Virus record (IMG/VR): IMGVR_UViG_3300045988_182320
DNA length: 39,937 bases
Strand: one strand, 5' to 3'
From: a virus
Lineage: Duplodnaviria > Heunggongvirae > Uroviricota > Caudoviricetes
In this document: piece by piece, positions 1 to 39,937 of the stretch
How the letters are laid out: each line of letters begins with the position of its first letter
Position numbering within the stretch: position 1 is the stretch's first letter
Notes under the pieces: generated by a model
Told to the model about the DNA's origin: nothing
The model's database searches: none
What the model saw: only the letters and a program-made list of their open reading frames with translations
Translations under genes and position numbers: made by a program

Positions 1-395
1 CATCACGGTCACCACCGCTTGAAAATTCGCAAATTTTAACCCTAGCGTATGAAATGAAAGATGGAAAATTTGCGTCATCAAAAACACCATGTTTTTCAGA
101 CTTCAGGAGGAAAAACATACCTTGGAGCGATGAAATCGCAGCATTTGGCAGGCTTCGACCCCGAGGTTGAAGATGCCAAATGTGTCGTTTTACGACAGGT
201 TTTCCACACCCACGGATTGGAAAACCCCGATTTTATCGTGGTTTTAGGGATTCAAAGGGAAAATAATTCCCCTTTGTCGGCGATAGCACCCCCCACCGCC
301 CTACGCCCGAGCGCGCCTTCCGCCCCCTTGGAAAAGACGGAATATGTAAAAGACCGTTAACGTTTTTGTAGGAATGTAAAAAGCCAAAAGGCACG

Positions 396-427
396 AAAAA
401 AGGGAACACGCTTCGCAGCGCACTCCC
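396..427 (-). terminator. Candidate rho-independent terminator downstream of terL
   Basis: Imperfect hairpin gggaacacgcttcgcagcgcactccc (402-427) followed on the minus strand by a T6 run (plus aaaaaa 396-401). Confidence 0.35.
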
Positions 428-498
428 CTTATCGGCGGTCAAGCAAGAATGCCAGCCACCTAACTTATATAAGAATCGTACTATCTAAAGAAATCAAA

Positions 499-2100
499 CT
501 ATAGCATGGAACCCGTGGCGATGTAGCCATCAGCCTGAGGGTATTTCTCCATGCCAATCATGAGCGTGTCGTAGGCATCGGAGCCATCGGTGCGAGCCTC
601 CAACTTATCCTCCTCGGTCTCAGCCAGCTTCTCGCCTCGCTTATCCTTCTTGCCGTTGTAGACCCCGGCCAGGCGGATGGAGATGAGCAGGTCTTCGTTG
701 TTCTCGCTGTTGATCATCGAGCGATGCTCAGCCTTGCCGAGGAACATGCGGTTGAGCAGAAGCATCTTTTCGAGATGTCCCATCGGGTTGCCCAGATAGG
801 CCTCGTTGACATACCAGCCATGGTCGGTGAGGTAGTCGGTGATGAAGGTATGGAAGTCATCGTTCATCAGGGCGTAGTTGTTGCCCACGAAGGTGGAGTC
901 GTAGTAGAAGTTGACCTCTTTGCACCGATGGTACTCATAGTACTGCATGAACTTGTCGAGCAGGGCTGGCAGCTTCTCCTCATACTTCACGAAGATGCTC
1001 TTGAGGCAGCGTGCCTCGCCCCGCAGGTTGTCTTGTCCGACGGCTATCCAGTTGATGAGGGCGTTGGCATCGAAGGCGATGCAGAGCGGACGGTCGGGGT
1101 CAACGTCGGCATCCATTCTGGAATCTACATGCTTGAGCTTGTCGATGTCGTAGCCCAAGCCATCGAGGTAGGCGAGGTTGGGCGCCGTGTATAGGTTGGC
1201 ATCCCTGAGGTTGGAGTAGAAGCCATCGAGCGAGATGGAAGGTCGCTTGCACATGATGGAGGTCTGGAAGGTGAGGGCAGGGAGGTCTCGCTTCATCTGC
1301 TTGATGAACTCCATGCCGAGCACCTCGATGTTATAGACCGATGAGTACTCTTTATAGAAGAGTGCCTTGGAGCGCAGTTGCGCCAGGAGCTGACCAATCT
1401 CTCGGAGTCGGCGCTGGGCATAGCCTGAGACATGGCCCGAGGTCTTGATGCGGTTGCGTATGTCATACTCCTCTACCACGAGCGAGGCGATGGCGTCGAT
1501 GAGCAGCTGGTCGCAGTCTTTCTTGTAGTTGAGGAACCAGGAGCCCTTCTTGGTCACGGGCATATCAGAGGTGATGAGCATGCCATGGTGGTAGTAGTGC
1601 TGGCCGAAGAGGTTGACGTTGCCTCGATTGGCAGGGAAGGTCTCGTCTTTGAGCTGTTCGAAGTTGATGAACTTCGCCTCGTCGATGTCGAGGTAGTCGA
1701 GCGAGAGGGAGTTGGAGGTACCCTTGCGGTCTTGCGAGATGATGGTACCGATGGAGCCGTTATAGAAAGAGATGGTGTTCTCCCAGTTGCTGGGCGGTAT
1801 GACCGGGTCGGGCCATCCCAGTTTTTTGGGAGGCTTGACCCCGATGAGATAATGCTTGCCCCGGTGGAAGCCCCATCGCTCCCAGTGCTGAAGCATCGAC
1901 GGTATGGTGTTGGTGAGGCATCGCTTGGTGTTGGCGGATACGAAGCCGCCGTTGCTGCCAGGCATGCGCTGCATGTTGCGCAGGTTGAAGGTGGCGTGGA
2001 GAATGCTCTTGCCGATGCCTCGACCGCCCACGACCACGTTGTCGCGGGCGGAGATGAGGTTGACCTCCATCTGGGCTGGGTTGAGATATTGATCTATCAT
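499..2100 (-). CDS. terL: Terminase large subunit
   Basis: 533 aa; N-terminal Walker A-like VVGGRGIGKS, Walker B-like LDYLDIDEA, C-terminal acidic nuclease-like region; ATG at 2098-2100; last gene of the minus-strand operon. Confidence 0.8.
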   Translation of the reverse strand: MIDQYLNPAQMEVNLISARDNVVVGGRGIGKSILHATFNLRNMQRMPGSNGGFVSANTKRCLTNTIPSMLQHWERWGFHRGKHYLIGVKPPKKLGWPDPVIPPSNWENTISFYNGSIGTIISQDRKGTSNSLSLDYLDIDEAKFINFEQLKDETFPANRGNVNLFGQHYYHHGMLITSDMPVTKKGSWFLNYKKDCDQLLIDAIASLVVEEYDIRNRIKTSGHVSGYAQRRLREIGQLLAQLRSKALFYKEYSSVYNIEVLGMEFIKQMKRDLPALTFQTSIMCKRPSISLDGFYSNLRDANLYTAPNLAYLDGLGYDIDKLKHVDSRMDADVDPDRPLCIAFDANALINWIAVGQDNLRGEARCLKSIFVKYEEKLPALLDKFMQYYEYHRCKEVNFYYDSTFVGNNYALMNDDFHTFITDYLTDHGWYVNEAYLGNPMGHLEKMLLLNRMFLGKAEHRSMINSENNEDLLISIRLAGVYNGKKDKRGEKLAETEEDKLEARTDGSDAYDTLMIGMEKYPQADGYIATGSML

Positions 2101-2726
2101 AGTGCTTTGTCCTCCTTGACTTCTTCTGTAGGTGTATATTCCAAGAGCTGTTCGTCGTAGTCCTCGGCCTCGATCTTGACGAGATCCATGGAGTTGTCGG
2201 TGTATTTCTTGACGAGCTTCTTGATGGTCTGCATCACGTTAGGGATGCGCTTGAGACCCAAGTGTCGTGGGTCGGTGGTAGGGATGAAGACCTGAGGCTG
2301 AATCTGGTCGTAGCCGTTGTCGGTAGGATCCTCTTTGTCGAGCAGGTGATATTTGCCGTATGCAGCTGCGGCGGCAGCCATGGCTCGGGCATCGCCCATG
2401 GAGTCGGCCTTGTCGTAGGTGCGCTGTATCATCTGGTCGAAGCGATAGCGGGCGAAGTCTTTTGACACTTTTTGCAGGTTGCCCAATATGAGCTTGATGA
2501 GGTGCAGGTCGTTGTAAGCCATCATGCGCTGCACCTTGTAGTCGTGCATATCTTTATAGACCAGCTCTTGGTCGCTCTTGCGAGGGTTGATGAGCCACCA
2601 GGCATAGAGGGCACGGATGCGCAAAATGCGGTCGCGCACTGGGGCGGGCACATTTTGCGCATCCATCTCTTCGGGTGTGCGGTCCATCAGTTCGATGATG
2701 GCATCGATGTTGGCGGGTTCTCTCAT
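2097..2726 (-). CDS. Hypothetical protein; possible terminase small subunit by position only
   Basis: 209 aa; ATG at 2724-2726; 4-nt overlap with terL start; no diagnostic motif recognised. Confidence 0.3.
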   Translation of the reverse strand: MREPANIDAIIELMDRTPEEMDAQNVPAPVRDRILRIRALYAWWLINPRKSDQELVYKDMHDYKVQRMMAYNDLHLIKLILGNLQKVSKDFARYRFDQMIQRTYDKADSMGDARAMAAAAAAYGKYHLLDKEDPTDNGYDQIQPQVFIPTTDPRHLGLKRIPNVMQTIKKLVKKYTDNSMDLVKIEAEDYDEQLLEYTPTEEVKEDKAL

Positions 2727-3004
2727 ATTCTAATCTCCTCTAACATTTGGTTCAGATATTCGTGTGTGCGCTGCACCGCCTGTGGCGAGCCAGCCGCAGC
2801 CAGGTCTAGCTCGTTTTTGCGTATCTGCTGGCGCACCGTCGCCATGCCCAAGTAATAGACACGGTGAAGCTCGGAGTCGGGCTTCAGTATCTCGTCACGC
2901 AGATCGTCCTCGCTAATATCCAAAAGGACGGACATCTCGGATATCGGAGTCAACGTCTCCGCGAAGTCTTGCACTTTTTTGAGTAATTCCTGAGAAATTT
3001 CCAT
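2723..3004 (-). CDS. Hypothetical small protein
   Basis: 93 aa ORF with ATG start, overlaps neighbours by 4 nt (operon-like coupling). Confidence 0.4.
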   Translation of the reverse strand: MEISQELLKKVQDFAETLTPISEMSVLLDISEDDLRDEILKPDSELHRVYYLGMATVRQQIRKNELDLAAAGSPQAVQRTHEYLNQMLEEIRI

Positions 3005-3488
3005 TGATTCTTAAGCTTTGAGTGTCACAATGAAGGGTATATCCGCCGAAGAGGTCGGCGAAGACCTGCGGGTCGGTGGTGATGATGGTTGACTCGTCAC
3101 GGCTGCCGTAGGTCTGGTTTTGCGAGGTGACGACCGACACGACGTGCTGGTCGTTGCGGAAGAGTGTCACCTTGGAGTGGTTTTGCCCCAGGAACACATC
3201 GTCGAAGCAGGTCTGCATCATGCGCCACAGCTGCACGGTCTTTTTGCTCGCCTTGACATCGAGCAGCATCGTTGCCGACAGGATGCTGCCCGACTGGCGC
3301 ATCAGGCGGAAGCCTCGCAGGAACTCCTCGGAGGTGGAGTAGGAAGACACCCACACATCTGCAGGGCCTATCTGGGAGAGAATCCACTTGATGAGACCGA
3401 GGGTGTGGAGGTGCCGCCCGAAGTAGGCTTGCGTCTGGGCATCGGCGATGGGACGGAGCAGGTCACTGACCTTGACCTTGGTCGGCAT
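2913..3488 (-). CDS. Hypothetical protein
   Basis: 191 aa ORF, ATG at 3486-3488. Confidence 0.4.
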   Translation of the reverse strand: MPTKVKVSDLLRPIADAQTQAYFGRHLHTLGLIKWILSQIGPADVWVSSYSTSEEFLRGFRLMRQSGSILSATMLLDVKASKKTVQLWRMMQTCFDDVFLGQNHSKVTLFRNDQHVVSVVTSQNQTYGSRDESTIITTDPQVFADLFGGYTLHCDTQSLRINGNFSGITQKSARLRGDVDSDIRDVRPFGY

Positions 3489-4206
3489 TGGCGGCTAGCT
3501 TAGCCTTGGCTACACGGTCACGGTCGGCATTGGTAACCTGGTATGAGTCGTAGGTGAGCATGTCGGCACGATAGCGCTTGTCGAGGTCGGAGAGTATCTT
3601 GAGAAGCTCGTATCGGTCGCATGGCTCAAGGCGCTCCATCGTCTTGAGCGTCTCGAAGGTCGATTTAATCTGCTTGTATCGCTTGGCGTTGGCATCCCAG
3701 AGAGCGGCAACCTCGGCAGGAAGGAACTCATGGTCGCTGCGCTTGCCCTTGCGGATGACCGCCACGCCATCGCTCTCGGAGGAAGGCAGCTCGGCATCAT
3801 CGGTCGAGCCATCATCGTCGATGGAATCGGCATTTTTTGCGATTTCATTGCCATTTTCGTCGGTTTCATCGGTCTTTTTGGTCGTTTTCTCGGTCGTATC
3901 GGTCGTTTCTTCGGTCGTTGCCACAGGTACGCCCTCACTGATGATGGCTTGCGCCTCTGGTATGACGATGGCATCCATCTGCTTGACCTCTTCGATGGTC
4001 ATGCCATCGAGACGAATCTTCAGGAACTTATTCAGCTCATACTCGATGTTGGTGCGATAAACCTGTGGCTGTCGGGTGGCACGGAAATGGTAGAAGCGAT
4101 TGCGGTTGAGACGGAAGAGCATGTCTGCGCCCTTGATGATGTCAGCGTCGCTCTCGTGCTTGGCATTGAGCCACGCCTGTATCTGTTTGGTGAATTGATG
4201 ATCCAT
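3463..4206 (-). CDS. Hypothetical acidic protein
   Basis: Start placed at ATG 4204-4206 (MDHQF...) rather than the track start at 4338, because a terminator hairpin (4238-4266) lies between; long D/E/T-rich central tract. Confidence 0.4.
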   Translation of the reverse strand: MDHQFTKQIQAWLNAKHESDADIIKGADMLFRLNRNRFYHFRATRQPQVYRTNIEYELNKFLKIRLDGMTIEEVKQMDAIVIPEAQAIISEGVPVATTEETTDTTEKTTKKTDETDENGNEIAKNADSIDDDGSTDDAELPSSESDGVAVIRKGKRSDHEFLPAEVAALWDANAKRYKQIKSTFETLKTMERLEPCDRYELLKILSDLDKRYRADMLTYDSYQVTNADRDRVAKAKLAANADQGQGQ

Positions 4207-4220
4207 ATATAAGAATGTTT

Positions 4221-4266
4221 TTGATGAAAAGAACAAAGGTGGCTCAGGCACGAAGCGAGAGCCACC
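4221..4266 (-). terminator. Rho-independent terminator
   Basis: Perfect 8-bp stem ggtggctc (4238-4245) / gagccacc (4259-4266), 13-nt loop, followed on the minus strand by tttgttcttttc. Confidence 0.55.
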
Positions 4267-4322
4267 TAAGCTTTGAAGTTTAAACCGTATGTAGTTATGC
4301 AAAAATTTGGGCAAATGAACGT

Positions 4323-4919
4323 TTATGCCGCCTCCCATACAGAGCCATCGGAACCCTTGATGTCTCCGGACTCAGTCTCGATCTTGCCAGGATAGAACGG
4401 TGTAGGGCAGAAGTCTGTCGCCTCGGTGTTGACGGTCGTGGTGCAAGCATCGGTCACGCCGCTGCCCGATGCCTGGCTGACGGTAATCTTAGGTGCGAAT
4501 GCCTCGCAGCCGATGAGACGGGCACGACCCTTGCGGTCTTGCACCATCATGATGAGCTCGTCGTTGATAGCCATGGTAGCGAAGCCACTGATGTCCTCGT
4601 CGGTACCACCCACCACGAACTCGCCTTTGTTGAGGAACGTAGCGGAAGGTGCCTCGCCCTGAGTCTCTGCAGTAAAATTGCTCTTGGCATCTACGAGGTC
4701 GAGACTGTGCCACTTGGCATCGCTCGCCAAGGTGAAGTCGCCTGTATATTGAGCCAGCTTGGCCGGGTCTGTGGTCTTGTCATCAGCTGCTGGCAATGTT
4801 GGCCAAGTCAGGATCTGACTCTTGAGGATGAAGAATACACGAGGTTTAATGCCTGGGGCTATGCGAGCCCCAGGACATTTTTTGACTGATTTATATAAAT
4901 CTTTTGTAGTACAAGCCAT
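4323..4919 (-). CDS. Hypothetical protein (head-module neighbour)
   Basis: 198 aa, ATG at 4917-4919, immediately downstream of the capsid-like gene. Confidence 0.45.
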   Translation of the reverse strand: MACTTKDLYKSVKKCPGARIAPGIKPRVFFILKSQILTWPTLPAADDKTTDPAKLAQYTGDFTLASDAKWHSLDLVDAKSNFTAETQGEAPSATFLNKGEFVVGGTDEDISGFATMAINDELIMMVQDRKGRARLIGCEAFAPKITVSQASGSGVTDACTTTVNTEATDFCPTPFYPGKIETESGDIKGSDGSVWEAA

Positions 4920-4952
4920 AATTTAATCTCCTATATATAATAAGGTGAAACT

Positions 4953-6056
4953 TTACTCCTTGCCCTCATCGTCAGTGTCGCTTGAAGACGTATCCACTGG
5001 GTCGCCACTGGCAGTGTTGCTTGCAGCCTCTGCGAGCGAAGTCTTCTGGATGAGCGGTGTGGTACCATCGTTGGTGATGACAAGAAGGCGCTCTTTGTTG
5101 ATGCTCTCGTACTGGCAGCCGAAGAACTTGGTGGCGATGAAGTCGAGCTTCCAAGGGTGGTATTTTTCCACGCTGATCTTCTCCTCGTCGCTGTTGTTTG
5201 CCTCGTTGACACCCACGAGCATGTTGTTGCGAGTGGTGAGCTGGAAGAATGGCGCATTCTTCTTGTTGACGAGCGGTACCATCTCTACGTTGTCGAAGCC
5301 CTCGATGGTGTTGTGGTTGTAACCTGTATTGTATGGCACATTGCCAAACTTTTTGAGGTAGTTGCGGTTGTAGAGGTTGATGAACGCCTGTGGCACGTAG
5401 AGATAAAGCTTCTCTTCGCCAATCAGCTCTTCGTCAGCCGACTCGCAGATGGCCTGAGCGAAGTCAACGGCGTTGTCGTCGCTGATGGAAGCGTCGCTGC
5501 CCAGAATGTCTGAGACCTTGATGAGGTTGCCGAGTTCGCTAGACAGCTTGGCATTGGTCAACTCAGTCTTGGCGATGGTATCGAAACCATTGAAAAGGTC
5601 TTTTGAACCCTTGCCCTGGTCGTTGCGCACGGCATCGAAGAGGTGGAGGTTGAGATTCTTGCCCAGCTTGAGCGCAAGCAACTGCAGCACCTGAAGGGTG
5701 ATTGGCACGTTCTTAAGCGCTTCGCCATTCATGGCGTTGGCACCCCAGATAGTGGAATAAACCGAGTTAGGGGAGAACTTGATGTCAACGTTGCCGAGGT
5801 ACACCTGCAGGGTACGAGGTGTAATCTTAACGCCACCATCGCCCACACGGTTCTCGTCGTATGGACCGAGCTCAGCGTTGCCGAGCAACTCGCCCACGGT
5901 CTCTGAAACTCTGATGCCCGGGCGCAGGGTCATATATTTGAGCGACTGAGCCAAGCCCTTTGTCGGCATCGTAATCAACTGCGAACGGTAAGTTTTCGCA
6001 GTGTTCTGCAGCTGTACATCGACATCTGCAGGCGCAATGAATTTATTATCTGCCAT
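4953..6056 (-). CDS. Putative major capsid protein
   Basis: 367 aa ORF starting 2 nt after the protease/scaffold gene; assignment is positional (protease-scaffold-capsid order), no motif-level proof. Confidence 0.5.
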   Translation of the reverse strand: MADNKFIAPADVDVQLQNTAKTYRSQLITMPTKGLAQSLKYMTLRPGIRVSETVGELLGNAELGPYDENRVGDGGVKITPRTLQVYLGNVDIKFSPNSVYSTIWGANAMNGEALKNVPITLQVLQLLALKLGKNLNLHLFDAVRNDQGKGSKDLFNGFDTIAKTELTNAKLSSELGNLIKVSDILGSDASISDDNAVDFAQAICESADEELIGEEKLYLYVPQAFINLYNRNYLKKFGNVPYNTGYNHNTIEGFDNVEMVPLVNKKNAPFFQLTTRNNMLVGVNEANNSDEEKISVEKYHPWKLDFIATKFFGCQYESINKERLLVITNDGTTPLIQKTSLAEAASNTASGDPVDTSSSDTDDEGKE

Positions 6057-6057
6057 A

Positions 6058-7083
6058 TTATGCGAACTGATTTAAAGCATCCAACACTTGATCTGAGCAG
6101 AAATCCTCGACCTTGGTGTCATCGACAGCAGTGTGCGTGTCGCCACCAGGCTCTCCCTCCAGATCCTTCACTTTATCCTTCAGGTCATCTCTCTCCTTTT
6201 CGAGATTCTTGACCTGAGTCTCTAACTCCTTCTTCTCATCCTTGACCTTCTGAAGCTCTGTGTCTTTGTCGGTCACGGCCTTGGAGTCGGCAGCAATCTT
6301 ATCCTCCAGCTTCTGCATCTGCTCCTGAGAGATGGTGCAGTCCTTGGCTGAATCCTCTGCCTCAATGCCCTCGATGTTGAGGACATTGTTGATGTGAGTC
6401 CATTTTTTAATCATATTAATAATTTTGTTTTGAGATTTATCTTTACCGAAAATTCGGTCGATGAAGCTTGGCTTTTTATCATACCAAGAGTTGACGACCT
6501 CAGGGAGCACCGGAAGGTTGTTGTACTTGATGAAGTCTTGTGTCTGCTCTGTGATGTCAGCAGGTTTGCCATCCATGGACTCATCGACGAGACCCAGTTC
6601 GATGCACTCATCGACGGTGTGCCACTTTGCCTCGGACATCACCTTGACGATGTCCTCGTGCTTCTTGCCCGAGCGATCGCAGTAAACGTTGGCGATGATG
6701 TTGTCGATTTTCTGCTGGTTCTCTTGCTGTTTTTGAAGCTGCTCGATGAGCGAGCCTATCTGCTCCTCGTTGAGCGCAGACCACACAAACTGCTCGGTAG
6801 AGCACTTGTGTACCAGGAGCAAGCTATATTTGCTCATGCGAATCTTGCTGGCACCCATCGCACAGATGGTGGCAGCAGAGGCAGAGAAGCCCGCCTGGAA
6901 GTCAACGGTCACATCGCCATGGGACTTGAACATCTGGCAGATGGCGAGACCTGCGGAGACCTCACCACCCAAGGAGTCGATGGCAACATCGACGTGCTTG
7001 TCTTTGTTAGCCTTGAGAATGTCGCGGACCATGAGTTTTGTCCACGAGCCAATATATCCAGTGATAGAAATTTGGTACTTCAT
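6058..7083 (-). CDS. Prohead protease (ClpP/S14-like) fused to a coiled-coil scaffold-like C-terminus
   Basis: N-terminal IDSLGGEVSAGLAIC...GFSASAATICAMGASKIRMSKYSLLLVH resembles the ClpP Ser/His active-site regions; C-terminal half is K/E/D-rich coiled coil (KVKDEKKELETQVKNLEKERDDLKDKVKDLE). Confidence 0.8.
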   Translation of the reverse strand: MKYQISITGYIGSWTKLMVRDILKANKDKHVDVAIDSLGGEVSAGLAICQMFKSHGDVTVDFQAGFSASAATICAMGASKIRMSKYSLLLVHKCSTEQFVWSALNEEQIGSLIEQLQKQQENQQKIDNIIANVYCDRSGKKHEDIVKVMSEAKWHTVDECIELGLVDESMDGKPADITEQTQDFIKYNNLPVLPEVVNSWYDKKPSFIDRIFGKDKSQNKIINMIKKWTHINNVLNIEGIEAEDSAKDCTISQEQMQKLEDKIAADSKAVTDKDTELQKVKDEKKELETQVKNLEKERDDLKDKVKDLEGEPGGDTHTAVDDTKVEDFCSDQVLDALNQFA

Positions 7084-7106
7084 ATATCTTTGCGATTTTT
7101 ACGGCG

Positions 7107-7114
7107 CAAAGATA
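7107..7114 (-). promoter_or_regulatory. Bacteroidota-type -7 promoter box
   Basis: Plus-strand caaagata = minus-strand TAtcTTTG, 24 nt upstream of the protease start codon. Confidence 0.45.
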
Positions 7115-7143
7115 TATAATAATGTATAAGGATAAAAAAACTT

Positions 7144-7563
7144 TTATTGGATGATTTGGAGCGGTTTTATCACGTCAGACCATGTCACGGTATAAGTGAT
7201 GAGCGATGAGTCTGTGTGCGAGCTTGGCATATTTTCGGTGCGAGTGAGCACCGGGAAGGGACGCTGGTCTCTGCCCAGAAGATAGGCGCACCCATCGGCG
7301 GTAGTCACCTTGTAGGCGAGCGGGTGAACCTCTGAGTCTATCTGCTCGCTCGACTTGAAGGTGAGCTTTGAAGTGAAAATGCGAACCTTGGACTCAATTT
7401 TGTCGGTGATTTCACAACTCGACGGCATTTTGCACTTTATCTGCTGGAAGACTGCACTTGCAGGAATGATGCAAAGATTTTTGGCTGGGAAGATGACAGC
7501 CTTGAGGTCATCGGCTCTCACGACCTCAATCTTGATGATGTTTTTGATGTATGACATAAGCAT
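7144..7563 (-). CDS. Hypothetical protein
   Basis: 139 aa, ATG at 7561-7563. Confidence 0.4.
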   Translation of the reverse strand: MLMSYIKNIIKIEVVRADDLKAVIFPAKNLCIIPASAVFQQIKCKMPSSCEITDKIESKVRIFTSKLTFKSSEQIDSEVHPLAYKVTTADGCAYLLGRDQRPFPVLTRTENMPSSHTDSSLITYTVTWSDVIKPLQIIQ

Positions 7564-7642
7564 GAAAATTTATCTTTTTGTTTGGAATCGACGGATATTT
7601 CGGTTTTGTTCGGAGTTGTTTGCAGAGACGGAAAAATTTGTA

Positions 7643-8227
7643 TTAATCTTTGCTAAATCTTGTTGTAGATATTAAATTTACGCCTCTTTTTGCGTGTTGA
7701 TCACGCATTCTGTAGAAACATTGGCGTACGGTATCCTCGTAATCGATGCCAATGCCATGCTGTTCGCACCATGCCGAAATGAGCGATGAAAGCTTGCATG
7801 AGCGGTCGGCGATGTCTTTGAGCGAAGCCCAGAGATCCATCTTGAAGAGGTCGGAAATCATCTCTTTGACGGCACGTCTGGCACGTGGCCCGAGGTAGTT
7901 GTACTCTCGCACAGGCTTAGCCTTGGAGTCAGGCAGCTCGATGGCAAGATACTCTTCGGGATGGGTGAGCCATCGGCTCTGCTCGAACTCCTCGTCGTGG
8001 AAGGTATGCTTGACACTTTGGTGCAGTTGGCTGGCATCAGCCTGCTGCATCTCTTGGATGTTCTCTTGGTCGATAGGCGATAGGTTGACAACGGGAGGTC
8101 TGCTGGTGAACTTGCGGAGCACAGCCACCTCGTTGCCGATGGCAGGGAAGACCACTGGGTTGCCATAAGCTCGGTAAGCCCATTGTCTGATGTGGGTAGG
8201 AACTTTGATGTAAACAATTGGATTCAT
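7643..8227 (-). CDS. Hypothetical protein
   Basis: Track ORF begins with TTG at 8239; first ATG (MNPIVYIK...) at 8225-8227, with a -7 box at 8248-8255. Confidence 0.45.
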   Translation of the reverse strand: MNPIVYIKVPTHIRQWAYRAYGNPVVFPAIGNEVAVLRKFTSRPPVVNLSPIDQENIQEMQQADASQLHQSVKHTFHDEEFEQSRWLTHPEEYLAIELPDSKAKPVREYNYLGPRARRAVKEMISDLFKMDLWASLKDIADRSCKLSSLISAWCEQHGIGIDYEDTVRQCFYRMRDQHAKRGVNLISTTRFSKD

Positions 8228-8247
8228 ATAGCTATGCAATTTTCGTG

Positions 8248-8255
8248 CAAAGATA
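8248..8255 (-). promoter_or_regulatory. Bacteroidota-type -7 promoter box
   Basis: caaagata on plus strand (TAtcTTTG on minus), about 21 nt upstream of ATG 8227. Confidence 0.45.
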
Positions 8256-8369
8256 CAAAGAAAATTTGAAATAACTAACGATAATCGGTAAAAACTAACT
8301 TTTATCAGTAAATTTGGTGTGATATAATTTCGTCCGAAAAGTTTGTATTTTTGTATCGTACAAACAAGG

Positions 8370-8620
8370 CTCTGTAACTAGCTGATAATCAATACTATTT
8401 TTGTGATACAATTTTCTGATACAGAAATTGTAACTCTTTAGCTTTTGTAACTTGGGGTTTTGTCGAGGTCGAAGACCTGTAGGAGAAGGGGCTTGTTACA
8501 AACTTGAAAAACTTTGTAACCGAGTTGTAACGCAACTTTGTAAACATCGGCATGGCGGCTTAACTCACTCTTTTTTAGTTATTTACATCTTTTGCTAACA
8601 TTATGTTACAGAGTTACAAA
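8370..8620. repeat. Iteron-like repeat cluster, candidate replication origin
   Basis: At least 8 copies of TTGTAAC / GTTACAA in about 250 bp (8371-8377, 8428-8434, 8445-8451, 8495-8501, 8514-8520, 8525-8531, 8605-8610, 8613-8619), including the inverted pair gttacaaa(8495-8502)/tttgtaac(8513-8520); next to the primase-helicase gene. Confidence 0.45.
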
Positions 8621-8764
8621 GGATTTGTATAAAATAAAAGAAAGGGGTGTGGGGAAAACGATGGCACGGGGCGTGAAGGAGGTTAGAAAAGGCCCATCGA
8701 GACACCCAGGACACCCCCATTGGCCAATGGAGGGGTAGCGAGACGAAACATCGCCCATGGCAAC

Positions 8765-8800
8765 GAAAAAAGGGAGCGACGGCCAATGCGCATCGCTCCC
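8765..8800 (-). terminator. Rho-independent terminator downstream of the primase-helicase gene
   Basis: Perfect 8-bp GC-rich stem gggagcga (8772-8779) / tcgctccc (8793-8800), followed on the minus strand by tttttt (plus aaaaaa 8766-8771). Confidence 0.55.
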
Positions 8801-8981
8801 TCGTAACATGGGAAAAGAATTATAAATCAGCAAAAATCTGCCTATGAAATCAGCCCTCGTCTGCTTGCAAAAATAGTGAAAAATTGCTTGAAAATTTAGC
8901 CGAAAATATTTGCATAATTCAGATATTTTTTGTACCTTTGCACTATAACTTGGGGCTATCTATTCTATTATATATGGATGG

Positions 8982-11936
8982 CTAGAAAGGTTTATCACTA
9001 TCTTTATCTACCTTGCTCCAGTCAATGGTAGATTGATATTCACCCCCAGCTGCAGGGACATCAGCCTTGGCAGCTTGTTTATCCTCTTTTTTATCATCAC
9101 TCTTCTTGCTTCGGAGATAGATCATCTCGACAGGGCTGCCGTCTGGGTTAGCTGGATCGCGTCTGATGATGCGGTGCTGGCTGTTGCAGAGATCAGCTGG
9201 GTTCAGCTCTTGGATGTATGGACACAGCTCGACGAAGGCTCTGAGCTTTTTGGTGAAGCTCTGTGTGGTCGCCTTGTTGATGCCTGAGAACTGCTTGAAG
9301 TCATTGAACGCACGCTCTCTCACGATAAATGTATCGAGTCGCTCGCTCTCTTCTGAGAAGTAGGATGCAGCCCAGTCTTCGAAGTTGACACCCATGTCGG
9401 CCTTGAACTTGCGCTTGATGATGTTATCCATCGGTGGCATGATCTTGATAGGTTCGCCAGCCAAGGAGAGATAGAAACGACAGCACTGCAGGAAAAAGTT
9501 GATGTCAGCATTCCACTCATCCTCAGTGTATGTCTTTGAGAAGAGATCTTCGTCGAAGTCATCACGGATGCTTCGGGTCTCTTGGTAATCATTCTCCTCT
9601 GTGCGCTGATGGTAATAGTCGGAGAACACCATATAGAGCAGTCTCGCCTCTGAGGAAGGGTCGAAGTCTGCCGGCACGTAGTTGGTGGTGAAGGCAATCT
9701 TCGGGCTATCCTCGAAAGGAATTGTGAAGCTCTGGTTGTTCTTTGGGTTGACTGTCATATCTGAAGTAATGTTATCGTAAAATAAACCTGTGTTGAGATA
9801 GCGGTCACAGTCATCGAGGAGCAGCATCTGGGTGTGCTGTGTCACCTGATCGAAGACGTGTGGGTTGTCCATCAGCTTAGGGTTGCGTCCGGAAAGCTTG
9901 ACTGTTTTCATCAGCAGTGAAAGCGTCTTGAAGAAGAAACTCTTACCGGAACGGCCGTTGCACTCGTTGTTTTCACCAATCTTGTTGTCCATCGCCATCG
10001 GAGCCCAAGCCCTGGATGGTGCCTTGTAATGATGGAGCATGTAGCCGAAGGTGAAAATCTTGTTTATCAAGTTCTGCTTTTGCTCTTGTATCTCGTTGTC
10101 GGCAAGCCCTTCGCCAGCGATGTCGAAGAGGTGTGCCTTGTGGTATGCCTCTTTCTCCTCGATGCTCTTGTCCTCAAAAGCATACTCTAGCTCTTTGCGC
10201 CAGTAGGTGCGAGAGGCGTTGATGAGATAGCCGAAGAAGTGGGACTTCACGTTCTTGACCTCGATGTCGAACTTCGGCCTGCCATCCTCGTCGATGGTTC
10301 GTGTGATGGAGAACATGTCATCCAACTTCTTGAAGTTGTGGTTGATGACATTCTCTTGCCAAACATAGTTTTTGAGCGAGCTGCCCTCACGCTGGTACTC
10401 GTTTAGTCCATCTTTGGTGACCTCGACGCTGACACGAGGGAAGAAGAACAACTGCGAGTGGTTGGTGTAGCTGGTGAAGTCTAGCGTAATCTCTTGGAGC
10501 GAGTCGAGCGCCGATGCCGACAGCTTTGGCGTGTTGAGCACCAAGTTAAGGATGTCACGCTTCTCAGCTCTCTCGATGACCCATTGGCGGCAGAACTCAC
10601 GGATGTCTCTCGTGGTGATGAGCTTGACGATGTTGCCCGTGATGCGAACATATTTGGTGATGGTCGAGTTGTCATCGTGCAAGGTATAGAAACCATTGAG
10701 ACGAAGAAAATTGTAGAGGCACGCCGTGTCGATGTAGTGGTCCCAGGTGTTAGCCTTTTTGTTGAGCTTGCTCACCCAAAATCGGGCTGGCATCGCCAGT
10801 GTCATGAGGTTGCGGAAGTCTTTGCGAGTATTGCGCAGCTCCATCCAGTCTCGCAGGTCTTTGCGCCCCTTGCCACGGTTGTCGTGGTAGGTGCGAAGCC
10901 AAGAAGGCAACCATATCGTATGGATGTCGATGAAGCGCAGGGCAAGCTCTGTGCCCTTGGCGATGCCCGTCTCGTCGATGTCGGGTATATTGTAGAGCAC
11001 CTCGACATACTTCATAATCTCTCGGTACTCCTCGTCGCTGAGCTTGTAGGTCTCGGAGTTGAACCATAACGGGTTGTAGCCCATGGAACGGCAGCAGAGA
11101 CTGTCACGCTCGCCACTGCAGATGAAAGCCTCGGGAAGTTTCTTCTCCTTGTAAGGCTTGGACTCGTCTGTGTTGGTCTTGTTGTACTCAGCCTCTTCAC
11201 GGCGGTTGAACTCGTGATAGGCAGCCTTCAGCTCAGCTAGGCCATTGATGTATTGCTTAGGCTTGATGCCGTCTGGGGTGTAAGAGAATCGCCACTGCTT
11301 TTGGTAGTTGAGAGGCTCATATATCTTGTAGAACTTAACCTCAGGCTTGTCGCCTTCAGCTGGGCGAACCAAGCACTCACGCATAAAGATAGGGTAGTGC
11401 TCGTTGCTGTGCTTAATCTTGACCTTGCGGTCTTTGACGTATCCTATCCACTTGGCGGAATGCCAGTTGAGTGCATCGACGTGCTCTTGCTTGACGTTTG
11501 GACCCAGTACCTTCAGTTCATCCTCGGTGAACTTCTCGTTCAGCTCGAAAGGTCTGGTACCATCTTTCTCGTTGATGGTGGCATCACGCTCTGTGAATGT
11601 AGGCTTGTTGACCTCTTTTTTGAGTTCATCGCTAACGTTGTATTCGGAAGCCAGTCTCAGGATGGCATCAGGAAAGCGGTCGATGCACTTCTCTCTCATG
11701 TAGAGGTCGATAGGTGACTCGGCAGAGCCGTCGCCGCCGAAGTCAGTCACTCGCCAGCAGTCTTTGAACTTTTTGAGACTGCAGGAAGGTGTTTTCTCAT
11801 TGCGGATGGCAAAGTGCTTTTTAGGCGTGCCAGTCGTGCAATATTTCTGGACGCATTCTTTTGCGTCCGGGTATAGTGAGATGATGATGTCGAGACCATC
11901 ATCTGTAGCTTGATAAATTTGTTCTGCTTTGATCAT
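8982..11936 (-). CDS. DNA primase-helicase (TOPRIM-like N-terminal region plus SF3/D5-like P-loop NTPase)
   Basis: About 984 aa from ATG 11934-11936 (track ORF starts at TTG 11966); Walker A NGRSGKSF and Walker B-like LLLDDCD in the C-terminal third; SGERD...DIDETG TOPRIM-like acidic motifs upstream. Confidence 0.7.
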   Translation of the reverse strand: MIKAEQIYQATDDGLDIIISLYPDAKECVQKYCTTGTPKKHFAIRNEKTPSCSLKKFKDCWRVTDFGGDGSAESPIDLYMREKCIDRFPDAILRLASEYNVSDELKKEVNKPTFTERDATINEKDGTRPFELNEKFTEDELKVLGPNVKQEHVDALNWHSAKWIGYVKDRKVKIKHSNEHYPIFMRECLVRPAEGDKPEVKFYKIYEPLNYQKQWRFSYTPDGIKPKQYINGLAELKAAYHEFNRREEAEYNKTNTDESKPYKEKKLPEAFICSGERDSLCCRSMGYNPLWFNSETYKLSDEEYREIMKYVEVLYNIPDIDETGIAKGTELALRFIDIHTIWLPSWLRTYHDNRGKGRKDLRDWMELRNTRKDFRNLMTLAMPARFWVSKLNKKANTWDHYIDTACLYNFLRLNGFYTLHDDNSTITKYVRITGNIVKLITTRDIREFCRQWVIERAEKRDILNLVLNTPKLSASALDSLQEITLDFTSYTNHSQLFFFPRVSVEVTKDGLNEYQREGSSLKNYVWQENVINHNFKKLDDMFSITRTIDEDGRPKFDIEVKNVKSHFFGYLINASRTYWRKELEYAFEDKSIEEKEAYHKAHLFDIAGEGLADNEIQEQKQNLINKIFTFGYMLHHYKAPSRAWAPMAMDNKIGENNECNGRSGKSFFFKTLSLLMKTVKLSGRNPKLMDNPHVFDQVTQHTQMLLLDDCDRYLNTGLFYDNITSDMTVNPKNNQSFTIPFEDSPKIAFTTNYVPADFDPSSEARLLYMVFSDYYHQRTEENDYQETRSIRDDFDEDLFSKTYTEDEWNADINFFLQCCRFYLSLAGEPIKIMPPMDNIIKRKFKADMGVNFEDWAASYFSEESERLDTFIVRERAFNDFKQFSGINKATTQSFTKKLRAFVELCPYIQELNPADLCNSQHRIIRRDPANPDGSPVEMIYLRSKKSDDKKEDKQAAKADVPAAGGEYQSTIDWSKVDKDSDKPF

Positions 11937-11963
11937 AATTCTTTTCCATTGTAAATTTGCTTG

Positions 11964-11971
11964 CAAAATTA
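11964..11971 (-). promoter_or_regulatory. Bacteroidota-type -7 promoter box for the primase-helicase gene
   Basis: caaaatta on plus strand (TAatTTTG on minus), 28 nt upstream of ATG 11936. Confidence 0.4.
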
Positions 11972-12104
11972 TTGCAAAGCGAGTTCAAAACAAAATACTT
12001 ATTTTTTGTCGCATAGAGCCTTTGGCTCATACTCGACGTATCTGTGGAGAGGGTGGCAGTATCTGCCATTGATGCAGTTGCTGCCATCCTCGCACTTTTG
12101 GCAT

Positions 12105-12416
12105 TTAATCGGTGGCATCGACTTTTATATCAAAAGTGTCGTTGTGTAGCAACATCTTGGTATGAACATAAATTGGTTTTTGTTCATCCTCATCCCATCC
12201 AACCTCTCGGAAGTCTCTGCCATCGATATAGCATTCGGTGGCGTATCCTTTGTCGGTCCACTCTACGATATGGTCTTTGTCGAACTCGTCTCTTGCTGGC
12301 ACTGTAGCCAGAACACGAGTGCCAAACTTGCTGTAGCTAATCTCGTGTATAGTGACGTTAGGGTATTTCTCGATGATTGCCTCCTCGATAGATTTTGTCT
12401 TAGTCTTCTTTTTCAT
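12105..12416 (-). CDS. Hypothetical protein (early region)
   Basis: 103 aa, ATG at 12414-12416. Confidence 0.4.
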   Translation of the reverse strand: MKKKTKTKSIEEAIIEKYPNVTIHEISYSKFGTRVLATVPARDEFDKDHIVEWTDKGYATECYIDGRDFREVGWDEDEQKPIYVHTKMLLHNDTFDIKVDATD

Positions 12417-12606
12417 TGTTCTTCATTCTGAATTTAACAATACCTGCCACGATGCCGTCTTCTTGGTCATCGTAGAACATATTTAAATCTGTTGTGCCCT
12501 TATGGAGTGTACCATAGGACACGTCAACGGCAACGCTGGCATCCTCGAAATCTTTGAGGATGGCTTGAAGCTGTTTGCTGTTGCATCTGACTGTCATTTT
12601 TCCCAT
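12400..12606 (-). CDS. Hypothetical small protein (early region)
   Basis: 68 aa, ATG at 12604-12606; overlaps neighbours. Confidence 0.35.
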   Translation of the reverse strand: MGKMTVRCNSKQLQAILKDFEDASVAVDVSYGTLHKGTTDLNMFYDDQEDGIVAGIVKFRMKNNEKED

Positions 12607-12812
12607 GATCCATCATTGATAATTTGCTCGATGACCTCTCTGTCGATGGCACGCCAAGTATTGGTGCGCATCTTATTGTAGATGGTGTTCTGGCTCATCT
12701 CTAGCTTTAGCTGCAGTGTGGCCATGAACTTGCTTCTCTTTTTGCGTGGTATCTCATTATACCATGCGAGGATGATATTTTCATCATCATTTTTTTTGTT
12801 TTTTTCTTGCAT
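12594..12812 (-). CDS. Hypothetical small basic protein, first gene of the leftward early operon (Cro-like by position)
   Basis: 72 aa, ATG at 12810-12812, transcribed divergently from the HTH regulator; -7 box at 12841-12848. Confidence 0.4.
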   Translation of the reverse strand: MQEKNKKNDDENIILAWYNEIPRKKRSKFMATLQLKLEMSQNTIYNKMRTNTWRAIDREVIEQIINDGSWEK

Positions 12813-12840
12813 ATTCCAATATTTATTATTAATTTTGTTG

Positions 12841-12848
12841 CAAAGTTA
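12841..12848 (-). promoter_or_regulatory. Bacteroidota-type -7 promoter box (leftward early promoter)
   Basis: caaagtta on plus strand (TAacTTTG on minus), 29 nt upstream of ATG 12812; a plus-strand TAatTTTG lies immediately adjacent at 12830-12837. Confidence 0.45.
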
Positions 12849-12933
12849 GTAATAAAAATCGGAAAATACTAACGAAAGTAAGTAAAAACACCTATGATAA
12901 TAGGTTAAATATTATTAATTAAATTAGGTAATT

Positions 12934-13311
12934 ATGTTTAATGGTCAGATAATCAGAAAGTTAATGTCGGATGCTGGCTTAACTAAAAAAGAGTTTGAAA
13001 GACGTATGTTCGGTAGTAAATCGACCGACCTCAACCATTTGGAAAAAGCGAAGAATCTTCGCAGTGACACTCTCGAACGTCTGCGTGAGGTGTTGAAGTG
13101 CTCTATGGATGACTTCTTTACAGCACCCTCATGGGCTGAGAACGGAAAGGGGACAGTCGTAGGCTCTAACAATGTGCTGTCAACAGTAGCCATCGGCAAC
13201 GAAGTGATGGAAGCCCAATATCTCAAGGAGTTGCTCTTGGAGAAGGACAAACGCATCAGCACTTTGGAAAATTATATCAAGCTTCTGGAGACTAACTTAA
13301 ATAAGGACTAA
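12934..13311 (+). CDS. XRE/Cro-CI-type helix-turn-helix transcriptional regulator (candidate repressor)
   Basis: 125 aa; N-terminal IIRKLMSDAGLTKKEFERRMFGS...SDTLERLREVL matches an HTH_XRE-like helix-turn-helix; divergent from the early operon and upstream of the integrase. Confidence 0.65.
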   Translation: MFNGQIIRKLMSDAGLTKKEFERRMFGSKSTDLNHLEKAKNLRSDTLERLREVLKCSMDDFFTAPSWAENGKGTVVGSNNVLSTVAIGNEVMEAQYLKELLLEKDKRISTLENYIKLLETNLNKD

Positions 13312-13535
13312 TACGAAACATAATTCGTAAGATGAATCCTTATATATAATAAGGTGTATAAAATATATCGTATAATCTCAGCAGTGATATCCAACTCGTT
13401 AGTCCTGCCGCCGCAACCAATATCGGGTAAGAAGTTGGAAACAACATTCTTATCCGATTTTCCGTTTTGGGGAGGGACGGAAGCGAAATACTTTATTGTT
13501 GAATATCATTGGCTGGCAACGGACAATGAAAAAAA

Positions 13536-14699
13536 ATGACTGCAAAAGAAATTGATTTTTTGAGCTCGCGTGAAATAGTAGGTTTCACGCTGCCTGTGTT
13601 GCATACCAAGGGCGGTTACTGGTATGTTGACTTTACTGCCTTTGACCCTGTTTCGGGTCGGATGAAGCGCAAGAAATATATGCTTAATAGGTACAAGACT
13701 GACCACAAGAAGCGTATGATGGGTACCTTGCTTATCCACAATATCACGGCAAAATTGACCGCTGGATGGAATCCTTGGGTGAATGCCGACAAGTCGAGAC
13801 AATTCACCGAAATACCAATTATCTTTAGTCGTTATCGTGATTATATTAAGTCGATGACCGACAAAAAGTCGATGAAGGAAAAGACCTCTATCGACTACCT
13901 CAGCCGCCTCAAGACTCTGGAGTCTTTCATCACTGAGTGCAAGAGTGTCAAATATGCCTATCAGATTGACCGTGCCTTCGCCATCGACTTCTTAGACCAC
14001 CTGATGTATGACCGTGATGTGAGTGCTACCACAAGAAACAACTATCGCTCTTGGCTTGTCTCCTTCGGCACTTGGCTTATGGATAGAAAATATATCAGCG
14101 AGAACCCTGCCATCGACATCAGAAACATCGCTCAGAAGGAGAAGTTCAGAGACCCTTTGACCGAGGGCGCGCTTAAGAAGCTGAAGACTTATCTCTATGA
14201 TAACAACAGACATTTTCTCTTGGCTTGCCTCTTTGAATATTATACCTTTATCCGACCGAATGAGTTGACGCAGATAAGAATCAAAGATGTGTCGATTGCT
14301 GACCAGACGGTCTTTATCAGTTCTGCCATCAGCAAGAACCGTAAGGACGGACTTGTGGCATTGAACGATGAAATCTTGAAGCTCATGATAGAGCTGAAGA
14401 TATTTGAGCATCCGGGACATTGTTTTATCTTTGGCAAGGGGTTGAAGCCTGGTGAGGAGCGAGCACCTTATAACCAACTGAGAGTAGAGTGGGGCAAGAT
14501 GCGAGATGCTATTGGGTTTCCGAAGGAGTATCAGTTTTATAGCCTGAAGGACACTGGCATCAGGGATTTGGCGAACGCACAGGGTATCGTGGTCGCCAAG
14601 GATCAGGCACGCCACTCTGATATATCTGTGACGAATCGATATATCAAGAACCAGATGAAAGTGAACGAGGAGACCAAGCACTTCAAAGGTGGGCTTTAG
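13536..14699 (+). CDS. int: Tyrosine site-specific integrase
   Basis: 387 aa; C-terminal ARHSDISVTNRYI (His and catalytic Tyr box) and upstream HCFIFGKGL region typical of phage tyrosine recombinases; stop tag at 14697-14699. Confidence 0.85.
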   Translation: MTAKEIDFLSSREIVGFTLPVLHTKGGYWYVDFTAFDPVSGRMKRKKYMLNRYKTDHKKRMMGTLLIHNITAKLTAGWNPWVNADKSRQFTEIPIIFSRYRDYIKSMTDKKSMKEKTSIDYLSRLKTLESFITECKSVKYAYQIDRAFAIDFLDHLMYDRDVSATTRNNYRSWLVSFGTWLMDRKYISENPAIDIRNIAQKEKFRDPLTEGALKKLKTYLYDNNRHFLLACLFEYYTFIRPNELTQIRIKDVSIADQTVFISSAISKNRKDGLVALNDEILKLMIELKIFEHPGHCFIFGKGLKPGEERAPYNQLRVEWGKMRDAIGFPKEYQFYSLKDTGIRDLANAQGIVVAKDQARHSDISVTNRYIKNQMKVNEETKHFKGGL

Positions 14700-14724
14700 T
14701 CTCCTCGATGAGGTGGTGTCGTGG

Positions 14725-14756
14725 CTTCGCTGGTTTGTGTTTGATGAGTAGCGAAG
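14725..14756. terminator. Hairpin between convergent genes (candidate bidirectional terminator)
   Basis: 7-bp stem cttcgct (14725-14731) / agcgaag (14750-14756) between the integrase stop and the stop of the 632-aa minus-strand gene. Confidence 0.3.
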
Positions 14757-16655
14757 TTACGACATCATATAAAAATATCCTGTATAGATAGGCTCAATCT
14801 GGTCATCCTTGACCTCCATCTCTATTTTTTCGCATACGAATTTTTTGTTGTGTATGATGTATGTGTGAGATGGGTCAGGGATGGTATCAGATTTGAACTT
14901 GACCTGAAGGCAGTTTTTGTTGTCTATCTTGAGACCGCTGTCGTGGAGCTCACCCAAACAGGTTCCTGCTTGCCAAGCCTTGTTTAGGGATAGGGAAGCC
15001 ATCAGAACGGTTGGAAACGTGCCAATATTGCCAGGATCGAGAAACTCCATCCTATACATGGAATTGATGCGGCTGTCAGTCATGAACTGCGGCCATCTGG
15101 ACTTCTCCCCTACCCATGAGACGTTGCCATTGAGTGGGTGTTCGTATTTTTGAACTTTGCCAGGCACTATGAAAAACACATTCATGCACTCCTGGTCATC
15201 CTCGGAATCATCCAAGGTGGACTCATCATCGATGGCATCCTGTATGGAGACGTAGTTGTAGCCATCCTCGTCTGTGTCGCCCTCTTTGGCTTCGGCTTCT
15301 TTGTCGTTTGGCATAGACAGGAGGCAGCGCCATTCGCTGTGTTTATCCTCAAAAAGAAAAGACCTAAAGCTAACATTTTCCACGACCTGTGCTGCTGGGG
15401 ATATGTTGAGGTCTGTGTAATCATCGGAGGAGTTATCCCTTATCAGTGGCGACCAGACACCAGCCAACTGCCAGCTCTTGTTGCCGTCGGTATCCTCGAC
15501 ATATATATAATAATCGCTGCCCAGATGACGGATGATGGTGGTGCGCTTCTTCTTCTCGGACCATCCACTGGTAGTGGCAGGAAACTGAAAGTTGGTACCA
15601 ACGGCTGTCTCGAACGAATCGACTATATCGAAATTATCAAAAACTTTTTTGGGAATGACTTCGTAATCACCTCTGTTGGCTGAGTCGCCTAAGTTGTACT
15701 GCAGGTTGGCTGTCGATGAGGTTGAGAACGAACCATCGGCATCGTAGTCGGTGGTGTACTCGTCGAGTGTCTCTATCTCTACGGAGTCGGCGGATGATAG
15801 CTCTGAGGACTTGATGACCTGACAAGTCTTTTTGATGTCGTCGAAGTATATGGTGGCGTTGAAGAGCTTGCGGAACTCCTCGATGAAGGTGTAGCTAGTC
15901 CAATGAGGAAGGGCACGGCGAAGCTCTAGGGTCTTGAAGGCGGAGGCGATGTAGAGCAAGTTCCATGGAGAAACATCGAGGTCGTTGCGTGTGAGGGTGT
16001 AGCCCTCGTAGGCGATGACTCGCTTGAAGATGTACATCAGGTTGGGCTGCACGGCGACGTTGCTGATGTATGGATCTTTGCTGCCTATGAAATTGCCCGT
16101 GCGGTCAACGCCCACGAAATTGGCTATCATGTCGTTGGTCTCGTCTCTGACTGGCATGAAGCACCACTTGCCCTGCTCGCCCAGAAACTTGCTCTGGTCG
16201 GCGACGAGCCTATAGACGGATTGAACCTTGGGGATGTTTTTCCAGCCCTGTGAAAAACCTTTATCTACCGTATAGCCTGGTGCGGATGCCTTGCCGAAGT
16301 CTATCTCGTCGATGTAGTGCTTGGTCATCTTGTCGTTGAACTTGATGCGAGACTTGCCGCCCACTATCTGAAGCTTTATCTCAGAGTCGGTGACGCTGAT
16401 GATGGTACCCACGCCAGAGAGTACCAGGCGACCGCTCACGTAAAGCTTGCAATCGTTGTAGGTCTGGGTGGATTTGGAGACATCGAAGCGGCTCACGTTG
16501 TGGAAAACTCGGCGGTTGGGCATTATTGCCATGGGGAAATTGATGTCGTAGGAGTATTCGCCATCGTCGGTGACGTATTGGTTGGCGTATGTGAGCTTGA
16601 TGGATTGGCTGGCAGCCGGGTAGGCTGCCATGCCATTGATGATGCATGTTATCAT
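14757..16655 (-). CDS. Hypothetical tail protein (directly downstream of the tape-measure-like gene)
   Basis: 632 aa ORF, ATG at 16653-16655; assignment is positional only. Confidence 0.4.
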   Translation of the reverse strand: MITCIINGMAAYPAASQSIKLTYANQYVTDDGEYSYDINFPMAIMPNRRVFHNVSRFDVSKSTQTYNDCKLYVSGRLVLSGVGTIISVTDSEIKLQIVGGKSRIKFNDKMTKHYIDEIDFGKASAPGYTVDKGFSQGWKNIPKVQSVYRLVADQSKFLGEQGKWCFMPVRDETNDMIANFVGVDRTGNFIGSKDPYISNVAVQPNLMYIFKRVIAYEGYTLTRNDLDVSPWNLLYIASAFKTLELRRALPHWTSYTFIEEFRKLFNATIYFDDIKKTCQVIKSSELSSADSVEIETLDEYTTDYDADGSFSTSSTANLQYNLGDSANRGDYEVIPKKVFDNFDIVDSFETAVGTNFQFPATTSGWSEKKKRTTIIRHLGSDYYIYVEDTDGNKSWQLAGVWSPLIRDNSSDDYTDLNISPAAQVVENVSFRSFLFEDKHSEWRCLLSMPNDKEAEAKEGDTDEDGYNYVSIQDAIDDESTLDDSEDDQECMNVFFIVPGKVQKYEHPLNGNVSWVGEKSRWPQFMTDSRINSMYRMEFLDPGNIGTFPTVLMASLSLNKAWQAGTCLGELHDSGLKIDNKNCLQVKFKSDTIPDPSHTYIIHNKKFVCEKIEMEVKDDQIEPIYTGYFYMMS

Positions 16656-16688
16656 AAACTAATCATAAATGAGGCTTGATGAAAACCG

Positions 16689-19600
16689 TTATTTGTTTGA
16701 CTTCATTTTTTGATATTGGCTCCATTGGCGGTCGAAGCCATCGGGGCCGGTGATGACCACGTATGACTTGATGCCAGCATCGAGCTGTTGGTTGAGTCGG
16801 TCGATGGTGTTATGCACGCTATCGAGGGATGCGCCCATCTGTTCGGTGTCGCCACCTGTGACGTTGACCACTGGGGCGACCACGGCTGCGCTGCCTGTGC
16901 CCATGGCACGGCTCACGTCTTGTGCGGTGAGCGAGGCGACAGTGTTGTTGCGCTGCGCCATATCGATGAGCTGCAGGGCAGGGAGGAGCTGAGGATTGTT
17001 GACGGCGTTGTGGTTGGCGACGAACTCGCCAGCGTGAACCACGCCAGCCTCTTTCTTGTAATTGCCAGGACCAGTGAAACCACCCTCGTAATAGCCAGCC
17101 GCCTCTGCCTGGTGCTGCTTTTTGATTGTTGCTATCTGGAGCATGCCCGCTGCGGTGGCGAGACCTGCGGCGATAGGACCAAGGATGTGACCCACCACTG
17201 GGATGGCTGCGGCTGATGAGTAGGCGTTGATGGCAGCCATGGCGGTTGAAGCTATGGCTTGTGCGATCTCTATCTTCATCGCCTTTTTGTTGGCCTTGCT
17301 CTTGGCTGCAGCCACCTCTTTGTCTCGCTTCGCCTCGAGTCGCTTTTTCTTGGCTGAGTTGTTGCCAGCGGCAGAAATCTGCTTATCGTAGTTTTTCTCG
17401 ATCTTGGCGACCTCTAGGTCTGAGCAGGCCTGAGAGTAGGCGGAGGCAGCGCCCATCATCGTGTTGATGCTGCTGAAGGCAGCGCCAGCGATGGAGGCTA
17501 TCTCTTGATAGGTCTCTTTGTTCATCTGCTTTTTGGCATCTAGATAAGCCTGTTCGCTGATGTTGCCATCTCTACGTAGCTTGTCTAGATTATCGTTGAC
17601 CATCTTTTGCTGTTGGATGGCTGCGATGGCACCACCTGCGATTGTGGCGAGGTTGTCGCTGCCCATGGCATTACTGTTGTCGCCGTTGCCCTTGGTCATC
17701 TTTTTGGCGGTGTCGAGGGCGGTGTTGGCATCCTCTTTGCGCTGCTCGTCGGCGGTAGGCTTGTATGAGGCGTATTTGTTGGCGATGCCCATCTTTGTGC
17801 GCTGGTATTCCTCCTCTCTGATGAGACCTGCCTTGTAGATGGCTTCGAGCCCCTGCAGCTCTAGTTGCATCTGCTCTTCGTTGCCGAGCTTGCCGTATTC
17901 TTGGCGCAGCTGAAGGAGTTGTTCGTCGTGTTGCTTCTGAAGGTCGTATTTGCGTTGCTGTTGGGTCAGCTCTCGCTCTTTCTCGATCTGGGCGTACTCG
18001 TCAGATGAGGAGAGGTAGAGGGCTTGCTTTTTGTTGAGATAGTCCTGGTATGAGAGAAAGAGAGCCTCGTTGACGGCATCCTCATTGTGATAGAGGTTGG
18101 AGTCTTTGTTGTAGTAGTCTGCATTGAGCTTCATTTCTTTTTTCTGTCGCTCGGTCTCCAGGGCTTCGAGGTCGGCGGTCTGCTTCTTCTCGTAGTCGGC
18201 GGCGATATTCTCTTTCTCGGCGCTCAATCGCTTGTACTCTTCGCTCTCTGCCTCGCCATACTTTTTGAGGATGTCGAGGCGAGCCTGAAGCCCCTGCTCT
18301 TTGATATTCTTCATCTTCTCGTTGTATTCGGCGAGTCGAATCTGCCCCGTAGCGTAGAGTGTCTTGGCATCTAGCTCTTCGGCTTGGTTGGCTTTCTTGG
18401 CATCGTCTAGCTCTTTTTTCATGTCGGCCTTGCGCTTTGCCTCTGCCTTGCGAGCCGCAGCCTCACGCTTCTTTTTCTCCTTCTCGGCAGCCTTGCGCTC
18501 TTTCTCGGTCATGGTATGACCAGAGGAAGGGGTGACGGGTGTCTCAGTAGTTGCGCTATTGTTTAGTAAATTCTTCTTTACAGTCTTGTTGTACTGTTTC
18601 TGTAAATTAACGTTTTTCTCTAATTGCTGATTATAGAAATTCTCTTCAGCATTGACTTTTTTTTGCAGGCTTAGGTTTGCCTGTAGTCTTTGCGTATGAA
18701 TTTGCTTTTGCTTCTCGTTGCTCTTCAGTGCCTCGTTTTGTTCGATGAGCTGACCTGTCCATCCATCAGCCACGGCATTGCTCTCATATTGCTTAGGATG
18801 AGCCTTGCGCTCAGCATCGACAGCCTTCAGAGAATATCGTATGCGGCTCTCTTTTTGTTTGAGTTTCAGTTTCTTTTTATTGATTTCCACTTTGCGTTCA
18901 TAGATAGCTTCTGCCATGGCAGCATTCTCTAGCTCCTTGATGTAGTTTTGGATGGCAATCTGATTGTCGTTATACAACTTGCCCTCTTTGGAGATAGAGG
19001 CGTGATATTCTGGGACGAGCTTTTGCATATTTGCGATAGCTTGCTTGCGCTCGTCAACGGTATAGGCATTGGAGTGGATAACCTTGTTGAGCATATCGAC
19101 CTTGTTGCGCTCATCGAGGGTAGCATCAGACACTTTTTTGGCGAGGCTGGCTTGAGCCTCTGCCACAGCTCTGTTGTTTTTAGCCTCTTGCGTGTTGTTG
19201 CGCATCGCCTCATTGTAAGATGTTATGGCTTTGTATGCCCCATAGGCAGCCACGCCCACAACGGTGATTACCGTGGCGAGGGCAGCCCATGGATTGGTGA
19301 GACTGGCTAGGCGTGCCGCCCTCATCACCACGATGTAGCCCTGTATGCCTTTTGTGAGATAAGCCCATGTGGCTTGCAGTGCCACTAAGGCAGCACGCAA
19401 AAGGGTAGAAGTTGCAGCACAAGCTTTATCGACAGCTGAAGCGTATTGCACAGCGGCAGATTTAATCTTAATAGCGATTGTCTCCTTGTACCAGAGAGTA
19501 GTACAAACAGCGATGGCTGTTGACAGCACGGCTATTTGTTTGGCATAGGTGACGGTGAAGGTGATGAGTGTGGACATGACCTTTATAGTCAGGCTGAACG

Positions 19601-21035
19601 ACGTGATGCCATATTTCATGGCAGGGATGAGTTTCTCGCCAAGTTCGATGGTGAGGTCTTGGAATCGCTTCTTGGCCTTGTCTAGCTCTGCCTGAACTGT
19701 TGTGTTTTGGGTGTTGAACTCATTGAGCACACTGGTACCATCGGCATAAGACTTGGTGGCGATGTCTTGTGCCTCCCTAACTTGGTCGAGGTGTGTAGCT
19801 ACGGCGGAGAGCACGCCCACGGCACGGGTACCGTTGAGCTGCATCTCTTCGAACATCGGTGCCATCTCTGTGAAACCTCCCTTCGACTTCATCGCTTGCA
19901 TGAACTTCATCAAGCCCTCGTTGGCGTTGGTCTTCATCAGGTTGGAGAACTCCTTGACCTGCATGCCCGCTATCTTGGCAAACTTGGCTGGCTCTTGGTA
20001 CATTTTTGTGATGAGCTGTGAGAAGACTGTGGCGGAAGTCGCCTCCTCTTGCATGTTTTGGTCGAGGGCAGAGGCGAGACCCATCAGCTGTGCCTGGGTC
20101 ATGCCGGCCTGGATGCCGACACCTGAGAGGTCGGCGGTGAAATCGACGATGTAGCCAGCGTTTGCAGATGAGCTTTGTGCCAGCTCATTGACGGCGGAAC
20201 CTGTGGCGAGCATCGCACCACGAAGGCCTTTGGTCTTATCCTCACCAAACATCTGGGCGAGCTTGCCGATTTTATCGACCGCCCCCTTGCCGAGGTCATC
20301 GCCGAGGGCGACATTGATTTTGTCGGCACCATCAACGAACTCCTCGATCATCTCTTTGCTGGTGATGCCGAGGCGACCGGCAGAGCCAGCCAGCTCGTTG
20401 AGCTGCTCACGAGCTGTGCGGGTATCCATGCGCTTGAAGTCCTCGTTCATCTGATGAACCTGTTCGTCGGTCTGACCGGTGTATTTGCGCACGTCTGCCA
20501 TCGACTCCTCCATGTCGGCATAGGCTTGGGCTGCAGCTCTCAAAGTAAGAGTGAGTGTGGTGAGACTGCCCAGTATCTGGGTGAAGGCACCCCAGTTTTT
20601 GTTAAGACCATCCCACATTCTAGAGAACAAACTTCTGGAAGCTTTACCTTCGTCGTTGATGTGCTGCATCTCTGCTCGCACTTGCTTTAATTGCTTTTGC
20701 AGTTTTTTCCATTCGTCTGAGTTGCGCTTGATGGCACCGCTTTTCAACTCTCTGTTGAGAGCCTTGGCGACTAGTTGCAGCTCCTTGTATGATGCAGAAG
20801 AAAGATTGTTGAGAACTTGGTTAACCTTCTCTTGGCTAGTCATGTATGCTTTTGTCTCAGCCTTTAATCTCTTTATCTGTCGTTCGAGGGCTGTTGTTGA
20901 CTCGCCCTTAGCATAAGCCTCGTCTCTGGCTTTTTGCACTTCTTTCAGCTTGTTTTGCAATTCGTTGAGTTTATCCTTAGCCTCTTTGGTGTCAAGAATA
21001 ACTCTGCTAACATGGGTATCTGTATTTGTTGCCAT
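16689..21035 (-). CDS. Tail tape measure protein (putative)
   Basis: 1448 aa; long K/E/A/Q-rich coiled-coil stretches, central hydrophobic segments, Gly-rich C-terminal region (GGFTGPGNY...GVVHAGEFV); ATG at 21033-21035. Confidence 0.7.
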   Translation of the reverse strand: MATNTDTHVSRVILDTKEAKDKLNELQNKLKEVQKARDEAYAKGESTTALERQIKRLKAETKAYMTSQEKVNQVLNNLSSASYKELQLVAKALNRELKSGAIKRNSDEWKKLQKQLKQVRAEMQHINDEGKASRSLFSRMWDGLNKNWGAFTQILGSLTTLTLTLRAAAQAYADMEESMADVRKYTGQTDEQVHQMNEDFKRMDTRTAREQLNELAGSAGRLGITSKEMIEEFVDGADKINVALGDDLGKGAVDKIGKLAQMFGEDKTKGLRGAMLATGSAVNELAQSSSANAGYIVDFTADLSGVGIQAGMTQAQLMGLASALDQNMQEEATSATVFSQLITKMYQEPAKFAKIAGMQVKEFSNLMKTNANEGLMKFMQAMKSKGGFTEMAPMFEEMQLNGTRAVGVLSAVATHLDQVREAQDIATKSYADGTSVLNEFNTQNTTVQAELDKAKKRFQDLTIELGEKLIPAMKYGITSFSLTIKVMSTLITFTVTYAKQIAVLSTAIAVCTTLWYKETIAIKIKSAAVQYASAVDKACAATSTLLRAALVALQATWAYLTKGIQGYIVVMRAARLASLTNPWAALATVITVVGVAAYGAYKAITSYNEAMRNNTQEAKNNRAVAEAQASLAKKVSDATLDERNKVDMLNKVIHSNAYTVDERKQAIANMQKLVPEYHASISKEGKLYNDNQIAIQNYIKELENAAMAEAIYERKVEINKKKLKLKQKESRIRYSLKAVDAERKAHPKQYESNAVADGWTGQLIEQNEALKSNEKQKQIHTQRLQANLSLQKKVNAEENFYNQQLEKNVNLQKQYNKTVKKNLLNNSATTETPVTPSSGHTMTEKERKAAEKEKKKREAAARKAEAKRKADMKKELDDAKKANQAEELDAKTLYATGQIRLAEYNEKMKNIKEQGLQARLDILKKYGEAESEEYKRLSAEKENIAADYEKKQTADLEALETERQKKEMKLNADYYNKDSNLYHNEDAVNEALFLSYQDYLNKKQALYLSSSDEYAQIEKERELTQQQRKYDLQKQHDEQLLQLRQEYGKLGNEEQMQLELQGLEAIYKAGLIREEEYQRTKMGIANKYASYKPTADEQRKEDANTALDTAKKMTKGNGDNSNAMGSDNLATIAGGAIAAIQQQKMVNDNLDKLRRDGNISEQAYLDAKKQMNKETYQEIASIAGAAFSSINTMMGAASAYSQACSDLEVAKIEKNYDKQISAAGNNSAKKKRLEAKRDKEVAAAKSKANKKAMKIEIAQAIASTAMAAINAYSSAAAIPVVGHILGPIAAGLATAAGMLQIATIKKQHQAEAAGYYEGGFTGPGNYKKEAGVVHAGEFVANHNAVNNPQLLPALQLIDMAQRNNTVASLTAQDVSRAMGTGSAAVVAPVVNVTGGDTEQMGASLDSVHNTIDRLNQQLDAGIKSYVVITGPDGFDRQWSQYQKMKSNK

Positions 21036-21057
21036 AATTGAATATTTTATTTTATGG

Positions 21058-21065
21058 CAAAGGTA
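21058..21065 (-). promoter_or_regulatory. Bacteroidota-type -7 promoter box for the tape-measure-like gene
   Basis: caaaggta on plus strand (TAccTTTG on minus), 23 nt upstream of ATG 21035. Confidence 0.45.
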
Positions 21066-21080
21066 ATAAGGAGGAAAATA

Positions 21081-21119
21081 TAATAAAAATACGAGACCGT
21101 ATGTATTGCGGTCTCGTAT
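21081..21119 (-). terminator. Rho-independent terminator
   Basis: Perfect 11-bp stem atacgagaccg (21089-21099) / cggtctcgtat (21109-21119), 9-nt loop, followed on the minus strand by tttttatta. Confidence 0.6.
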
Positions 21120-21461
21120 TTACTTGGTTATCTCTTGCTCTTTTTTAAAGAACTCGTATGCAAGATTGTTTGCATCCCAAACAAGATATTTCTTGTTGGT
21201 GTTTCTGAGTGTCTGTTTATCACCTGTTATGGAGTTTGCTATCGTGACGCAGAAGAATCTGCCTCGCTTTACGATTTCGGTTGCCGTATTGTTTGGCGAT
21301 GCCAGTCTTATAGGCTCGTCAAAATTCTCATCAAAAGTATCAAACAATGGTTCGGAAGCCACTGTGGCTGGGCAAGAACTATTGCCAAGCTTGTCGAGAC
21401 CTTTGAGGAGTGCAACTGTTATAATCGCTAGTATCCAGCATCCAAATATAGTCGTAATCAT
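21120..21461 (-). CDS. Small membrane protein (hypothetical)
   Basis: Start placed at ATG 21459-21461 (MITTIFGCWILAIITVALL..., N-terminal hydrophobic helix); the track ORF extends further upstream across a -7 box at 21491-21498. Confidence 0.4.
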   Translation of the reverse strand: MITTIFGCWILAIITVALLKGLDKLGNSSCPATVASEPLFDTFDENFDEPIRLASPNNTATEIVKRGRFFCVTIANSITGDKQTLRNTNKKYLVWDANNLAYEFFKKEQEITK

Positions 21462-21490
21462 AATTTGCAAGTTTATTATTATCTTTGTTG

Positions 21491-21498
21491 CAAATTTA
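21491..21498 (-). promoter_or_regulatory. Bacteroidota-type -7 promoter box
   Basis: caaattta on plus strand (TAaaTTTG on minus), 30 nt upstream of ATG 21461. Confidence 0.4.
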
Positions 21499-21683
21499 AT
21501 AATAATATTTGGAATATGCAAGTATTTTGTGTTAAATCTTTGATTTGTTTTGCGGTATGGTGGAAAAATATTATATTTGCAGTGGCAATTTAATTTTAGA
21601 AAGTATGAATAAAGATTTTGCTTTAATATTGGTAAACATAATATGCGCCTTAACGGCATTTGTTTGTATGATAATCACTATTG

Positions 21684-22040
21684 TTATTTCATTAGTGAGA
21701 TTATAATAGTAATACACATAGATGCGATTGTAATAATCGTGCAAATGATATTGATATATTCTTTGTATTCTTTCAGAAGTGTCAGTCTCTCCTGTCTTCT
21801 CTTCTGTTTGTTATAGCCTTTCTTGGCAGCATTCTCCCCTTGTGGTGTCAGCTTATAATAAGCTTCTCCCCACTCATAAACAAGTCCCTCGTCTTGAAGT
21901 GATTGTAGAACATCGTATGGCTCAATGTCATATCCATACGTATCATTTATAGCACTGTGTACATCGTCTTTGTTAGGACTACCTTCTAAGAACTGGCTTA
22001 AAATGAAATCTGCGATTTCTATTTGCTTTTTAGTCATCAT
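21684..22040 (-). CDS. Hypothetical tail-anchored membrane protein
   Basis: About 118 aa from ATG (MMTKKQIEIADF...), C-terminal hydrophobic helix IICTIITIASMCITIIISL; the track ORF starts with GTG at 22124 and would run through an upstream hairpin. Confidence 0.4.
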   Translation of the reverse strand: MMTKKQIEIADFILSQFLEGSPNKDDVHSAINDTYGYDIEPYDVLQSLQDEGLVYEWGEAYYKLTPQGENAAKKGYNKQKRRQERLTLLKEYKEYINIICTIITIASMCITIIISLMK

Positions 22041-22092
22041 AATCAAATAAAAACGGCTCGTGCATCGGGAGGGCAGTCCTTCAGCACGAGCC
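22041..22092 (-). terminator. Hairpin + T-run (terminator or leader attenuator)
   Basis: Perfect 9-bp stem ggctcgtgc (22055-22063) / gcacgagcc (22084-22092), 20-nt loop, followed on the minus strand by tttttatttg, just before ATG 22040. Confidence 0.5.
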
Positions 22093-22175
22093 ATTAACAG
22101 CTGTATATCTTTATGTCTTGCCACTCATGAGACCTGCCCGAATCATGTTTGACATCATTGTCTTTAAATATGGTG

Positions 22176-22183
22176 CAAAGATA
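22176..22183 (-). promoter_or_regulatory. Bacteroidota-type -7 promoter box
   Basis: caaagata on plus strand (TAtcTTTG on minus), upstream of the 22055-22092 hairpin and of ATG 22040. Confidence 0.4.
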
Positions 22184-22223
22184 ACGCTTTTATCTGAAAG
22201 CACCAAATGATTTTACGAAAACT

Positions 22224-22835
22224 TTATTTCACCACCTCTATGTATCTCGAGTAATCAATCTTGGAGTGGGGATTGTGGCTGACTATCTGCACCTGATAGC
22301 CCTTGGTGCCCCATCGCCACCAGAGGAACTTGTGGCGGTAGGTGCGGCTCACGATGGTCGTCAGGCTGTCTCGAGACGAGTACTGGCACTCTCGCTTGGG
22401 GATGTCGATATGGAGGGAGAGCCATTGGTCTCGGTAGGTGTAGATGGAATCGGGGATGCCGGAACCAGCCACGGCGGCGGTCGGTTCGGGCGTGAGATAG
22501 ACCGTATCGGCGGTGGTTGACGAAGCTGTGTGGATAGACTGCACATCTTTGAGCCGCACTTTGAGGTCTTTGATGAGCTTGGTATCGGCGAGGTGGAGCT
22601 TTTGCAGCTCGTCGTATTTCGACTGAAGGGCGTTGAATATGGCGACATTGAGAGTGTCTCTCACGTTGGCATATTCAATGTCGTAGTTGAGGTTGGCAAC
22701 GTTGTAGCTCTGTCGGTCGAGGTCTGCCTGAAGCTGCTCGCACTTGTTGGCGGAGTGTATGAATGCGACTGCGGTCACGATGAGCAGGGCTGCCAGAAGC
22801 TGGATGATAATCTTGGGTGTAATCTTTTTTGTCAT
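22224..22835 (-). CDS. Membrane-anchored coiled-coil protein (possible spanin or lysis accessory)
   Basis: Start placed at ATG 22833-22835 (MTKKITPKIIIQLLAALLIVTAVAFIHS, N-terminal TM) followed by a coiled-coil-like region; immediately downstream of the amidase. Confidence 0.3.
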   Translation of the reverse strand: MTKKITPKIIIQLLAALLIVTAVAFIHSANKCEQLQADLDRQSYNVANLNYDIEYANVRDTLNVAIFNALQSKYDELQKLHLADTKLIKDLKVRLKDVQSIHTASSTTADTVYLTPEPTAAVAGSGIPDSIYTYRDQWLSLHIDIPKRECQYSSRDSLTTIVSRTYRHKFLWWRWGTKGYQVQIVSHNPHSKIDYSRYIEVVK

Positions 22836-22864
22836 TGTCTTTTTGAAAATGATTGGTGAGTGAG

Positions 22865-23290
22865 TTATGCGATGTCTTTGTATTCGTCGATGGCATTGAA
22901 GCAAGGACACATCTTCTTCCATTTGGACTTGTCCTTGCCCCAGATGTCACGATGGCCCATTATCTGGGCATCTGGGAATTGTTGCTTCAGTTTGTGGAGT
23001 AGCAAAACGAGGGCGTCTTTTTGCTCTGGTGTGCGGTTGTCGATAGCCTTGCCCTTAGCGTCGATGCCACCGATATAGGCGACGTTGATGGCTGTGGAGT
23101 TGTAGCCCTGCACGCCGTTGCTCACCTTTTCGATGGCTAGGAGTTGGTGGATGCCGCCGTTTGGGGCGATGACGTAGTGATAACCTGGATTGGTCCAGCC
23201 CTTGCGGCGGAACTCTGCCTTGAGGTCGTCGATGGACTGGCTTTGCGACCCTGCGGTGCAGTGAACGAAAATGCGTTTAATCTGTCTCAT
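22865..23290 (-). CDS. N-acetylmuramoyl-L-alanine amidase, T7-lysozyme/PGRP-like (endolysin)
   Basis: IFVHCTAG...GWTNPGYHYVI...GYNSTAINVAYIGGIDAKGK...TPEQ...HRDI...KMCPCF closely parallels the conserved blocks of T7 lysozyme (Amidase_2 family); start placed at ATG 23288-23290. Confidence 0.9.
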   Translation of the reverse strand: MRQIKRIFVHCTAGSQSQSIDDLKAEFRRKGWTNPGYHYVIAPNGGIHQLLAIEKVSNGVQGYNSTAINVAYIGGIDAKGKAIDNRTPEQKDALVLLLHKLKQQFPDAQIMGHRDIWGKDKSKWKKMCPCFNAIDEYKDIA

Positions 23291-23531
23291 TATTTTGCTT
23301 GTTATGATTGAACAATTTGTTTTTGATGTTGTTGAACTTGGCATCGATGGCGATGGCTACGCCGAAGATGGAGCCGGCATACATGAGCGACTGGGCAAAG
23401 TACCAGAGCACATTGTCGGTGACATCACGAGCCTGGGAGGTGAAGTAACTGATGTAAACCAGTATGATGGCGAGGAGGAGCACGGCGATGGCTGAGCCGT
23501 ATTGTATCCATTCTTTAGTATTTCTCTGCAT
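23277..23531 (-). CDS. Putative holin
   Basis: 84 aa from ATG 23529-23531 (MQRNTKEW...), two predicted TM helices and a charged C-terminal tail; overlaps the amidase start by 14 nt. Confidence 0.5.
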   Translation of the reverse strand: MQRNTKEWIQYGSAIAVLLLAIILVYISYFTSQARDVTDNVLWYFAQSLMYAGSIFGVAIAIDAKFNNIKNKLFNHNKQNNETD

Positions 23532-23558
23532 GGTGAATCTTGTTTTTGTTTTACAGTG

Positions 23559-23566
23559 CAAAGATA
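23559..23566 (-). promoter_or_regulatory. Bacteroidota-type -7 promoter box for the lysis genes
   Basis: caaagata on plus strand (TAtcTTTG on minus), 28 nt upstream of holin ATG 23531. Confidence 0.45.
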
Positions 23567-23580
23567 AGAAGGGTAGGGTG

Positions 23581-23617
23581 ATAATAAAAATACGAGACCG
23601 CCCTAACGATCTCGTAT
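23581..23617 (-). terminator. Rho-independent terminator
   Basis: Stem atacgaga (23590-23597) / tctcgtat (23610-23617), 12-nt loop, followed on the minus strand by ttttt; shares an identical 20-mer with the terminator at 21080-21099. Confidence 0.5.
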
Positions 23618-23631
23618 TATATGTTTAACTG

Positions 23632-24039
23632 TTAGACCTCTCTTGAGAGAATCTCCTTGGCTATCTCTTTGGCCTCTTTGCGCCACGACTGATAAGCCTC
23701 GAACTCTGCCTCGTGAGTCTCGTCGCCATCGCCACGGTTGGCTAGGATGGCCTCTACCTGGTTTTGGCTGTATCGGGTGCGAACCAAACCAGCGGTGAAA
23801 TCGTCGTAGGTGGCTGCGGTCGCCTGAATCTTGGTCGAGCCATCAGGCTCTGTGCCCTCATAGCTGTAAGCAGTGACACCCTCGGAGTTTTCATCTTCTG
23901 ACTGCTCTGAGGTATCGGAAGAGCCTGTAGCGGCCTCAGGGTGATAGTTTTCAACTTTCTGCTCACCAGTGTAGAGCAGATAATGGTTATCGTCATATTT
24001 GACGAAGCTCTTGCGAGCTAGATAATACTTCTTGTTCAT
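23632..24039 (-). CDS. Hypothetical acidic protein co-transcribed downstream of the reverse transcriptase
   Basis: 135 aa, ATG at 24037-24039, only 6 nt after the RT stop; D/E-rich, not Avd-like. Confidence 0.45.
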   Translation of the reverse strand: MNKKYYLARKSFVKYDDNHYLLYTGEQKVENYHPEAATGSSDTSEQSEDENSEGVTAYSYEGTEPDGSTKIQATAATYDDFTAGLVRTRYSQNQVEAILANRGDGDETHEAEFEAYQSWRKEAKEIAKEILSREV

Positions 24040-24045
24040 AATTGA

Positions 24046-25620
24046 TCACGTGAATTTATAGAACTTCTTTTTGAATTTATTGTGAAGCTCTGCGACCACG
24101 GTGGAGAAGGGTAGCTCATCACGACAGAAGTCGTTGAGGGCTTGGTCTATCAAGATCTTGGAGCCTGTATAGAGGTAGTGCTCCAGAGGTTGCCATACCT
24201 CGGTGCCGTCTGGCTCCAGGTGGTCGATGATGCGATAGCGTAGGGAGAGGCGCTTCTTGGGCACCTCTTTGGTGACCATGTGGGTGGAGCCGTCCGGGGC
24301 GGTCTCCTCTTGCTGGATGGTCTCCTTCTCTATCACCGAGTCATCGACCTTGTAGTCTATCACTTGAACGAGGAACTTGTTCTCGTCCTGACCCTCACGG
24401 CAGATGATGTCCTCGATGGACTGCTGCTGTGATTTCTCCATACCGTCAAAAGGCACGCGCGCACGGCGAGCCTTGACGAGTTTACCGAATCTTTCCATAC
24501 CGATTTTCTTATATAAGTTTTTAGAGTTTGCGTGGATGCCCAGACCTAGGCGAGAGGCTGCCTTGAGCTGTATCTGGCGGTCTGTGAAGCCCGCCTTGCG
24601 TAAGTTGGCGATCTGTCTGCAGAGGTCGTGCTTGAACCGCTTGCGCAACAGGGCGTGGTCGGCGTAGATGATCTGACCGCAGAAGTCGATGCCATCGCAG
24701 GTGCGGTGGATACCCCAAGACTTATTGATGGATAGGTGCCAGTCACGGGCGAGGTGCATCACGGCAAGCTCTGCCATCAGCCTGAGGAACACCTTATCCT
24801 CGTGGAGGATGTAGATGTTGTCCATGAAGCGGTAATAATGGCGAAGACCTTGGCGGCAGAAGCGCTCGAACCTATCGTTGAGCGACTTCACTCCCCCGCA
24901 TAGCAGTTGAGCTTGCTGCTGAGTGCGACAGGTAACGAGCATGTCGATCACGTAGCGAGCCTGCCAGTAACGGAACTTGTCGGTGTCTTGGAGAATGTCG
25001 AAGCATCGGAGTGCCAGGTAATCGAAGCGGGCGAGGAAGAGCTGACCCAAGAGTTGGGCGAGCTTGACGCCGAGCACGATGCCTGGATTGAAGCTATCGA
25101 CCACCTCGTCGATGAAGGCGAGGAGCTTGCGGTCTTTGATCTTGCGGCGATATTCACTTTTGAGAAGAGCGTGGTCTATGCTCTGAAAATAATGGTGAAT
25201 ATCCATGGGCAAGCAGTAGAAGGTATCTTGCTGTGGCGAGTTGAAGATGTCTCGCTTGACAAGATTATAGAAATAATGGGTGCCCTTGCCCTTGGAACCA
25301 GCCGGACTGTGGCTGTAGAGTGTCTTGCGAAGGTTATCCTCTACAGGTTGCAGGGCAGCGTGCTGGATGACGTGGTCGATAACGGGCAGCTTGTTGACTT
25401 GGCGATGTTTTGGATAGTCGATATCTTTGGCGACATAGGCTGAGGTATGCCAAGTTTGTTGGGTGTAAGCATCGAGCATGCGTCCGATGTTATGGTCTAG
25501 GTTTGCCTCGAATTTTTGGACCGCACGGCGAGACATCTTTTGTCGGGCGTAGTCATAGAATGCCCGACGAAAGTTGTCTAGTGTCTCGACCTGTGGCGAT
25601 ATGTTGCCAAACCTTTTCAT
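24046..25620 (-). CDS. Reverse transcriptase of a diversity-generating retroelement
   Basis: RT motif A LPMDIHHYFQSIDH; motif B-like GIVLGVKLAQLLGQLFL; motif C position reads YYRFMDNIYIL (non-canonical); primer-grip-like DFCGQII; adjacent to the TR/VR pair. Start placed at first ATG 25618-25620; the track ORF begins with GTG at 25689. Confidence 0.8.
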   Translation of the reverse strand: MKRFGNISPQVETLDNFRRAFYDYARQKMSRRAVQKFEANLDHNIGRMLDAYTQQTWHTSAYVAKDIDYPKHRQVNKLPVIDHVIQHAALQPVEDNLRKTLYSHSPAGSKGKGTHYFYNLVKRDIFNSPQQDTFYCLPMDIHHYFQSIDHALLKSEYRRKIKDRKLLAFIDEVVDSFNPGIVLGVKLAQLLGQLFLARFDYLALRCFDILQDTDKFRYWQARYVIDMLVTCRTQQQAQLLCGGVKSLNDRFERFCRQGLRHYYRFMDNIYILHEDKVFLRLMAELAVMHLARDWHLSINKSWGIHRTCDGIDFCGQIIYADHALLRKRFKHDLCRQIANLRKAGFTDRQIQLKAASRLGLGIHANSKNLYKKIGMERFGKLVKARRARVPFDGMEKSQQQSIEDIICREGQDENKFLVQVIDYKVDDSVIEKETIQQEETAPDGSTHMVTKEVPKKRLSLRYRIIDHLEPDGTEVWQPLEHYLYTGSKILIDQALNDFCRDELPFSTVVAELHNKFKKKFYKFT

Positions 25621-25828
25621 AAGCGGTGTAATGTCTGTGTTGAACGGTGTATAAACTGTGTATAGTCTGAATCGTCTGCTTTTGTACACTTGATAACCTT
25701 CGACCGGATGACCGTGTTGTCATCATCTACCAGCTGTCTTATTAATGTGTATGTATCGCCATGGGGCGAGGATTGACCCTGTAATCTCGAAGTGGGAGCA
25801 AACGACCCACGAAGAGATATGTCTGTAA

Positions 25829-25950
25829 GTTGAGGGCGGCGCCGTAGTTCACATTGGCATTCGAGACAGCATTGTTCACGTTGAGCGTCGAAAGACCGCA
25901 TTGACCACCATTGTTAGCGTTAGCACCACGAAGGCAGACACGAAAACCGG
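25829..25950 (-). repeat. DGR template repeat (TR)
   Basis: 122-nt intergenic copy of the target gene 3' region; 110/122 identical to VR; every mismatch is a plus-strand T in TR, i.e. a coding-strand adenine; the same-frame translation carries Asn (AAC) where the VR varies. Confidence 0.85.
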
Positions 25951-25984
25951 CACCTAGGGTCACACCCTGGTATCATAACCGCCG

Positions 25985-25992
25985 CAAAGGTA
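25985..25992 (-). promoter_or_regulatory. Bacteroidota-type -7 promoter box upstream of the TR
   Basis: caaaggta on plus strand (TAccTTTG on minus), about 35 nt upstream of the 5' end of the TR in the direction of TR-RT transcription. Confidence 0.45.
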
Positions 25993-26188
25993 ATAAAAAT
26001 AATCGGTATGGAAGCATGTCAAAGAGCTTTTTTGATGTTTTTATTGATATTTTTTTTGTCGCCGACCGCCACAGGCGGTAACTTAAGGCGAGCTACGCTC
26101 GCTGGGTGCTTCGGCTTCGCCGAGGGTGCTCAGGTCTCTTTTGCACACCCAGTAAACCGATGCACACCCAGCAAACTGATGTAGTCTT

Positions 26189-27661
26189 TTAGGCCGCCTC
26201 GTAATACACGGGTTCAACGGACCACTCGGATGCTGCTTCGCAGAGGGCGGCGCCGTAGTTCACATAGGCAAACGAGACAGCACCGTTCACGTTGAGCGCC
26301 GAAAGACCGCAAGGACCACCATTGTCAGCGCTAGCACCACGAAGGCAGACACGAAAACCGGATGTAGCGCCGCTAGTATTCCAGAAATAGCTAGTCCAAT
26401 AGGTTGACTCGGATGCGCCCGTGGCGGTCGGGAAGTTCTCCAGATGCTCCATCGAGAGCGTCTTGATAAAGCCTTCGCCCTTGGTCGGCGAGGTGCTGTA
26501 AGCCACCATGCCATCGGCGGAACCTATCGTCCACGTGCCGTAGATGGACGGTGCCACGAGATGGGTCACGGAAGTGTCCTCGTTGCAACGCACCTGCTCG
26601 TCATCCATGTGTCGCCACAATAAGCCGAAGCCATTTTTGTAGCCGAAGAAGGATGGTATCTTGGCGGTATAGACCACGGTGCCATCGTCTTTTTTGACCT
26701 CGTAGCTCGCCTCGCCGCAAGCGTCGCCCAGCTCGATGCCGGCAGACATCGGCACGATAGGGCGATAGCCGTTGTAACCACCCCAATCAGGCATCTGTGT
26801 CACGCCAGCTCCGAGACCACCCTGGTAGAGACCGTTGGCATCTTTTTGGCTGTTGATGGCATCCTGGTCGTAGTGGGTGCCGAAGATGACCCCGAAGAGC
26901 ACGGCGATGGCAGAGGTGTGGCGCATGGTGGTGCAGAGCCAGCCTGTACCATTCTTGCGGGCTGCGGCACGCCAGTATTCGGTAGTCTGGTTGGTGGCAG
27001 CCTTGCCCAGCATGGTGCGGTTGGTGTTATCTAACGTTGAGTCGTTGTTGCCGCCTCGGTAGTCTGTGCCCTCGTTGATGTAGCTCACCAGCTTGCCTGT
27101 GCTGCGCTCTAGCGTGGCGAAGCCAGCGGCGGAGATGCTGCCCACAGGTATCTTGTAGTTGTACTCGCCAGGTATTGGCGTAGGGCTGACCATCTCGTAA
27201 TGGAGTCTGCCCACGGTCTTGATGACCATGTACCACTCCTTGCCCCAGCCCCACTGGTAATGCCCCTCTGAGCCATCGAGCTTGGCTGTCTCGCCGGTGG
27301 CATACTTGTGGTGGTCTTTGGAGTCGAGCTTGCGACGGGAGTGGTCATTCTTGACCAGATAACAGCCCAGACCCAGCTCCGTTGGTAGGGTCTGCAGTAA
27401 CTCTAGCGAGCCCACATAAGTGGCGGCTTTAGGGGTTGCATTGTCGAGGTTCCACACTCGACCACACCAAGGATGCTGTCCCATTTGGACGGCGCTTTTG
27501 AGCGACATCTGCTCAGACCTGCCGGATTTTTTGTCGAAGACCTCGACAATCTTGTCAGTGGCGCTCATGTCTGACTGTGGGAGGTCGTCAACCTGTTGAC
27601 CTCCATCGAAAGCGGCTATGATAGCCTTGAGCTTACTCTCTTCTTCTGATGTTAATGCCAT
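26189..27661 (-). CDS. DGR target protein (putative receptor-binding tail fibre) with C-terminal variable region
   Basis: About 490 aa from ATG 27659-27661 (MALTSEEES...; track ORF starts with TTG at 27709); C-terminus ...GFRVCLRGASADNGGPCGLSALNVNGAVSFAYVNYGAAL is encoded by the VR; stop tta at 26189-26191. Confidence 0.8.
   Translation of the reverse strand: MALTSEEESKLKAIIAAFDGGQQVDDLPQSDMSATDKIVEVFDKKSGRSEQMSLKSAVQMGQHPWCGRVWNLDNATPKAATYVGSLELLQTLPTELGLGCYLVKNDHSRRKLDSKDHHKYATGETAKLDGSEGHYQWGWGKEWYMVIKTVGRLHYEMVSPTPIPGEYNYKIPVGSISAAGFATLERSTGKLVSYINEGTDYRGGNNDSTLDNTNRTMLGKAATNQTTEYWRAAARKNGTGWLCTTMRHTSAIAVLFGVIFGTHYDQDAINSQKDANGLYQGGLGAGVTQMPDWGGYNGYRPIVPMSAGIELGDACGEASYEVKKDDGTVVYTAKIPSFFGYKNGFGLLWRHMDDEQVRCNEDTSVTHLVAPSIYGTWTIGSADGMVAYSTSPTKGEGFIKTLSMEHLENFPTATGASESTYWTSYFWNTSGATSGFRVCLRGASADNGGPCGLSALNVNGAVSFAYVNYGAALCEAASEWSVEPVYYEAA
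26240..26361 (-). repeat. DGR variable repeat (VR)
   Basis: 122 nt inside the last ~57 codons of the target gene; differs from TR only at 12 positions corresponding to TR adenines (TR 25830, 25831, 25855, 25860, 25861, 25872, 25873, 25888, 25901, 25902, 25915, 25920). Confidence 0.85.
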
Positions 27662-27683
27662 AATAAAAATTATATTTAATCGA

Positions 27684-28448
27684 TTAAACAATGCGTAATT
27701 TATCACCAACTTTTCTAAGCTTGCCCGATGCCGACAGGCGAAGGCGAGGCTGGCGCACGGTGATGCTGACCTCTTGCCAGAGCGGTGTGTTGGCGGTGGG
27801 GATGACCCAGAACTTGGTGGTGCCCTCGCCCTTGATGATGAGGTTGCCGCTTGGGTCTGCCACGAGCGAGTCGCCCTCGGCTCGCTGGAAGAGCACGCTC
27901 TGAGGGAGGTAGCTCGGCAGGATCTGCACGGCGATGCGCTGAGCCACCTTGTTGCGTAGGCTTATCTCGGGGAGATAGGTCAGGTTCATGCGAGCTGGCG
28001 CGATGAAGCCTGTGGTTATCTGAGCGGCGAGACCATCCATCTGCGCTATCTTGGCATCGGCTCGCTTGGATGCCGCGTCAGCCTCTGCAGCCTTGGTCTC
28101 TGCCAAGGCTGCCTGTGATGCTGCAGCCTCGCCCTGCTCGCCAGCCGCCTTGGCTGCGCTCTGGGCGAGGTTAGCCGCCTTGTTGGCATCGTCGGCCGCA
28201 CCCTGCGCTCTGACGGTCGGTGTCTTGTCGAGCCACAAGCGCCACTTGGCGTTGGTATCTGAAGGAGTCGTCGTGTTGCCATCCTCTAGGGAGGCGAAGA
28301 CTCCTGACGATGTGTGAACGATGTCGCCCTCGTCGTAGCCCTTGACGGTCTGGCCATCCTCATCTTGATAGGAGTAGCCCGACTGCCAGGTGCCCTGGTC
28401 GGTGAAGGCGACATTGCCCACGATAATGATGTTTGTGTTATCTGCCAT
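27684..28448 (-). CDS. Hypothetical protein (tail-fibre region), Ala-rich central coiled coil
   Basis: 254 aa, ATG at 28446-28448. Confidence 0.45.
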   Translation of the reverse strand: MADNTNIIIVGNVAFTDQGTWQSGYSYQDEDGQTVKGYDEGDIVHTSSGVFASLEDGNTTTPSDTNAKWRLWLDKTPTVRAQGAADDANKAANLAQSAAKAAGEQGEAAASQAALAETKAAEADAASKRADAKIAQMDGLAAQITTGFIAPARMNLTYLPEISLRNKVAQRIAVQILPSYLPQSVLFQRAEGDSLVADPSGNLIIKGEGTTKFWVIPTANTPLWQEVSITVRQPRLRLSASGKLRKVGDKLRIV

Positions 28449-28454
28449 AATGAT

Positions 28455-29297
28455 TTATACTTTAATGACTAACTTGTTTCTGCGCTTGACAACGTGTTCA
28501 GCGACATGACTGCCGTAGTCGATCATGAGGAGTTTGTTGCGCCGTTGACGGAACGCCGGATACATGGCACCGCCTCGGGCGATGACTCCTGTATCGACAT
28601 AGGTGTGCTTGGAGAGATCCCACTGCCACCAGTTGCCGTTGTCGCCCATCTTGGGTGGATGGTCGTTGAGCTCCTGGGCTAGGTTGGTCTGCTTCTCGCT
28701 CTCGGTGAGGGCTGTGAGCGTATCATCGATGCGCTTGTTCTCGGCGGTGACACGACCCGCCTCGGCGGCTATGCGAGCATTTTCGGCTGTCGCTCGCTTG
28801 GTCTCTGAATCCATGCGAGCTTGCTCTTGGGACTGTCGGGTCTGCTCGGCAGCTTGTCTCTTGGCCTCGTTGCTCTCAATGGCAGCCTTGGAAGAGAGCG
28901 TGGCTTCGGTCGCCTGTTTGGCAGCCTCGGTCTGCGACTTGCTGGCACTGACCGCATCCTCTACCTTTTTGCGTTCGGCGGTGAGGTCAGTTGTCGCCTT
29001 GTTGACGCTAGCCGCCGCATCGTTGGCTTTGCCTGCTGCGGTGTTGGCCTCCTCTGTCGCCTGTTTCGCCTCCTCGATGCGGATATCCACATCTTTAGTC
29101 AAGAGTGACAGCGGTGCGATGACTTGCTTTTGCACACCGTCTTTGCTGTAGAGGGCGGGCATCGTACTGATGCCATCGAGCGAGGTGGCGAGCTCGCAAG
29201 AGAAGATGTTCTTGCTGTGCCGCTGTAGATATTCGTTGAACTTAGGTAAGAGCCGGGCGCATAGCGCCTCGAACTCTGTGTCATTCTCTATGCCCAT
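28455..29297 (-). CDS. Hypothetical coiled-coil protein (tail-fibre region)
   Basis: 280 aa, ATG at 29295-29297; long A/E/K/T-rich coiled-coil segment. Confidence 0.45.
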   Translation of the reverse strand: MGIENDTEFEALCARLLPKFNEYLQRHSKNIFSCELATSLDGISTMPALYSKDGVQKQVIAPLSLLTKDVDIRIEEAKQATEEANTAAGKANDAAASVNKATTDLTAERKKVEDAVSASKSQTEAAKQATEATLSSKAAIESNEAKRQAAEQTRQSQEQARMDSETKRATAENARIAAEAGRVTAENKRIDDTLTALTESEKQTNLAQELNDHPPKMGDNGNWWQWDLSKHTYVDTGVIARGGAMYPAFRQRRNKLLMIDYGSHVAEHVVKRRNKLVIKV

Positions 29298-29300
29298 AGG

Positions 29301-29597
29301 CTATGATTTTAAGATGTCCTGTTTCCACTCGGCAATCTTGGCGAAGACAGCCCCTGCCTCTTCATCGCTCAGCACGGCAGTGTTGATGCGACATGAGAGG
29401 TTGGTATCCATAAAGCTGATGTATCCAGCACCGCTCTCGGAGGCTGGTGCATCATCTTTGGACTCTGTACGTTTATAGACCTCACCGGAAAAAGAGACCT
29501 TGTCATCTCGCTTTGTCTTGGTGAACTTGACGAAAACGCCTGTAACAACCTCAATCTCCTGGATGTCGGTTGTCGTAACTGTTGACTCTACCTTCAT
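29301..29597 (-). CDS. Hypothetical protein
   Basis: 98 aa, ATG at 29595-29597. Confidence 0.4.
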   Translation of the reverse strand: MKVESTVTTTDIQEIEVVTGVFVKFTKTKRDDKVSFSGEVYKRTESKDDAPASESGAGYISFMDTNLSCRINTAVLSDEEAGAVFAKIAEWKQDILKS

Positions 29598-29599
29598 AA

Positions 29600-29902
29600 T
29601 TAATCTTGCTCTATTAGTTTAACAATCTGACAATATACCCCTGGCACCAAGGAAGCCTTGGCGACCTCTTTGATCATGGTTAAGTCTTCGGTCGTACACT
29701 CGACCTCACTTGGTTTAGTGTGCATCTGCACACTCAGGTTGTAGGCTCTCTTAAGAGACTCATCATCAGCCTTGACGCTGTTATTGCTTCCGTTGAACAG
29801 ATGAAGTCCGAGCACCTCATTCATCATCTGAGGCTGTCCGTTGCTGTCTGTCATCACCCCGCCCCTGTAGTTACGGATGGCGACCTTAAAATTTCTTTTC
29901 AT
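29600..29902 (-). CDS. Hypothetical protein
   Basis: 100 aa, ATG at 29900-29902. Confidence 0.4.
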   Translation of the reverse strand: MKRNFKVAIRNYRGGVMTDSNGQPQMMNEVLGLHLFNGSNNSVKADDESLKRAYNLSVQMHTKPSEVECTTEDLTMIKEVAKASLVPGVYCQIVKLIEQD

Positions 29903-29920
29903 ATCTGTCTAAGTTTAAAA

Positions 29921-32900
29921 TTAATATGCGTGGTTCAGCTTGCGCGCTGTGTATTTGGTCGTGTAGTCACTCACCTTGTTGCCCATGGTTGAGTTATAGA
30001 CCAGCAGGAACGTCGCACTTTCGCCCTGTCCCATCTCTATGTAATCTTTGTTGCCGCAGTTCTCATCGAGAATCAAAGGTAACTCCTCTTTGTTCCATGC
30101 GTAGGAATCGCTTTTGTCTTTGATCTTGTTGCGCCCATAAATGAAGAAGTATGTCGTGCCTGGCTCAGCGACCACCGTAAATGTCACGGCGAAGTTGGTA
30201 GATGAGCCACAGCCTAATGCGCTGCGCACCTCAGACAGTGTTGGCAGCGTTATGCCGCTTGACGAGACGTAGCTGTAGATGAGCCAGACGTTATTCTCAG
30301 AAATCTTGGCATAGCCATTATAGATGGTGTTTTTTGTGCTAAGCGCACATCTGCTATACTTATATCCACCTATCCATCCATTGAGTACGCCATTGCCAGC
30401 ACCTGTGAAAGCAAAATTATAGGCACCGTTTTTAGCCGAGAGTATGGCTGCGATATTGTAACCAAGCCCCCACCAGTCGCTGCTGTCCTCATTTTCGAAT
30501 CGAGCCACCGCACGCTGTCCTGATGACGCTGGTAGTACGTTGCCACCGATGCCCGCAAAGCATTTATGGGTATCGTTGCGAAATATGATGTATGCATCAT
30601 TGGTAAATGGGTCGTTTGTCAGACCCGTGCCCTGGATAGTGAATCCAGCGATCTTGCCCGCCAATGCCTCCATGGAGCCATCTTTGTTGATTTTGAAATT
30701 GCTGTTGGCCGTGACCACACCGTTAAGGTTGATTTGGTCTGCCGTGATGGTGGCAGAGGAGATGCCGTTGGCAATCATTGTCTTGATGGTAGCCTCGGAT
30801 AGAATCTTGCCATCGACACCCTCGATTTTTGTAGTCAGCGCATTGTAGTCTGCCGTCACAAGCAAGCCACCTTTGTTTTTGAGCGTGCCATCGGCATTGA
30901 ATCGCTCGCTCATCAGGGCGTTGTAGTCAGCGGTGGTGATAAGATAGCTCGTATCTTTGAGCTTGCCATTGGCATCGAAACGAGCAACTGCCGAAGACCA
31001 CGAATCGGCGTTTTGACTGACCAACGATATAGTCGGACCATAATCGTTGCGTATGTCTGAGCCTACGCTGTCGGCGTGTCTCCTGGCTTCGGCAACGGAA
31101 CTGTTGAGGGCATTGTAGTTGTCAGACATAGTCCCTTGCAAAGTGTTTTTGGCTGCATTCAGCTCGTCTTTTGTCGCAGCCTTGCCCACCGTGGTATTGA
31201 TGCCATTGACCGTTATATTTAACTCAGCGAGTGCCGCCTTGGTGCCGTTGGCAGTATTGGTGACGCTCTCGACACGTGCAGTGATGCTGTCGATGTCGGT
31301 GTAGATGCCAGAAATTTTCTCGTTTGTTCTATCCTGCCAGGTGTTGATGAGGTCGATGCGACCTGCCTCTATCTCTATTCTTGACGAGAGTGTTGTGTTG
31401 AGTTCGCCGTATCTCTTATCGACATATAGGCGTATTGCCTCTTTCTCAGCGTCCAGCTCGATGCCGAGCTGAGTTGTGGTACCATTGACCTTGTCGATGT
31501 TTTGTCCCAGCAGCTTGATGTTTTTGGCCGTCTGAAGTATTTGTGTCGAGACGGTCTTGCTCAGGTTGTCGAGCGGCTCGTCGGTGATGGTGAGCAGCGC
31601 GACGTAGATGTCTTCTGTATATCGGAGCACGAAGTCGCCGGTGCCATTCCACTTGCCATTTAGCTCTACCGTCTGCCACTCTGCCGAGTATGGCACGCTG
31701 ACGCTCTGGGCTGACAGGTCGTTGGTCTTGCCTTCGACAGCCTTGCAACCCTCGAAGCCAAAGGTGAGGGTGCCAGCAGTCTTGGCGTAGATGCGAGCAC
31801 TTATATATAAGGTGTCTTGCACCTCGGTGTAGTCATCGCCAGTGGTGTTCATGCCATCCTCGCCTTTTTCTGCCGATGGCTGGGTATATTCCTTGTGGGT
31901 ACCGGGTTTGCGGATGAGATCATTGGCTTGTTTGATGCCGCTGTCCTGTATGTGCAGCATGTTGCGACCCTCGTTGTTGTCGATGCTCACTCGGTGGTTG
32001 CCACTCACGGTGGCGGCACCATTGACCATGACAGGTAAGCCATTGGCATCGACCCAGAACTGGGACTCGTCTGTATCGTCGATGGTCCAGCCATCAATGA
32101 GCTGCTCATCGTTATAGCCTATCGCCGTCAGAAACTGACCGTTATGGAGGTAGTTGTTCTCCTCTGTCGCCTCGTAGGAGGTCTGTGCGAAGCGGGTGGC
32201 GAACTGGTTCTGCAGCATCTGTATTTTGGTGTCGATGCTCTCACCTGTGCGGCGGAGCACGAAGTCGCCCGTGGCGTAGAGGTTCTGCAGGAACTCACCG
32301 AAGCCTGATAGTGCACCGAAGAGTGGATGGGTGATGCCCCGTAAGTTGCCGAGGCGACCTTTGAGCGCATTGTCTGGGTCTGTCTTGAGACCATAGATGA
32401 TGTCCATGTAGGGCGTATCGCTGCCCACAGTCATCATCTGTATGATGCCCTTGCGGTCGGGGTCGGTGAGGTTGTCGACCCTAACAAAAGTGTCTCGCTT
32501 GGTGATGAGCTGCTCTGCGGTGGCACCCTCCATCGATGAGGTGAAGTTCTTGAACTTGACCCATGCTTGCATATCCTCGCCACTGCCCTCGCTGCCCACC
32601 TCTGTCACGATAAGCTCGTATCGCTTGTTGACATAGTGATTGTTTTCGGTGGAGGGCATGCCATTGTACTGCTGCACCATCACGTAGTCATCCTTGCGGA
32701 ATGGGTTGTACATCCTGCCCTCGTGGGTGTCGAGATAGACCCTGCCTGTCTCTGGATCGTAGTGGTCAACCTCTAGCATCGCCGTGAAGATGCGGTTGTC
32801 ATTCTCGCCCAAGAGTTGGGAGATAATCATCTCGAAGATGCGCATGGTACCACGCACGATGAGATTATCGAGCTCTAGACCATACCTATTCTCTTGCACC

Positions 32901-33400
32901 CCGGCAGCGTTGGTCGTGGGGTTGTTGGCGAGTCGCCAGCCCTTGCCATCGAGGAAGCCCGAGACGAAGTCGGGAGAGCCTATGGTATCGTCAAAACGAG
33001 CAGCGCCCTTGACGTGCAGCGCACTGACTGTCGCCAAGCCCCACGCCAGGATCTCTTCGATGCAAAGCTTGTAACCCCCATTCTCTTTTGTGGCGAGGCA
33101 GAAGCCTTTTTGACCAGCCTCGGAGTAGTCATCAGTGGCGATGGAGTGGGCGATGATGTCGCCCTCTTTGGAGAAAGAAAAGAGGTTGCCTATCTTGATG
33201 CCCTTGAGAAAGGTGATGAGCCCATGGGCTGTATCGTCGTTGATGGCGGAGAGTTTATCGTTGTCAGCAGAGGAAGCATAGTCGAGCAGGGACAGGAAGG
33301 CGTTGCCAATGCGGCTTGCCGTATTGGCGTGCTTGACTCTCTCGTCACGGATGCCCTCGAAAGCCTCTCTGATTTTGTTGATGTCTTTATTTTCTGCCAT
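29921..33400 (-). CDS. Large tail fibre / host-specificity-like structural protein (putative)
   Basis: 1159 aa; G/N/T/S-rich repetitive beta-like segments and a central coiled-coil region; position within the tail-fibre block; ATG at 33398-33400. Confidence 0.5.
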   Translation of the reverse strand: MAENKDINKIREAFEGIRDERVKHANTASRIGNAFLSLLDYASSADNDKLSAINDDTAHGLITFLKGIKIGNLFSFSKEGDIIAHSIATDDYSEAGQKGFCLATKENGGYKLCIEEILAWGLATVSALHVKGAARFDDTIGSPDFVSGFLDGKGWRLANNPTTNAAGVQENRYGLELDNLIVRGTMRIFEMIISQLLGENDNRIFTAMLEVDHYDPETGRVYLDTHEGRMYNPFRKDDYVMVQQYNGMPSTENNHYVNKRYELIVTEVGSEGSGEDMQAWVKFKNFTSSMEGATAEQLITKRDTFVRVDNLTDPDRKGIIQMMTVGSDTPYMDIIYGLKTDPDNALKGRLGNLRGITHPLFGALSGFGEFLQNLYATGDFVLRRTGESIDTKIQMLQNQFATRFAQTSYEATEENNYLHNGQFLTAIGYNDEQLIDGWTIDDTDESQFWVDANGLPVMVNGAATVSGNHRVSIDNNEGRNMLHIQDSGIKQANDLIRKPGTHKEYTQPSAEKGEDGMNTTGDDYTEVQDTLYISARIYAKTAGTLTFGFEGCKAVEGKTNDLSAQSVSVPYSAEWQTVELNGKWNGTGDFVLRYTEDIYVALLTITDEPLDNLSKTVSTQILQTAKNIKLLGQNIDKVNGTTTQLGIELDAEKEAIRLYVDKRYGELNTTLSSRIEIEAGRIDLINTWQDRTNEKISGIYTDIDSITARVESVTNTANGTKAALAELNITVNGINTTVGKAATKDELNAAKNTLQGTMSDNYNALNSSVAEARRHADSVGSDIRNDYGPTISLVSQNADSWSSAVARFDANGKLKDTSYLITTADYNALMSERFNADGTLKNKGGLLVTADYNALTTKIEGVDGKILSEATIKTMIANGISSATITADQINLNGVVTANSNFKINKDGSMEALAGKIAGFTIQGTGLTNDPFTNDAYIIFRNDTHKCFAGIGGNVLPASSGQRAVARFENEDSSDWWGLGYNIAAILSAKNGAYNFAFTGAGNGVLNGWIGGYKYSRCALSTKNTIYNGYAKISENNVWLIYSYVSSSGITLPTLSEVRSALGCGSSTNFAVTFTVVAEPGTTYFFIYGRNKIKDKSDSYAWNKEELPLILDENCGNKDYIEMGQGESATFLLVYNSTMGNKVSDYTTKYTARKLNHAY

Positions 33401-33416
33401 ATTTTTTATTTTGATG

Positions 33417-33424
33417 CAAAGATA
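33417..33424 (-). promoter_or_regulatory. Bacteroidota-type -7 promoter box
   Basis: caaagata on plus strand (TAtcTTTG on minus), 17 nt upstream of ATG 33400. Confidence 0.4.
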
Positions 33425-33452
33425 GGTATGATGAGAACTATATAAAAATACG

Positions 33453-33911
33453 CTAGATCGGTGTGCCGAACATCTGCTTGAAGATGTCTGCCATCAGTCC
33501 CTGGTACTCATCGCCATAGAAGTAGCCCTCCATGTCGTTGAGCTTCATGATGGAGGCGTAGTACTTGCGATTGAACCATGGACGGCGCTGTCGTGGCTCG
33601 CCGAGGTTGTGCTTGGCACGGTACTCAGGGTCGAGGAACTCTAGGTCGCCGGGGTTGCCATGGTAATAGCCATTGCCTGTGCCCGTCTCTTGGTAGAGAC
33701 CGTAGAGCAGGAACTTGTGGGCTATCTGGCGAGAGGAACCGCCAAAGGATGTGGCTTGGACAGAGCTGAAGAGGGCACCGGTATGTCGGATGCGATAGTG
33801 GATGATTTTCTCTTTCCAGATATGCACCATCTCCTCTGCCCATCCTCGCTCGTAGGCGTAGATGTCCTCTTGTGAGACGGGTTGCTTGATGTCATTCGTT
33901 CCATTCCTCAT
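33453..33911 (-). CDS. Hypothetical protein
   Basis: 152 aa ORF in the minus-strand structural operon. Confidence 0.4.
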   Translation of the reverse strand: MRNGTNDIKQPVSQEDIYAYERGWAEEMVHIWKEKIIHYRIRHTGALFSSVQATSFGGSSRQIAHKFLLYGLYQETGTGNGYYHGNPGDLEFLDPEYRAKHNLGEPRQRRPWFNRKYYASIMKLNDMEGYFYGDEYQGLMADIFKQMFGTPI

Positions 33912-34422
33912 AATTATACTCCAGGTCTAGTGGCTCGCTCACGTCAAGATGGAACTCGACGCCTGTGAGACCGTTGATGAAATAGGCACCTATCTCTCGG
34001 CTGTCTATCTGGTCGCTGAGGGTGTAGGTGTTATAGTTGTCTTGCCAGTTGTATTTGTCGATGACAATCTTGCTCAGGAACTGTCGGAATATCTTGCGGC
34101 AGGTGTTGAGCTTCTCTTGTCGGTCGTTCATGTCGAACTGTTTGTATCGCATGAGAATCCACACGGTATAGGTCATCACCTTGCGATAGCTGCCATCGCC
34201 GTTGATGGCGACGTTGCCCTCGTTGGTGTCGTCGATGACCACGAAGTTTTTGCTCTTCGCCATATTCTGTAGCATGCCCTCAAACGAGGCAGGGGTGCTG
34301 CAGGTGGTTGGAGTGAAGCCAAGCTCGGAGGTGAGCTTGTTTTGGCGGGTGAGGTCTCTAAAGTAAGAGAAGGCATCGAACCCCACCTGAGTGTCGGGAG
34401 TCTTAACATCTGTACTGATCAT
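33892..34422 (-). CDS. Hypothetical protein
   Basis: 176 aa ORF, overlapping neighbours. Confidence 0.4.
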   Translation of the reverse strand: MISTDVKTPDTQVGFDAFSYFRDLTRQNKLTSELGFTPTTCSTPASFEGMLQNMAKSKNFVVIDDTNEGNVAINGDGSYRKVMTYTVWILMRYKQFDMNDRQEKLNTCRKIFRQFLSKIVIDKYNWQDNYNTYTLSDQIDSREIGAYFINGLTGVEFHLDVSEPLDLEYNYEEWNE

Positions 34423-35216
34423 GATTTTTGTTTTAATCGTTTGTCTAACTCGTCAGCCTCGCGAGCCTTGGCATCCAGTTCGGTGAGTGCTCGCCATACG
34501 TCTGAGTCTCTAATCTGCCCTTCTTTGGTGATGTCGCCGCCCGTGAGGGCACGGATCTGGGCGTTCATCGCCTCTATCATATCGTAGTCGCCATCAGCTG
34601 AAGCTGGCTTGAAGAGGTGTGGAAAACTTGTGGAAAAGTTTTGCTTGACCCACATGAACCACAGGAAGGCACCCATCACCTCGACTGGCGTACACTCGAT
34701 ATGTTCGGGTGGGTTGCCCTTGGCATCGAGATAGAGGTAGCGCATCATCTCTCTGAGCGGTGCGTCGCTCGACTGGTCTGACTGCAGAAACTGCTGGAAG
34801 TAGTTGTCGGCGATGAGGTAATGTTGAAATGGGTACTCGTGCAGCTCGATGTCGGCGGCTTGGAAAAGCCCGATATGATCGAGGCGGTTGTCTGCGCCCT
34901 TGCCGTCGAATATGTAGTCGAAGGCTTGGCAGAAGTCTTGCACTTGCCATAGCTGAAGGAAGAAGCGCACAGTCTTGCCACTGTCTAGCTGGGTTTGGCA
35001 GAGCCATCCGTCTTTTTTCTCGTTGAGCACCTCGATGCCGGCGAAGCGAGCGAAGAGGTAGGTGCGCACCTGCCACTCTTGCCACCCTTGGGTGAGGAGG
35101 TAGAGCACGTAGCGCAGCTGGTCTTGGGTGAGCTCGCCCCAGGAGTGAGGCACGTGGAGGTTGAGCGTGCCGTCAGCCAGCAAAGAAGAAGGTTGTGTCG
35201 TCAGCATTGTTTTCAT
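34419..35216 (-). CDS. Hypothetical protein
   Basis: 265 aa ORF. Confidence 0.4.
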   Translation of the reverse strand: MKTMLTTQPSSLLADGTLNLHVPHSWGELTQDQLRYVLYLLTQGWQEWQVRTYLFARFAGIEVLNEKKDGWLCQTQLDSGKTVRFFLQLWQVQDFCQAFDYIFDGKGADNRLDHIGLFQAADIELHEYPFQHYLIADNYFQQFLQSDQSSDAPLREMMRYLYLDAKGNPPEHIECTPVEVMGAFLWFMWVKQNFSTSFPHLFKPASADGDYDMIEAMNAQIRALTGGDITKEGQIRDSDVWRALTELDAKAREADELDKRLKQKS

Positions 35217-36018
35217 AAGCTATATTGTGGCTAGCCTTGTAGGCGGTGGAATCTCTATATTTGGCGAAGTCATCGATGTTATCGTCTATGAGGGAGAGTA
35301 GGCTGAAGAAGAGTTTGTCTCTCGCCCTGAGGTCGATGGAATCGCCGTTTTTTGTGATATGGCACCCGATGAAATCGTAGATGCGCATGATGGCGACCCG
35401 ATGGGAGGTGGTCGGGAACTGAGCCTTGCGCTCCTCTTCGAGCAACTGGTCTATCTGGGCATCGGAGAGTTCGCGGCGCAGGAAGGTCTCGGCTTGGTCT
35501 ATCTCGCCCTTGTGCGCCACGAGGTCATCGAAGGTAAGCTTGCCGGGGATGCCGCAGAACTTGTTGAGGATGTATGGCGACCAAATGAAGGAGCGGATGG
35601 TGTTGAAGGCTTGCAAGCTGTCAGCCCAGCCCTCGACCTGTCGCAATCGGTTGATGACGTTGTGCTGGGCGTAGTCTCGCCTGTAGGCAAGCTCGTGCTC
35701 CATGGCATCGACACGAGCCTGTGAGGCTGGGGCGATGTTGTCGTTGGAGACCACCCCGAAGCCGTTGTCGGTCATGATGATGTCGTGGGAGTGGAGACTA
35801 TCGAGGAAGGTGGCCAGTATGACATAGTCTCTGGCGTAGCGCTGCAGGGGCGAGTCTTCGGTCGAGACCGCTTGCTCGGCATCTGCGCCCACGACGGTGG
35901 CGATAAGATCGTCAAAATGGTTCTCGAAGGATGGCTGCATCTTGGTGAAGACATCCTCGGAGGCTGCCGCCACGAATGGCAGCAGCTGCTCGAACTGGTT
36001 TATATCAATCTGTATCAT
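35173..36018 (-). CDS. Hypothetical protein
   Basis: 281 aa ORF. Confidence 0.4.
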   Translation of the reverse strand: MIQIDINQFEQLLPFVAAASEDVFTKMQPSFENHFDDLIATVVGADAEQAVSTEDSPLQRYARDYVILATFLDSLHSHDIIMTDNGFGVVSNDNIAPASQARVDAMEHELAYRRDYAQHNVINRLRQVEGWADSLQAFNTIRSFIWSPYILNKFCGIPGKLTFDDLVAHKGEIDQAETFLRRELSDAQIDQLLEEERKAQFPTTSHRVAIMRIYDFIGCHITKNGDSIDLRARDKLFFSLLSLIDDNIDDFAKYRDSTAYKASHNIAYENNADDTTFFFAG

Positions 36019-37411
36019 CTTGTTGCTTTGATTTTAGGTTGTTGGAAACTTGCTTGGCATCCTTGTTCTCGTCGAGGGTGGTGAGCATGATGAGCGGCAC
36101 GTCTGGATAGACCTTCTGCTCCCAGTGGTTGAAGTAGATGACCACCCAGTGAACGGTCTCCATGAGGTCGTGGAACGCCTTCTCTATCGACTGCTTGAGG
36201 GTGAAGAGCTCTCGCTTGTCTGAGCCAGAGTTGTTGGTTTGGCTCTTGCCCGGTGTGGCGCCCACGAGATTAGGGTGGATGTTGTCGGCATAACACTGCA
36301 TGTTGTTGCTCTCGGCGATGTCGTCGCTGTAGTCACCGCCATCCTTTGAGGTGTCGATGCGCGTGATGCGCACCATCTTTACCTCTTTGCCATCAGGTGT
36401 GGTGTAATAGCCCGCTATCCAGAGCTTGCCGCTATTCTCGATGCCTGAGATGAAGGAGCGGATTTTTTCTTTCTCCTTCAGCTTGCGCTCCTTTTGCTTT
36501 GCCTTGTCGGTGATGTGCTCCTCTTGGAAGATGCCACGCCAATAGTCGTTGTGTATCTCTACGAGGTAAGGGATGGCAGCGTGGTTTTTGAGCTTTGCCA
36601 TCTTGCCGATGGCGATGAGCCGGGAGATGTCGTACCACTTGTCTCGGAAGATGGCGCTGTAGTAGGGCACGGGGTAGTATTGACTGCCAGGAGTAGGGAA
36701 GCGAGTCACGATGGCGAAGACTCTGTCTTTGCACTTTGCTCCACCCGTCTGTCTGGTCAGGGTCTGTCCGCTTTGACCGTCGAGCCCCATGCGCTGCTGT
36801 AGGTCGCCCAGTGGGTCTAGCTCGTCGAGGAGTGGCAGCACCTCGATGTTGTCGGGATTGACGGCATTGCGCCAGTTGGCATAGAGCACGTATTCGGAGC
36901 GACCGTTTTTGCTCTGGGTGAACCGACAGTAGCACGCCTCTTTGTGCCGTATGCCCACGATGCGATCGCCCTTTTTGTTGAGGATGATGGCTGAGACACA
37001 AAAGAAGAAGTACTTCATGTCTGTGATTTGCTCGAGGAAGAAGCGCGAGAGGTTGTTGTGCATCTTGAAGAGGTTGACCTCTTTGTCTTGTGTCGGAAGC
37101 TTTGTCTTGATGTCGTTGTACTGGAAGCCCATGCCGTAGCAGGTGAGCACGTTGAAGAGCTTGTTTTGCGCCATCACGCTGCTCTCGCCGATGTTTTTGA
37201 TGAGCTGGTAGGGCAGCTTGTTGTCTGCCCCGAAGGGGATGTAGGTGTATCTTTGCTTGTCCACCTCTACGGAGACGGTGGGTGTGGTACCATCATCATC
37301 GAAGATGGATGAGGACTCGACGAAGCCGCTGGTGGGCGACGAGGTCTGGTAATCGAGCACCTCGCCCATGGTGGCGTATGTGATGTCTATGTTATTGCTT
37401 TTGTCTGCCAT
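36005..37411 (-). CDS. Hypothetical large structural protein (portal candidate by size only)
   Basis: About 469 aa from ATG near 37409-37411 (MADKSNNIDITY...); the track ORF extends to 37582 but would overlap the upstream 86-aa gene. Confidence 0.35.
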   Translation of the reverse strand: MADKSNNIDITYATMGEVLDYQTSSPTSGFVESSSIFDDDGTTPTVSVEVDKQRYTYIPFGADNKLPYQLIKNIGESSVMAQNKLFNVLTCYGMGFQYNDIKTKLPTQDKEVNLFKMHNNLSRFFLEQITDMKYFFFCVSAIILNKKGDRIVGIRHKEACYCRFTQSKNGRSEYVLYANWRNAVNPDNIEVLPLLDELDPLGDLQQRMGLDGQSGQTLTRQTGGAKCKDRVFAIVTRFPTPGSQYYPVPYYSAIFRDKWYDISRLIAIGKMAKLKNHAAIPYLVEIHNDYWRGIFQEEHITDKAKQKERKLKEKEKIRSFISGIENSGKLWIAGYYTTPDGKEVKMVRITRIDTSKDGGDYSDDIAESNNMQCYADNIHPNLVGATPGKSQTNNSGSDKRELFTLKQSIEKAFHDLMETVHWVVIYFNHWEQKVYPDVPLIMLTTLDENKDAKQVSNNLKSKQQDDTD

Positions 37412-37416
37412 AATCT

Positions 37417-37677
37417 TTATAAGTATATTGAATGGTCGTTGTATCTGAAGATGAAAATGTCTCTCACCTTGCGTATCTGGTGGTTGACTGGGTTGTAGAG
37501 GGTGTGGGTGCCGTTTTGCCAGGATGAGGACTTGACGAGCCATCCCCTGTACTGGATGATGGAACCATCGCCGCCCTTCCAACAGTCGATGTCAACGGGC
37601 GAGCGGTCGATGCGCGAGATGTCGAGGGCACGGCGCAGCTCGTTGATGTGTATTGCCTTGGGTGTCTTGTCTGCCAT
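37417..37677 (-). CDS. Hypothetical small protein
   Basis: 86 aa ORF between two larger structural genes. Confidence 0.35.
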   Translation of the reverse strand: MADKTPKAIHINELRRALDISRIDRSPVDIDCWKGGDGSIIQYRGWLVKSSSWQNGTHTLYNPVNHQIRKVRDIFIFRYNDHSIYL

Positions 37678-37694
37678 ATATCTGAAGATGTTTT

Positions 37695-38756
37695 TTAGTT
37701 GAACGTATCGTCGAAGGAGTCGTCGAAGATGCGACCGCCCGTATTGTCGATGTTTTTGAACACGACATTCTGGACTCGCTGGGCATATTGGTAGCTGAAG
37801 GTGAACTCAGCCATGTCATCCAGCTCGTTGGTGCGCTCGCTCTTGGAGTCGGTGAAGGTAATCTCTTTGTCCTGTGTGTAGTCACGGAACAGATAGATCT
37901 CATCGGAGCGCAGCAGGTCTTCGGCGAAGTGTGCCATGGACGGAGGAATAACACCTGTGTCGCCCTCGAAGGTGCGGGTCTCTTTGACGGAGTAGTTGAT
38001 CTTTTTGCCGCTGATGACGGCGCTCTTGCGCTCGAAGGTAGGTGCAATCTTCTTTTTGCCTAGGCAATAGAAGATCTCTTGGCACCCGAAGGAGTTGGTG
38101 AAGAGGAGCACCGGGTCGGCGACCGCCTCGGTATGGTCTATCTGGAAGTCTTGCACTCGCTTGCCCACGGTGACGGTGTAGGCGAAGAGGTCGCCACGGT
38201 CGGCATCGTAGTAACGGTCGGGCGAGACATCGAAGGTGGTGATGTTATTCACCGTATGGGTAGGGGTGGCATCGGCGGCGATATTGCCCTCCACGACCTT
38301 GCCGTCTTTGTAATATCGGGCTGTGACGGCGGCAGTGGTTCTGTCGGCACCTGCGGCATGGAGATATTCACGGTGTCCGAGCTGTGTGAGCTTGGCACCA
38401 TCGAGGAGGGTGAGGAAGTATTGGTCGAGGAACGACTGGCACGACATGTTGATGTCAACGGTGGCGTAGTAGGCGGTGAACTCGCACGACCAGTTGGCGA
38501 CATCGCTCTCGCCATTGTGCTCGACAATCTTGATGGCGCACTTGGCGACCACGGTCGTGCGCACGGCATCGGAGATGAGCGTGCCGAGGTCGTAGATGGT
38601 GATGGTGCCAGCCACTGGGTAGTAAGTCTCGCTGAGCAGCTCTTCGCCCTCGCAGGTGATGGTAACGGTAGCGCGCTCGCCACCTATCTTGAAGGAGAAG
38701 GAGTCGAGCGCACTGGTGAACAATGGCGAAGATGGTTGGTTGGTAACTGTAATCAT
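37695..38756 (-). CDS. Hypothetical structural protein
   Basis: 353 aa, ATG at 38754-38756, preceded by a -7 box and a terminator. Confidence 0.45.
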   Translation of the reverse strand: MITVTNQPSSPLFTSALDSFSFKIGGERATVTITCEGEELLSETYYPVAGTITIYDLGTLISDAVRTTVVAKCAIKIVEHNGESDVANWSCEFTAYYATVDINMSCQSFLDQYFLTLLDGAKLTQLGHREYLHAAGADRTTAAVTARYYKDGKVVEGNIAADATPTHTVNNITTFDVSPDRYYDADRGDLFAYTVTVGKRVQDFQIDHTEAVADPVLLFTNSFGCQEIFYCLGKKKIAPTFERKSAVISGKKINYSVKETRTFEGDTGVIPPSMAHFAEDLLRSDEIYLFRDYTQDKEITFTDSKSERTNELDDMAEFTFSYQYAQRVQNVVFKNIDNTGGRIFDDSFDDTFN

Positions 38757-38779
38757 ATCAATGTCTCATTAAAACGATG

Positions 38780-38787
38780 CAAAGATA
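38780..38787 (-). promoter_or_regulatory. Bacteroidota-type -7 promoter box
   Basis: caaagata on plus strand (TAtcTTTG on minus), 24 nt upstream of ATG 38756. Confidence 0.45.
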
Positions 38788-38800
38788 GGAAGGAAGGGGA

Positions 38801-38841
38801 GAAAATAAAAATACCTGATTGTCATCACGACAACCAGGTAT
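38801..38841 (-). terminator. Rho-independent terminator (imperfect hairpin)
   Basis: atacctg (38811-38817) / caggtat (38835-38841) with an inner ttgtc/gacaa helix; followed on the minus strand by ttttattttc. Confidence 0.4.
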
Positions 38842-38933
38842 CGACTCATGGAGCTGACCACGCCTTGTTAAGCCTAAGGCTCCATTCCGAGACTGTTTTA
38901 TGTTGTAAATGAAAAAAAATGTGCTTGTCTTGC

Positions 38934-39245
38934 TTACTCTTCGGGCTGTGCGCAGTTGATTATCCAGACGAGTCTGCCACCCTCGACAGACTTCATCTTG
39001 AAGCCGTGCTCGACCATGTACTCGGTGATGACGGGGATGGGAGCGACGACCATGCCGCTGATGGCCTCTTGTATATCTTTGGAGGATAGGAAGTCAACGC
39101 ATTGGCTGTATGGGTCATCGCCCGGTGTGTCGCCCTCGAAGTAAGCGTCGAGCGCCATGCGCACATAGTCGATCTTGCTCTCTTGCTCTGACTGTTGCTG
39201 CTCGTCGCTGTTAGCACTGAAGCCCATCACACGCATACGTTTCAT
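38934..39245 (-). CDS. Hypothetical protein
   Basis: 103 aa ORF. Confidence 0.4.
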   Translation of the reverse strand: MKRMRVMGFSANSDEQQQSEQESKIDYVRMALDAYFEGDTPGDDPYSQCVDFLSSKDIQEAISGMVVAPIPVITEYMVEHGFKMKSVEGGRLVWIINCAQPEE

Positions 39246-39511
39246 GCCTCACCTCCTTTCGCCTCCAGTGCTATGTTGATGGTCTTGAAGAGCTTGCTCA
39301 TGTGGTCGAAGTTGTTGAGCATGAGTAGCACTTTGTCGGCACCGCCGAGGTCTTCGACACAGTTGGTCACCACCTCGTCTGAGATAAGCACCTTTTTGAC
39401 TTGCTCTAGGTACTCGATGAAGTAGCTGAGCTGGTTGACATCCATCATTTCTACGAGCGCATTCCAGACCTCTGCTGTCATGTGCATATTTGTTGCGTTG
39501 TTTGTGTTCAT
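39242..39511 (-). CDS. Hypothetical protein
   Basis: 89 aa ORF with 4-nt overlaps on both sides. Confidence 0.4.
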   Translation of the reverse strand: MNTNNATNMHMTAEVWNALVEMMDVNQLSYFIEYLEQVKKVLISDEVVTNCVEDLGGADKVLLMLNNFDHMSKLFKTINIALEAKGGEA

Positions 39512-39759
39512 GCTACGACTCCTCCCATCAGATAACCACCAAAGAAAACCACTGCCATGAAGGCTGCGAAGCCTAGTGTGGCCTTGACCACCTCGCCGTA
39601 GGTCACGCTCTCGTCGCAGAGTGCGGTGAAGGTCTCGCTCTTGGTCTTGGCGAGCTTCTTGATTTCACACTTGAGGGTATTGATGCCCTCGTTGACGTTG
39701 ATGCCTACAGGTCTCACCTGCGCATCATTTAGTAAAATTGAATTCTGCATAATTGCCAT
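39508..39759 (-). CDS. Hypothetical small membrane protein
   Basis: About 83 aa from ATG 39757-39759 (MAIMQNS...), C-terminal hydrophobic helix. Confidence 0.35.
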   Translation of the reverse strand: MAIMQNSILLNDAQVRPVGINVNEGINTLKCEIKKLAKTKSETFTALCDESVTYGEVVKATLGFAAFMAVVFFGGYLMGGVVA

Positions 39760-39937
39760 CTTTAACGCATATAGACCGACCTTGATGTATAAATACAATG
39801 GTGGCGGTCACATTCACCGTTGCGTTAAAGATGGTAGCTTTCCCAGCGAAGGGCAAACGATATCTTACGGATCATGCAACCGCCATATTGAAAAGACCTT
39901 TTTCCCGCTGCCGGGAAAATGATACTTTATAGGCATA

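Follow-up and report, generated by a model that had tools for sequence, protein, structure and literature searches.

Why the same 16-bp word, TATATATAATAAGGTG, should occur exactly in two intergenic spacers of one phage, kilobases apart, is the question raised by the short spacer between the gene of a likely major capsid protein and the 198-aa gene that follows it in the head operon. We searched the whole stretch of DNA analysed (39,937 nt, hereafter the window). The two exact copies reported in the initial annotation, S1 and S2 (Table 1), are both present, on the same (+) strand and each in non-coding DNA, and their left flanks are as similar as described, AATCTCC at S1 and AATCCT at S2, a 1-nt indel apart. 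Nothing else in the window matches with two or fewer mismatches, and a single match with three mismatches lies at 7111; the word is thus not a common one genome-wide. Shuffling within 30-nt blocks gives a chance expectation of 0.17 direct repeats of at least 16 nt, and of 0.03 AT-rich ones. Three other exact 16–17-mer repeats of the window, all in coding DNA, look accidental, and its further repeats are those of a diversity-generating retroelement (DGR) and a promoter-linked 20-mer. A chance match is unlikely, then, but calling it very unlikely was an overstatement given this expectation and the three coding repeats. Because the window by itself yields a p of only a few percent for the repeat, it is the comparison with relatives that decides.

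The window is a temperate Segatella copri siphophage that carries nearly all of its genes on the minus strand. Segatella copri host genes lie at the attR junctions of integrated relatives, where a full tRNA-Met(CAT) gene stands at the core, and the block AGTCCTGCCGCCGCAACCA is common to attL, attR and the window, which therefore carries an intact attP. Compared with GenBank phages by megablast, the window gave no match. About 3.3 kb between its last (39937) and first (1) bases is missing; the piece is present in the 99%-identical relative L315 (13456-16784), so the window is an incomplete, permuted genome, and the missing piece holds a further copy of the motif, S3.

Table 1. Positions of S1, S2 and associated features in the window
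Feature	Positions	Strand	Remarks
Intrinsic terminator closing the head operon	4227-4266	-	GGTGGCTC...GAGCCACC, then T-run
Head operon	4323-7083	-	Three genes; protease by family matches
198-aa protein	4323-4919	-	No assigned function
Spacer of 33 nt, 367-aa gene stop to 198-aa gene ATG	4920-4952	-	Translation-initiation region of the 198-aa gene
S1, exact 16-mer TATATATAATAAGGTG	4932-4947	+	Minus (gene) strand CACCTTATTATATATA, then GGAGATTAAATT, then ATG
367-aa protein, likely major capsid protein	4953-6056	-	
ClpP-like head protease	6058-7083	-	Family matches
Sp, degenerate copy ATATATAATAATGTATAAGG	7112-7131	+	Head-operon promoter spacer; abuts -7 box TATCTTTG
Two 6-N4-6 operators, ACTAAC-gaaa-GTAAGT and ACCTAT-gata-ATAGGT	12868-12905 (12868-12883, 12890-12905)		Upstream of HTH gene; covary by lineage
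Cro/CI-type HTH regulator, 125 aa	12934-13311	+	C-terminal coiled coil; Pfam HTH_26 1.8e-6, PHROG 3
P arm of attP	13312-13400	+	Holds operator-like site 13313-13328 and S2
Operator-like 6-N4-6 site ACGAAA-cata-ATTCGT	13313-13328		Directly past HTH stop, in P arm
Perfect dyad CCTTAT-ATATA-ATAAGG	13338-13354		Overlaps S2; weak as RNA hairpin
S2, exact 16-mer	13341-13356	+	P arm of attP; 3′ untranslated region of HTH gene
attP core AGTCCTGCCGCCGCAACCA	13401-13419	+	3′ end of host tRNA-Met(CAT); real crossover region
Tyrosine integrase	13536-14699	+	
Shortened variant TTATATATAAGGTGT	31801-31815	+	Codes for DTLYIS in 1159-aa gene; rejected as family member

S1 occupies the middle of its spacer, 12 nt upstream of the ATG of the 198-aa gene, and the mRNA strand reads TAA agttt CACCTTATTATATATA GGAGATTAAATT ATG. 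Folded as RNA, this spacer has less structure than its shuffled controls (z +0.15 to +1.18). The operon has a Bacteroidetes-type promoter, with the -7 box on the minus strand at 7114-7107. Among about 22 relatives with capsid proteins 74-99% identical to that of the window, S1 is nearly invariant, TATATTATATAAGGTG and TATATATAAAAGGTG being its variants, while the DNA around it is only ~79-84% identical; in more distant relatives a short AAGGAGGTGAT-ATG spacer takes its place. Next to the spacer, the likely capsid gene is hypervariable in its last ~35 codons (4956-5060) among otherwise 90-98% identical relatives, and this variation ends exactly at the stop codon before S1. The + strand has a strong hairpin of terminator type at 4852-4883 (9 bp, of which 7 are G-C, plus a T-run), antisense within the 198-aa coding sequence and ~50 nt from S1.

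S2 lies between the HTH gene and the integrase gene, 29 nt past the HTH stop and 44 nt to the left of the 19-bp tRNA-Met core. The earlier idea of a recombination-related site was right about location, in that S2 is inside the P arm of attP, and wrong if taken to mean the crossover, which is the 3′ end of the tRNA-Met gene. As an att core the 16-mer was rejected, the shared att block being AGTCCTGCCGCCGCAACCA and the 16-mer a phage-only sequence 44 nt away. It was likewise rejected as a typical set of integrase arm-type sites, since the P arm holds one copy only; the P′ arm (13420-13535) has no copy at up to three mismatches. A protein-binding or recombination-related role of the 16-mer is nevertheless possible, since S2 sits within the P arm.

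The P arm also shows how S2 behaves when its surroundings change. In three window-type alleles S2 is exact, even where changes in (TA)n length destroy the CCTTAT/ATAAGG dyad that overlaps it, and the dyad is disrupted in sister alleles that retain the 16-mer (L505: CCTGATATATATAATAAGGTG). The L499/L259 lineage has CTATATATAATAAGGTA at S2 and a P arm in which nothing else can be aligned; S2 thus forms an island of 15-16/16 identical positions when window-type and L499-type P arms, which differ on both sides of it, are compared. Other lineages carry TATATATAAATAGGTA, CTATAATAAGGAAC or unrelated sequence here. S2 has been lost or replaced in several lineages (L253, L256, L708) and is therefore dispensable, and among lineages with 86-100% identical integrases it may be full, shortened or absent. 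Two further observations concern this region. The P′ arm gives the tRNA a replacement terminator hairpin in the lysogen (13422-13458 plus a T-run, within 13401-13468), and a predicted 61-codon ORF at 13354-13539, which could exist only in the circular form, starts with a GTG inside S2, runs through the att core and overlaps the integrase start by ATGA.

Comparison with relatives indicates that the 16-mer is one instance of a clade-specific putative cis-element, TATATA(TA)ATAAGGTR, asymmetric and with ~13-14 informative bases, which recurs at four or five orthologous gene boundaries. The word-frequency check proposed in the initial annotation bears this out: the 13-mer core, at one mismatch or less, occurs at 12.6 per 100 kb in the close clade (50 matches in 397 kb) against 0.29 per 100 kb in other Bacteroidales relatives (5 in 1.73 Mb), a 43-fold difference. 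Each copy has its fixed place in non-coding DNA. S1 is in the capsid/198-aa spacer, S2 in the P arm of attP and Sp within the head-promoter spacer; S1b stands, in some lineages, where the next operon begins, and S3 at the far end of the packaging operon, ahead of its terminator.

At the head promoter, several lineages have a full copy of the motif between the -33 and -7 elements. In relatives Sp is uninterrupted and fused to the -7 box (ACCTTATTATATA|TCTTTG), and in the window it is interrupted by 5 nt. The part kept in all lineages is TTATTATA, directly before the -7 box, and this invariant part could simply be promoter sequence. S1b lies 5-9 nt upstream of the ATG of the first gene past the head-operon terminator in the L499, L331 and L707 lineages; together with S1 and a third copy in L331 it forms a set located 5-13 nt upstream of an ATG in sense orientation. 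S3 follows immediately after a stop codon and directly precedes a strong terminator, on the sense strand of the late genes, and is conserved although the sequence of the adjacent terminator stem differs between lineages and stays paired. The same variants turn up at different sites: L273 carries AAATAGGT at S2 and L316 and L319 carry it at S3, and the L321 type has AAGGnACAGG at both S2 and S3. Orientation tracks position, in that all copies before start codons read YACCTTATTATATA on the sense strand and the 3′UTR copies read the complement.

Not every resemblance to the word belongs to this family. Scanning a viral collection for the 16-mer, a 17-mer and a 15-mer variant returned matches of which those listed are dominated by unrelated phage families; more than 120 viral contigs unrelated to this phage group carry the exact 16-mer, in contexts that are likewise unrelated, and the word itself is therefore not specific to the group. 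The shortened variant that the initial annotation placed near 31800 does exist (ttatatataaggtgt, a 3-nt deletion form of the 16-mer), but we rejected it as a copy of the motif. Synonymous sites diverge, relatives that encode DTLYVS use gacaccctctatgtgagt, and one near-identical allele of the 1159-aa gene already disrupts CACCTTAT; since synonymous sites are not conserved in relatives with the same or nearly the same peptide, the variant is a coding coincidence. Matches to CCTTATTATATA in host flanks were discarded as signal-peptide coding sequence. An Rfam search of the window found DGR-associated RNA only, with no match at the motif, and a literature search on the motif strings found unrelated papers only. 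On this evidence the motif is a real, clade-specific, conserved intergenic element, for which we compare possible functions below.

One reading would have the two AT-rich spacers match by chance, or each hold a promoter or a terminator, and we judge this quite unlikely. For chance one can cite the other accidental 16-17-mers of the window and the word's presence in many unrelated phages; against it stand the 0.03 AT-rich repeats expected from the block shuffle, the conservation and the 43-fold enrichment. Short AT-rich promoters do exist, as the T4-type late promoters (TATAAATA) illustrate, and this counts for a promoter. Bacteroidetes sigma-A promoters, however, have a -7 TAnnTTTG box and a -33 TTTG some 19-21 nt upstream, and S1 and S2 lack the TTTG of the -7 box. 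As the initial annotation had observed, the 16-mer does not fit TAnnTTTG, and no such box occurs at either site: the minus strand has TATAGGAG (S1) and TATAAGGA (S2) at the -7 position, and no -7 box was found on the + strand at S1 or S2. Sp, which fills the spacer of such a promoter, is the only copy that abuts a real -7 box. The alternative promoter element suggested earlier finds no model that fits every copy in either orientation, one orientation firing into the S3 terminator and the other starting at or after the S1b ATG, so that each makes no sense for at least one copy. A + strand small-RNA gene upstream of the protease gene was also rejected, its + strand -7 box being lost in the L499 lineage. 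As for termination, the hairpins of S1 (-1.8 kcal/mol, z +0.15) and of the S2 dyad (-4.2 kcal/mol, z -0.78) are no better than those of shuffled sequence and have no U-tract, and a terminator scan called neither S1 nor S2.

Elsewhere in the window, canonical Bacteroidetes promoters (TA(t/c)CTTTGCA, minus strand) mark the starts of transcription units at 8229-8274, 12822-12867 and 21039-21108, and others of the same family do so at 23557-23609, 33398-33443 and 38778-38830. The early promoter region has a 51-nt inverted duplicate (12806-12856 and 21472-21522, 82%); the copy at 21472-21522 lies in an island of 35% G+C at 21-22 kb, where it may serve a moron-like insert as a second regulated promoter.

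Another candidate is the HTH regulator of the immunity region, whose operator the 16-mer had been proposed to be. The operators turn out to be other sequences, 6-N4-6 palindromes that covary with the HTH allele: they differ among lineages with 100%, 82%, 75% and 64% identical HTH proteins, and the motif TATATAATAAGGT is common to those lineages. The motif was rejected as an HTH operator on geometry, S2 being 6-N5-6 rather than 6-N4-6 and S1 and S3 having no dyads, and on covariation, since operators change with the HTH allele and the motif does not. A weaker form of the idea, in which the motif is an auxiliary operator of the Cro/CI-type HTH protein or of the 72-aa first early protein, draws on the S2 dyad CCTTAT-N5-ATAAGG, whose half-site is one base off the operator half-sites ACTTAT and ATAAGT, and on the position of S2, 9 nt from the operator-like site. 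It meets the same objections, N5 spacing and dyads missing from S1 and S3, and in addition the operators vary with the HTH allele (ACTAAC, ACTAAT, ACCTAT) around a constant motif and sister alleles without the dyad retain the 16-mer; we hold it to be very improbable. The operator-like site in the P arm is a different matter. In relatives it reads ACGAAC-gata-GTTAGT and matches the operators of its own lineage. Its presence inside the P arm hints that a protein of the immunity region may also bind attP, in the manner of Cox or Apl.

Our tentative preference, held with less than even confidence, is that the motif is the recognition site of one sequence-specific, probably DNA-bending, putative protein, either phage-encoded or a host nucleoid protein and not the Cro/CI-type HTH regulator. 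At S2 the bound protein would help to shape the attP intasome, like the accessory bending and directionality factors of other tyrosine-integrase systems, and at Sp and S1 it would modulate expression of the head operon. The clade-specific density, the asymmetric, information-rich core and the near invariance of S1 amid ~79-84% identical DNA all point to such a site, as do the persistence of S2 as an island through unalignable P arms and dyad-breaking (TA)n changes, its place 44 nt from the core, at a distance expected of an accessory site, the reappearance of identical variants at separate loci (S2, S3), the full copy within the head-promoter spacer in several lineages, and the weakness of rivals at the RNA level, with marginal hairpins and no compensatory covariation. 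Against a protein site, the copies are single and kilobases apart, neither clustered nor helically phased; S1, S2 and S3 are not at promoters; the all-lineage part of Sp, TTATTATA, could be plain promoter sequence; S2 is lost or replaced in L253, L256 and L708; and a DNA-binding model does not predict the correlation of orientation with position. There is also no candidate protein: searches of the small early proteins against PHROG and Pfam gave no matches, so none is nominated.

That correlation is what the main rival, at the RNA level, would explain. The 3′UTR copies (S2 and S3; UAUAUAAUAAGGUR) would pair with the complementary YACCUUAUUAUAUA just upstream of starts (S1, S1b), thereby adjusting translation or RNA stability. 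In lysogens, for example, any leaky translation of the 198-aa gene could be silenced by the repressor mRNA, or the repressor mRNA could itself be titrated by late mRNA. Since S1 and S2 share a DNA strand but belong to opposite transcription units, their RNAs are complementary, and the orientation fits every copy. The predicted duplex of the S2 3′UTR with the S1 start has an 18-bp perfect core reaching the GG of GGAG and, at -32.3 kcal/mol, is the best of 38 translation-start regions (next -23.9; shuffled 3′UTRs -16.3 +/- 3.5, minimum -28.4). S3 is single-stranded beside a hairpin with a lineage-variable but paired stem, an architecture of 3′UTR-derived small RNAs. The changes do not compensate one another, however: S1 stays as it is where S3 (L316, L319) or, in other lineages, S2 has changed, S2 stays as it is where S1 has changed (L499, L331 and L707), and S2-S1 complementarity falls to 7-10 nt in other lineages. 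Perfect 16-mers are, moreover, atypical of trans-acting small RNAs. Such pairing strikes us as unlikely, and we are as doubtful of the full RNA-level circuit, in which the copies in the repressor-like mRNA and the packaging-operon 3′UTR would act as antisense seeds against the head and packaging gene starts. Equally unlikely in our estimation is a re-used cassette with no common present function, in which the AT-rich spacer of the head promoter, or a translation-start region, was copied to other boundaries by duplication, gene conversion or mosaic-phage recombination, leaving S1 as a ribosome-loading part and S2 as a relic. Sp joins these 14-16 bases directly to a canonical -7 box; S1, S1b and the third L331 copy all precede an ATG by 5-13 nt in sense orientation; S1 RNA is unstructured; the minus strand of S2 has the look of a translation start (AAGGA or GGGGAG) that no gene follows; and copies within one genome are alike, suggesting homogenisation. 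An unselected relic, on the other hand, should not persist as a 15-16/16 island in diverged P arms, S3 is kept while the neighbouring terminator stem changes, and no clear recombination breakpoints were found at the copies, the one sharp change near S1 being that of the hypervariable capsid C terminus.

Known systems share some of these traits with the putative protein site. Like the accessory sites of lambda attP (IHF H1/H2/H′, Xis/Fis), S2 is single, asymmetric and AT-rich and occupies the P arm at a distance from the core of a few helical turns (44 nt); sites of the E. coli IHF type also occur at promoters and operon ends. Unlike them, S2 is missing in some sister lineages with ~90% identical integrases, and most copies of the motif are far from attP. 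The IHF consensus WATCAANNNNTTR is absent from the motif, although the consensus of a Segatella factor may differ. The boxes of P2 Cox and 186 Apl, small proteins that each serve as excisionase and as transcription regulator, may resemble the motif, of which copies lie in attP (S2) and at a promoter (Sp), although the invariant part of Sp may be plain promoter sequence. The first gene of the operon divergent from the repressor is the position of cox and apl, and here that gene encodes the small (72-aa) early protein. Cox and Apl sites are, however, arrays of helically phased direct repeats where the copies here are single, and the operator-like site 13313-13328 fits that paradigm better than the 16-mer does.

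Among antisense and 3′UTR-derived phage RNAs, such as lambda OOP, which is antisense to cII, the layout of S3 is familiar (stop codon, single-stranded AU-rich seed, terminator), and S2 RNA is likewise perfectly complementary to a translation-start region; the differences are the missing covariation and a complementarity that is long and perfect rather than a short seed. The boundary or linker sequences of mosaic lambdoid phages are similar in being short conserved sequences exactly at the gene boundaries of a mosaic family, and differ in that breakpoints were not found to coincide with the copies here.

Among the bacteria of the human gut, Segatella (Prevotella) copri is a dominant one, and prophages of this family are very widespread in it: more than 1000 contigs carry the HTH protein of one sister lineage. 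Almost nothing is known of the regulatory DNA of its phages. For this family the analysis maps the core of attP, the operators and the canonical promoters, and separately from these a conserved motif family. Should a protein indeed bind the motif in attP and in the head promoter, this would offer a handle on the coupling of integration and excision to late expression in Bacteroidales phages; if the RNA pairing were true, it would be an unusual 3′UTR-based control that links a lysogeny transcript directly to late-protein synthesis. As a cis-element the finding is solid but modest, with a function proposed from comparative sequence evidence. Apart from the motif, the window carries a complete DGR (24046-27709), with a reverse transcriptase on the minus strand (24046-25689), an Rfam RT-17 RNA (25672-25773), a template repeat (25832-25950) and a variable repeat (26243-26361) at the 3′ end of a tail protein gene (26189-27709), in which 10/10 internal mismatches fall at template adenines.

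Follow-up and report, generated by a model that had tools for sequence, protein, structure and literature searches.

Gene content of the window

The window analysed here, a whole stretch of 39,937 nucleotides, carries nearly all of its genes on the minus strand. A Cro/C1-type repressor gene (12934-13311) and a tyrosine integrase gene (13536-14699) are encoded on the plus strand, and a leftward early operon on the minus strand ends in a 984-aa ORF (8982-11936, read from the ATG at 11936). Across an intergenic gap lies gene X (7643-8227, minus strand), which encodes a 194-aa protein of an orphan family and is the first gene before gene Y, a 139-aa ORF (7144-7563, minus strand); a ClpP-type head protease gene (6058-7083) and then a probable capsid gene come next. 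Further along are a large-terminase candidate (499-2100; weak PHROG match, E 1e-4) and an HNH-like endonuclease gene (2913-3488; weak match, E 4e-5). An overlapping 209-aa ORF is located beside the terminase candidate and the HNH-like gene, and a gap of 186 bp (2727-2912) is found near the same genes. The rest of the window is occupied by a diversity-generating retroelement (DGR) and tail genes.

The DNA derives from a temperate Bacteroidota siphophage, for which a search of GenBank phages at near identity returned no match. Protein-level searches identified Bacteroides phage BT-TP2 as the closest cultured relative, with a helicase 67% identical to that of the window, and Polaribacter phage Leef_1 as a marine relative, and the most similar genomic copies of gene X occur in a Segatella copri metagenome-assembled genome. 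Temperate siphophages of the BT-TP2 type that bear a DGR rank among the prophages found most widely in human-gut Bacteroidaceae and Prevotellaceae (PMC12694917).

The 984-aa protein contains a Toprim-like segment (ICSGERD ... NIPDIDETG) and the SF3 helicase motifs Walker A (GRSGKS), Walker B (LLLDD), and motif C (FTTN). The protein had no Pfam, NCBIfam, or PDB sequence match (PDB was searched both with the single sequence and with a profile) and no detectable sequence homology to SaPI Rep, and some of its homologues carry PF19263. Structure prediction gave the SaPI5 primase-helicase as the closest solved structure, and the protein is accordingly modelled as a D5-like SF3 primase-helicase with a C-terminal winged helix, which agrees with the primase-helicase assignment made in the preliminary description of this DNA.

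A repeat array in the intergenic gap

The two ORFs that border the gap, of 984 aa (at its stop codon) and of 194 aa (at its ATG), are both on the minus strand; the gap covers 8228-8981 (753 bp) and is a real noncoding gap, as first described. A tRNA scan of the gap detected no tRNA and an Rfam scan no family. With one mismatch allowed and the GTA core kept, 14 TTGTA[A/T]C-like sites in both orientations are present at 8342-8631, and the 79 such sites in the other 39.6 kb of the window predict about 0.6 per 290 bp. The sites in plus orientation, given by the first position of the 7-mer, are TTGTATT (8343), TTGTATC (8351), CTGTAAC (8372), TTGTAAC (8428, 8445, 8514, and 8525), TTGTAAA (8538), and TTGTATA (8625), and those in minus orientation are TTGTATC (8405), CTGTATC (8418), TTGTAAC (8495 and 8613), and CTGTAAC (8605).

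The exact heptamer TTGTAAC occurs 10 times in the window, counted on both strands, compared with 2.5 expected from whole-window shuffles, and six of these copies fall in 8428-8619. Likewise, eight of the 13 window copies of the 6-mer TGTAAC lie inside 300 bp. The commonest 7-mer in the gap has six copies, a number reached in none of 1000 dinucleotide-preserving local shuffles of the 742-bp gap (maximum, five), and the commonest 6-mer, TACAAA, has 11 copies, compared with a maximum of eight in 1000 shuffles. In an unbiased scan, GTTACAA at 8428 marks the top 7-mer cluster of the whole window. The repeats are therefore non-random, and the clustering at 8342-8631 that the preliminary description had noticed is confirmed. 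Its count of at least 8 copies of TTGTAAC holds for the 6-mer TGTAAC (eight) but not for the exact 7-mer (six). Among the individual repeats that it cited, tttgtaac at 8513-8520, gttacaaa at 8495-8502, and the duplicates of TGATACA (8404-8410 and 8417-8423) and TTTGTAT (8342-8348 and 8350-8356) were all found in place, but positions 8524-8531 read gttgtaac instead of tttgtaac.

A spacer of 58 bp within the array (8546-8603; 34% GC, A-rich on the minus strand) is bracketed by convergent sites, those at 8514, 8525, and 8538 pointing rightward and those at 8605 and 8613 leftward. Read along the minus strand, the array begins with the sites at 8605 and 8613, continues with the spacer and with the sites at 8538, 8525, and 8514 in steps of 10-13 bp, and then extends beyond 8514 with additional sites of both orientations.

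Sequences flanking the array

On the side of the 984-aa ORF, a candidate intrinsic terminator of the early/replication operon (8766-8800, minus strand) consists of GGGAGCGA, a loop, and TCGCTCCC, followed by TTTTTT. The stem and the T-run are kept in eight relatives with G:U-compatible changes, and comparable hairpins are present downstream of the upstream gene in the related loci L047, L049, L051, and L086 and in Leef_1. An E. coli-type promoter/terminator scan of the gap was uninformative, the scanner model not being suited to Bacteroidota, and it overlooked this terminator because the loop is 13 nt long. Between the terminator and the array lies a block of 60% GC (8640-8765, minus strand), which is C-rich on the transcribed minus strand and ends in CCCCACACCCC (8644-8654). 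The sequence of this block is variable and the C-rich tract beside the array is retained in relatives and in Leef_1; the block may act as a termination or insulation zone.

Bacteroidetes promoters have the motifs TTTG at -33 and TAnnTTTG at -7, and this pattern has six matches in the window, with 0.69 expected. A promoter-like element of this type, TTTG-N20-TACCTTTG (8909-8940, plus strand), identified by pattern match, is directed at the 3' end of the gene for the primase-helicase, to which it is thus antisense. The block containing it is almost invariant in the clade of relatives whose helicases are at least 90% identical to that of the window. A small-RNA unit running from a TAttTTTG box (8868-8875) to the terminator was also considered and ruled out, as the box lies in or beside an insertion of ~47 nt that is absent from most relatives in this clade.

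At the gene X end of the array, a conserved end block (8317-8358, minus strand) with the sequence GATACAAAAATACAAACTTTTCGGACGAAATTATATCACACC overlaps the last two array sites. This block is nearly invariant in the same clade, and related versions occur as TTACAAAATTACAGAAATTTCGGACGGAATTATATCAGC in L047 and L049 and as TTACAGAATTACAGAATTTTG in Leef_1. It is followed by an AT-rich leader of 89 bp (8228-8316, minus strand; 26% GC over 8229-8316), which contains a putative -7 box of the gene X promoter, TATCTTTG (8248-8255, minus strand), ~20 nt before the ATG and assigned by consensus match only. The box is retained in relatives and is overlapped by a copy of TTGTATC at 8252-8258, and the main array lies 90-380 bp upstream of it. 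Throughout (clade with helicases at least 90% identical; eight relatives), the sites and the end block have been retained while the intervening DNA drifts.

Conservation and lineage-specific motifs of the array

Among 80 viral contigs with a relative of the helicase (identity from 100% down to 54%), an equivalent gap and array are present in all but a few that are truncated. Searching 185,579 species genomes with an alignment of gene X added 51 prophage loci, in which the top repeat cluster again sits just upstream of gene X. Upstream sequence was sufficient in 137 related loci, and in 130 of these no repeat cluster is stronger than the equivalent array, which lies no more than 750 bp upstream of gene X. 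The preliminary description had proposed conservation in close relatives as a check of its reading, and by this measure the array is kept. Across the relatives, arrays of equivalent layout, including those of BT-TP2 and Leef_1, contain sites of either orientation, 8-15 in number and 7-8 bp long.

The array motif differs among lineages. It is TTTGTAAC in the window clade, L047, and BT-TP2, TTTGTAA[C/T] in L051, TTTGTTAC in L045, L064, and L071, TTTGTGAT in the L055 group, TTTGTGAC in L069, and TTTGTATC in L074, and TTGTAGAA is another lineage-specific motif among the relatives. The 51 prophage loci add TGTAGAA (up to 15 copies), TGTAG[T/C]N, TGTAGGC, TGTAGAT, and TGTTGAA. The variable 3' half of the motif shifts coherently within each lineage, and PH2-type relatives have runs of repeats with a period of 9-11 bp. 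The spacer layout is also recurring: one or two sites, an A-rich spacer of ~60 bp, and two to four opposite sites ~10-13 bp apart were recognised in 10 relatives (L045, L047, L048, L051, L055, L069, L071, L074, L081, and Leef_1). A fixed layout filled by a lineage-specific motif is the behaviour of a protein-DNA recognition pair, as would be expected for the specificity of an initiator for its origin. The counts, the shuffles, and the conservation together indicate a genuine and deeply conserved putative protein-binding array at the early/late junction.

The same comparisons bear on the proposal that no dedicated element exists here and that the repeats are an AT-rich by-product, overlapping Bacteroidetes promoter motifs, or arm-type integrase sites of an attP. 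The motif does include TTTG, the promoter pattern is enriched in the window, and the integrase is encoded 5 kb away. However, the local shuffles never attained the observed counts, the sites are better conserved than the surrounding DNA, the 3' half of the motif varies by lineage in a coherent manner, and the PH2-lineage motif TGTAGAA lacks TTTG. The array is neither next to the integrase gene (13536-14699) nor at a prophage junction, and relatives of 43-45 kb end at the equivalent of window position ~13311, between the repressor and integrase genes, which places attP there. Taken together, the shuffles and the comparisons with relatives largely refute this proposal, and its probability is very low.

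Genes adjoining the array

The proximity of the repeats to an initiator gene was the reason that the preliminary description stated for an origin, and this argument does not hold, as the constant neighbour of the array is gene X. In each of the 137 loci, and likewise in Leef_1, gene X is directly downstream of the array, and the unit of array, gene X, gene Y, protease gene, and capsid gene is unbroken whatever lies upstream. In 83 of the 137 loci a window-type helicase is encoded within 1.6 kb upstream, and in 31 loci a DnaG-type primase fusion is encoded inside this distance; the fusion is further away in five, 16 loci have tape-measure or tail genes instead and no helicase within at least 4 kb, and in two the upstream sequence is insufficient to judge. 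The helicase is thus more than 1.6 kb away from the array or absent from the upstream 4-8 kb in 21 of 137 loci, and it is also remote in Leef_1. The DnaG-type fusion (1066 aa) combines a DnaG-type primase with a different P-loop domain (Pfam Zn_ribbon_DnaG, DNAG_N, and Toprim_2) and shows no detectable similarity to the window helicase (hhalign probability <1%).

Individual loci illustrate this pattern. In the short contigs L098, L103, L118-L121, L125, L127, and L134, tape-measure and tail protein genes lie upstream and no helicase gene is found in 6-8 kb; in L137, three ORFs spanning 4.6 kb separate the primase gene from the array; and in L064, L074, and BT-TP2, extra ORFs follow the helicase gene and the array stays by gene X, not by the helicase stop. 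In the window itself, the array starts ~350 bp past the helicase stop, behind the terminator and the G+C-rich block. No second repeat cluster was found beside any helicase gene of the related loci. The helicase homologue of Leef_1 is encoded at 21049-23901, and the top repeat cluster of the whole Leef_1 genome, made up of 7-12 copies of TTTTGTAATC and following a terminator and a CCCCACACCCC tract, is located at 29142-29450. A distance of 5.2 kb, with ~11 genes, separates this array from the helicase gene, and the array lies directly upstream of Leef1_39, a gene X homologue according to both HMM (E 1e-7) and structure (the sole BFVD match).

The retention of the unbroken unit across the 137 loci and Leef_1 suggests that the association from the array to the capsid gene is ancient; the adjacency of the helicase gene is not conserved. 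Repeats beside a replication gene are thus insufficient for calling an origin, since the conserved partner here is the gene on the opposite side.

With the array at the start of the head-gene block, a packaging site (cos or pac) for a small terminase-like protein also has to be weighed. Multiple short repeats resemble the binding sites of terminase small subunits, such as those of lambda cosB and SPP1 pac, the array borders the structural module on its 5' side, and in some relatives it comes after the last tail gene, like a genome end. However, the terminase candidate, the 209-aa gene, and the HNH-like endonuclease gene are 5-8 kb away instead of adjacent, the 186-bp gap at 2727-2912 would suit a cos site better, and the model of gene X does not have the fold typical of small terminases. 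PhageTerm assigns 3' cos ends to Leef_1 (PMC8776804), and the Leef_1 record starts ~8 kb from the array, which argues against packaging at the array insofar as the record start, as is only presumed, is the cos site. In addition, almost no fetched contig ends at the array, and many end at the equivalent of window ~13311. A packaging function is therefore considered highly improbable. One contig that does end in this region is L007, which stops ~470 bp beyond the helicase stop, inside the array region.

Gene X as a candidate regulator

The constancy of gene X raises the possibility that the repeats form an operator or enhancer array, which gene X or another phage regulator would coat to switch the head/late operon, and that they are not an origin. 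The unit from gene X to the capsid gene stays with the array in every locus and in Leef_1 with any upstream gene, and where the replication modules are swapped, gene X stays with the head module. A candidate regulator gene thus directly follows the array throughout. The conserved terminator and the C-rich block would insulate the region from upstream transcription, a distance of 90-100 bp separates the end of the array from the conserved -7 box TATCTTTG, and the conserved end block overlaps the last site. The TGT/TTGTA core is shared by the arrays of lineages with unrelated upstream primases. A helix of the gene X protein, TVRQxYYRxR, is almost invariant but reads KMRxQRMR in the TTTGT[G/T] lineages.

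Several features are hard to reconcile with such an operator. An arrangement of 8-15 sites over ~300 bp at -100 to -400, opposed around an A/T spacer, is unusual for the control of a bacterial promoter, and 7-mer counts and a cluster scan of the whole window detected no further site clusters at other promoters in the window. A DNA-binding function of gene X is weakly indicated. Its model is compact and globular, and fold and structure comparison revealed neither a ribbon-helix-helix nor another recognised regulator fold. A ribbon-helix-helix reading of its N-terminus was rejected, as the first strand pairs inside the monomer model. BT-TP2 and Leef_1 share the TTGTAA motif, but their X proteins and the putative recognition helices are very different.

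Omega of pSM19035, ParR-parC, and Alt of TP901-1 use direct or inverted repeats of 7-11 bp upstream of the regulated promoter, beside the regulator gene. The array resembles these systems in having many short repeats of both orientations beside a candidate regulator gene, gene X. However, their repeats are contiguous and lie over the core promoter, whereas those of the array are irregular over ~300 bp and end ~90 bp from the -7 box, and gene X differs from these regulators in having no recognised regulator fold. Weighing both sides, the operator reading is a serious rival that stands close behind the origin reading, although in our estimate it is less likely than not.

Which protein matches the motif

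The distribution of the motifs was compared with both candidate binders. The window, L047, BT-TP2, and Leef_1 all have TTGTAA[C/T] arrays and the helicase wing GRI[I/V]. The identity of their gene X proteins to that of the window is ~43% in L047, 24% in BT-TP2, and <25% in Leef_1, and the C-terminal helices differ. Among the relatives, a wing with RI[I/V/L] corresponds to TTGTAA or TTGTAT, RIQ to TTTGTG or TTTGTT, and RIS to TTTGTATC (TTGTAT), with few independent changes. This covariation between wing and motif is drawn from few lineages and is confounded by phylogeny and by physical linkage, and gene X co-varies in part.

The recombinant L106 bears on the same question. Its gene X is 91-93% identical to those of L111 and L115, and its primase and array follow L097. 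The breakpoint lies ~70 bp upstream of gene X, and the array went with the upstream primase module. Closely similar X proteins therefore stand behind arrays with different motif sets, which counts against the operator reading. Overall, the motif appears to track the C-terminal domain of the helicase better than it tracks gene X, on the basis of few independent changes. If the array is an origin, gene X would probably be a co-factor or a second binder, as the array is inherited as a unit with it. Neither protein is thereby decided as the binder, because the independent changes are few and the array is linked to both of its neighbours.

A candidate replication origin

The leading reading, which we hold tentatively and at slightly less than even weight, is that the array is an SF3-type replication origin that may double as an early/late control region. 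The array provides more than the at least six short (5-8 bp) repeats, unique in the genome, of such an origin, with 14 sites in 290 bp forming the top cluster of the window. The opposed repeats surround the 58-bp spacer, whose 34% GC makes it a predicted meltable region, and a candidate cognate SF3 helicase with a predicted winged-helix domain is encoded upstream. An origin of this kind would also be placed immediately downstream of the initiator gene with conserved linkage, and this linkage is not found here. The proposal of an iteron origin in the preliminary description is thus supported in that the repeats are non-random, conserved, and next to an SF3 gene, and is weakened in that the adjacency to the initiator gene is not conserved. 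The SaPI5 primase-helicase is a self-loading initiator that binds short iterons just downstream of its own gene (PMC9371898), and a SaPI5-like helicase encoded upstream and binding downstream iterons would fit an origin.

Under the origin reading, a sequence-specific DNA-binding protein encoded by the phage would bind the ~14 sites of the array, which lie in intergenic DNA insulated from transcription between the early/replication and head operons. The C-terminal winged helix of the 984-aa primase-helicase may recognise the TTGTA[A/T]C repeats. The opposed sets at 8514-8544 and 8605-8619 would bracket the A/T-rich spacer, which may then be melted, and the helicase could load itself and prime with its own Toprim primase. 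The complex would probably also set the activity of the promoter of gene X and the head operon, comparable to viral origins that lie in early/late control regions. The occurrence of two unrelated primase fusions over a shared TTGTA/TGT core speaks against an origin, as a single conserved binder, for instance gene X, would account for it more simply.

The cumulative GC skew, which had been suggested as a check, changes monotonically along the window, and no switch marks the array in the complete BT-TP2 and Leef_1 genomes; the AT skew shows nothing at the array in the window or in these two relatives. Skew is uninformative in such small genomes with transcription in one direction, because nearly all genes are on one strand, and it decides neither for nor against an origin.

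A wider proposal is that the array and gene X form a two-part module, in which a new DNA-binding family acting on 8-15 repeats would couple origin firing to the late switch. One element would then be both origin and late switch, with the origin fired by whichever primase-helicase the phage carries, and the module would be common to gut Bacteroidales prophages and marine Flavobacteriia (Helgolandviridae-like) phages. This proposal as a whole is regarded as unlikely. Roles of the array other than as an origin or a gene X operator, taken together, are likewise given a low probability.

No description of this array element was found in the literature searched. A cis element of ~300 bp with a lineage-specific recognition code and two candidate binders makes the questions of the origin and of the switch testable. 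If the array is an origin, it would provide a portable replicon and specificity determinants for genetic tools in Bacteroidota and would explain how co-resident related prophages avoid cross-talk.

Comparison with known SF3 systems

SF3 initiator-helicases include SaPI Rep/PriRep, alpha of satellite phage P4, papillomavirus E1, and SV40 T antigen. In P4 alpha, the primase, the SF3 helicase, and a C-terminal DNA-binding domain are united in one polypeptide. The P4 origin contains 8-bp repeats in both orientations and need not abut the initiator gene, and a second repeat region, crr, is close to the alpha gene. The phages studied here differ in having one cluster per genome instead of two separated repeat regions, and they share no sequence similarity with P4. 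We know of no gene X equivalent in P4.

In SaPI origins, the region directly after rep carries 6-12 iterons of five or six nucleotides, which form two sets of opposite orientation on either side of an AT-rich core, and the C-terminal winged helix of SaPI Rep binds these iterons and gives island-specific recognition, with the primase fused in SaPI5 (PMC9371898). The window resembles these islands in that its short repeats, located downstream of an SF3-like helicase gene, form two opposed sets with an AT-rich stretch between them, and in that it encodes an SF3-like initiator with a predicted C-terminal winged helix. However, the array of the window is separated by ~350 bp, the terminator, and the GC-rich block from the helicase stop, the arrays of relatives can be kilobases from a helicase gene or without an adjacent one, and the array is tied to an orphan downstream gene, gene X, that lacks a SaPI counterpart.

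The origins served by papillomavirus E1/E2 and polyomavirus large T antigen also lie in the early/late control region, which is an analogy only, as these are eukaryotic viruses. An interaction between gene X and the helicase, corresponding to that system, is only proposed, and the number of repeats is larger in the phage array.

Module boundaries around the repeat array

The gene content upstream of the repeat array varies among the relatives. Phocaeicola/Bacteroides prophages (for instance L086, 2335-5535) lack the D5-like primase-helicase at this position and carry in its stead a DnaG-primase/P-loop fusion of 1066 aa that is unrelated to it, upstream of a TGTAGAA array of up to 15 copies and gene X (the orphan 194-aa ORF). 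In some relatives, the interval that separates the array from the end of the helicase gene holds small accessory genes: a methyltransferase-like ORF in L064 (4668-5204), three ORFs in L074 (1-900 past the helicase stop codon), and gp7 in the Bacteroides phage relative BT-TP2 (L081, 4592-4906), and this interval looks like a hot spot for accessory-gene insertion. Comparison of L106 with L115 and L097 places a mosaic recombination breakpoint ~70 bp ahead of the gene X start codon, so that it separates the array from the promoter of gene X; thus, module boundaries flank the array on both sides.

The first array site is directly preceded by the tract CCCCACACCCC (8644-8654, minus strand). This tract is common to the gut phage of the window and the marine Polaribacter phage Leef_1 (L143, ~29100), yet their helicases share an identity of only ~36%. 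It might serve as a segment resembling a Rho-utilisation site or as one prone to R-loop formation.

Promoter-like elements

A near-consensus Bacteroidetes promoter, TTTG-N20-TACCTTTG, was predicted by consensus pattern at 8909-8940 (+), oriented so that it reads into the primase-helicase gene from its 3' end. Since this element is almost invariant in the clade whose primase-helicases are at least 90% identical to that of the window, it may give rise to a conserved antisense or divergent transcript. A ~47-nt insertion at ~8835-8907, overlapping a 23-bp tandem duplication (copies 8862-8884 and 8885-8907), is missing from seven relatives (L004, L005, L012, L020, L024, L040, and L070), and an apparent small-RNA promoter was dropped on this ground.

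By consensus, gene X and the head protease gene are each preceded, at a distance of ~20-25 nt, by the same minus-strand -7 box, TATCTTTG(C) (8248-8255 and ~7108-7115, respectively), which suggests, at the sequence level, that the head module possesses several promoters of similar build.

Contig ends, candidate packaging genes, and retroelement

Many of the 43-45 kb IMG/VR relatives terminate at the equivalent of window ~13311, a position flanked by the genes for the HTH repressor and the integrase (region 12934-14699) that is probably attP, the prophage junction. Of a genome of ~43.9 kb, ~3.9 kb appears to be missing from the window. The gene order within 499-3488 resembles the HK97 arrangement. 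At 2913-3488 lies an HNH-like endonuclease gene with a weak match (PHROG E 4e-5), and at 499-2100 a candidate for the large terminase subunit, also weakly matched (PHROG E 1e-4). The region further holds a gap of 186 bp (2727-2912) and a 209-aa ORF that shares 4 bp with the next gene. Because of this HK97-like arrangement, the 2727-2912 gap would be the better cos candidate.

The window also contains a diversity-generating retroelement (24046-27709), consisting of a reverse transcriptase (24046-25689, -), a template repeat (25832-25950), and a variable repeat (26243-26361) with 92% identity to the template repeat, carried in the 3' end of a tail-protein gene (26189-27709, -).

What the first reader, a model, noticed from the sequence alone, without database searches (positions are those of the whole stretch)
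12813..12933. Compact lysogeny switch: back-to-back -7 boxes between the HTH regulator and the leftward early operon
Minus-strand TAacTTTG (plus 12841-12848) and plus-strand TAatTTTG (12830-12837) are 3 nt apart and point outward. Their predicted transcripts would start within each other's promoter, giving mutually exclusive occupancy. Together with the integrase downstream this marks a temperate lifestyle; the 125-aa HTH protein has no peptidase domain, so it is Cro/C-like rather than a LexA-like CI.
Basis: partly seen in the sequence, partly recalled or inferred. Interest (0 to 1): 0.4.

Follow-up and report, generated by a model that had tools for sequence, protein, structure and literature searches.

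The report
Prophage switch with head-on promoters
This is the control region of a common Segatella (Prevotella) copri prophage, where the promoter boxes for the repressor gene and for the lytic genes face each other 3 bases apart beside paired repressor-binding sites; it is a familiar kind of phage switch in an unusually tight, previously undescribed layout.

Summary
Both TAnnTTTG boxes are at the stated coordinates, 3 nt apart. They face each other; they do not "point outward". With the box at -12..-5, the predicted starts are 12842 (rightward) and 12836 (leftward), each inside the other's box.

The pair is not chance. Four such pairs occur in the window against 0.04 expected. This one is kept in 31 of 32 related phages, and most variation falls at an 'n' position of each box.

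Two 16-bp palindromes lie at 12868-12883 and 12890-12905, 19 nt upstream of the leftward box. The same geometry recurs at a second leftward promoter (8274-8309), and another site sits at the 3' end of the HTH gene.

The 125-aa protein has an HTH, a linker and a long helix, with no peptidase. It is best read as the immunity repressor. The 72-aa first leftward gene is probably the Cro-like partner.

attP (about 13396-13461) lies between the repressor gene and int. Integrated copies occur in S. copri.

The logic resembles the face-to-face switches of coliphages 186 and P2, built here with Bacteroidota promoter elements. No transcript or binding data exist, so all functions are inferred.

The parts
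12594..12812 (-). First gene of the leftward early operon, 72 aa: a small four-helix protein and the candidate Cro-like regulator.
12823..12855 (.). 33-bp near-palindrome, TTATTATTAAtTTTG-TTG-CAAAGTTAgtAATAA, which contains both -7 boxes.
   Evidence: repeat I2. In 12823-12848, 22 of 26 columns are invariant across 27 distinct relatives, against 23 of 77 in the rest of the intergenic DNA outside the AT-rich block. The relatives' exact 19-mer TAACTTTGTTGCAAAGTTA occurs only in this phage family in IMG/VR: 34 contigs, nearly all already found through the HTH gene or cut off right beside the site.
12830..12837 (+). -7 box TAATTTTG, the predicted promoter of the HTH repressor gene. Predicted start A12842, giving a 92-nt leader.
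   Evidence: The consensus positions are invariant in relatives, and one 'n' position varies (T or C). It is the only TAnnTTTG on the plus strand between the 72-aa gene and 14426. Its paralogue at 21498-21491 sits 29 nt upstream of a membrane-protein gene. It is followed by T rather than C, unlike the gene-proximal boxes. The start site is inferred from the -12..-5 rule.
12841..12848 (-). -7 box TAACTTTG (extended form TAACTTTGCA), the predicted early lytic promoter. Predicted start at 12836, giving a 24-nt leader to ATG 12812.
   Evidence: The leader length matches the modal 23 nt reported for B. thetaiotaomicron (PMC7366714). The spacing of 27-29 nt from the box G to the ATG is the same at the primase, tape-measure and moron promoters of this window.
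12868..12883 (.). Proximal operator ACTAACGAAAGTAAGT, at -32..-47 of the leftward promoter. Its half-site TTAG lies where the -33 TTTG element is expected. It lies at +27..+42 of the rightward transcript.
   Evidence: It is the best hit in the window (21.3 bits) with a weight matrix built only from relatives outside the window's own group. It sits at a fixed offset of 19 nt from the box in all relatives, while its central bases vary.
12890..12905 (.). Distal operator ACCTATGATAATAGGT, with perfect 6-bp arms. Its centre is 22 bp from the centre of the proximal site.
   Evidence: 15.5 bits. The position is conserved in all relatives, and the sequence changes between lineages.
12904..12923 (.). 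Invariant AT-rich block GTTAAATATTATTAATTAAA just upstream of the HTH start codon. Its function is unknown. It repeats the TATTATTAA found next to the rightward box.
   Evidence: 17 of 20 columns are invariant, although the neighbouring operators vary. TATTATTAA occurs 3 times in the window against 0.12 expected, at 12824, 12910 and 21496(-).
12934..13311 (+). 125-aa XRE-type HTH protein, the predicted immunity repressor.
   Evidence: Pfam HTH_26, E = 1.8e-6. PHROG 3, 'transcriptional repressor'. The AlphaFold2 model shows HTH helices at 6-61, a disordered stretch at 67-87 and one long helix at 90-124. A homologue is named 'HTH transcriptional regulator [Segatella copri]' and was seen on at least 1000 contigs.
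13291..13328 (.). Downstream operator-like pair at the 3' end of the repressor gene: ACTAACTTAAATAAGG (13291-13306) and ACGAAACATAATTCGT (13313-13328), 22 bp apart.
   Evidence: The matrix score is 15.3-16.7 for the first site. In 9 of the 13 relatives scanned there is a matrix hit of 13 or more at +380 to +401 from the HTH start. The second window site is the positional homologue of those hits but scores only 7.3.
13396..13461 (.). attP core region, with the crossover near 13459-13461.
   Evidence: Prophage copies in S. copri contigs share this stretch and then diverge into host DNA. The free-form relative L048 continues into int, as the window does. Many IMG/VR prophage contigs end just after the HTH gene.
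13536..14699 (+). Tyrosine integrase.
   Evidence: Pfam Phage_integrase and SAM-like domains. PHROG 1, E = 9e-31. There is no plus-strand -7 box and no terminator-like site between the HTH gene and int.
8248..8309 (-). Second repressor-controlled leftward promoter: -7 box TATCTTTG (8255-8248) and operators ACTAACGATAATCGGT (8274-8289) and ACTAACTTTTATCAGT (8294-8309).
   Evidence: The operators start 18 nt from the box, as at the main site. They are present at the same offsets in every relative whose stored DNA reaches this far, and they change together with the main-site operators. Matrix scores are 18.8 and 18.3.
21465..21520 (.). Operator-less paralogue of the palindrome and leftward leader (TATCTTTG-TTG-CAAATTTA at 21480-21498). 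Its minus box precedes the membrane-protein gene 21120-21461.
   Evidence: The alignment with the reverse complement of 12808-12860 was made by eye. The same 19-mer precedes membrane-protein genes in other viral contigs. In L114 it lies between two divergent genes whose start codons are 38 nt apart.

Best explanation
The finding is the centre of the immunity (lysis-lysogeny) region of a temperate tailed phage of Segatella copri.

Shown by sequence analysis:
- Two Bacteroidota sigma-A -7 boxes face each other across 3 nt, inside a 33-bp palindrome.
- The leftward box precedes the early operon: a 72-aa HTH-like protein, two small ORFs and then the primase. Its geometry is canonical.
- The rightward box is the only consensus box upstream of a 125-aa XRE-type HTH gene. 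That gene is followed by attP and int.
- To the right of the boxes lie two 16-bp palindromes of the form ACTAA-N6-TTAGT, 22 bp apart.
- The same motif pair sits at the same distance upstream of a second leftward promoter 4.6 kb away. A further site or pair sits at the 3' end of the HTH gene.

Inferred mechanism:
1. The 125-aa protein probably dimerises through its C-terminal long helix and is the prophage repressor.
2. By binding the proximal and distal sites (-32..-69 of the leftward promoter) it covers the -33 contact region. This shuts the early promoter. The same happens at the second promoter.
3. Bound repressor starts 6 bp beyond the roughly +20 edge of a polymerase sitting on the rightward promoter. 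The repressor's own promoter therefore stays accessible.
4. The two open complexes would melt the same 12831-12847 segment, so only one promoter can be occupied at a time. Silencing the leftward promoter therefore frees the rightward one. This is indirect activation by relief of promoter competition, as coliphage 186 CI does for pL.
5. The leftward promoter has the extended TTTGC form and is probably the stronger of the two.
6. Repressor bound at +27..+64 of its own leader, and at the end of its gene, could act as a roadblock. That would give negative autoregulation and would limit read-through into attP and int.
7. Integration at attP separates int from this promoter.
8. The 72-aa protein is the candidate Cro-like antagonist. 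Its binding site is unknown; the invariant TATTATTAA blocks are candidates.
For: Boxes, their enrichment and their conservation.

Box position (-12..-5) and typical leader length: PMC9723704 and PMC7366714.

Host is a Bacteroidota species, so the TAnnTTTG logic applies.

HTH domain, absence of a peptidase domain, and the long C-terminal helix.

The 72-aa protein resembles lambda-repressor-like HTH folds.

Operators:
- Fixed offsets of 19 and 41 nt at the main site, and 17-18 and 38-40 nt at the second promoter, in the relatives where the sites could be located.
- The sequence changes with the repressor lineage while the flanks stay invariant.
- A matrix built from other lineages finds the four predicted sites among the six best hits in 40 kb. 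Scores are 15.5-21.3, against a mean best score of 12.7 in shuffled sequence.
- In the 13 relatives scanned over 10-20 kb, hits of 13 or more fall at these loci, at the 3' end of the HTH gene, and in two relatives also at -86 right next to the leftward box.

Evidence that the rightward-type arm can be a promoter:
- Its paralogue at 21498-21491 and in other phages lies 29 nt upstream of membrane-protein genes.
- In L114 the same palindrome is the only intergenic DNA between two divergent genes.

Strength asymmetry: all 11 gene-proximal minus-strand boxes are followed by C, and the rightward box is followed by T.

attP lies between the HTH gene and int, and integrated copies exist.

There is no terminator-like site and no other box between the HTH gene and int.

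The closest cultured relative is the temperate Bacteroides phage BT-TP2 (primase 67% identical). It has the same gene order, a face-to-face box pair with a 35-nt gap, and a palindrome 18 nt upstream of its lytic-side box.
Against: - No transcript ends, binding data or genetics exist for this phage. Every functional assignment is inferred from sequence.
- The rightward box gives an atypically long 92-nt leader and lacks the C after TTTG. Its -33 position (CTTG at 12806-12809) is not conserved in relatives.
- It lies inside the conserved 5' leader of the leftward transcript, which could be conserved for other reasons.
- At two other face-to-face pairs in the window (11952-11971 and 7085-7114) the rightward partner has no gene to drive. 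The partner at 11952 is kept only in the three closest relatives.
- The palindrome extends beyond the boxes (TTATT...AATAA), and the other promoters here lack this extension. It may therefore also, or instead, be a protein-binding site.
- The invariant AT-rich block at 12904-12923 is unexplained and could hold a second promoter for the HTH gene.
- The BT-TP2 comparison rests on one sequence in which boxes are not enriched.
- Co-variation between the repressor recognition helix and the operator half-sites is modest, mainly at position 6 and in the centre.
Confidence: 0.65

Rival explanations
1. Only the leftward box is a working promoter. The rightward box is a by-product of a palindromic or conserved 5' leader. 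The HTH gene would be transcribed from somewhere else, for example a non-consensus, possibly repressor-dependent promoter in the invariant AT-rich block at 12904-12923. That would give a very short leader, as lambda P_RM does.
For: - The AT-rich block is as conserved as the box core, and it repeats the TATTATTAA that abuts the rightward box.
- The rightward box lacks the C found after all gene-proximal boxes and would give a 92-nt leader.
- Rightward partners at 11952 and 7085 have no gene to serve.
Against: - There is no TAnnTTTG in the AT-rich block. The best candidate, TAATTAAA, fails three of the four TTTG positions.
- Very short leaders are rare in Bacteroides: about 3.7% are under 10 nt.
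- The rightward box keeps all six consensus positions in all 27 distinct sequences, while one 'n' position varies.
- Its paralogue serves membrane-protein genes at canonical spacing in several phages.
- In L114 both arms must be used.
Confidence: 0.2
2. The 33-bp palindrome is chiefly the binding site of a dimeric regulator, for example the 72-aa Cro-like protein or a host factor. This protein would set the direction or level of transcription. The resemblance of one or both arms to -7 boxes would be secondary. This reading can coexist with the main explanation.
For: - The symmetry reaches beyond the boxes to TTATT/AATAA, and these outer arms are nearly invariant.
- The other promoters of the window lack this extension.
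- TATTATTAA recurs in the invariant AT-rich block.
- The 72-aa protein is conserved, with an invariant putative recognition helix.
Against: - The operator-less copy at 21480-21498 and the copy in L114 sit where promoters are needed and nothing else is available.
- The leftward arm has exactly the spacing and extended consensus of the other promoters.
- No binding data exist for any protein.
Confidence: 0.12
3. The HTH protein is not a phage repressor. It would be an XRE-type antitoxin or a general regulator carried as cargo, and the palindromes would be unrelated repeats.
For: The XRE/HTH_26 family also contains antitoxins. The best match among solved structures is only a generic regulator.
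Against: - No toxin-like partner gene is adjacent.
- The gene sits at the prophage end next to attP and int in all relatives.
- Its motif is found upstream of two early promoters and at its own 3' end, and almost nowhere else in 10-20 kb of each relative.
Confidence: 0.02
4. The box pair is a chance match in AT-rich intergenic DNA.
For: The region is AT-rich, and the motif has only six specified bases.
Against: - Local-composition shuffles give 0.044 pairs against 4 observed.
- The pair is kept in 31 of 32 relatives, whose repressor genes have diverged to 64% protein identity.
Confidence: 0.01

Closest known systems
Coliphage 186 pR/pL switch (CI, Apl, flanking FL/FR sites) and the related P2 Pe/Pc switch (C, Cox)
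   Same: - Lytic and lysogenic promoters face each other.
- In 186 the strong lytic promoter suppresses the weaker lysogenic one, and the repressor activates its own promoter indirectly by silencing the lytic one (186 logic as summarised in PMC3675496).
- The repressor has extra sites some hundreds of bp away.
- From my own knowledge: int lies downstream of the repressor gene, and P2 C is a small repressor that is not cleaved on SOS induction.
   Different: - There is no sequence relationship beyond the generic HTH fold.
- The predicted starts are 6 bp apart, so the promoters overlap completely. In 186 and P2 the starts are tens of bp apart (from memory, about 62 bp and about 35 bp). Interference here would be by competition for one site, not by collisions of elongating polymerases.
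- The promoter elements are the Bacteroidota -7/-33 type.
- The operators lie on one side only, over the -33 region.
- attP lies between the repressor gene and int.
Lambda-type CI/Cro switch (OR with P_R and P_RM)
   Same: - Divergent genes for a larger HTH repressor and a small HTH protein at the head of the lytic operon.
- Repeated palindromic operators about two helical turns apart.
- A second operator set at another early promoter, as with OL and OR.
   Different: - In lambda the promoters are back-to-back with the operators between them. Here they are face-to-face with the operators beside them.
- The repressor has no S24 peptidase domain.
- There is no evidence of direct activation of the repressor's own promoter.
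Bacteroides phage BT-TP2 / BT-TP1 (PQ571279.1), cultured temperate phages of B. thetaiotaomicron
   Same: - Same module order: int, HTH gene, divergent small HTH gene, small ORFs, and a primase 67% identical to the one here.
- A diversity-generating retroelement is present.
- Its lytic-side and repressor-side boxes also face each other.
- A palindrome lies 18 nt upstream of the lytic-side box.
   Different: - The repressor is different: tblastn with the window's HTH protein finds no match.
- The gap between the boxes is 35 nt rather than 3.
- The matching operator was not found at its second promoter.
- The paper describing BT-TP2 does not analyse its regulation.
Bacteroidota sigma-A promoters (-7 TAnnTTTG, -33 TTTG)
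   Same: Both boxes match the -7 consensus. The leftward one has the typical leader length.
   Different: Two boxes arranged as one palindrome that shares a single melting region. I found no description of this arrangement in the papers searched.

Membership tests
Bacteroidota sigma-A promoter | -7 element matching TAnnTTTG | tested here: met
   Both boxes match exactly. The consensus positions are conserved in relatives.
Bacteroidota sigma-A promoter | -33 element TTTG about 19-21 nt upstream of the -7 box | tested here: inconclusive
   The leftward promoter has TTAG (3 of 4) at -36..-33, inside the proximal operator. The rightward promoter has CTTG in the window but CTTC or CTTT in relatives. 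The -33 motif is weak or absent in some Bacteroidota data sets.
Bacteroidota sigma-A promoter | Leader length typical of the phylum (mode about 23 nt) | tested here: inconclusive
   The predicted leftward leader is 24 nt, which meets the feature. The predicted rightward leader is 92 nt, which is atypical but within the known range.
Bacteroidota sigma-A promoter | A mapped transcription start 5 nt downstream of the box | not testable with these tools
   No transcript data were available.
Lambda-type CI/Cro switch | Divergent genes for an HTH repressor and a small HTH protein heading the lytic operon | tested here: met
Lambda-type CI/Cro switch | Repeated palindromic operators shared by the two promoters, lying between back-to-back promoters | tested here: not met
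   Operators are present. However, the promoters are face-to-face and the operators lie to one side.
Lambda-type CI/Cro switch | Repressor with a C-terminal S24 (LexA-like) self-cleaving domain | tested here: not met
   No Pfam hit other than HTH families. The model shows a linker and a single long helix.
186/P2-type face-to-face switch | Lytic and lysogenic promoters that face each other, so that their transcripts converge | tested here: met
   Met at the level of the predicted boxes. The predicted starts at 12842 and 12836 give a 7-nt overlap. Promoter activity was not measured.
186/P2-type face-to-face switch | Repressor sites over the lytic promoter, plus auxiliary distal sites | tested here: met
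   Predicted sites lie at -32..-69 of the leftward promoter, with further sites at 8274-8309 and 13291-13328. Binding was not measured.
186/P2-type face-to-face switch | Homology of the repressor and partner protein to 186 CI/Apl or P2 C/Cox | tested here: not met
   No sequence match to solved structures beyond a generic regulator at E = 0.37. No tblastn match in GenBank phage records. The similarity is one of working principle only.
XRE / Cro-C1-type HTH family | Pfam HTH_26/HTH_3 match above the curated threshold | tested here: met
   HTH_26 scores 28.5 bits against a cut-off of 22.

The most novel reading that the evidence does not exclude
The palindromic pair of -7 boxes would be one shared polymerase-loading site that can fire in either direction, a 'two-way' promoter. 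A repressor pair bound on one flank would decide the direction. It would remove the -33 contact of the lytic direction only, so that it represses the lytic genes and turns on its own gene in one step, with no activator contact. The same module without operators would be reused in Prevotella/Bacteroides phages as a compact constitutive bidirectional promoter for lysogenic-conversion genes. The base after TTTG (C or T, set by the asymmetric TTG centre) would fix which direction dominates.
Probability: 0.3. Interest if true: 0.6.

Novelty: new variant of a known kind. Interest (0 to 1): 0.42.

Why it matters
Segatella copri is one of the most abundant human gut bacteria. This repressor family was seen on well over a thousand of its contigs. 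I found no dissected lysis-lysogeny switch for any Segatella or Prevotella phage in the papers searched. A recent survey found complete lambda-like CI repressors in only 197 of 902 Bacteroidales prophages.

This locus gives a concrete, testable wiring diagram for the other kind of repressor. It predicts two transcription starts, five to six operator sites at three loci, a repressor, a Cro candidate and attP. It also suggests a very compact design principle: complete overlap of two opposed promoters whose symmetry is broken by a one-sided operator. That principle could be useful for building genetic tools in Bacteroidota, and for predicting immunity groups among S. copri prophages from their operator and repressor variants.

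Tried and rejected
- **GenBank phage records.** Megablast of 11800-14800 and tblastn of the HTH protein found no match, so there is no annotated relative of the repressor.
- **Structured leader RNA.** The palindromes could form hairpins in the 92-nt leader. The fold is not significant (z = -1.46). The same motifs at 8274-8309 lie in an untranscribed spacer, which favours a DNA-level role.
- **Third operator at 12914-12929** (ATTAATTAAATTAGGT, one mismatch). Rejected because its right half is not conserved in relatives and its matrix score is only 8.3.
- **Face-to-face pairing as a general property of promoters here.** Rejected. Of the four pairs, only the one in the finding is universal in the family. 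The pair at 11952-11971 is kept only in the three closest relatives.
- **The 25-aa ORF to the right of the 21480 palindrome as a real gene.** Rejected because its ATG is lost in the commoner variant of the module.
- **tRNA as the integration target.** No tRNA was found in the window or in the prophage flanks.
- **The sigma-70 promoter scan** does not apply to a Bacteroidota host. Only its terminator output was used.
- **More distant relatives of the repressor.** A search with a profile found only the same family, so the arrangement could not be tested at greater divergence.
- **The BT-TP2 palindrome (GTGAA-N5-TTCAC) at its second promoter.** Not found there.
Full report
**1. Observation**

The plus strand reads TAATTTTG at 12830-12837. 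The minus strand reads TAACTTTG at 12848-12841. The two boxes are separated by TTG.

The plus-strand box lies to the left of the minus-strand box, so the boxes face each other.

The sigma-A box TAnnTTTG occupies -12 to -5 in a flavobacterial start-site map (PMC9723704). By that rule the predicted starts are A12842 (rightward) and the A opposite T12836 (leftward). The transcripts would overlap by 7 nt. The leaders would be 92 nt to the HTH gene (ATG 12934) and 24 nt to the 72-aa gene (ATG 12812). The commonest leader length in B. thetaiotaomicron is 23 nt (PMC7366714).

**2. Chance**

- TANNTTTG occurs 40 times in the window against 15.5 expected.
- Face-to-face pairs with a gap of 20 nt or less occur four times: 7085-7114, 11952-11971, 12830-12848 and 21480-21498. 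Shuffles that keep local composition give 0.044 on average, and none of 1000 reached four.
- Thirty-two related IMG/VR phage contigs were found through the HTH protein (64-100% identity). The pair is present at -104/-93 from the HTH start in 31 of them. The exception has one G-to-A change.
- In 27 distinct sequences, 22 of the 26 columns of the core (12823-12848) are invariant. So are 11 of the 12 consensus positions of the two boxes. The four variable columns are one 'n' position of each box, the first base of the 3-nt centre (one sequence) and one consensus base of the minus box (one sequence).
- The rest of the intergenic DNA outside the AT-rich block has 23 of 77 invariant columns.
- The other three pairs are not universal. 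The one at 11952-11971 is kept only in the three closest relatives.

**3. Host and element**

- Related repressor genes lie in Segatella copri assemblies. One cluster is named as an S. copri regulator and was seen on at least 1000 contigs, including a 4.45-Mb one. The Bacteroidota promoter consensus therefore applies.
- All large genes of the window are on the minus strand, except the HTH gene and a tyrosine integrase at 13536-14699.
- Many prophage-derived contigs end just after the HTH gene.
- S. copri prophage copies share 13396-13461 with the window and then continue into host DNA. The relative L048 continues into int and the tail genes, as the window does.
- attP therefore lies between the HTH gene and int, with the crossover near 13459-13461. 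The window is the free or circular form.
- The closest cultured phage is the temperate Bacteroides phage BT-TP2. Its primase is 67% identical and it has the same module order. Its near-identical twin BT-TP1 was induced from a lysogen (PMC12694917).

**4. The two proteins**

- The 125-aa protein matches Pfam HTH_26 above threshold and PHROG 3, 'transcriptional repressor'.
- Its model has an HTH domain (residues 6-61), a disordered linker (67-87) and one long helix (90-124). There is no peptidase domain.
- The 72-aa first leftward gene is conserved in all relatives. It is modelled as four helices with pLDDT 77.8.
- By position and orientation, the 125-aa protein is the maintenance repressor and the 72-aa protein holds the Cro position.

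**5.

Two 16-bp palindromes lie to the right of the boxes: ACTAACGAAAGTAAGT (12868-12883) and ACCTATGATAATAGGT (12890-12905). Their centres are 22 bp apart. The first starts 19 nt from the leftward box.

The same motif (ACTAA-N6-TTAGT) occurs as a pair at 8274-8289 and 8294-8309. That pair starts 18 nt from another leftward box (8255-8248), which precedes gene 7643-8239.

In the relatives these sites keep their offsets: 19 and 40-41 nt at the main site, and 17-18 and 38-40 nt at the second promoter. Their sequences change with the repressor lineage while the flanks stay fixed. For example, the lineage with 64%-identical repressors has ACTAAT-N4-(A/T)TTAGT at all four sites.

A weight matrix built only from lineages other than the window's places the four sites among the six best hits in the 40-kb window. 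The scores are 15.5-21.3, against a mean best score of 12.7 in shuffles. The other two hits are 13291-13306, at the end of the HTH gene, and 13814-13829, inside int.

Thirteen relatives were scanned over 10-20 kb each. Hits of 13 or more fall at the two promoter-linked pairs, at a site +380 to +401 from the HTH start in nine of the relatives, and in two relatives at -86, right next to the leftward box. The window's positional homologue of the +380 site is the weaker palindrome ACGAAACATAATTCGT (13313-13328), 22 bp from the 13291 site. The site inside int is specific to the window.

**6. Geometry and proposed mechanism (inferred)**

- Relative to the leftward start, the operators span -32..-47 and -54..-69.
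- The half-site TTAG lies at -36..-33, where the -33 TTTG element is expected. Bound repressor should therefore block the leftward promoter. The same applies at 8255.
- Relative to the rightward start, the operators span +27..+64. This is beyond a polymerase bound at that promoter, so the repressor's own promoter stays accessible.
- The two open complexes would melt the same DNA (about 12831-12847), so only one can form at a time. Silencing the leftward promoter should then raise rightward initiation without any activating contact. This is the logic shown for 186 CI at pR/pL (PMC3675496).
- All 11 minus-strand boxes that lie within 90 nt upstream of a gene are followed by C (TTTGC), including the leftward box. 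The rightward box is followed by T. The asymmetric centre TTG may therefore make the lytic promoter the stronger one.
- Repressor bound in its own leader and at the end of its gene could limit its own synthesis and read-through into attP and int.
- There is no terminator-like site and no other plus-strand box between the HTH gene and int. int may therefore be co-transcribed with the repressor gene only on the circular genome.

**7. Independent support that both arms can be promoters**

- A 52-nt near-copy of the palindrome plus the leftward leader lies at 21465-21520, in a low-GC island and without operators. This alignment was made by eye.
- The arm that corresponds to the repressor-side box lies 29 nt upstream of a 113-aa membrane-protein gene (21120-21461).
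- The same 19-mer is found in 23 viral contigs. In about fifteen it precedes a membrane-protein gene in the same way. In six it falls inside a coding sequence and looks incidental. In the commoner variant of the promoter module, the short ORF on the other side has lost its ATG.
- In L114 the same palindrome is the only DNA between two divergent genes whose start codons are 38 nt apart.
- In BT-TP2 the lytic-side and repressor-side boxes also face each other, with a 35-nt gap. A palindrome (GTGAATTTTATTCAC) lies 18 nt upstream of the lytic-side box. This is one sequence in which boxes are not enriched, so it is only suggestive.

**8. Unexplained features and rivals**

- The palindrome extends to TTATT/AATAA, beyond what other promoters here show.
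- A 20-nt AT-rich block (12904-12923) just before the HTH start codon is almost invariant, and it repeats TATTATTAA. That 9-mer occurs three times in the window against 0.12 expected.
- These could be sites for the 72-aa protein, or a second promoter for the HTH gene.
- The leader RNA is not significantly structured.
- The main rival is that only the leftward box is active and the HTH gene has another promoter. I give this about 0.2.

**9. Comparison and novelty**

The element works like the face-to-face switches of 186 and P2. It shares the CI/Cro gene pair and the multiple operator sets of lambda. It is not homologous to either beyond the HTH fold, and it fails the lambda features of back-to-back promoters and a cleavable repressor.

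Three things differ from the described systems:
- the two promoters overlap completely, with predicted starts 6 bp apart, within one palindrome;
- the operator pair is one-sided and lies over the -33 region;
- attP lies between the repressor gene and int.

I found no description of a Segatella or Prevotella phage switch, or of this arrangement. A recent survey found complete lambda-like CI repressors in only 197 of 902 Bacteroidales prophages.

**Verdict:** a real and well-conserved regulatory region, and a new variant of a known kind of switch. Interest is moderate. All functions remain to be tested.

Noticed in passing
window 21036-21683: A low-GC island (GC 0.35) lies between the tape-measure gene and the next structural gene. 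It contains a 113-aa membrane or lipoprotein-like gene (21120-21461, minus strand). A hairpin plus T-run follows that gene at about 21088-21121. A 33-aa very hydrophobic ORF (21606-21707, plus strand) has its own TATATTTG box at 21572. The island looks like a lysogenic-conversion cassette, possibly with a small toxic peptide.
   Followed up: partly
window 8240-8981: A 740-bp non-coding stretch lies next to the primase gene. It holds many TTGTAAC/GTTACAA repeats and two GATACA repeats, all conserved in relatives, and may be the replication origin. Two plus-strand boxes are conserved in all relatives: TATTTTTG at 8346 and TACCTTTG at 8933. The first is back-to-back with the 8255 box across the second operator pair, and it would transcribe the repeat region. 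The second points antisense into the 3' end of the primase gene.
   Followed up: partly
window about 8762-8800 (minus strand): A hairpin GGGAGCGA...TCGCTCCC followed by a T-run on the minus strand. In relatives it carries a change that keeps pairing only on the minus strand (a G-U pair). It is probably the terminator of the early operon. That would explain why the 8255 promoter needs its own operators.
   Followed up: partly
window 24046-25773 (minus strand): A reverse transcriptase gene (PHROG 1423, E = 1.4e-54) lies with an Rfam RT-17 RNA immediately upstream (25672-25773, 59.9 bits). This looks like a diversity-generating retroelement, as in the related phage BT-TP2.
   Followed up: no
window 7085-7114: A fourth face-to-face box pair, TATCTTTG-N14-CAAAGATA, forms a 12-13-bp inverted repeat that overlaps the start-codon region of gene 6058-7083. 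In relatives one arm changes to match the other (TATC/GATA becomes TAAC/GTTA), while a third lineage has unmatched arms (TAGC/GTTA). This suggests selection on pairing or on symmetry.
   Followed up: partly
window, all gene-proximal minus-strand boxes (7114, 8255, 11971, 12848, 21065, 21498, 22183, 23566, 25992, 33424, 38787): Every one of these boxes is followed by C (TAnnTTTGC, mostly TTTGCA). Boxes inside genes are followed by any base. This may be an extended -7 consensus for this host or phage.
   Followed up: partly
window 13814-13829: An operator-like site ACCAATTATCTTTAGT (matrix score 16.7-16.8) lies inside the integrase gene. It is absent at this position in the collinear relative L048. 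It could be chance or a window-specific auxiliary site.
   Followed up: no
L065 (CAVCRI010000336.1): A contig binned as 'Lachnospiraceae bacterium' carries this Bacteroidota-type phage (HTH 78% identical, same control region). This is most likely a binning error, not a Firmicutes host.
   Followed up: no
L126 4500-4620 (Bacteroides phage BT-TP2, record about 44499-44619): The annotated TTG start of gp49 (record 44569) overlaps the lytic-side -7 box. An in-frame ATG 45 nt downstream is the more likely start. The repressor-side box abuts that ATG.
   Followed up: partly

Follow-up and report, generated by a model that had tools for sequence, protein, structure and literature searches.

The window, by which we mean the entire stretch of 39,937 nucleotides analysed here, appears to represent most of a temperate, siphovirus-type phage that carries a diversity-generating retroelement (DGR), as judged from a gene content that includes a tape measure protein, an amidase, a tail protein, a head protease, an integrase, and a CI-like HTH protein. 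A megablast search against deposited phages returned one partial, unannotated match only. Given that nearly all long ORFs are encoded on the minus strand, the sites described below were read on that strand. Within the window, the 20-mer ATAATAAAAATACGAGACCG occurs exactly twice, at positions 21080-21099 and 23581-23600, as had been noted in a first-pass annotation of the sequence; the two copies are identical, no third match exists at three or fewer mismatches, and none was obtained in 100 shuffles. Both copies form the 3′ arm and T-run of minus-strand hairpins, termed A and B hereafter. That annotation had also paired these hairpins and described them as differing in their loops, which is indeed the case (CAAUACAUA in A vs UUAGGG in B), and both are strongly folded (z -7.1 and -6.8, respectively). 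The 20-mer itself is composed of the hairpin 3′ arm (CGGTCTC followed by GTA...), a putative promoter 10-mer, and TAT, with 10 of its 20 bases corresponding to GTATTTTTAT on the minus strand.

Hairpin A (21087-21121, minus strand) includes 13 bp with a predicted folding energy of -18.3 kcal/mol, and is formed by a 5′ arm AAAUACGAGACCG (21121-21109), the loop (21108-21100), and a 3′ arm CGGUCUCGUAUUU (21099-21087). The first bases of the hairpin fall within the TAA stop codon (21122-21120) of a 113-aa gene, and its 3′ arm is followed by UUAUUAU and then by a 17-nt spacer leading to a -7 box, TACCTTTG (21065-21058). The candidate promoter element of this site (21083-21092, minus strand) overlaps the last 6 nt of the hairpin 3′ arm and supplies the U-tract, while the -7 box lies 17 nt past the 10-mer and 22 nt ahead of the ATG of the tape measure gene (16689-21035, minus strand, 1448 aa), the first gene after site A.

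Hairpin B (23589-23618, minus strand; 12-13 bp including one G·U, -17.2 kcal/mol) is similarly formed by a 5′ arm AAUACGAGAUCG, the loop at 23606-23601, and a 3′ arm CGGUCUCGUAUU, the stem including one U·G pair. The hairpin starts 13 nt past the TAA (23634-23632) of a 135-aa gene which itself follows the DGR reverse transcriptase. The 3′ arm is followed by UUUAUUAU, then by the spacer and the box, with the 10-mer at 23584-23593 and the -7 box TATCTTTG at 23566-23559, both on the minus strand, so that each copy of the 20-mer is followed by a -7 box as initially reported. Site B lies ahead of the lysis genes, all on the minus strand, namely a small holin-like membrane protein (23277-23531), an amidase/endolysin (22865-23344), and a DUF6549 protein. 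This block, including the holin-like, amidase, and DUF6549 genes, the 113-aa gene, and the tape measure gene, is syntenic from A to B in all relatives.

The DGR found upstream of site B is complete (24046-27709, minus strand). On this strand, it includes a reverse transcriptase (24046-25689), a template repeat (25832-25950), and a variable repeat (26243-26361) located at the 3′ end of a tail protein gene (26189-27709). The two repeats differ at ten positions, each of them an adenine in the template. The only Rfam match was an RT-17 RNA (25672-25773, 59.9 bits) which belongs to the DGR, and no match was obtained at the hairpins.

Other features in the vicinity of these sites include a 146-aa ORF (21684-22124) with its own -7 box (22176-22183). 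It was detected only in the three closest relatives of the window (L002, L006, and L017), is absent from other family members, and can be considered moron-like given this restricted distribution. The neighboring ORF call at 21120-21659 is probably over-extended, as the conserved gene starts at an ATG at 21461 and positions 21462-21683 are AT-rich promoter DNA. Two -7 boxes facing each other (TATCTTTG on the plus strand and TAAATTTG on the minus strand) are included in a 51-nt element present in two copies with 82-83% identity, one at 21472-21522, ahead of the gene for the 113-aa membrane protein that precedes hairpin A, and one at 12806-12856, between the CI-like HTH gene (12934-13311, plus strand) and leftward small genes. 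This element forms an island of 80-96% identity within 30-50% identical DNA in relatives, and looks like an operator or divergent-promoter element common to the immunity region and the accessory gene. Finally, an AT-rich region of ~740 nt (8240-8981) without long ORF or Rfam match includes TAnnTTTG boxes on both strands (8248, 8309, 8346, 8396, 8868, and 8933), and could correspond to an origin of replication, a regulatory region, or an ncRNA region.

Across the window, four copies of GTATTTTTAT were found for 0.03 expected; all of them are on the minus strand, with a TAnnTTTG box located exactly 17 nt downstream in each case. The copy at site C (promoter 38780-38814) includes the 10-mer at 38814-38805 and, after 17 nt, TATCTTTG at 38787-38780, and is associated with a third hairpin (38810-38842, minus strand; -19.8 kcal/mol, z -6.3). 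The sequence of its stem, AUACCUGGUUGUC/GACAAUCAGGUAU, is unrelated to that of A and B, and its base is again AUAC/GUAU. Site C is followed by a 353-aa gene (37695-38756, minus strand). The fourth copy, site D (33417-33451, minus strand), displays the same GTATTTTTAT, 17 nt, and TATCTTTG without a hairpin (fold z -1.6), the upstream stop codon being located 2 nt before the 10-mer; it precedes a 1159-aa gene (29921-33400, minus strand), with tail genes next. A one-mismatch copy, GTTTTTTTAT, is likewise found 17 nt from TATCTTTG at site L (7107-7141, minus strand), also without a hairpin (z -0.7), ahead of the gene for the head maturation protease (6058-7083, minus strand). In total, the window thus includes three units with both hairpin and promoter and two with the promoter only. 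The boxes at 21058, 23559, 38780, 33417, and 7107 are each directly followed by a C and located 22-23 nt ahead of an ATG, which defines a candidate promoter class as GT(A/T)TTTTTAT, exactly 17 nt, TA(T)CTTTGC, ~20-25 nt, and ATG. The corresponding five operons start with the head protease gene, the 353-aa gene, the 1159-aa gene, the lysis genes, and the tape measure gene. The operons after sites C and D are large and presumed structural, several genes downstream of both sites being without annotation, and we refer to this promoter class as “late” based on the function of the genes it would control.

The first-pass annotation had suggested that the arrangement seen at A and B recurs at 38801-38787 and around 4266, and that insulated transcription units were built from a shared sequence module. 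The former location corresponds to site C, where the hairpin, T-run, and box are all present, while sites D and L had been overlooked. Around 4266, the hairpin (4238-4268, minus strand; -23.1 kcal/mol) stands alone: it is followed by a weak tail, TTGTTCTTTT, lies between the genes at 4323-4919 and 3463-4206, and comes with neither a TAnnTTTG box nor GTATTTTTAT, the local CAAAGG reading as CCACCTTTG on the minus strand. This hairpin falls outside of the module family, and might function in the head operon either as an attenuator or in RNA stability. As for the shared module, the sense-strand succession of hairpin, T-run, and promoter at operon boundaries was recovered, but the stems vary from one site to the next, and what all sites share appears to be the promoter element GTATTTTTAT at a fixed distance of 17 nt, and not mainly a terminator. 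The observation is hence real and its initial interpretation partly supported, i.e., right in outline with the repeated part mis-assigned.

To evaluate the conservation of this signature, relatives were gathered through protein homology sets based on the amidase (which covers both A and B), the 1159-aa protein, the 353-aa protein, and the protease, and these sets are free of motif bias. Across the five operon starts, a -7 box close to the start codon was found in 120 distinct upstream regions, and all but one of these (119/120) included GT[AT]TTTTT[AG]T exactly 17 nt upstream of the box. The 10-mer is kept in relatives with or without a hairpin, and its information content reaches ~2 bits at each position, compared to 0.0-0.9 in the spacer and flanks. 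An exact search of IMG/VR for the 20-mer yielded 30 loci from a single phage family with conserved gene order, a set which is biased by the query. In a pattern scan of bacterial genomes, the only genome contigs with homologues of window proteins among the matches listed were four prophage-like contigs (L142, L143, L179, and L203), all from Prevotella metagenome-assembled genomes, which suggests that the host is likely Prevotella. One of these contigs (L179) encodes an integrase homologue beside the genes for the tape measure and the 632-aa protein, the same arrangement as in the window. On one Prevotella contig, the motif is found directly upstream of a tape measure gene whose product is just 42% identical, indicating that the motif predates most of the similarity between the protein sequences. 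It was also matched exactly, if sporadically, in other Bacteroidota genomes among the matches listed, and may hence not be phage-specific. A literature search on the motif string and on Prevotella phage late promoters retrieved no description of this motif.

Unlike the 10-mer, hairpins are optional, with three designs observed across sites and lineages. In the first one, the stem is fused to the promoter (ATAC...GTAT), whose first four bases close the helix and are followed by the T-run, and at least five unrelated stem sequences were found in this configuration. In the second, a separate terminator-like structure with its own T-run precedes the 10-mer, e.g., AGCCATCGAAT...ATTCGATGGCTTTTTTTATG followed by GTATTTTTAT before the tape measure gene in L035. 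In the third, found for sites D and L in every relative, there is no hairpin. Because hairpins A and B begin 0-13 nt after stop codons and are located upstream of the promoter, they belong to the upstream transcript. The U-tract directly follows the GUA of the stem base and is interrupted by an A (UUUUUAUUAU in A and B, UUUUUAUUUU in C), and the stems are only ~45-50% G+C. A simple terminator scan displayed no overall excess of candidates over shuffles, and only the three long stems stood out.

Sequence variation in relatives provides information on the molecule that folds. Orthologues of site C are 99.3% paired, with 6 of the 13 pairs changed on both sides, a score that none of 500 shuffles reached; when the partner is shifted by one to three columns, pairing falls to 30-54%. 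The loops at this site are GNRA-like (GTGA, GCGA, and GCAA). In the A/B stem family, every departure is a 5′-arm A-to-G or C-to-U transition which results in G·U on the sense RNA and in C·A on the other strand, and for hairpin B the predicted folding energy is -17.2 kcal/mol on the sense strand vs -12.2 on the antisense strand. No true compensatory change was observed in this family, however, so that pairing at A and B could be explained by relatedness alone. Overall, the covariation at C and the exclusively G·U-compatible changes at A and B point to a structure formed by the sense-strand RNA, which would fit an intrinsic terminator. Conversely, these palindromes could act at the DNA level, as sites for dimeric regulators, cruciforms, or recombination sites, and the fact that the inverted repeats abut the promoter in a possible operator position, the recombination breakpoint inside module B, and the inversion of the loop in one lineage (both described below) would be in line with such a role. 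We consider this highly improbable, as pairing persists even though stem sequences from different sites and lineages are unrelated, which is the opposite of what a protein-binding site would display, the mismatches are G·U-compatible on the sense strand only, the loops are GNRA-like, and sites D and L are palindrome-free in all relatives. A restriction-site meaning for the GGTCTC/GAGACC found in the stem was also considered and rejected, since these sequences are not avoided elsewhere (23 and 26 copies vs 13 and 7 expected).

The 10 bases that complete the 20-mer beyond the promoter element are common to A and B only within the window. The corresponding stem, CGAG(A/G)(C/U)CG / CGGUCUCG (CGAG/CGGTCTCG), was found at A, B, or C depending on the lineage: most lineages have it at site A, the clade of the window and one other have it at site B, and L325, whose site A includes another stem, has it at site C. 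This distribution suggests that the cassette moves between promoter sites. Module B also includes a clear breakpoint, as identity between the window and L054 drops from ~96% on the left (over the 700 nt up to the motif) to ~77% on the right, while L054 and L041 are ~72% identical on the left and ~99% on the right. When site A was compared across six relatives, the hairpin stood out in four of them as an island of 69-93% identity, with an upstream gene of poor conservation on one side and a tape measure gene of moderate conservation on the other (40-58% amino acid identity for the 113-aa gene vs 75-85% for the tape measure protein). In the other two, L083 and L035, identity at this site is 27-31%, and a different stem or a separate terminator is found instead. 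The loop of hairpin A was also found in two orientations, TTTGCTTTA vs its reverse complement TAAAGCAAA (L075 and L020 vs L004 and L084), with unchanged arms, which is consistent with an inversion through the inverted-repeat arms.

Based on these comparisons, we conclude that the two 20-mers are most probably identical as a result of paralogy, which recombination in the conserved promoter element has maintained. An alternative scenario in which these repeats are the ends of a recently inserted 2.5-kb lysis and accessory cassette, i.e., a target duplication or moron boundaries, could be envisioned as the direct 20-nt repeats flank a block of lower G+C content (0.43 in 20-22 kb) and the gene at 21684-22124 is confined to the window’s own clade. 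Yet the repeat is already accounted for by the promoter element and the paralogous stem, and synteny from the holin to the tape measure gene is found in all relatives, including those with a different B hairpin or none, which refutes a recent insertion and leaves this scenario with next to no likelihood.

Taken together, these results would best be explained by a single minus-strand promoter class starting all structural and lysis operons, with hairpins fused to it at some boundaries, a reading to which we assign a probability of roughly three in four. At boundaries A, B, and C, the upstream transcript would end in an RNA hairpin directly fused to the promoter. The base of the stem would consist of the GTAT of the 10-mer paired with an ATAC located upstream, and the T5 run of the 10-mer would provide the U-tract for intrinsic termination. 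Transcription arriving from upstream would then be stopped within a few bases of the point at which the next unit is initiated. Terminator and promoter activities are both inferred here from sequence, and the units resemble a “terminate-then-reinitiate” arrangement given that a hairpin with a T-run is found directly upstream of a Bacteroidota promoter at operon boundaries. Site A is preceded by a small accessory gene that encodes a membrane protein and has its own conserved promoter, and site B by the DGR, also with its own promoter; both could plausibly be expressed outside of the late program, in which case the hairpins would keep their transcription out of the lysis and tail genes, where read-through would presumably be harmful. 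Under this same reading, recombination in the conserved element would have copied the paralogous hairpin-promoter cassette, or exchanged it, from one promoter site to another and from one genome to another.

The 10-mer is placed where the -33 element of Bacteroidota promoters is expected, and this raises the question of how it is recognized. Promoters used by sigma-ABfr, the primary sigma factor of Bacteroidota, display TTTG at -33 and TAnnTTTG at -7 with a variable spacer (PMC7366714). In the five late-type sites, TTTG is absent at about -33 and TTTTTAT occupies this position, whereas a likely early promoter (11964-11998) includes GTATTTTGTT, which contains TTTG. The loss of this canonical element relative to the published consensus would be expected if the 10-mer was the site for a dedicated phage-encoded late factor, either an activator or a protein modifying or replacing sigma, that substitutes for the host -33 contact, leaves these promoters silent in the lysogen, restricts their firing to the late stage, and makes hairpins secondary. 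This possibility, which would refine the main reading and which we regard as tentative, is also suggested by the ten near-invariant consecutive positions with fixed spacing, across five operons and deep divergence, which exceed a usual sigma -35-type element, and by the apparently temperate nature of the phage (integrase, CI-like HTH), as a constitutively strong promoter for holin-like and endolysin genes should kill the lysogen. It is less easily reconciled with the results of PHROGs and Pfam searches, in which no phage sigma factor, activator, or other candidate regulator was identified among the larger minus-strand ORFs and the plus-strand integrase and CI-like ORF, with the Bacteroides phage promoter P_BfP1E6 being strongly constitutive in uninfected cells (10.1101/2025.03.18.644028), or with the sporadic occurrence of the 35-nt pattern in non-phage Bacteroidota DNA among the matches listed. 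By analogy, a candidate late factor bound to GT(A/T)TTTTTAT might re-target the Bacteroidota RNA polymerase in a MotA-like “sigma appropriation”, fused hairpins having evolved to insulate these factor-dependent promoters, although we would consider this speculative.

Alternatively, and with a similar weight in our assessment, the 10-mer could be an optimal -33 or proximal UP-type element for the host primary sigma factor, with timing set elsewhere, e.g., through a repressor cascade or genome copy number, and the identity between A and B a functionless by-product of descent or gene conversion. The T-run is indeed found where TTTG would be expected, with a gap of 19-20 nt to the -7 box, and strong activity of phage promoters that include UP elements is known in uninfected Bacteroides (10.1101/2025.03.18.644028). 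About half of the genome matches to the pattern are from Bacteroidota among the matches listed, several of these being intergenic. This possibility must nevertheless contend with the remaining -7 boxes of the window, none of which includes the 10-mer. One of them drives the DGR template region, two are found ahead of small accessory genes, and others lie beside the CI-like repressor gene; they include the DGR promoter (25985-25992), the one at 22176-22183, and the CI-proximal one (12841-12848). In addition, the invariant G-27, T-26, and A-19 are without counterpart in the published consensus, and a constitutive expression of holin and endolysin would be incompatible with lysogeny. A scan for sigma-70-type promoters, i.e., the wrong promoter type for this host, was uninformative in 1-30000, and yielded 14 hits in 30000-39937, nominally above a shuffle mean of 6.8 (sd 2.8).

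To our knowledge, the transcription signals of phages infecting Prevotella and other Bacteroidota are almost unstudied. GT(A/T)TTTTTAT-N17-TAnnTTTGC represents a simple and testable signature marking each structural and lysis operon start in a large family of gut phages. It could aid operon annotation in related metagenomic phages and guide the search for a factor timing late expression, and the modules could provide compact terminator-promoter parts for Prevotella and Bacteroides engineering. From an evolutionary standpoint, terminators would have been welded onto this promoter signature, with the resulting module acting as a crossover point in mosaic evolution. The arrangement is ordinary phage gene regulation of an expected kind and entails no new mechanism; its main value lies in a sharp promoter signature and a clear case of module-mediated mosaicism.

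These modules can be compared to several known systems. As in intrinsic (Rho-independent) terminators, a stable sense-strand stem-loop is found after a stop codon and followed by a T-run, with an upstream A-run pairing with the first Us. They differ from typical ones in that the U-tract is interrupted and doubles as promoter DNA, stems are ~45-50% G+C, and function is predicted. In T4 middle promoters, a MotA box is found in place of the -35 element. The late-type sites would be similar, under the hypothesis of a dedicated late factor, in that the host-type downstream element is kept while the upstream element is a phage-class-specific motif at a fixed distance; unlike in T4, however, no MotA- or AsiA-like proteins were identified here. 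Compared to sigma-ABfr promoters, the late-type sites include the same perfect TAnnTTTG followed by a C, a T-rich element ~19-20 nt upstream, and short leaders, but this element is a 10-nt, near-invariant GT(A/T)TTTTTAT without the G of TTTG, and the spacing is fixed whereas the published one is variable.

A more extensive parallel can be drawn with the PeSLs (promoter-early stem-loops) of T4-like phages, in which a stem-loop shown to terminate transcription is located directly upstream of a conserved promoter, and which form cassettes repeated through the genome that insulate units and serve as recombination linkers, the crossovers being located within the stem-loop or next to it (PMC2839356, PMC4122927). 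The phage described here is temperate and siphovirus-like vs a T4-like myovirus, infects a host from another phylum, and relies on a Bacteroidota -7/-33 promoter architecture vs sigma-70 -10/-35. Its modules head structural and lysis operons, whereas PeSLs are associated with early ORFans in hyperplastic regions, and it is only here that the U-tract and the promoter upstream element are the same bases and that the hairpin is optional. Mini-circles and experimentally established activity likewise belong to PeSLs, the activity of the present modules being predicted. Nevertheless, a stem-loop and a conserved promoter are combined in a single intergenic unit repeated in the genome in both cases, and the breakpoint inside module B as well as the presence of the same stem at different sites in different lineages are reminiscent of the PeSL recombination linkers. 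PeSLs are thus the closest described parallel to the modules reported here, which would work alike without being members of the same family.

What the first reader, a model, noticed from the sequence alone, without database searches (positions are those of the whole stretch)
22041..22183. Promoter box followed by a strong hairpin + T-run in the leader of a small membrane-protein gene
The -7 box at 22176-22183 precedes a perfect 9-bp stem (22055-22063 / 22084-22092) with a T-run that ends 1 nt before ATG 22040. The order promoter - terminator-like hairpin - gene is unusual and would suit a regulated attenuator or antitermination control of the lysis-adjacent membrane-protein genes. Alternatively the hairpin simply terminates the upstream lysis transcript and the -7 box is fortuitous.
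Basis: inference. Interest (0 to 1): 0.35.

Follow-up and report, generated by a model that had tools for sequence, protein, structure and literature searches.

The report
Conserved phage leader RNA with terminator
The promoter and hairpin are real and belong to a previously undescribed, roughly 125-base structured RNA module found in many Segatella/Prevotella gut phages, in which an upstream hairpin loop pairs with the loop of a terminator-like hairpin sitting just before accessory membrane-protein genes.

Summary
On the minus strand, a Bacteroidota-type promoter (TTTG 22207-22204, 20 nt, TATCTTTG 22183-22176) is followed by a hairpin (22092-22055) with a T-rich tract that abuts the ATG at 22040.

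It is not a one-off. More than 100 distinct copies occur in Segatella/Prevotella phage and metagenome contigs. All share the same layout: promoter, hairpin P1, linker, hairpin P2 with a U-tract, then a start codon 6-15 nt later. At least five unrelated ORF families follow it.

Compensatory changes support both stems. They also support a 6-bp pairing between the P1 loop and the P2 apical hexaloop (GGGCAG:CUGCCC, GGGCAU:AUGCCC, GAGCAG:CUGCUC). Rfam has no match.

In the window the module lies in a ~676-nt accessory insertion that closer relatives lack.

Most likely it is a self-promoted leader whose terminator-like P2 limits transcription into the downstream tail-anchored membrane-protein gene and releases a small structured RNA. 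The kissing contact would tune termination or RNA stability. Whether read-through is regulated is unknown.

Rejected or unsupported: a fortuitous promoter box, a leader peptide, a classic antiterminator helix, and coding on either strand.

The parts
22204..22207 (-). -33 box TTTG of the promoter
   Evidence: Conserved at 19-20 nt from the -7 box in 105 of 107 contexts.
22176..22183 (-). -7 box TATCTTTG (TAnnTTTG)
   Evidence: TATCTTTG in 91 and TACCTTTG in 11 of 105 contexts. Matches the S. copri dRNA-seq motif.
22168..22172 (-). Inferred transcription start, 4-8 nt after the -7 box
   Evidence: Inferred from the Bacteroidota promoter geometry. Not mapped.
22119..22154 (-). P1 hairpin: outer stem 22154-22150/22123-22119, inner stem CAUGA 22147-22143 / UCAUG 22130-22126, 12-nt loop 22142-22131
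   Evidence: Centroid fold. RNAalifold. 7-8 of 11 pairs show changes on both sides; 88-95% of cells are paired.
22134..22139 (-). P1-loop hexamer GGGCAG, complementary to the P2 apical loop
   Evidence: 2 of 6 pairs show compensatory changes; 97.7-99% of cells are paired.
22097..22104 (-). Palindrome ACAGCUGU in the linker, conserved in types B to E. Role unknown.
   Evidence: Alignments.
22055..22092 (-). P2 terminator-like hairpin: 9-bp stem, UGAA/CGAU internal loop, GGA 22079-22077 / UCC 22070-22068
   Evidence: z -6.6. 100% paired, with 3 of 9 stem pairs changed on both sides. G.U pairs indicate RNA on this strand.
22071..22076 (-). P2 apical hexaloop CUGCCC, kissing partner of 22139-22134
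   Evidence: Only four apical loops were seen in 210 instances when the loop was left free in the search.
22041..22053 (-). U-rich tract UUUUUAUUUGAUU between P2 and the start codon
   Evidence: At least 5 T in the 10 nt after the stem in all 107 contexts.
22032..22175 (-). Full match to covariance model R1 of the element; the only copy in the window
   Evidence: 118.1 bits, E 1.4e-27.
21684..22040 (-). Downstream 118-aa gene: helical N-terminal domain plus a C-terminal transmembrane anchor
   Evidence: Structure model pLDDT 69.6, no significant fold match.
22111..22158 (-). 15-codon upstream ORF MMSNMIRAGLMSGKT. Not conserved and judged non-functional.
   Evidence: Reduced to MMS* in L083. 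Four amino-acid replacements in L123. 3-23 codons in the other types (sequences).
21548..22223 (-). Accessory insertion carrying the element, the 118-aa gene and a convergent small ORF. Absent from relatives L003-L057.
21549..21579 (+). Consensus promoter on the opposite strand, for the convergent small ORF
   Evidence: Conserved in L083, L123 and L084.
21605..21706 (+). Convergent 33-aa single-TM ORF MNKDFALILVNIICALTAFVCMIITIVISLVRL, overlapping the 3' end of the 118-aa gene by 23 nt
   Evidence: L083 has a 33-aa version with conservative replacements.

Best explanation
The finding is one copy of a conserved, self-promoted phage RNA module.

Proposed sequence of events:
1. A host-type (primary sigma) promoter starts transcription near 22170.
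2. The transcript folds into hairpin P1 and then hairpin P2.
3. P2 followed by its U-tract behaves as an intrinsic terminator only 6-15 nt before the start codon of an accessory gene. In the window that gene encodes a 118-aa tail-anchored membrane protein.
4. Most transcripts therefore end at about 22045-22053 as a compact RNA of roughly 125 nt.
5. Only read-through transcripts carry the ORF. These arise from leakiness, or from terminator-resistant late transcription during lytic growth.

P2 thus attenuates expression of a potentially harmful membrane protein from a strong promoter. The six bases of the P1 loop pair with the six bases of the P2 apical loop (a kissing complex). This contact is under selection and most likely tunes termination efficiency and/or stabilises the short RNA.

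Shown: the promoter motifs, both hairpins, the loop-loop complementarity with covariation, the U-tract, the fixed position of the start codon, and modular reuse before different genes.

Inferred: the start site, termination at the U-tract, the attenuating effect, and the role of the kissing contact.
For: - Promoter consensus is enriched in the window. It is conserved with diverged spacers in 105 of 107 contexts and matches S. copri dRNA-seq motifs.
- P2 stability: z -6.6.
- Covariation in 65 distinct copies: 97.6% of cells paired against 32-49% for slid controls; 12 pairs changed on both sides; 0 of 500 shuffles reach the observed values.
- Same result on 17 diverse representatives, where the kissing helix was not part of the model used for alignment.
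- Three matched loop pairs; 64 of 76 unique copies have a perfect 6/6 complement.
- With the apical loop left free in the search, only MUGCYC loops occur.
- The ATG lies 6-15 nt after P2 in about 95% of instances and heads at least 5 unrelated ORF families.
- Most loci have a separate terminator upstream of the promoter, so the module's promoter is the only one available to these ORFs.
- Homologous genes that lack the module still sit directly behind a terminator hairpin and T-run (L084-086; L166 and L215).
- The element is non-coding on both strands.
Against: - No RNA-end data exist, so the start site and termination are both inferred.
- P2 has internal non-Watson-Crick elements, and the generic terminator scan did not call it.
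- A simple attenuator would not need P1 or the kissing contact. Variants lacking P1 persist in several contigs (L114, L145, L146).
- Some copies have mismatched loops (L098, L103b, L110, L154, the L107 type).
- The short RNA could have its own trans function, with the cis effect secondary.
- P2 lying 6-15 nt from the AUG could also act on translation rather than transcription.
Confidence: 0.5

Rival explanations
1. A stand-alone trans-acting small RNA gene (promoter, about 125-nt RNA, terminator). Its main job would be regulation of other phage or host RNAs or proteins, and read-through into the next ORF would be incidental.
For: - It has its own consensus promoter and a terminator-like 3' end at a typical sRNA length.
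- It survives where the downstream gene has been deleted (L098, L107 type).
- There are often two copies per phage.
- The middle part varies while the ends are conserved.
Against: - The start codons of five unrelated ORF families always lie 6-15 nt after the U-tract with no promoter of their own, which points to a cis role.
- The two most accessible loops pair with each other rather than presenting a free seed.
- No target is known.
Confidence: 0.25
2. A regulated switch. Read-through at P2 would be turned on or off by a factor acting on the P1-P2 kissing complex or on the conserved internal loop of P2. The factor could be a phage or host protein, a matching RNA from a co-resident copy, or a small ligand.
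For: - Nucleotides in the P2 internal loop are invariant (UGAAGGA...UCCNGAU).
- The kissing contact covaries.
- Co-resident copies usually carry different matched loop pairs (9 of 15 loci).
- Terminator-embedded and two-hairpin riboswitches exist (own knowledge).
Against: - No match to any Rfam family.
- No supported alternative antiterminator helix.
- The middle region is too variable for an aptamer.
- Downstream genes are unrelated in sequence, so a common ligand logic is lacking.
- No antiterminator or NusG-like gene was recognised.
Confidence: 0.15
3. A type III toxin-antitoxin or Abi-like arrangement. The RNA encoded before the terminator would neutralise the protein encoded after it, or the convergent membrane protein.
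For: - The order promoter, ncRNA, terminator, gene is the same as in ToxIN (own knowledge).
- The prophage AbiF-RCd22 system pairs a toxic protein with an associated non-coding RNA that neutralises it and down-regulates its expression (PMC12373285).
- The neighbouring genes encode small membrane proteins.
Against: - No tandem repeats.
- No PADLOC hit for the 118-aa or 195-aa proteins.
- The element is deleted while the 195-aa gene stays intact (L166, L215, L210, L232).
- The 118-aa homologue occurs without the element (L084-086).
- The element occurs with at least five different partners.
Confidence: 0.05
4. A plain terminator of the upstream lysis operon with a chance promoter-like box, or a DNA-level feature in which the two hexamers are half-sites of a protein operator.
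For: - In the window no other terminator lies between the DUF6549 stop (22224) and the hairpin, so P2 probably also ends lysis transcripts.
- Inverted hexamers would covary for a DNA-binding dimer too.
Against: - The promoter boxes are conserved across 32 different spacers.
- A separate terminator lies upstream of the promoter in most loci.
- G.U pairs in P1 and P2 are strand-specific, which indicates RNA.
- The hexamers sit exactly in the two hairpin loops, at variable spacing between types.
Confidence: 0.04

Closest known systems
Lambdoid late unit PR' - 6S RNA - tR' with Q antitermination (own knowledge)
   Same: A constitutive promoter is followed within 100-200 nt by a strong intrinsic terminator. 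This gives a short RNA unless polymerase reads through into the genes behind it.
   Different: Here the unit sits after the lysis genes, inside an accessory insertion, and precedes single small genes rather than the late operon. No Q-like gene or qut-type site was identified. The short RNA has a conserved tertiary contact.
Transcription attenuators and terminator-type expression platforms (trp leader, T-box, riboswitches; own knowledge)
   Same: A 5' leader containing an intrinsic terminator immediately upstream of the regulated ORF.
   Different: No conserved leader peptide, no statistically supported antiterminator helix, and no match to any Rfam family.
Guanidine-II (mini-ykkC) riboswitch (own knowledge)
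   Same: Two hairpins joined by a variable linker whose loops contact each other, located just before the start codon.
   Different: Guanidine-II loops are ACGR tetraloops that pair only with ligand. Here a 5-12-nt loop and a hexaloop form six Watson-Crick pairs, and the second hairpin is followed by a U-tract.
Type III TA and the AbiF-RCd22 system of a C. difficile prophage (PMC12373285)
   Same: A prophage locus pairing a structured non-coding RNA with a protein gene whose expression it affects. ToxIN-type systems have the gene order promoter, RNA, terminator, gene (own knowledge).
   Different: No repeats or abiF motifs. Partner genes are interchangeable and can exist without the RNA.
Six-base loop-loop (kissing) complexes such as TAR-TAR* and ColE1 RNA I/RNA II (own knowledge)
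   Same: Fully complementary hairpin loops of 6-7 nt forming a short inter-loop helix.
   Different: Those act between two molecules. Here both loops lie on one transcript, and one of them is the apical loop of a terminator-like hairpin.
Phage morons (own knowledge)
   Same: An autonomous insertion with its own promoter between core modules, absent from close relatives.
   Different: The terminator precedes rather than follows the cargo gene, and the promoter-leader part is itself a conserved structured RNA.

Membership tests
Bacteroidota primary-sigma promoter (-33 TTTG / -7 TAnnTTTG) | TAnnTTTG -7 box | tested here: met
   TATCTTTG at 22183-22176. Conserved in 105 of 107 contexts.
Bacteroidota primary-sigma promoter (-33 TTTG / -7 TAnnTTTG) | TTTG about 19-21 nt upstream of the -7 box | tested here: met
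   TTTG at 22207-22204 with a 20-nt spacer. Spacing is 19-20 nt in all 105.
Bacteroidota primary-sigma promoter (-33 TTTG / -7 TAnnTTTG) | A transcript 5' end a few nt downstream | not testable with these tools
   Needs dRNA-seq or 5' RACE. The element's sequence is not in the supplements of the S. copri dRNA-seq paper.
Intrinsic (Rho-independent) terminator | Stable G+C-rich hairpin | tested here: met
   -23.8 kcal/mol, z -6.6. 100% paired with compensatory changes.
Intrinsic (Rho-independent) terminator | U-tract directly after the stem | tested here: met
   GUUUUUAUUU in the window. 5-8 T in the first 10 nt in all 107 contexts.
Intrinsic (Rho-independent) terminator | Short loop (3-8 nt), uninterrupted stem | tested here: inconclusive
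   The apical loop is 6 nt only if the GGA/UCC helix and the 4x4 internal loop stack. The generic scan did not list it.
Intrinsic (Rho-independent) terminator | RNA 3' ends in the U-tract | not testable with these tools
   Needs Term-seq or in vitro transcription.
Leader-peptide attenuator (trp type) | Conserved short leader ORF with regulatory codons | tested here: not met
   The upstream ORF is 15 codons in the window, MMS* in L083, and 3-23 codons in other types with no conserved sequence (sequences).
Leader-peptide attenuator (trp type) | Antiterminator helix competing with the terminator's 5' arm | tested here: not met
   Pairing of the segment 3' of the hexamer with the P2 5' arm is no better than background (p 0.04-0.9) and is absent in types B and E.
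Any described RNA family (Rfam 15) | Covariance-model match | tested here: not met
   No hit at gathering score. Only chance-level hits at E about 6.
Type III toxin-antitoxin RNA antitoxin | Tandem direct repeats processed by the toxin | tested here: not met
   No tandem repeats in 21500-22300.
Type III toxin-antitoxin RNA antitoxin | Obligate linkage to a toxin gene | tested here: not met
   The element and its neighbouring genes occur independently of each other.
Lambda Q-type late promoter/terminator unit | Located at the head of the late operon, with a Q-family antiterminator encoded nearby | tested here: not met
   It lies after the lysis genes in an insertion missing from relatives. PHROGs found no antiterminator among 38 window proteins; many of these have no annotation, so absence is not proven.
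Guanidine-II riboswitch | Two hairpins with ACGR tetraloops | tested here: not met
   The loops are UUCGGGCAGGUC and CUGCCC. No Rfam hit.

The most novel reading that the evidence does not exclude
A new class of phage riboregulator. An upstream hairpin kisses the apical loop of an intrinsic terminator and thereby sets or switches read-through into accessory membrane-protein genes. The exchangeable six-base loop pairs (GGGCAG:CUGCCC, GGGCAU:AUGCCC, GAGCAG:CUGCUC) would act as specificity codes. These codes would keep co-resident copies orthogonal, or allow RNA cross-talk between prophages.
Probability: 0.2. Interest if true: 0.75.

Novelty: new variant of a known kind. Interest (0 to 1): 0.58.

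Why it matters
Segatella (Prevotella) copri is among the most abundant human gut bacteria. Almost nothing is known about gene control in its phages.

This element is a candidate new structured RNA family. It is short, abundant in gut viromes, supported by covariation, and absent from Rfam and from annotated phage records.

If the loop-loop contact with a terminator loop controls termination, it would be a compact, programmable mechanism with three natural specificity variants. That would matter for RNA biology, and for building expression tools in Bacteroidota, which lack Shine-Dalgarno-based control.

It also marks a mobile promoter-leader cassette that drives prophage accessory membrane proteins next to the lysis genes. 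That is a good entry point for finding out what those proteins do.

Tried and rejected
1. **Leader peptide.** The 15-codon ORF at 22158-22111 is truncated to MMS* in L083 and carries four amino-acid replacements in L123. Other types have 3-23 codons with no conserved sequence.
2. **Classic three-hairpin attenuator.** Truncated-transcript folds suggested that the P1 3' arm pairs with the P2 5' arm. A background and shuffle test showed this extension is not better than chance (p 0.04-0.9), and it is missing in types B, E and A_L185.
3. **Protein coding through the element.** Every frame on both strands has stops in all six types. Public gene calls of 130-136 aa that start inside P2 look like mis-calls.
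4. **Known RNA families, tRNA-like genes, tandem repeats.** None found.
5. **RNA antitoxin for the convergent 195-aa membrane protein.** The element is deleted in L166, L215, L210 and L232 while that gene is intact.
6. **A 5'-end/U-tract closing helix.** It appears in some single-sequence folds but not in the consensus folds.
7. **More diverged copies among fetched loci.** The covariance model found none beyond the five or six types, and only one copy in the window.
8. **Function of the 118-aa protein.** No Pfam or PADLOC hit. The AlphaFold model had pLDDT 69.6, and Foldseek against PDB gave nothing below E = 3.
9. **Literature.** No paper describing this element was found, and its sequence is not in the S. 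copri transcriptome supplements.

Full report
**Setting.** Almost all genes in the window run on the minus strand. The window is a temperate phage:
- integrase at 13536-14699 (+) and a repressor-like gene at 12934-13311 (+);
- large terminase at 499-2100 (-) and head protease at 6058-7083 (-);
- tape-measure protein at 16689-21035 (-).

Reading the minus strand around the finding gives this order:
- RT-17 RNA plus a 547-aa reverse transcriptase;
- a 135-aa gene, then a terminator hairpin;
- a holin-like gene (phrog_8278), an Amidase_2 endolysin, and a DUF6549 protein ending at 22224;
- the 183-nt intergenic region of the finding;
- a 118-aa gene (22040-21684) with a C-terminal membrane anchor;
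- an AT-rich spacer, a 113-aa membrane protein gene (21461-21120), a second terminator hairpin, and the tape-measure gene.

- The -7 box TATCTTTG is at 22183-22176 and is partnered by a -33 TTTG at 22207-22204, 20 nt upstream.
- The full Bacteroidota consensus occurs six times in the window against 0.34 expected.
- It agrees with the motifs found upstream of mapped start sites in Segatella copri (bioRxiv 10.1101/2024.04.05.588293).
- The 9-bp stem 22092-22084/22063-22055 is exact.
- The 20 nt between the arms form a 4x4 internal loop (UGAA/CGAU, with potential tandem G.A pairs; own inference), a 3-bp helix GGA/UCC and a hexaloop CUGCCC.
- The hairpin is far more stable than shuffled versions (-23.8 kcal/mol, z -6.6).
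- The T-rich tract runs to the ATG at 22040. That ATG is the true start, because a 59%-identical homologue begins at the same Met.

**The region is an insertion.** Seventy-nine viral loci encode a DUF6549 homologue, but only near-identical contigs share the intergenic sequence. In relatives (L003-L057) DUF6549 is followed directly by a conserved promoter and the homologue of the 113-aa gene. That junction reappears in the window at about 21547. So 22223-21548 is a 676-nt accessory cassette. It contains the promoter-hairpin unit, the 118-aa gene, and on the other strand a consensus promoter (21549-21579) with a 33-aa single-TM ORF (21605-21706) that overlaps the 3' end of the 118-aa gene.

**The promoter-hairpin unit is a widespread module.**
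- A diverged copy of the 118-aa gene (L083, 79% protein identity) has the same layout. Its boxes are conserved, its spacer is diverged, three stem pairs are changed on both sides, the loop is conserved, and the small upstream ORF is broken.
- Scans with the loop sequence recovered copies in IMG/VR contigs, metagenome contigs, and genomes of Segatella copri OF03-3 and an uncultured Prevotella.
- Sampling through an unrelated neighbour gene, and a scan that left the apical loop free, gave further types.
- In 107 unique contexts, 105 have the -33/-7 boxes at 19-20 nt spacing with 32 different spacers. The -7 box lies 77-93 nt before P2, or 20 nt in deletion variants. Every copy has at least five T in the ten bases after the stem.
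- A covariance model finds exactly one copy in the window, at 22032-22175 (118 bits).
- Rfam has no matching family. The only GenBank phage record with the element is unannotated.

**Structure.** All types fold into an upstream hairpin P1 and the terminator-like hairpin P2.

| Measure | 65 distinct copies | 17 diverse representatives |
|---|---|---|
| Cells forming a standard pair | 97.6% | 95.3% |
| Same, partners slid by 1-3 columns | 32-49% | 33-47% |
| Pairs changed on both sides | 12 | 13 |
| Shuffles reaching the observed percentage paired, number of pairs or cells changed on both sides, or covariation score | 0 of 500 | 0 of 500 |
| P1 pairs with double changes | 7 of 11 | 8 of 11 |
| P2 outer stem | 100% paired, 3 pairs with double changes | 100% paired, 3 pairs with double changes |

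G.U pairs appear in both stems, as expected for RNA on this strand.

The new finding is a third helix. The hexamer in the P1 loop is the exact complement of the P2 apical hexaloop, and the two covary:
- GGGCAG:CUGCCC (window, types C and D);
- GGGCAU:AUGCCC (type A and L083);
- GAGCAG:CUGCUC (types B and E).

Of 76 unique copies, 64 have a perfect 6/6 match. The helix is 97.7-99% paired, with two of six pairs changed on both sides. It was not part of the model used to align the 17 representatives. When the loop was unconstrained in the search, only four loops appeared in 210 instances. The mismatched copies look like recombinants between co-resident copies. P1 stems differ in sequence between types but keep a hairpin that presents the hexamer.

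**What follows the module.**
- An ATG lies 6-15 nt after P2 in about 95% of instances.
- It heads at least five unrelated ORFs: the 118-aa protein and a 129-aa protein with a similar two-part layout, an 81-aa tail-anchored protein, and several families of about 30-aa acidic peptides.
- These are usually convergent with a membrane-protein gene of 30-195 aa that has its own promoter.
- Most loci have a separate terminator upstream of the module's promoter. The downstream ORF can therefore only be transcribed from this promoter, through P2.
- Where the module is absent, the same ORFs still sit immediately behind a terminator hairpin and T-run (L084-086, L166, L215).
- Within the window, two nearly identical terminator hairpins also sit between co-directional genes. 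So hairpin-then-gene is common in this phage. What is special here is the promoter upstream of the hairpin and the conserved RNA architecture.

**Mechanism.** The best-supported reading is a self-promoted leader. Its P2 and U-tract terminate most transcripts, releasing a compact RNA of about 125 nt and limiting expression of the downstream membrane protein. The P1-P2 kissing contact would tune termination or protect the RNA.
- I put about 0.9 on promoter plus structured RNA plus terminator-like hairpin being real.
- I put about 0.5 on attenuation being its main role.
- A primarily trans-acting sRNA (0.25) and a factor-regulated switch (0.15) remain open.
- A leader-peptide mechanism, a classic antiterminator helix, a coding region, a type III antitoxin, and a fortuitous promoter box are each contradicted by tests.

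**Limits.**
- There are no transcript-end data.
- Cell counts tally sequences, not independent events. The copies fall into five or six lineages that also recombine.
- Part of the loop conservation in early scans was imposed by the search pattern. The free-loop scan and the protein-anchored sampling address this.
- The function of every flanking small protein is unknown.

Noticed in passing
window 25672-25773 (-) and 24046-25689 (-): An RT-17 RNA (Rfam RF03020, 59.9 bits) sits directly upstream of, and overlaps the start of, a 547-aa reverse transcriptase. The RT matches phrog_1423 and several PADLOC RT models, including weak hits to defence-associated UG classes. This is a prophage-borne RT with its own ncRNA, just upstream of the lysis genes.
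   Followed up: partly
window 21087-21121 and 23589-23618: Two nearly identical terminator-like hairpins (AATACGAGAyCG...CGGTCTCGTATT plus a T-run). Each lies between co-directional genes: 135-aa gene to holin, and 113-aa gene to tape measure. The 12-mer occurs 4 times against 0.16 expected.
   Followed up: partly
window 21549-21579 (+) and 21605-21706 (+): A consensus Bacteroidota promoter on the opposite strand drives a 33-aa single-TM ORF (MNKDFALILVNIICALTAFVCMIITIVISLVRL). The ORF is convergent with the 118-aa gene and overlaps it by 23 nt. It is conserved with conservative replacements in L083 and as a 30-aa version in L084. Other phages carry a 195-aa membrane protein (MEKIISNK...) in its place. 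It could be a type I toxin-like peptide or an exclusion factor.
   Followed up: partly
L103 3038-3139, L189/L230, L120 and many other loci: A family of about 30-aa acidic, Trp-containing ORFs follows the element in most other phages (MKPNYNEDGWPEDP..., MKPTDDDDWIPQ..., MRKIIGYDDDEWSHS...). They share an acidic-residues-then-Trp pattern despite diverged sequences. Their 3' ends overlap the convergent 195-aa gene.
   Followed up: no
L237, L242, L245 and other type E loci, just upstream of the -33 box: A perfect inverted repeat ATTTTCCTAA-AAAC-TTAGGAAAAT abuts the promoter of type E copies. It may be an operator for a DNA-binding regulator. No equivalent repeat was noticed in the window copy on reading its sequence.
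   Followed up: no
window 22097-22104 (-) and the same position in types B to E: The 8-nt palindrome ACAGCUGU (containing CAGCTG) is conserved in the linker between P1 and P2 in four of five types. Type A has it replaced. Its role is unknown: it could be a mini-hairpin, a dimerisation site or a DNA site.
   Followed up: no
proteins P0001, P0002, P0005 (public gene calls): Public gene predictions start the 118-aa ORF inside hairpin P2, giving products of 130-136 aa. The extension is not shared by the 59%-identical homologue P0006, so it is probably a start-codon mis-call.
   Followed up: yes
window 21462-21547 (-) and L003-L057 downstream of DUF6549: A second conserved promoter-like region (..ACTTGC..N..TAAATTTGCAAC) and a small membrane or lipoprotein-like gene (21120-21461) follow DUF6549 directly in relatives. 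This is the ancestral junction that the cassette interrupted.
   Followed up: partly
L107, L111, L138, L150; L098; L114, L145, L146; L166, L215: Several recurrent deletion variants exist. (a) The 195-aa gene body is lost between a GGCTCGT microhomology in the gene and the P2 arm. (b) The middle of the element including P1 is lost. (c) The whole element is lost by fusion of the upstream terminator's T-run to the element's T-run. Together they show frequent recombination at these conserved hairpins.
   Followed up: partly
L123 (contig CAVCRI010000337.1): A contig binned as a Lachnospiraceae MAG carries the DUF6549 end, a window-type element and a 162-aa homologue of the 118-aa gene. It is probably a mis-binned Prevotella/Segatella phage contig.
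   Followed up: no

Follow-up and report, generated by a model that had tools for sequence, protein, structure and literature searches.

The repeat pair found in a phage sequence of 39,937 nt (the window in the following, with all features on its minus strand) raises the question of whether a diversity-generating retroelement (DGR) can function with a reverse transcriptase (RT) that deviates from the canonical catalytic box and with no Avd accessory protein at its side. Based on comparative sequence data, we assign a probability of approximately 0.9 to the region being a functional DGR of a temperate Segatella/Prevotella phage of about 44 kb. A first-pass annotation had already proposed a DGR, and this is supported by the repeat pair, its adenine bias, the adjacent RT of the DGR lineage, and a target with a C-type-lectin fold. 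The element type as such is well known, but its RT is part of a large clade with Asn in place of one catalytic Asp, without Avd, and with a structured template RNA that was previously unassigned to such elements.

Pairwise comparison of the intergenic repeat (TR, 25829–25950) with its counterpart in the target gene (VR, 26240–26361; offset of 411 nt) yielded 12 mismatches in 122 nt, in agreement with the first-pass annotation. All 12 were found at a plus-strand T of the TR, equivalent to an adenine on the minus coding strand, of which the 122-nt TR contains 24 (hypergeometric P = 2e-10). The outermost two (25830/25831 versus 26241/26242) set a TR AAC against a VR TGC. Since TGC, encoding the conserved Cys of LCEA, is fixed in all relatives and AAC is present in nearly all, these two are not diversified positions, and the 12 sites claimed before are reduced to 10. 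The transferred tract comprises 119 nt (TR 25832–25950, VR 26243–26361, encoding target residues 434–473), and 10 out of 10 mismatches fall on its 22 adenines. These adenines are all located within 12 codons, namely nine Asn (AAY) plus Gln (CAA), Thr (ACG), and Tyr (TAC), so that diversification is mostly, but not exclusively, placed at the Asn codons named earlier. Read directly from the sequence, no adenine substitution in the 12 codons can give a stop codon. Translation returned the same TR and VR peptides as quoted previously, and the GC-rich block common to both repeats, GGCGCCGCCCTC, was confirmed at 25832–25843 and 26243–26254. No further match to the TR was found in the window, which therefore holds a single VR. 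The gap between VR and TR is 238 nt here and 159–379 nt across the clade of related loci.

An ordinary duplication or gene conversion between copies, combined with a chance base bias, has nothing in its favor beyond the existence of the repeat. The bias of the 119-nt tract has a P of 6e-9 at this locus alone and recurs in 96 related loci, the repeat adjoins an RT with a bRT-like structure, the target folds like a C-type lectin, and the adenines are placed such that no stop codon can arise. This non-retroelement explanation has a negligible probability and is effectively refuted by the adenine bias and by the invariant TR with divergent VRs described below.

The VR is located at the 3′ end of a gene encoding a tail-module protein (26189–27661), as annotated before. 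However, the length of the homologues (490 aa) argues for 490 aa and not 506 aa; an in-frame TTG is found at 27709, upstream of the start. The C-type-lectin-like fold anticipated for the C-terminus was found, and the VR lies within it near the end of the protein. Among 13 cluster members, all alignment columns with four to eight alleles are at residues 444–468, in the VR. The PHROG label "tail protein", the fold, and the neighboring genes suggest a receptor-binding protein. In a prevalent group of S. copri phages, this protein would be the likely determinant of host range. Among the closest known systems are TaqVP of Thermus aquaticus (PDB 5vf4) and the prophage "domain group 2" variable proteins of Bacteroides (10.1101/2024.11.15.621889). 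However, sequence identity is only 17%, and the target has no Pfam match and a different N-terminal part.

With regards to activity, five phages with 95.6–98.8% identity to the window over 8.7–13.5 kb carry an identical TR (122/122 nt), while their VRs all differ, at 11–16 sites that are almost all TR-adenine positions. The exact target protein occurs on two contigs, compared to 311, 370, and 453 contigs for the flanking proteins and 32 for the RT. Approximately 50% of the TR adenines are changed, the same density as reported for BPP-1 and Bacteroides DGRs (10.1101/2024.11.15.621889). With TR candidates sought only upstream of the RT, 96 loci of the clade gave clean TR/VR pairs, with 1055 of 1080 mismatches at A. 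Human-gut, rumen, and other gut samples contain the clade in abundance, and its hosts include Segatella/Prevotella, Phocaeicola, Bacteroides, Rikenellaceae, and Duncaniella. The invariant TR with divergent VRs and the near-unique targets per contig suggest that mutagenic retrohoming is ongoing and that the element is apparently active.

The RT (524 aa, 24046–25620) adjoins the TR and belongs to the DGR lineage, as judged from its alignment to the BPP-1 enzyme (bRT), a bRT-like structure, and a DGR motif. The earlier designation as an RT-like gene holds on these grounds, but not by profile search, as Pfam's RT model gave no match. The start codon (ATG, 25620) was set by the bRT alignment, homologue lengths, and the overlap of the RNA element RT-17 with a GTG-start extension. 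The signature motif [I/V/L]GxxxSQ (PMC7826257) reads LGVKLAQ, with L, G, and Q invariant in A1; in place of the Ser, the subgroup of the window has Ala, whereas other members of the clade keep Ser. The fingers Arg (bRT R74, in KPR) corresponds in the alignment to the Arg of PKHR, and the protein has kept both the Asp of motif A (D140) and the first Asp of motif C (D267). Instead of the canonical YxDD box (bRT D215, D216), the protein contains RFMDN (D267, N268); its Asn aligns with bRT D216, and the equivalents of bRT D138 and D215 are kept. The form RF[MAV]DN was present in 115 of 115 clade loci and is invariant in A1; relatives with at most 31% identity carry RY[AMCV]DD. In the literature searched, supplementary alignments aside, no DN catalytic box was found for DGR RTs, which does not by itself prove novelty.

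In RTs, the second Asp of YxDD counts as a catalytic residue, and an Asn at this position is unexpected. The bRT structure paper lists D138, D215, and D216 as catalytic aspartates and places a cation 2.2 and 2.3 Å from D138 and D215 (10.1101/2023.10.23.563531). The Asp-to-Asn change might consequently have inactivated the RT, leaving a relic cassette with TR/VR differences as fossils of earlier activity. The missing Pfam match would fit such a relic, as would some relatives, several close ones among them, with broken RT ORFs or with many non-adenine TR/VR mismatches (L021, L092, L097). However, we consider it highly improbable: the DN box is invariant in a monophyletic clade spanning 33–100% identity, the RT is under strong purifying selection (dN/dS of approximately 0.05–0.12), the TR stays identical among phages of 96–99% identity whose VRs differ, and the targets are close to unique per contig. 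Moreover, a fossil would gather non-adenine differences, yet the clade-wide mismatches are concentrated at A. The RT with Asn at the second position would then be the enzyme responsible for diversification, and, with the two aspartates next to the cation retained, an equivalent of bRT D216 may be dispensable. Low catalytic efficiency has been linked to adenine mutagenesis in bRT (PMC7826257), so that the exchange of Asp for Asn could itself be an adaptation tuning the rate or fidelity of the enzyme.

Alternatively, the TR could be copied in trans by a canonical DGR RT that is encoded, together with Avd, in another part of the phage or by the host, leaving the RFxDN protein with another RNA-binding or regulatory role. 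A passage of PMC8632793 citing Wu et al. 2018 states that DGRs can act in trans on remote targets, canonical DGRs are common in Bacteroidales, and the data examined stop approximately 4 kb short of the complete phage and do not extend to the host genome. However, no second RT is present within the window, and TR, RT-17, and RFxDN RT are syntenic across loci in a constant architecture (RT-17 matched in 7/11 RFxDN loci). The RT also keeps its motif A Asp, first motif C Asp, fingers Arg, and DGR motif 4, and a foreign enzyme would have to recognize this RNA in many different hosts. Diversification in trans is as improbable as a relic cassette, and the resident RT is the preferred candidate.

This RT may act without a partner. 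Avd is found in approximately 70% of DGRs and is not universal, but BPP-1 requires it for cDNA synthesis. None of the 24 small ORFs of the window gave an Avd-type Pfam match, a result to be read with about 4 kb of the phage outside the window and with the notion that a divergent Avd could escape profiles. A 125–160-aa ORF ending just before the TR in canonical RYADD loci was first taken as avd; it has no Pfam, NCBIfam, or PDB-profile match, carries a second VR at its 3′ end, and is more likely a small second target. In addition to its core, the window's RT has a helical insertion (approximately residues 205–257) and a C-terminal domain (386–524), for which neither homologues outside this RT nor a PDB sequence match were found. 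The idea of a fused Avd finds no support in this domain: Avd is a basic bundle of helices, but the domain is acidic (pI 5.25) and rich in beta structure. If the RT works without Avd, the RNA scaffold and/or the extra RT domains would have to take on the positioning to which Avd contributes in BPP-1.

The template RNA offers several elements for such a scaffold. A box TAccTTTG of the −7 type is located at 25985–25992; of 55 distinct loci, 54 have the motif TAnnTTTG at a distance of 23–61 nt upstream of their TR, compared to 2.8% of random 80-nt windows. We take it to be the Bacteroides promoter consensus (Bacteroidota-type −7 box) and the window's copy to be a putative promoter of the template RNA. 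The TR is enclosed by a long-range helix, in which a 5′ strand GGGTGTGACCCT (25956–25967) pairs with a 3′ strand AGGGTCAATCC (25770–25780) that overlaps the first bases of RT-17. In 22 distinct sequences, 94.6% of the cells were paired and 8 of the 11 pairs showed compensatory changes; none of 500 shuffles reached the observed values, and slid controls reached 28–60%. Directly 3′ of the TR follows a hairpin (25784–25818; outer stem ATCTC/GAGAT, inner stem GTGGG/CCCAC, loop with GTTTGCT). At least 11 different stem sequences close the conserved loop GT(T/C)(T/A)G(C/T)T in loci of 47–100% RT identity, as scored per sequence, since MAFFT/RNAalifold missed the hairpin owing to indels.

The spacer between TR and RT contains a full-length match to RT-17 (Rfam RF03020; 25672–25773; 59.9 bits versus a gathering score of 40.4; model positions 1–95 of 95). 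RT-17 occupies the same position in five of 11 RYADD Bacteroidota DGR loci as in the RFxDN loci, and RNAalifold (23 sequences) indicated compensatory changes on both sides for 6 of 11 predicted pairs. Four (T/A)ACAC(A/C)G copies spaced by 10–11 nt (25624–25662) immediately precede the RT start codon; across the clade, mostly two to four copies are present with a spacing of mostly 11–12 nt. All structure was derived from comparative analysis, and the single-sequence fold of the whole TR–spacer RNA was not more stable than shuffles (z = +1.4). By analogy to BPP-1, the structured RNA flanking the TR may serve cis-primed reverse transcription, with priming from the spacer. A spacer complement to the conserved TR 3′ flank CTCAAC(T/A)(T/A), which could form a template:primer duplex, was sought by eye with no convincing result.

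At the VR 3′ boundary, the GC-rich block is identical in TR and VR and is followed by a VR-only motif TGCGAAGCAG, which can fold into a small hairpin (CTGC-GAA-GCAG, 26233–26243). Clade-wide, the VR flank CCTC|TGCGAA(G)CAG is conserved and the TR flank reads CCTC|AAC(T/A)(T/A); the hairpin stem of the window measures 4 bp, whereas the loci L098 and L099 have a perfect stem of 8 bp. The conserved TGCGAA(G)CAG also encodes a conserved Cys-Glu-Ala, and the VR-downstream DNA folded as a single sequence was not more stable than shuffles (z = −1.6). The region 26233–26254 is regarded as a candidate IMH plus hairpin.

In comparison, the BPP-1 DGR has the order mtd–avd–TR–Sp RNA–brt, an RT of 328 aa with the box RYMDD, and RT-10 as spacer RNA, whereas the window lacks Avd and combines a 524-aa RT, including the helical insertion and the acidic beta-rich C-terminal domain, with RFMDN and RT-17. 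The long-range helix has a non-coding 5′ strand here, whereas in BPP-1 this strand is the 3′ end of avd, and only the window's template RNA has its own putative promoter box. Avd-less DGRs ("Architecture A", "Lineage 3/3A"; Wu et al. 2018, PMC5758913) resemble the window in having no accessory gene, a TR–RT core, and an upstream target. Lineage 3A is restricted to Bacteroides and relatives, and of the DGR RTs, roughly 20% possess C-terminal extensions of up to about 150 aa (PMC5758913). However, the main text of that work mentions neither a variant catalytic box nor RT-17 nor the long-range helix.

Hankyphage p00, crAss LMMB, and the Bacuni phages are likewise gut Bacteroidales phages diversifying tail-associated proteins, but their RTs share at most 29% identity with the window's RT, in the core only, and the Bacuni phages encode an Avd (PMC8143477). 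Short Bacteroidota relatives that were scanned had RY(A/M/C/V)DD and TRs of 61–122 nt (median 76 nt). RT-17 was described as a conserved structure next to RT genes with no assigned system, and RT-10 as the equivalent TR–RT spacer in BPP-1, the authors speculating that DGRs account for further RT motifs as well (Weinberg et al. 2017, PMC5737381). In the present data, RT-17 sits in the TR–RT spacer of RFxDN and of RYADD Bacteroidota DGRs alike, preceded in the present loci by the post-TR hairpin and the long-range helix, both outside the Rfam model.

In the mechanism we propose, a dedicated promoter would drive a non-coding RNA comprising the 5′ helix strand, the 119-nt TR, the hairpin, the 3′ helix strand, RT-17, and the ACAC(C/A)G array, which probably runs on into the RT mRNA. 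The RT would copy the TR into cDNA, misincorporating opposite adenines, and the cDNA would take the place of the VR in the 3′-terminal part of the gene for the tail protein, transfer ending on the 3′ side at the GC-rich block beside the VR-specific flank and hairpin. Twelve residues on the C-type-lectin surface would thereby be randomized, never giving a stop codon; we arrive at approximately 3e12 possible protein variants (15^9 x 5 x 4 x 4), and host binding would presumably be retargeted. Whether the RFxDN clade constitutes a mechanistically distinct, Avd-independent DGR subtype, we judge to be evenly poised; in such a subtype, the RT would use one of the two adjacent motif C aspartates, and the RNA scaffold (5′-flank:spacer helix, post-TR hairpin, and RT-17), the RT insertion, and the C-terminal domain would take over template positioning.

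No natural system of targeted protein hypermutation other than DGRs is known to us, and all that we are aware of concerning the mechanism stems from one Avd-dependent element with a YMDD RT. As the RT is invisible to Pfam's RT model, the clade would be under-counted by Pfam-based pipelines. The orphan Rfam motif RT-17 gains a biological home as the spacer RNA of Bacteroidota DGRs, and a TR-enclosing helix like the BPP-1 cPRT-Stop duplex exists in Bacteroidota, outside the three phyla with RNA predictions in the BPP-1 structural study. If the Avd-independent subtype is real, it would be a compact DGR with a single protein, which could be of use in the engineering of targeted mutagenesis. The clade provides a natural setting in which to test what is essential to the DGR mechanism, and possibly a simpler chassis for engineered diversification.

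The window carries a direct repeat with an offset of 411 nt. The promoter-distal copy, the template repeat (TR, 25829-25950), differs from the variable repeat (VR, 26240-26361) in the 3′ end of the gene for the 490-aa tail-module target (26189-27661, minus strand) at 12 of 122 positions, each of which is a plus-strand T, i.e., a minus-strand adenine, of the TR (P = 2e-10). The first-pass annotation had described this pattern, quoted the encoded peptides correctly, and interpreted it as a diversity-generating retroelement (DGR); this interpretation is upheld, and the element is functionally a DGR. Ten of the 12 proposed diversified sites stand. The outermost two differences (TR AAC, VR TGC) are constant among relatives, with TGC, the conserved Cys of LCEA, in every VR and AAC in nearly every TR, and thus lie outside the transferred tract. 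The tract comprises 119 nt (25832-25950 to 26243-26361), and its ten mismatches all fall on the 22 TR adenines (P = 6e-9). These adenines are confined to 12 codons, from which a stop codon is unreachable by any adenine substitution. Nine of the codons are AAY, as expected from the earlier proposal of Asn as the diversified residue; Gln (CAA), Thr (ACG), and Tyr (TAC) are diversified as well, with one codon each. No second match to the TR was found within the window.

The 524-aa reverse transcriptase (RT; 24046-25620, minus strand) does not have the canonical YxDD catalytic box. Where the RT of the Bordetella phage BPP-1 (bRT) reads RYMDDIVVL, the window RT reads RFMDNIYIL, so that Asn replaces the second Asp. 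The motif A Asp (D140), the first motif C Asp (D267), and the fingers Arg are kept, and motif 4, the DGR RT signature [I/V/L]GxxxSQ (PMC7826257), is retained as LGVKLAQ. RF[M/A/V]DN was invariant in a 29-sequence alignment with identities down to 37%, and it was present in 115 of 115 loci with an RT 33-100% identical to that of the window, which come from viral contigs and the genomes of Segatella, Prevotella, Phocaeicola, Bacteroides, Rikenellaceae, and Duncaniella. Judging from these sequences, the Asn is not a private lesion of the window RT. A neighbour-joining tree recovers the RFxDN clade as monophyletic, and its nearest relatives (at most 31% identity, mostly ~320-400 aa) carry the canonical RY[A/M/C/V]DD. 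The Asn aligns with bRT D216, which was listed as catalytic together with D138 and D215; in the bRT cryo-EM structure, the observed cation is reported to lie 2.2 and 2.3 Å from D138 and D215 (10.1101/2023.10.23.563531). From the cation distances, the conservation, and the activity signature, we infer that an RT with Asn at the D216 position would still be able to work. The RT further contains a helical insertion (~205-257) and an acidic (pI 5.25), beta-rich C-terminal domain (386-524), which is as conserved as the core and for which neither a homologue outside RFxDN-type RTs nor a PDB sequence match was found.

About 50% of the TR adenines are changed in the VRs of the clade, a density equal to that reported for BPP-1 and Bacteroides DGRs (10.1101/2024.11.15.621889). 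Counted against the RYxDD relatives over loci L001-L160, the altered fraction was 50% (1006/2018) versus 71% (547/767), and the substitution spectrum (G > T > C) differed modestly (chi-square p 6e-4), both comparisons being confounded by selection and relatedness.

The cassette is apparently active, as three lines of comparative sequence evidence suggest: a constant TR with diverging VRs, near-unique targets, and purifying selection on the RT. Five phages share 95.6-98.8% identity with the window over 8.7-13.5 kb; all have the window's TR unchanged (122/122), and their VRs showed 11-16 differences from the window VR, almost all at TR-adenine sites. Within a 15-billion-protein collection, the exact sequence of the target occurred on 2 contigs, that of the RT on 32, and those of the flanking 254-, 280-, and 135-aa proteins on 311, 370, and 453. 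In the 90% cluster of the target (13 members), columns with 4-8 alleles were all located at residues 444-468, inside the VR, with at most three alleles per column elsewhere. The dN/dS of the RT (~0.05 and 0.12 against the related loci L004 and L027, respectively) indicates strong purifying selection. A clean TR/VR pair was present in 96 of the 115 RFxDN loci, and TR adenines account for 1055 of their 1080 mismatches. In L021, L092, and L097, unlike elsewhere in the clade, just 43-67% of the mismatches lie at TR adenines, and these may be decaying cassettes. Separately, the longest RT ORF measured 283-348 aa in the close relatives L062, L066, L068-L071, L073, and L088 (RT ~6001-7540); the tblastn match spans the whole RT except in L068, where it covers residues 242-514, and those loci with a recognised TR/VR pair seem to have it intact. 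These short ORFs could stem from a frameshift, pseudogenization, or faulty assembly.

The accessory protein Avd was not found in the window: none of 24 small window ORFs gave an Avd-type Pfam match, and the VR-TR gap (238 nt here, 159-379 nt across the clade) is too short for avd. Avd-less Architecture A makes up 29% of DGRs, Lineage 3/3A is found in Bacteroides and relatives, and ~20% of DGR RTs bear C-terminal extensions (Wu et al. 2018, PMC5758913), so neither trait is new in itself. A 93-aa acidic helical ORF beside the terminase genes (2723-3004, minus strand) matched the four-helix bundle cytochrome b562 below threshold (E 0.006) and resembles Avd in neither charge nor position. In canonical RYADD Bacteroidota loci (L119:5398-5793, L121:5322-5789, L125:762-1148, and similar), a 125-160-aa ORF with a second VR at its 3′ end stops just before the TR; it gave no Avd-like match and appears to be a second target gene of small size.

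The TR-RT spacer holds a full-length match to the Rfam RNA RT-17 (RF03020; 25672-25773), which at 59.9 bits exceeds the gathering score of 40.4. Of the 19 orphan motifs beside RT genes to which RT-17 belongs, only RT-10 had earlier been linked to a DGR, in the BPP-1 spacer (PMC5737381). Among 11 loci sampled from the RFxDN clade, RT-17 lay in the TR-RT spacer in 7, and among 11 canonical RYADD Bacteroidota DGR loci in 5; its stems covary. Four further elements emerged from comparative analysis. Directly 3′ of the TR, a minus-strand hairpin (25784-25818) has a conserved loop that is closed by stems of at least 11 different sequences. A covarying long-range helix on the same strand pairs 25956-25967, just 5′ of the TR, with 25770-25780, whose end overlaps the first bases of RT-17; it encloses the TR like the avd:Sp 'cPRT Stop' duplex in BPP-1 (10.1101/2023.10.23.563531). 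In a sequence-anchored alignment of 22 distinct sequences, 94.6% of its cells pair and 8 of 11 pairs are compensatory, values reached by 0 of 500 shuffles, while slid pairings gave 28-60%. Of 55 distinct loci, 54 have a TAnnTTTG box 23-61 nt upstream of the TR (background 2.8%). Its match to the Bacteroides -7 promoter consensus points to a dedicated transcript for the template. Finally, four minus-strand copies of (T/A)ACAC(A/C)G with a spacing of 10-11 nt (25624-25662) separate RT-17 from the RT start codon; in the clade as a whole, ACAC(C/A/T)G mostly occurs in 2-4 copies spaced mostly 11-12 nt apart, a near-helical spacing that points to a protein-bound array or an element of translational control.

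At the target-site boundary, TR and VR have GGCGCCGCCCTC in common and then diverge into flanks conserved clade-wide, TGCGAA(G)CAG for the VR and AAC(T/A)(T/A) for the TR. The VR flank can fold into a hairpin, 4 bp long in the window and 8 bp long in L098/L099. It also encodes the conserved Cys-Glu-Ala, so that selection at the nucleotide level is only a possibility. An AAGCAG hexamer is common to the invariant RT-17 tail AAAAGCAGAC (25672-25681, minus strand) and the VR flank TGCGAAGCAG (26233-26242, minus strand), which may be chance or a link between RNA and target site. Directly 3′ of the target stop codon, two tandem 19-nt units (26142-26179; plus strand TGCACACCCAGTAAACCGA and TGCACACCCAGCAAACTGA) are followed on the minus strand by GC-rich hairpins and an A-run.

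The cassette genes are all on the minus strand, and the window also encodes a terminase, head protease, integrase (13536-14699), Cro/C1-type HTH protein (12934-13311), tape measure, and amidase; the integrase and HTH genes are the main ones on the plus strand. A complete public contig of 39,937 nt is identical in extent to the window. The lysis genes are followed downstream, in an unusual order, by a 1448-aa protein whose PHROG match is tape-measure-like (16689-21035). RT relatives at 87-88% identity reside in genomes of Segatella copri isolates, and near-identical IMG/VR contigs are ~44 kb long. The source is a temperate Segatella/Prevotella phage. Directly after the RT, the strongly acidic 135-aa ORF (23632-24039, minus strand), with no Pfam or PHROG match, may be either a conserved neighbour or a so far unrecognised accessory factor of the cassette.

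Catalogues of gut-phage DGRs from Bacteroidetes hosts are abundant (Roux et al. 2021, PMC8144416) and probably include the RFxDN loci. The literature searched yielded no account of the DN box, of RT-17 as part of a DGR, or of the long-range helix in Bacteroidota. The TR/VR signature, RT lineage, motif 4, target fold, flanking RNA structure, and comparative activity evidence are those of a DGR; given the altered YxDD box and the apparent lack of Avd, the element is classed as a DGR variant rather than a plain member. The DGR itself is ordinary. Of interest to a specialist are the variant catalytic box shared by the whole clade, in an element that is apparently active and Avd-less, and the RNA architecture.

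Follow-up and report, generated by a model that had tools for sequence, protein, structure and literature searches.

Textbook catalysis by reverse transcriptases (RTs) relies on three aspartates, and the second Asp of the Y-x-D-D motif is routinely mutated to obtain "dead" controls. To our knowledge, a catalytic Asp is found at this motif C position in all characterized reverse transcriptases. The 39,937-nucleotide stretch of phage DNA analyzed here (referred to as the window; IMG/VR record IMGVR_UViG_3300045988_182320, Caudoviricetes) encodes a DGR reverse transcriptase that has Asn at this position. The original prediction offered three readings: a recently inactivated DGR, a sequencing error, or an unusual active variant.

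Reverse transcriptase gene and catalytic motifs

The RT gene is located on the minus strand at 24046..25620 and encodes 524 amino acids plus the stop codon. The largest open reading frame across the motif site (24046-25689, minus strand) is a 547-amino-acid frame that opens with GTG, but its 23 extra upstream residues are not conserved in homologues and this longer version is an artefact of ORF listing. Alignment with homologues, which begin MKRxGxIS, places the start at the ATG at 25620 (MKRFGNIS...). The protein matched PHROG 1423 "reverse transcriptase" (1.4e-54), and its top phmmer match in the PDB was the RT of the Bordetella phage DGR (bRT; 8ub7). An AlphaFold model made with 79 sequences as input had a mean pLDDT of 89, and Foldseek ranked 8ub7 first for this model, with a TM score of 0.90 normalized to bRT. 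Thus, bRT is the closest relative in the PDB both by sequence and by fold, which places the protein in the DGR clade of RTs. Pfam searches returned nothing for the RT, the target gene, or the downstream ORF, with RVT_1 missing the RT, and NCBIfam gave only sub-threshold similarity to group II intron RTs. A profile search of all ORFs found one RT-like ORF in the window and no second RT.

Motif C reads F265-M266-D267-N268 (24817..24828, minus strand; codons ttc atg gac aac) in the context HYYRFMDNIYILHED, with N268 at the place of the canonical second Asp. The phmmer alignment paired RHYYRFMDNIYIL of the RT with RHWARYMDDIVVL of 8ub7, which puts Asn268 opposite D216 of bRT. In the AlphaFold model, D267 and N268 are at the turn of a beta-hairpin with strands at residues 261-265 and 268-273. 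The original assignment of motif C, which had been made by eye, was right, and reading the sequence confirmed its codons. Its statement that Y-x-D-D occurs nowhere in the ORF also held: [YF]-x-D-D is absent from the entire protein, and the sole D-D, part of "YKVDDS", belongs to the C-terminal domain. Thus, F-M-D-N takes the place of the canonical Y-x-D-D of motif 5/C in this RT. Y-x-D-D is a general property of RTs, not a feature that defines DGRs, and the functional features of a DGR are present at this locus.

Both aspartates of motif C were 100% conserved across 155 DGR RTs in a 2012 survey (PMC3521204). The searchable main text of DGR and RT papers contained no reference to a changed motif C, and literature searches with D-N motif strings returned only unrelated acronyms. 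D-N in a DGR RT is thus apparently undescribed, no prior report having been found in the literature searched. In HIV-1 RT, D186N has been used as a substitution that disrupts the binding of metal at the polymerase site (PMC1976467), and polymerase activity is abolished in the D185N/D186N double mutant (PMC5498913). Therefore, activity of an F-x-D-N site is not a given.

Motif A (D140-I-H-H-Y-F; 25186..25203, minus strand) aligned with "SDFSKFF" of bRT and contains the catalytic Asp140. Asp140 and Asp267 were invariant in the alignment of 79 sequences. Motif B (G180-I-V-L-G-V-K-L-A-Q189; 25054..25083, minus strand) has the DGR signature with Ala in place of Ser, and phmmer paired GIVLGVKLAQL with GIPIGSLTSQL of bRT. 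The original reading of this motif as GIVLGVKLAQ, ending in A-Q, was accurate, but the typical DGR form is [I/V/L]GxxxSQ (PMC3521204) and not "QG...SQ", as had been stated. A-Q is already among the motif B variants of functional-looking DGRs (PMC3521204), and within the RT family described below S-Q is the majority form, with A-Q or T-Q marking sub-clades. Thus, A-Q is an unremarkable, documented variant that is not family-wide. Counted along the phmmer alignment, Leu183 is opposite I181 of bRT and Arg73 is opposite R74, two bRT residues that were shown to promote adenine mutagenesis (PMC7826257). The dNTP-contacting Arg equivalent to R74 and the [I/V/L]G motif are conserved in the family.

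Asparagine across the reverse transcriptase family

A comparison of Asp versus Asn at this codon in homologous phages, which had been suggested with the original prediction, was made with 122 genomic loci taken from IMG/VR and GTDB genomes, for a total of 123 loci with the window. F-x-D-N was found in 122 of the 123, and the remaining locus (L105) has Y-A-D-D. The related loci, which share 29-99% identity, belong to phages and prophages whose hosts include Segatella copri, Prevotella, Phocaeicola, Bacteroides cellulosilyticus, Muribaculaceae, Alistipes, and Parabacteroides. About two thirds of the loci encode the Asn by AAC and one third by AAT, and GAC or GAT was never found in D-N loci. This turnover between AAC and AAT without any Asp codon indicates that selection maintains the residue even as its codon changes. 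For the RT, pairwise dN/dS values of 0.02-0.11 indicate strong purifying selection. The exact 524-amino-acid protein of the window was recorded on 32 contigs, and the D-N motif occurs in more than 100 independent assemblies, isolate genomes among them. These comparisons reveal an old family trait, with Asn conserved under selection, rather than a recent G-to-A change in this phage.

A search of 5.8 billion protein clusters yielded 120 relatives of ca. 510-550 amino acids, nearly all with F-[M/A/V]-D-N. Only four of these relatives (P0088, P0099, P0107, and P0108) have [Y/L]-A-D-D, which is also found in distant canonical DGR RTs. Clustering at 50% reduced the full-length family to about a dozen representatives in which D-N and D-D are mixed, with F-x-D-N in P0121, P0122, P0123, P0126, and P0128 and F/L/Y-x-D-D in P0124, P0125, P0130, and P0108. 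In a neighbour-joining tree the main D-N clade and a deep F-M-D-N pair were separated by the D-D members. This position suggests that the change to Asn arose at least two times or that there was one reversion, alternatives between which the tree is too weak to choose. Phe in place of Tyr before x-D-N was the only sequence correlate that consistently accompanied Asn. An H-H pair following the motif A Asp was rejected as a correlate of the D-to-N change because the D-D members P0088 and P0099 have H-H and the D-N members P0114 and P0115 have S-K.

Y-x-D-N was also observed in eight short, mutually distant DGR-type RT cluster representatives. Scans of IMG/VR with three of the eight found no close relatives of these three. 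The 75 other phage DGR loci that the three scans recovered provided a control, in which all 71 of the RTs identified have Y-x-D-D. A megablast search of INPHARED returned only one unannotated fragment (MT835875), and no full-length member of the family was found in any isolated phage. Pfam RVT_1 does not detect RTs of the F-x-D-N family, most of which carry the annotation "hypothetical". Filters for Y-x-D-D would discard them, and thus DGR censuses of microbiomes rich in Prevotella or Segatella may undercount.

Repeats, diversification, and alternative explanations

The DGR target gene (26189..27709, minus strand) is a 506-amino-acid ORF in which translation probably begins at an internal ATG near 27661, and its product matched the tail protein PHROG 5302 (2.3e-58). 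The variable repeat (VR; 26243..26361, minus strand) is at the 3' end of this gene, in frame at target codons ca. 450-489, and the frame is intact, as had been claimed. The template repeat (TR; 25832..25950, minus strand) is 119 nt long, with 22 adenines and nine AAY codons in the VR frame. The VR differs from the TR at 10 positions, all of them TR adenines, and the probability that all ten would fall on adenines by chance is 6e-9. The original count of adenine-specific changes was 12. Ten of these are at variable adenines within the 119-nt repeat, but the differences at 25831 and 25830 are identical in all six close phages, beside the shared GC-rich end ACGGCGCCGCCCTC. Because these two are fixed in all six phages, they represent the TR/VR boundary rather than mutagenesis. 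The adenine-specific differences and the location of the VR in the 3' part of an intact target are those of a DGR.

The same mutation pattern was found throughout the family. In 94 D-N loci, 987 of the 1,040 TR/VR mismatches (95%) were on TR adenines, and adenine accounts for 18.7% of TR bases. The median proportion of TR adenines that were substituted in these 94 loci was 49%, close to the substitution density of ca. 50% reported for experimentally active Bacteroides and Bordetella DGRs (bioRxiv 10.1101/2024.11.15.621889). The window and five IMG/VR contigs have TRs that are 100% identical and flanks that are 97-99.9% identical, together with six VRs, no two of them alike, that vary at different adenine sites. 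A TR that stays constant while the VR changes is, at the population level, what is expected of ongoing mutagenic retrohoming. These results make a strong case, at the level of populations, that F-x-D-N elements still undergo mutagenic retrohoming. The VR differences between assemblies reflect past diversification of the lineage, not activity of this copy. The VR was identical to the TR in two related loci, and the RT ORF was disrupted in about one fifth of the related loci.

Judged from these comparisons of sequences, the window very probably carries a working Avd-less DGR of a temperate Segatella (Prevotella) copri phage, which belongs to a large Bacteroidales family with an F-x-D-N motif C. 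The unusual active variant is thus the reading that the evidence supports, except that the variant is an old family trait and not the product of one G-to-A change in this phage.

It is possible, although unlikely, that the F-x-D-N protein is instead a conserved RT-like factor that is non-catalytic or differently catalytic, for example one that positions the TR/RT-17 RNA, and that the cDNA is made by a host or co-resident polymerase or RT. In the best-studied RT, binding of metal at the polymerase site is disrupted when the second Asp is lost, but the other two catalytic Asp residues, the R74-equivalent Arg, and [I/V/L]G are conserved in the family and would be needless in a non-enzyme. Several DGRs are often present in a Bacteroidales genome, and frameshifted RT alleles are widespread where VRs still look diversified, both of which would fit synthesis of the cDNA by another enzyme. 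However, there is no second RT within the window, and the RT adjoins the TR in ca. 100 loci from many host genera. Furthermore, D-D members such as L105 resemble the D-N members in architecture and mutation pattern, which suggests that both do the same job.

A recently frozen DGR, in which one G-to-A transition (GAC to AAC) in this phage removed the catalytic Asp and left the TR/VR differences as relics of earlier activity, is refuted by the comparative data. The HIV-1 D186N and D185N/D186N phenotypes would be consistent with such a loss, but a recent event does not account for Asn in all but one of the loci down to 29% identity, for AAC/AAT turnover with no Asp codon, or for strong purifying selection on the RT, and near-identical F-M-D-N phages with one TR carry different VRs. 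A sequencing or assembly error at 24817-24819, which has nothing but the rarity of the motif in its favor, is likewise refuted, given the identical protein on 32 contigs and D-N in 122 of the 123 loci and in the more than 100 independent assemblies that include isolate genomes.

Cassette architecture, proposed mechanism, and poly-G tract

The cassette consists, in order, of the target gene with its C-terminal VR, the TR, an Rfam RT-17 RNA, and the 524-amino-acid RT. The gap between VR and TR is ca. 240 nt. The interval between TR and RT is 210 nt and contains the RT-17 match (RF03020; 25672..25773, minus strand), which scored 59.9 bits versus a gathering score of 40.4 (E 5e-11) and covered model positions 1-95 of 95. 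At the gathering score, 6 of 10 diverse relatives have RT-17 in the corresponding place, and its stems co-vary, as judged by eye. Global folding of the TR-spacer RNA was no better than that of shuffled sequences, and the local RT-17 structure was seen only with Rfam. A DNA hairpin downstream of the VR was also no better than shuffles. RT-17 has been described just as "near RT genes", with no function, in a report that guessed that other RT motifs serve DGRs (PMC5737381). Its location exactly between the TR and a DGR RT supports this speculation. Four ACAC[AC]G repeats (25621..25671, minus strand) are directly upstream of the RT start codon; relatives have a mean of 2.0 copies per 110 nt versus a background of 0.07.

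No avd or other accessory gene (HRDC, MSL, or CH1) was found, and the small ORFs nearby had no Pfam or PHROG match. In a survey of curated DGRs, 29% lack accessory genes, and one Avd-less lineage (Lineage 3/Architecture A) is limited to Bacteroides and relatives (Wu et al. 2018, PMC5758913). Like the family studied here, Lineage 3 is described there as having a target-TR-RT cassette without an accessory gene and only Bacteroidales hosts, and the survey includes RTs with C-terminal extensions of up to ca. 150 amino acids (PMC5758913). Lineage 3 is likened to the window family by this description, and the main text of the survey does not mention an altered motif C.

Two regions of the RT set the family apart from bRT. 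A helical insertion of ca. 50-60 amino acids between motifs B and C (24850..25032, minus strand) is specific to the family. It contains the helices at residues 197-257 of the model and widens the spacing from A-Q to F-M-D-N to 76 residues, versus 26 in bRT. The matches of canonical DGR RTs to the family profile are split into two stretches at the insertion. A beta-rich C-terminal domain (24049..24465, minus strand; residues ca. 386-524) ends in KKKFYKFT, is conserved family-wide, and may weakly resemble OB-fold/SSB-like proteins. Both regions are shared by D-D members of the family, one of which, L105, is also without avd. Thus, these features either predate the D-to-N change or are independent of it.

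The window contains most of a temperate siphovirus-like phage, with an integrase (13536-14699), a tape-measure-like protein (16689-21035), and an amidase endolysin (22865-23344). Tail genes surround the DGR target, and close relatives are integrated in Segatella copri genomes.

The DGR of BPP-1 (bRT-Avd, PDB 8ub7 series) shares with this element the RT fold, the order of motifs, the R74 equivalent, and the [I/V/L]G signature. In both, the TR is upstream of the RT with a structured RNA in between, which is RT-10 in BPP-1 (Weinberg et al. 2017, PMC5737381) and RT-17 here. Both also have a VR with adenine-only substitutions at the 3' end of a tail gene, and a GC-rich 3' end that is identical on TR and VR. 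In contrast, bRT has Y-M-D-D and S-Q where the window RT has F-M-D-N and A-Q. The bRT protein has 328 amino acids versus 524 here, where there is an insertion of ca. 50 amino acids between motifs B and C, a C-terminal domain of ca. 140 amino acids, and no avd.

By homology with BPP-1, the TR/RT-17 transcript would serve the RT as template for a cDNA with errors opposite adenines, which would then replace the VR. Catalysis would rest on Asp140 of motif A and Asp267, the first Asp of motif C. Asn268 would either help to hold a metal ion, through its side-chain oxygen or a water, or be dispensable in catalysis. A cost in catalytic rate is likely and would be tolerable, as a handful of cDNA molecules is enough for a DGR. 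The bRT-Avd enzyme is ca. 10^4-fold less efficient than high-fidelity polymerases, an inefficiency that is tied to adenine mutagenesis, and it has been argued that low efficiency is tolerable in a DGR, for which one cDNA may suffice (PMC7826257). The C-terminal domain and the palm insertion may replace the nucleic-acid-handling role of Avd.

Active polymerases with a natural x-D-N motif C are known among RNA polymerases, with GDN the norm in negative-strand viruses and ADN in birnaviruses, the latter reportedly less active than the canonical motif (PMC9752661, PMC3121795). In these right-hand polymerases, as in the F-x-D-N RTs, Asn naturally replaces the final Asp of motif C, but they belong to another polymerase class with a different template and product, and homology is confined to the palm.

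A more far-reaching proposal is that F-x-D-N represents a distinct catalytic solution and the first natural RT lineage without the second Asp of motif C, in which other metal use or a slowed step would tune adenine mutagenesis. The enzyme would then be Avd-independent, with an RT-17 partner and a built-in nucleic-acid-binding domain, and in sister phages a poly-G switch would gate the RT. We regard this proposal in its entirety as tentative and somewhat doubtful. The F-x-D-N elements are a large and abundant family of gut phages in which selection retains Asn and the targets still diversify, and they offer a natural system for evaluating the catalytic contribution of this residue, as well as metal preference, enzyme speed, and the link to selective adenine infidelity. 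The Avd-free design, with a single protein plus an RNA, could interest builders of DGR-based tools for targeted mutagenesis.

The RT gene of the window contains an interrupted poly-G tract, GGGGGAG (24891..24897, minus strand; codons G242-G243-V244), which is in frame. Relatives have an uninterrupted G6-G9 tract, which lies within the family-specific insertion and ca. 60 nt upstream of motif C. The reading frame is kept by G7 in the closest sub-clade, where loci with G6, G8, or G9 shift frame exactly at the tract, and by G8 in a sister sub-clade, where G7 shifts the frame. About ten of the RT disruptions in the loci examined map to this site, two of them in isolate genomes (L094 and L102). Homopolymer assembly errors may be behind the frameshifts in individual contigs. 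Sequences of the ORF that follows the frameshift make up a protein cluster with 3,004 members, and in three G7 alleles with dS of ca. 0.2 both halves of the gene have dN/dS of 0.03-0.07. Purifying selection on both halves argues against decaying pseudogenes, and the favored explanation is that the supply of RT would be controlled either by slipped-strand switching, which is reversible, or by recoding at the G run.

Poly-G tract within the reverse transcriptase gene

The gene for the 524-amino-acid reverse transcriptase (RT) of the diversity-generating retroelement (DGR) contains a poly-G tract (positions 24891 to 24897, minus strand), which is interrupted in the window (GGGGGAG). Across relatives, the length of this tract ranges from G6 to G9 (loci L061, L064, L068 to L072, L094, L102, L103, and L123), and about ten frameshifts at exactly the poly-G site were found among the loci fetched. 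A protein cluster with 3,004 members corresponds to the open reading frame 3′ of the frameshift. For alleles with a frameshift, dN/dS values of 0.03 to 0.07 indicated purifying selection on both halves of the RT gene. As read from these sequences, the tract resembles an on/off switch that controls the DGR RT through phase variation or recoding. A change in poly-G length that is seen in a single contig may instead be an assembly error.

Additional domains of the reverse transcriptase

The RT ends in a C-terminal domain of approximately 140 amino acids (24049 to 24465, minus strand) that is conserved across the whole RT family. Within this domain the D-S of the motif DYK[IV]DDSVIEK is invariant, and the terminal KKFYKFT is nearly so. 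No sequence relatives of the domain were found in the PDB, and its structural matches were OB-fold-like and weak. The domain may stand in for the missing accessory protein Avd, with which the RT of Bordetella phage BPP-1 (bRT) works. A helical insertion of approximately 50 amino acids (24850 to 25032, minus strand) separates RT motifs B and C, in contrast to bRT and other DGR RTs, which have no such insertion. This insertion probably contributes to the failure of Pfam RVT_1 to detect the protein.

Region between the template repeat and the reverse transcriptase gene

A full-length match to the Rfam family RF03020, "RT-17 RNA" (25672 to 25773, minus strand), a motif to which no function had previously been assigned, lies between the template repeat (TR) and the RT gene. 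Of 10 diverse relatives, 6 have this RNA at the same position. The RT start codon is directly preceded by four ACAC[AC]G repeats with a spacing of approximately 11 to 12 nucleotides (25621 to 25671, minus strand). Relatives carry two to seven copies, an enrichment of about 28-fold over background, and the repeats may bind a protein or act in the control of translation. The mechanical list of open reading frames gives a 547-amino-acid frame that begins with GTG, 23 codons 5′ of the conserved ATG. The stretch from GTG to ATG (25621 to 25689, minus strand) overlaps the ACACMG repeats and lacks protein conservation.

Variant relatives and the host phage

Motif C reads Y-x-D-N in eight DGR-type RTs from outside the window, all of them short cluster representatives that are distant from one another (P0165, P0187, P0194, P0200, P0206, P0220, P0248, and P0255), and Y-M-D-V in another protein, P0256. 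Three of the eight (P0165, P0194, and P0248) were scanned against IMG/VR, with no close relatives found. These short proteins may represent real lineages or defective copies.

Foreign DNA interrupts the RT in some relatives. The protein P0111 is an N-terminal RT half fused to transposase-like sequence (Pfam PF13751), and at locus L067 unrelated sequence replaces the 5′ half, with the RT match beginning at residue 265.

In two related loci, L027 and L033, the variable repeat (VR; approximately 7227 to 7344) is identical to the TR (7640 to 7756), with zero mismatches. This identity could reflect a fresh VR reset, faithful retrohoming or gene conversion, or assembly collapse of the repeats.

The window covers the greater part of a temperate phage of Segatella copri, including genes for an integrase (13536 to 14699, plus strand), a 1,448-amino-acid tape-measure-like protein (16689 to 21035, minus strand), and an amidase endolysin (22865 to 23344, minus strand). 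The gene order is unusual in that the tape-measure-like gene shares a strand with the lysis genes and follows them.
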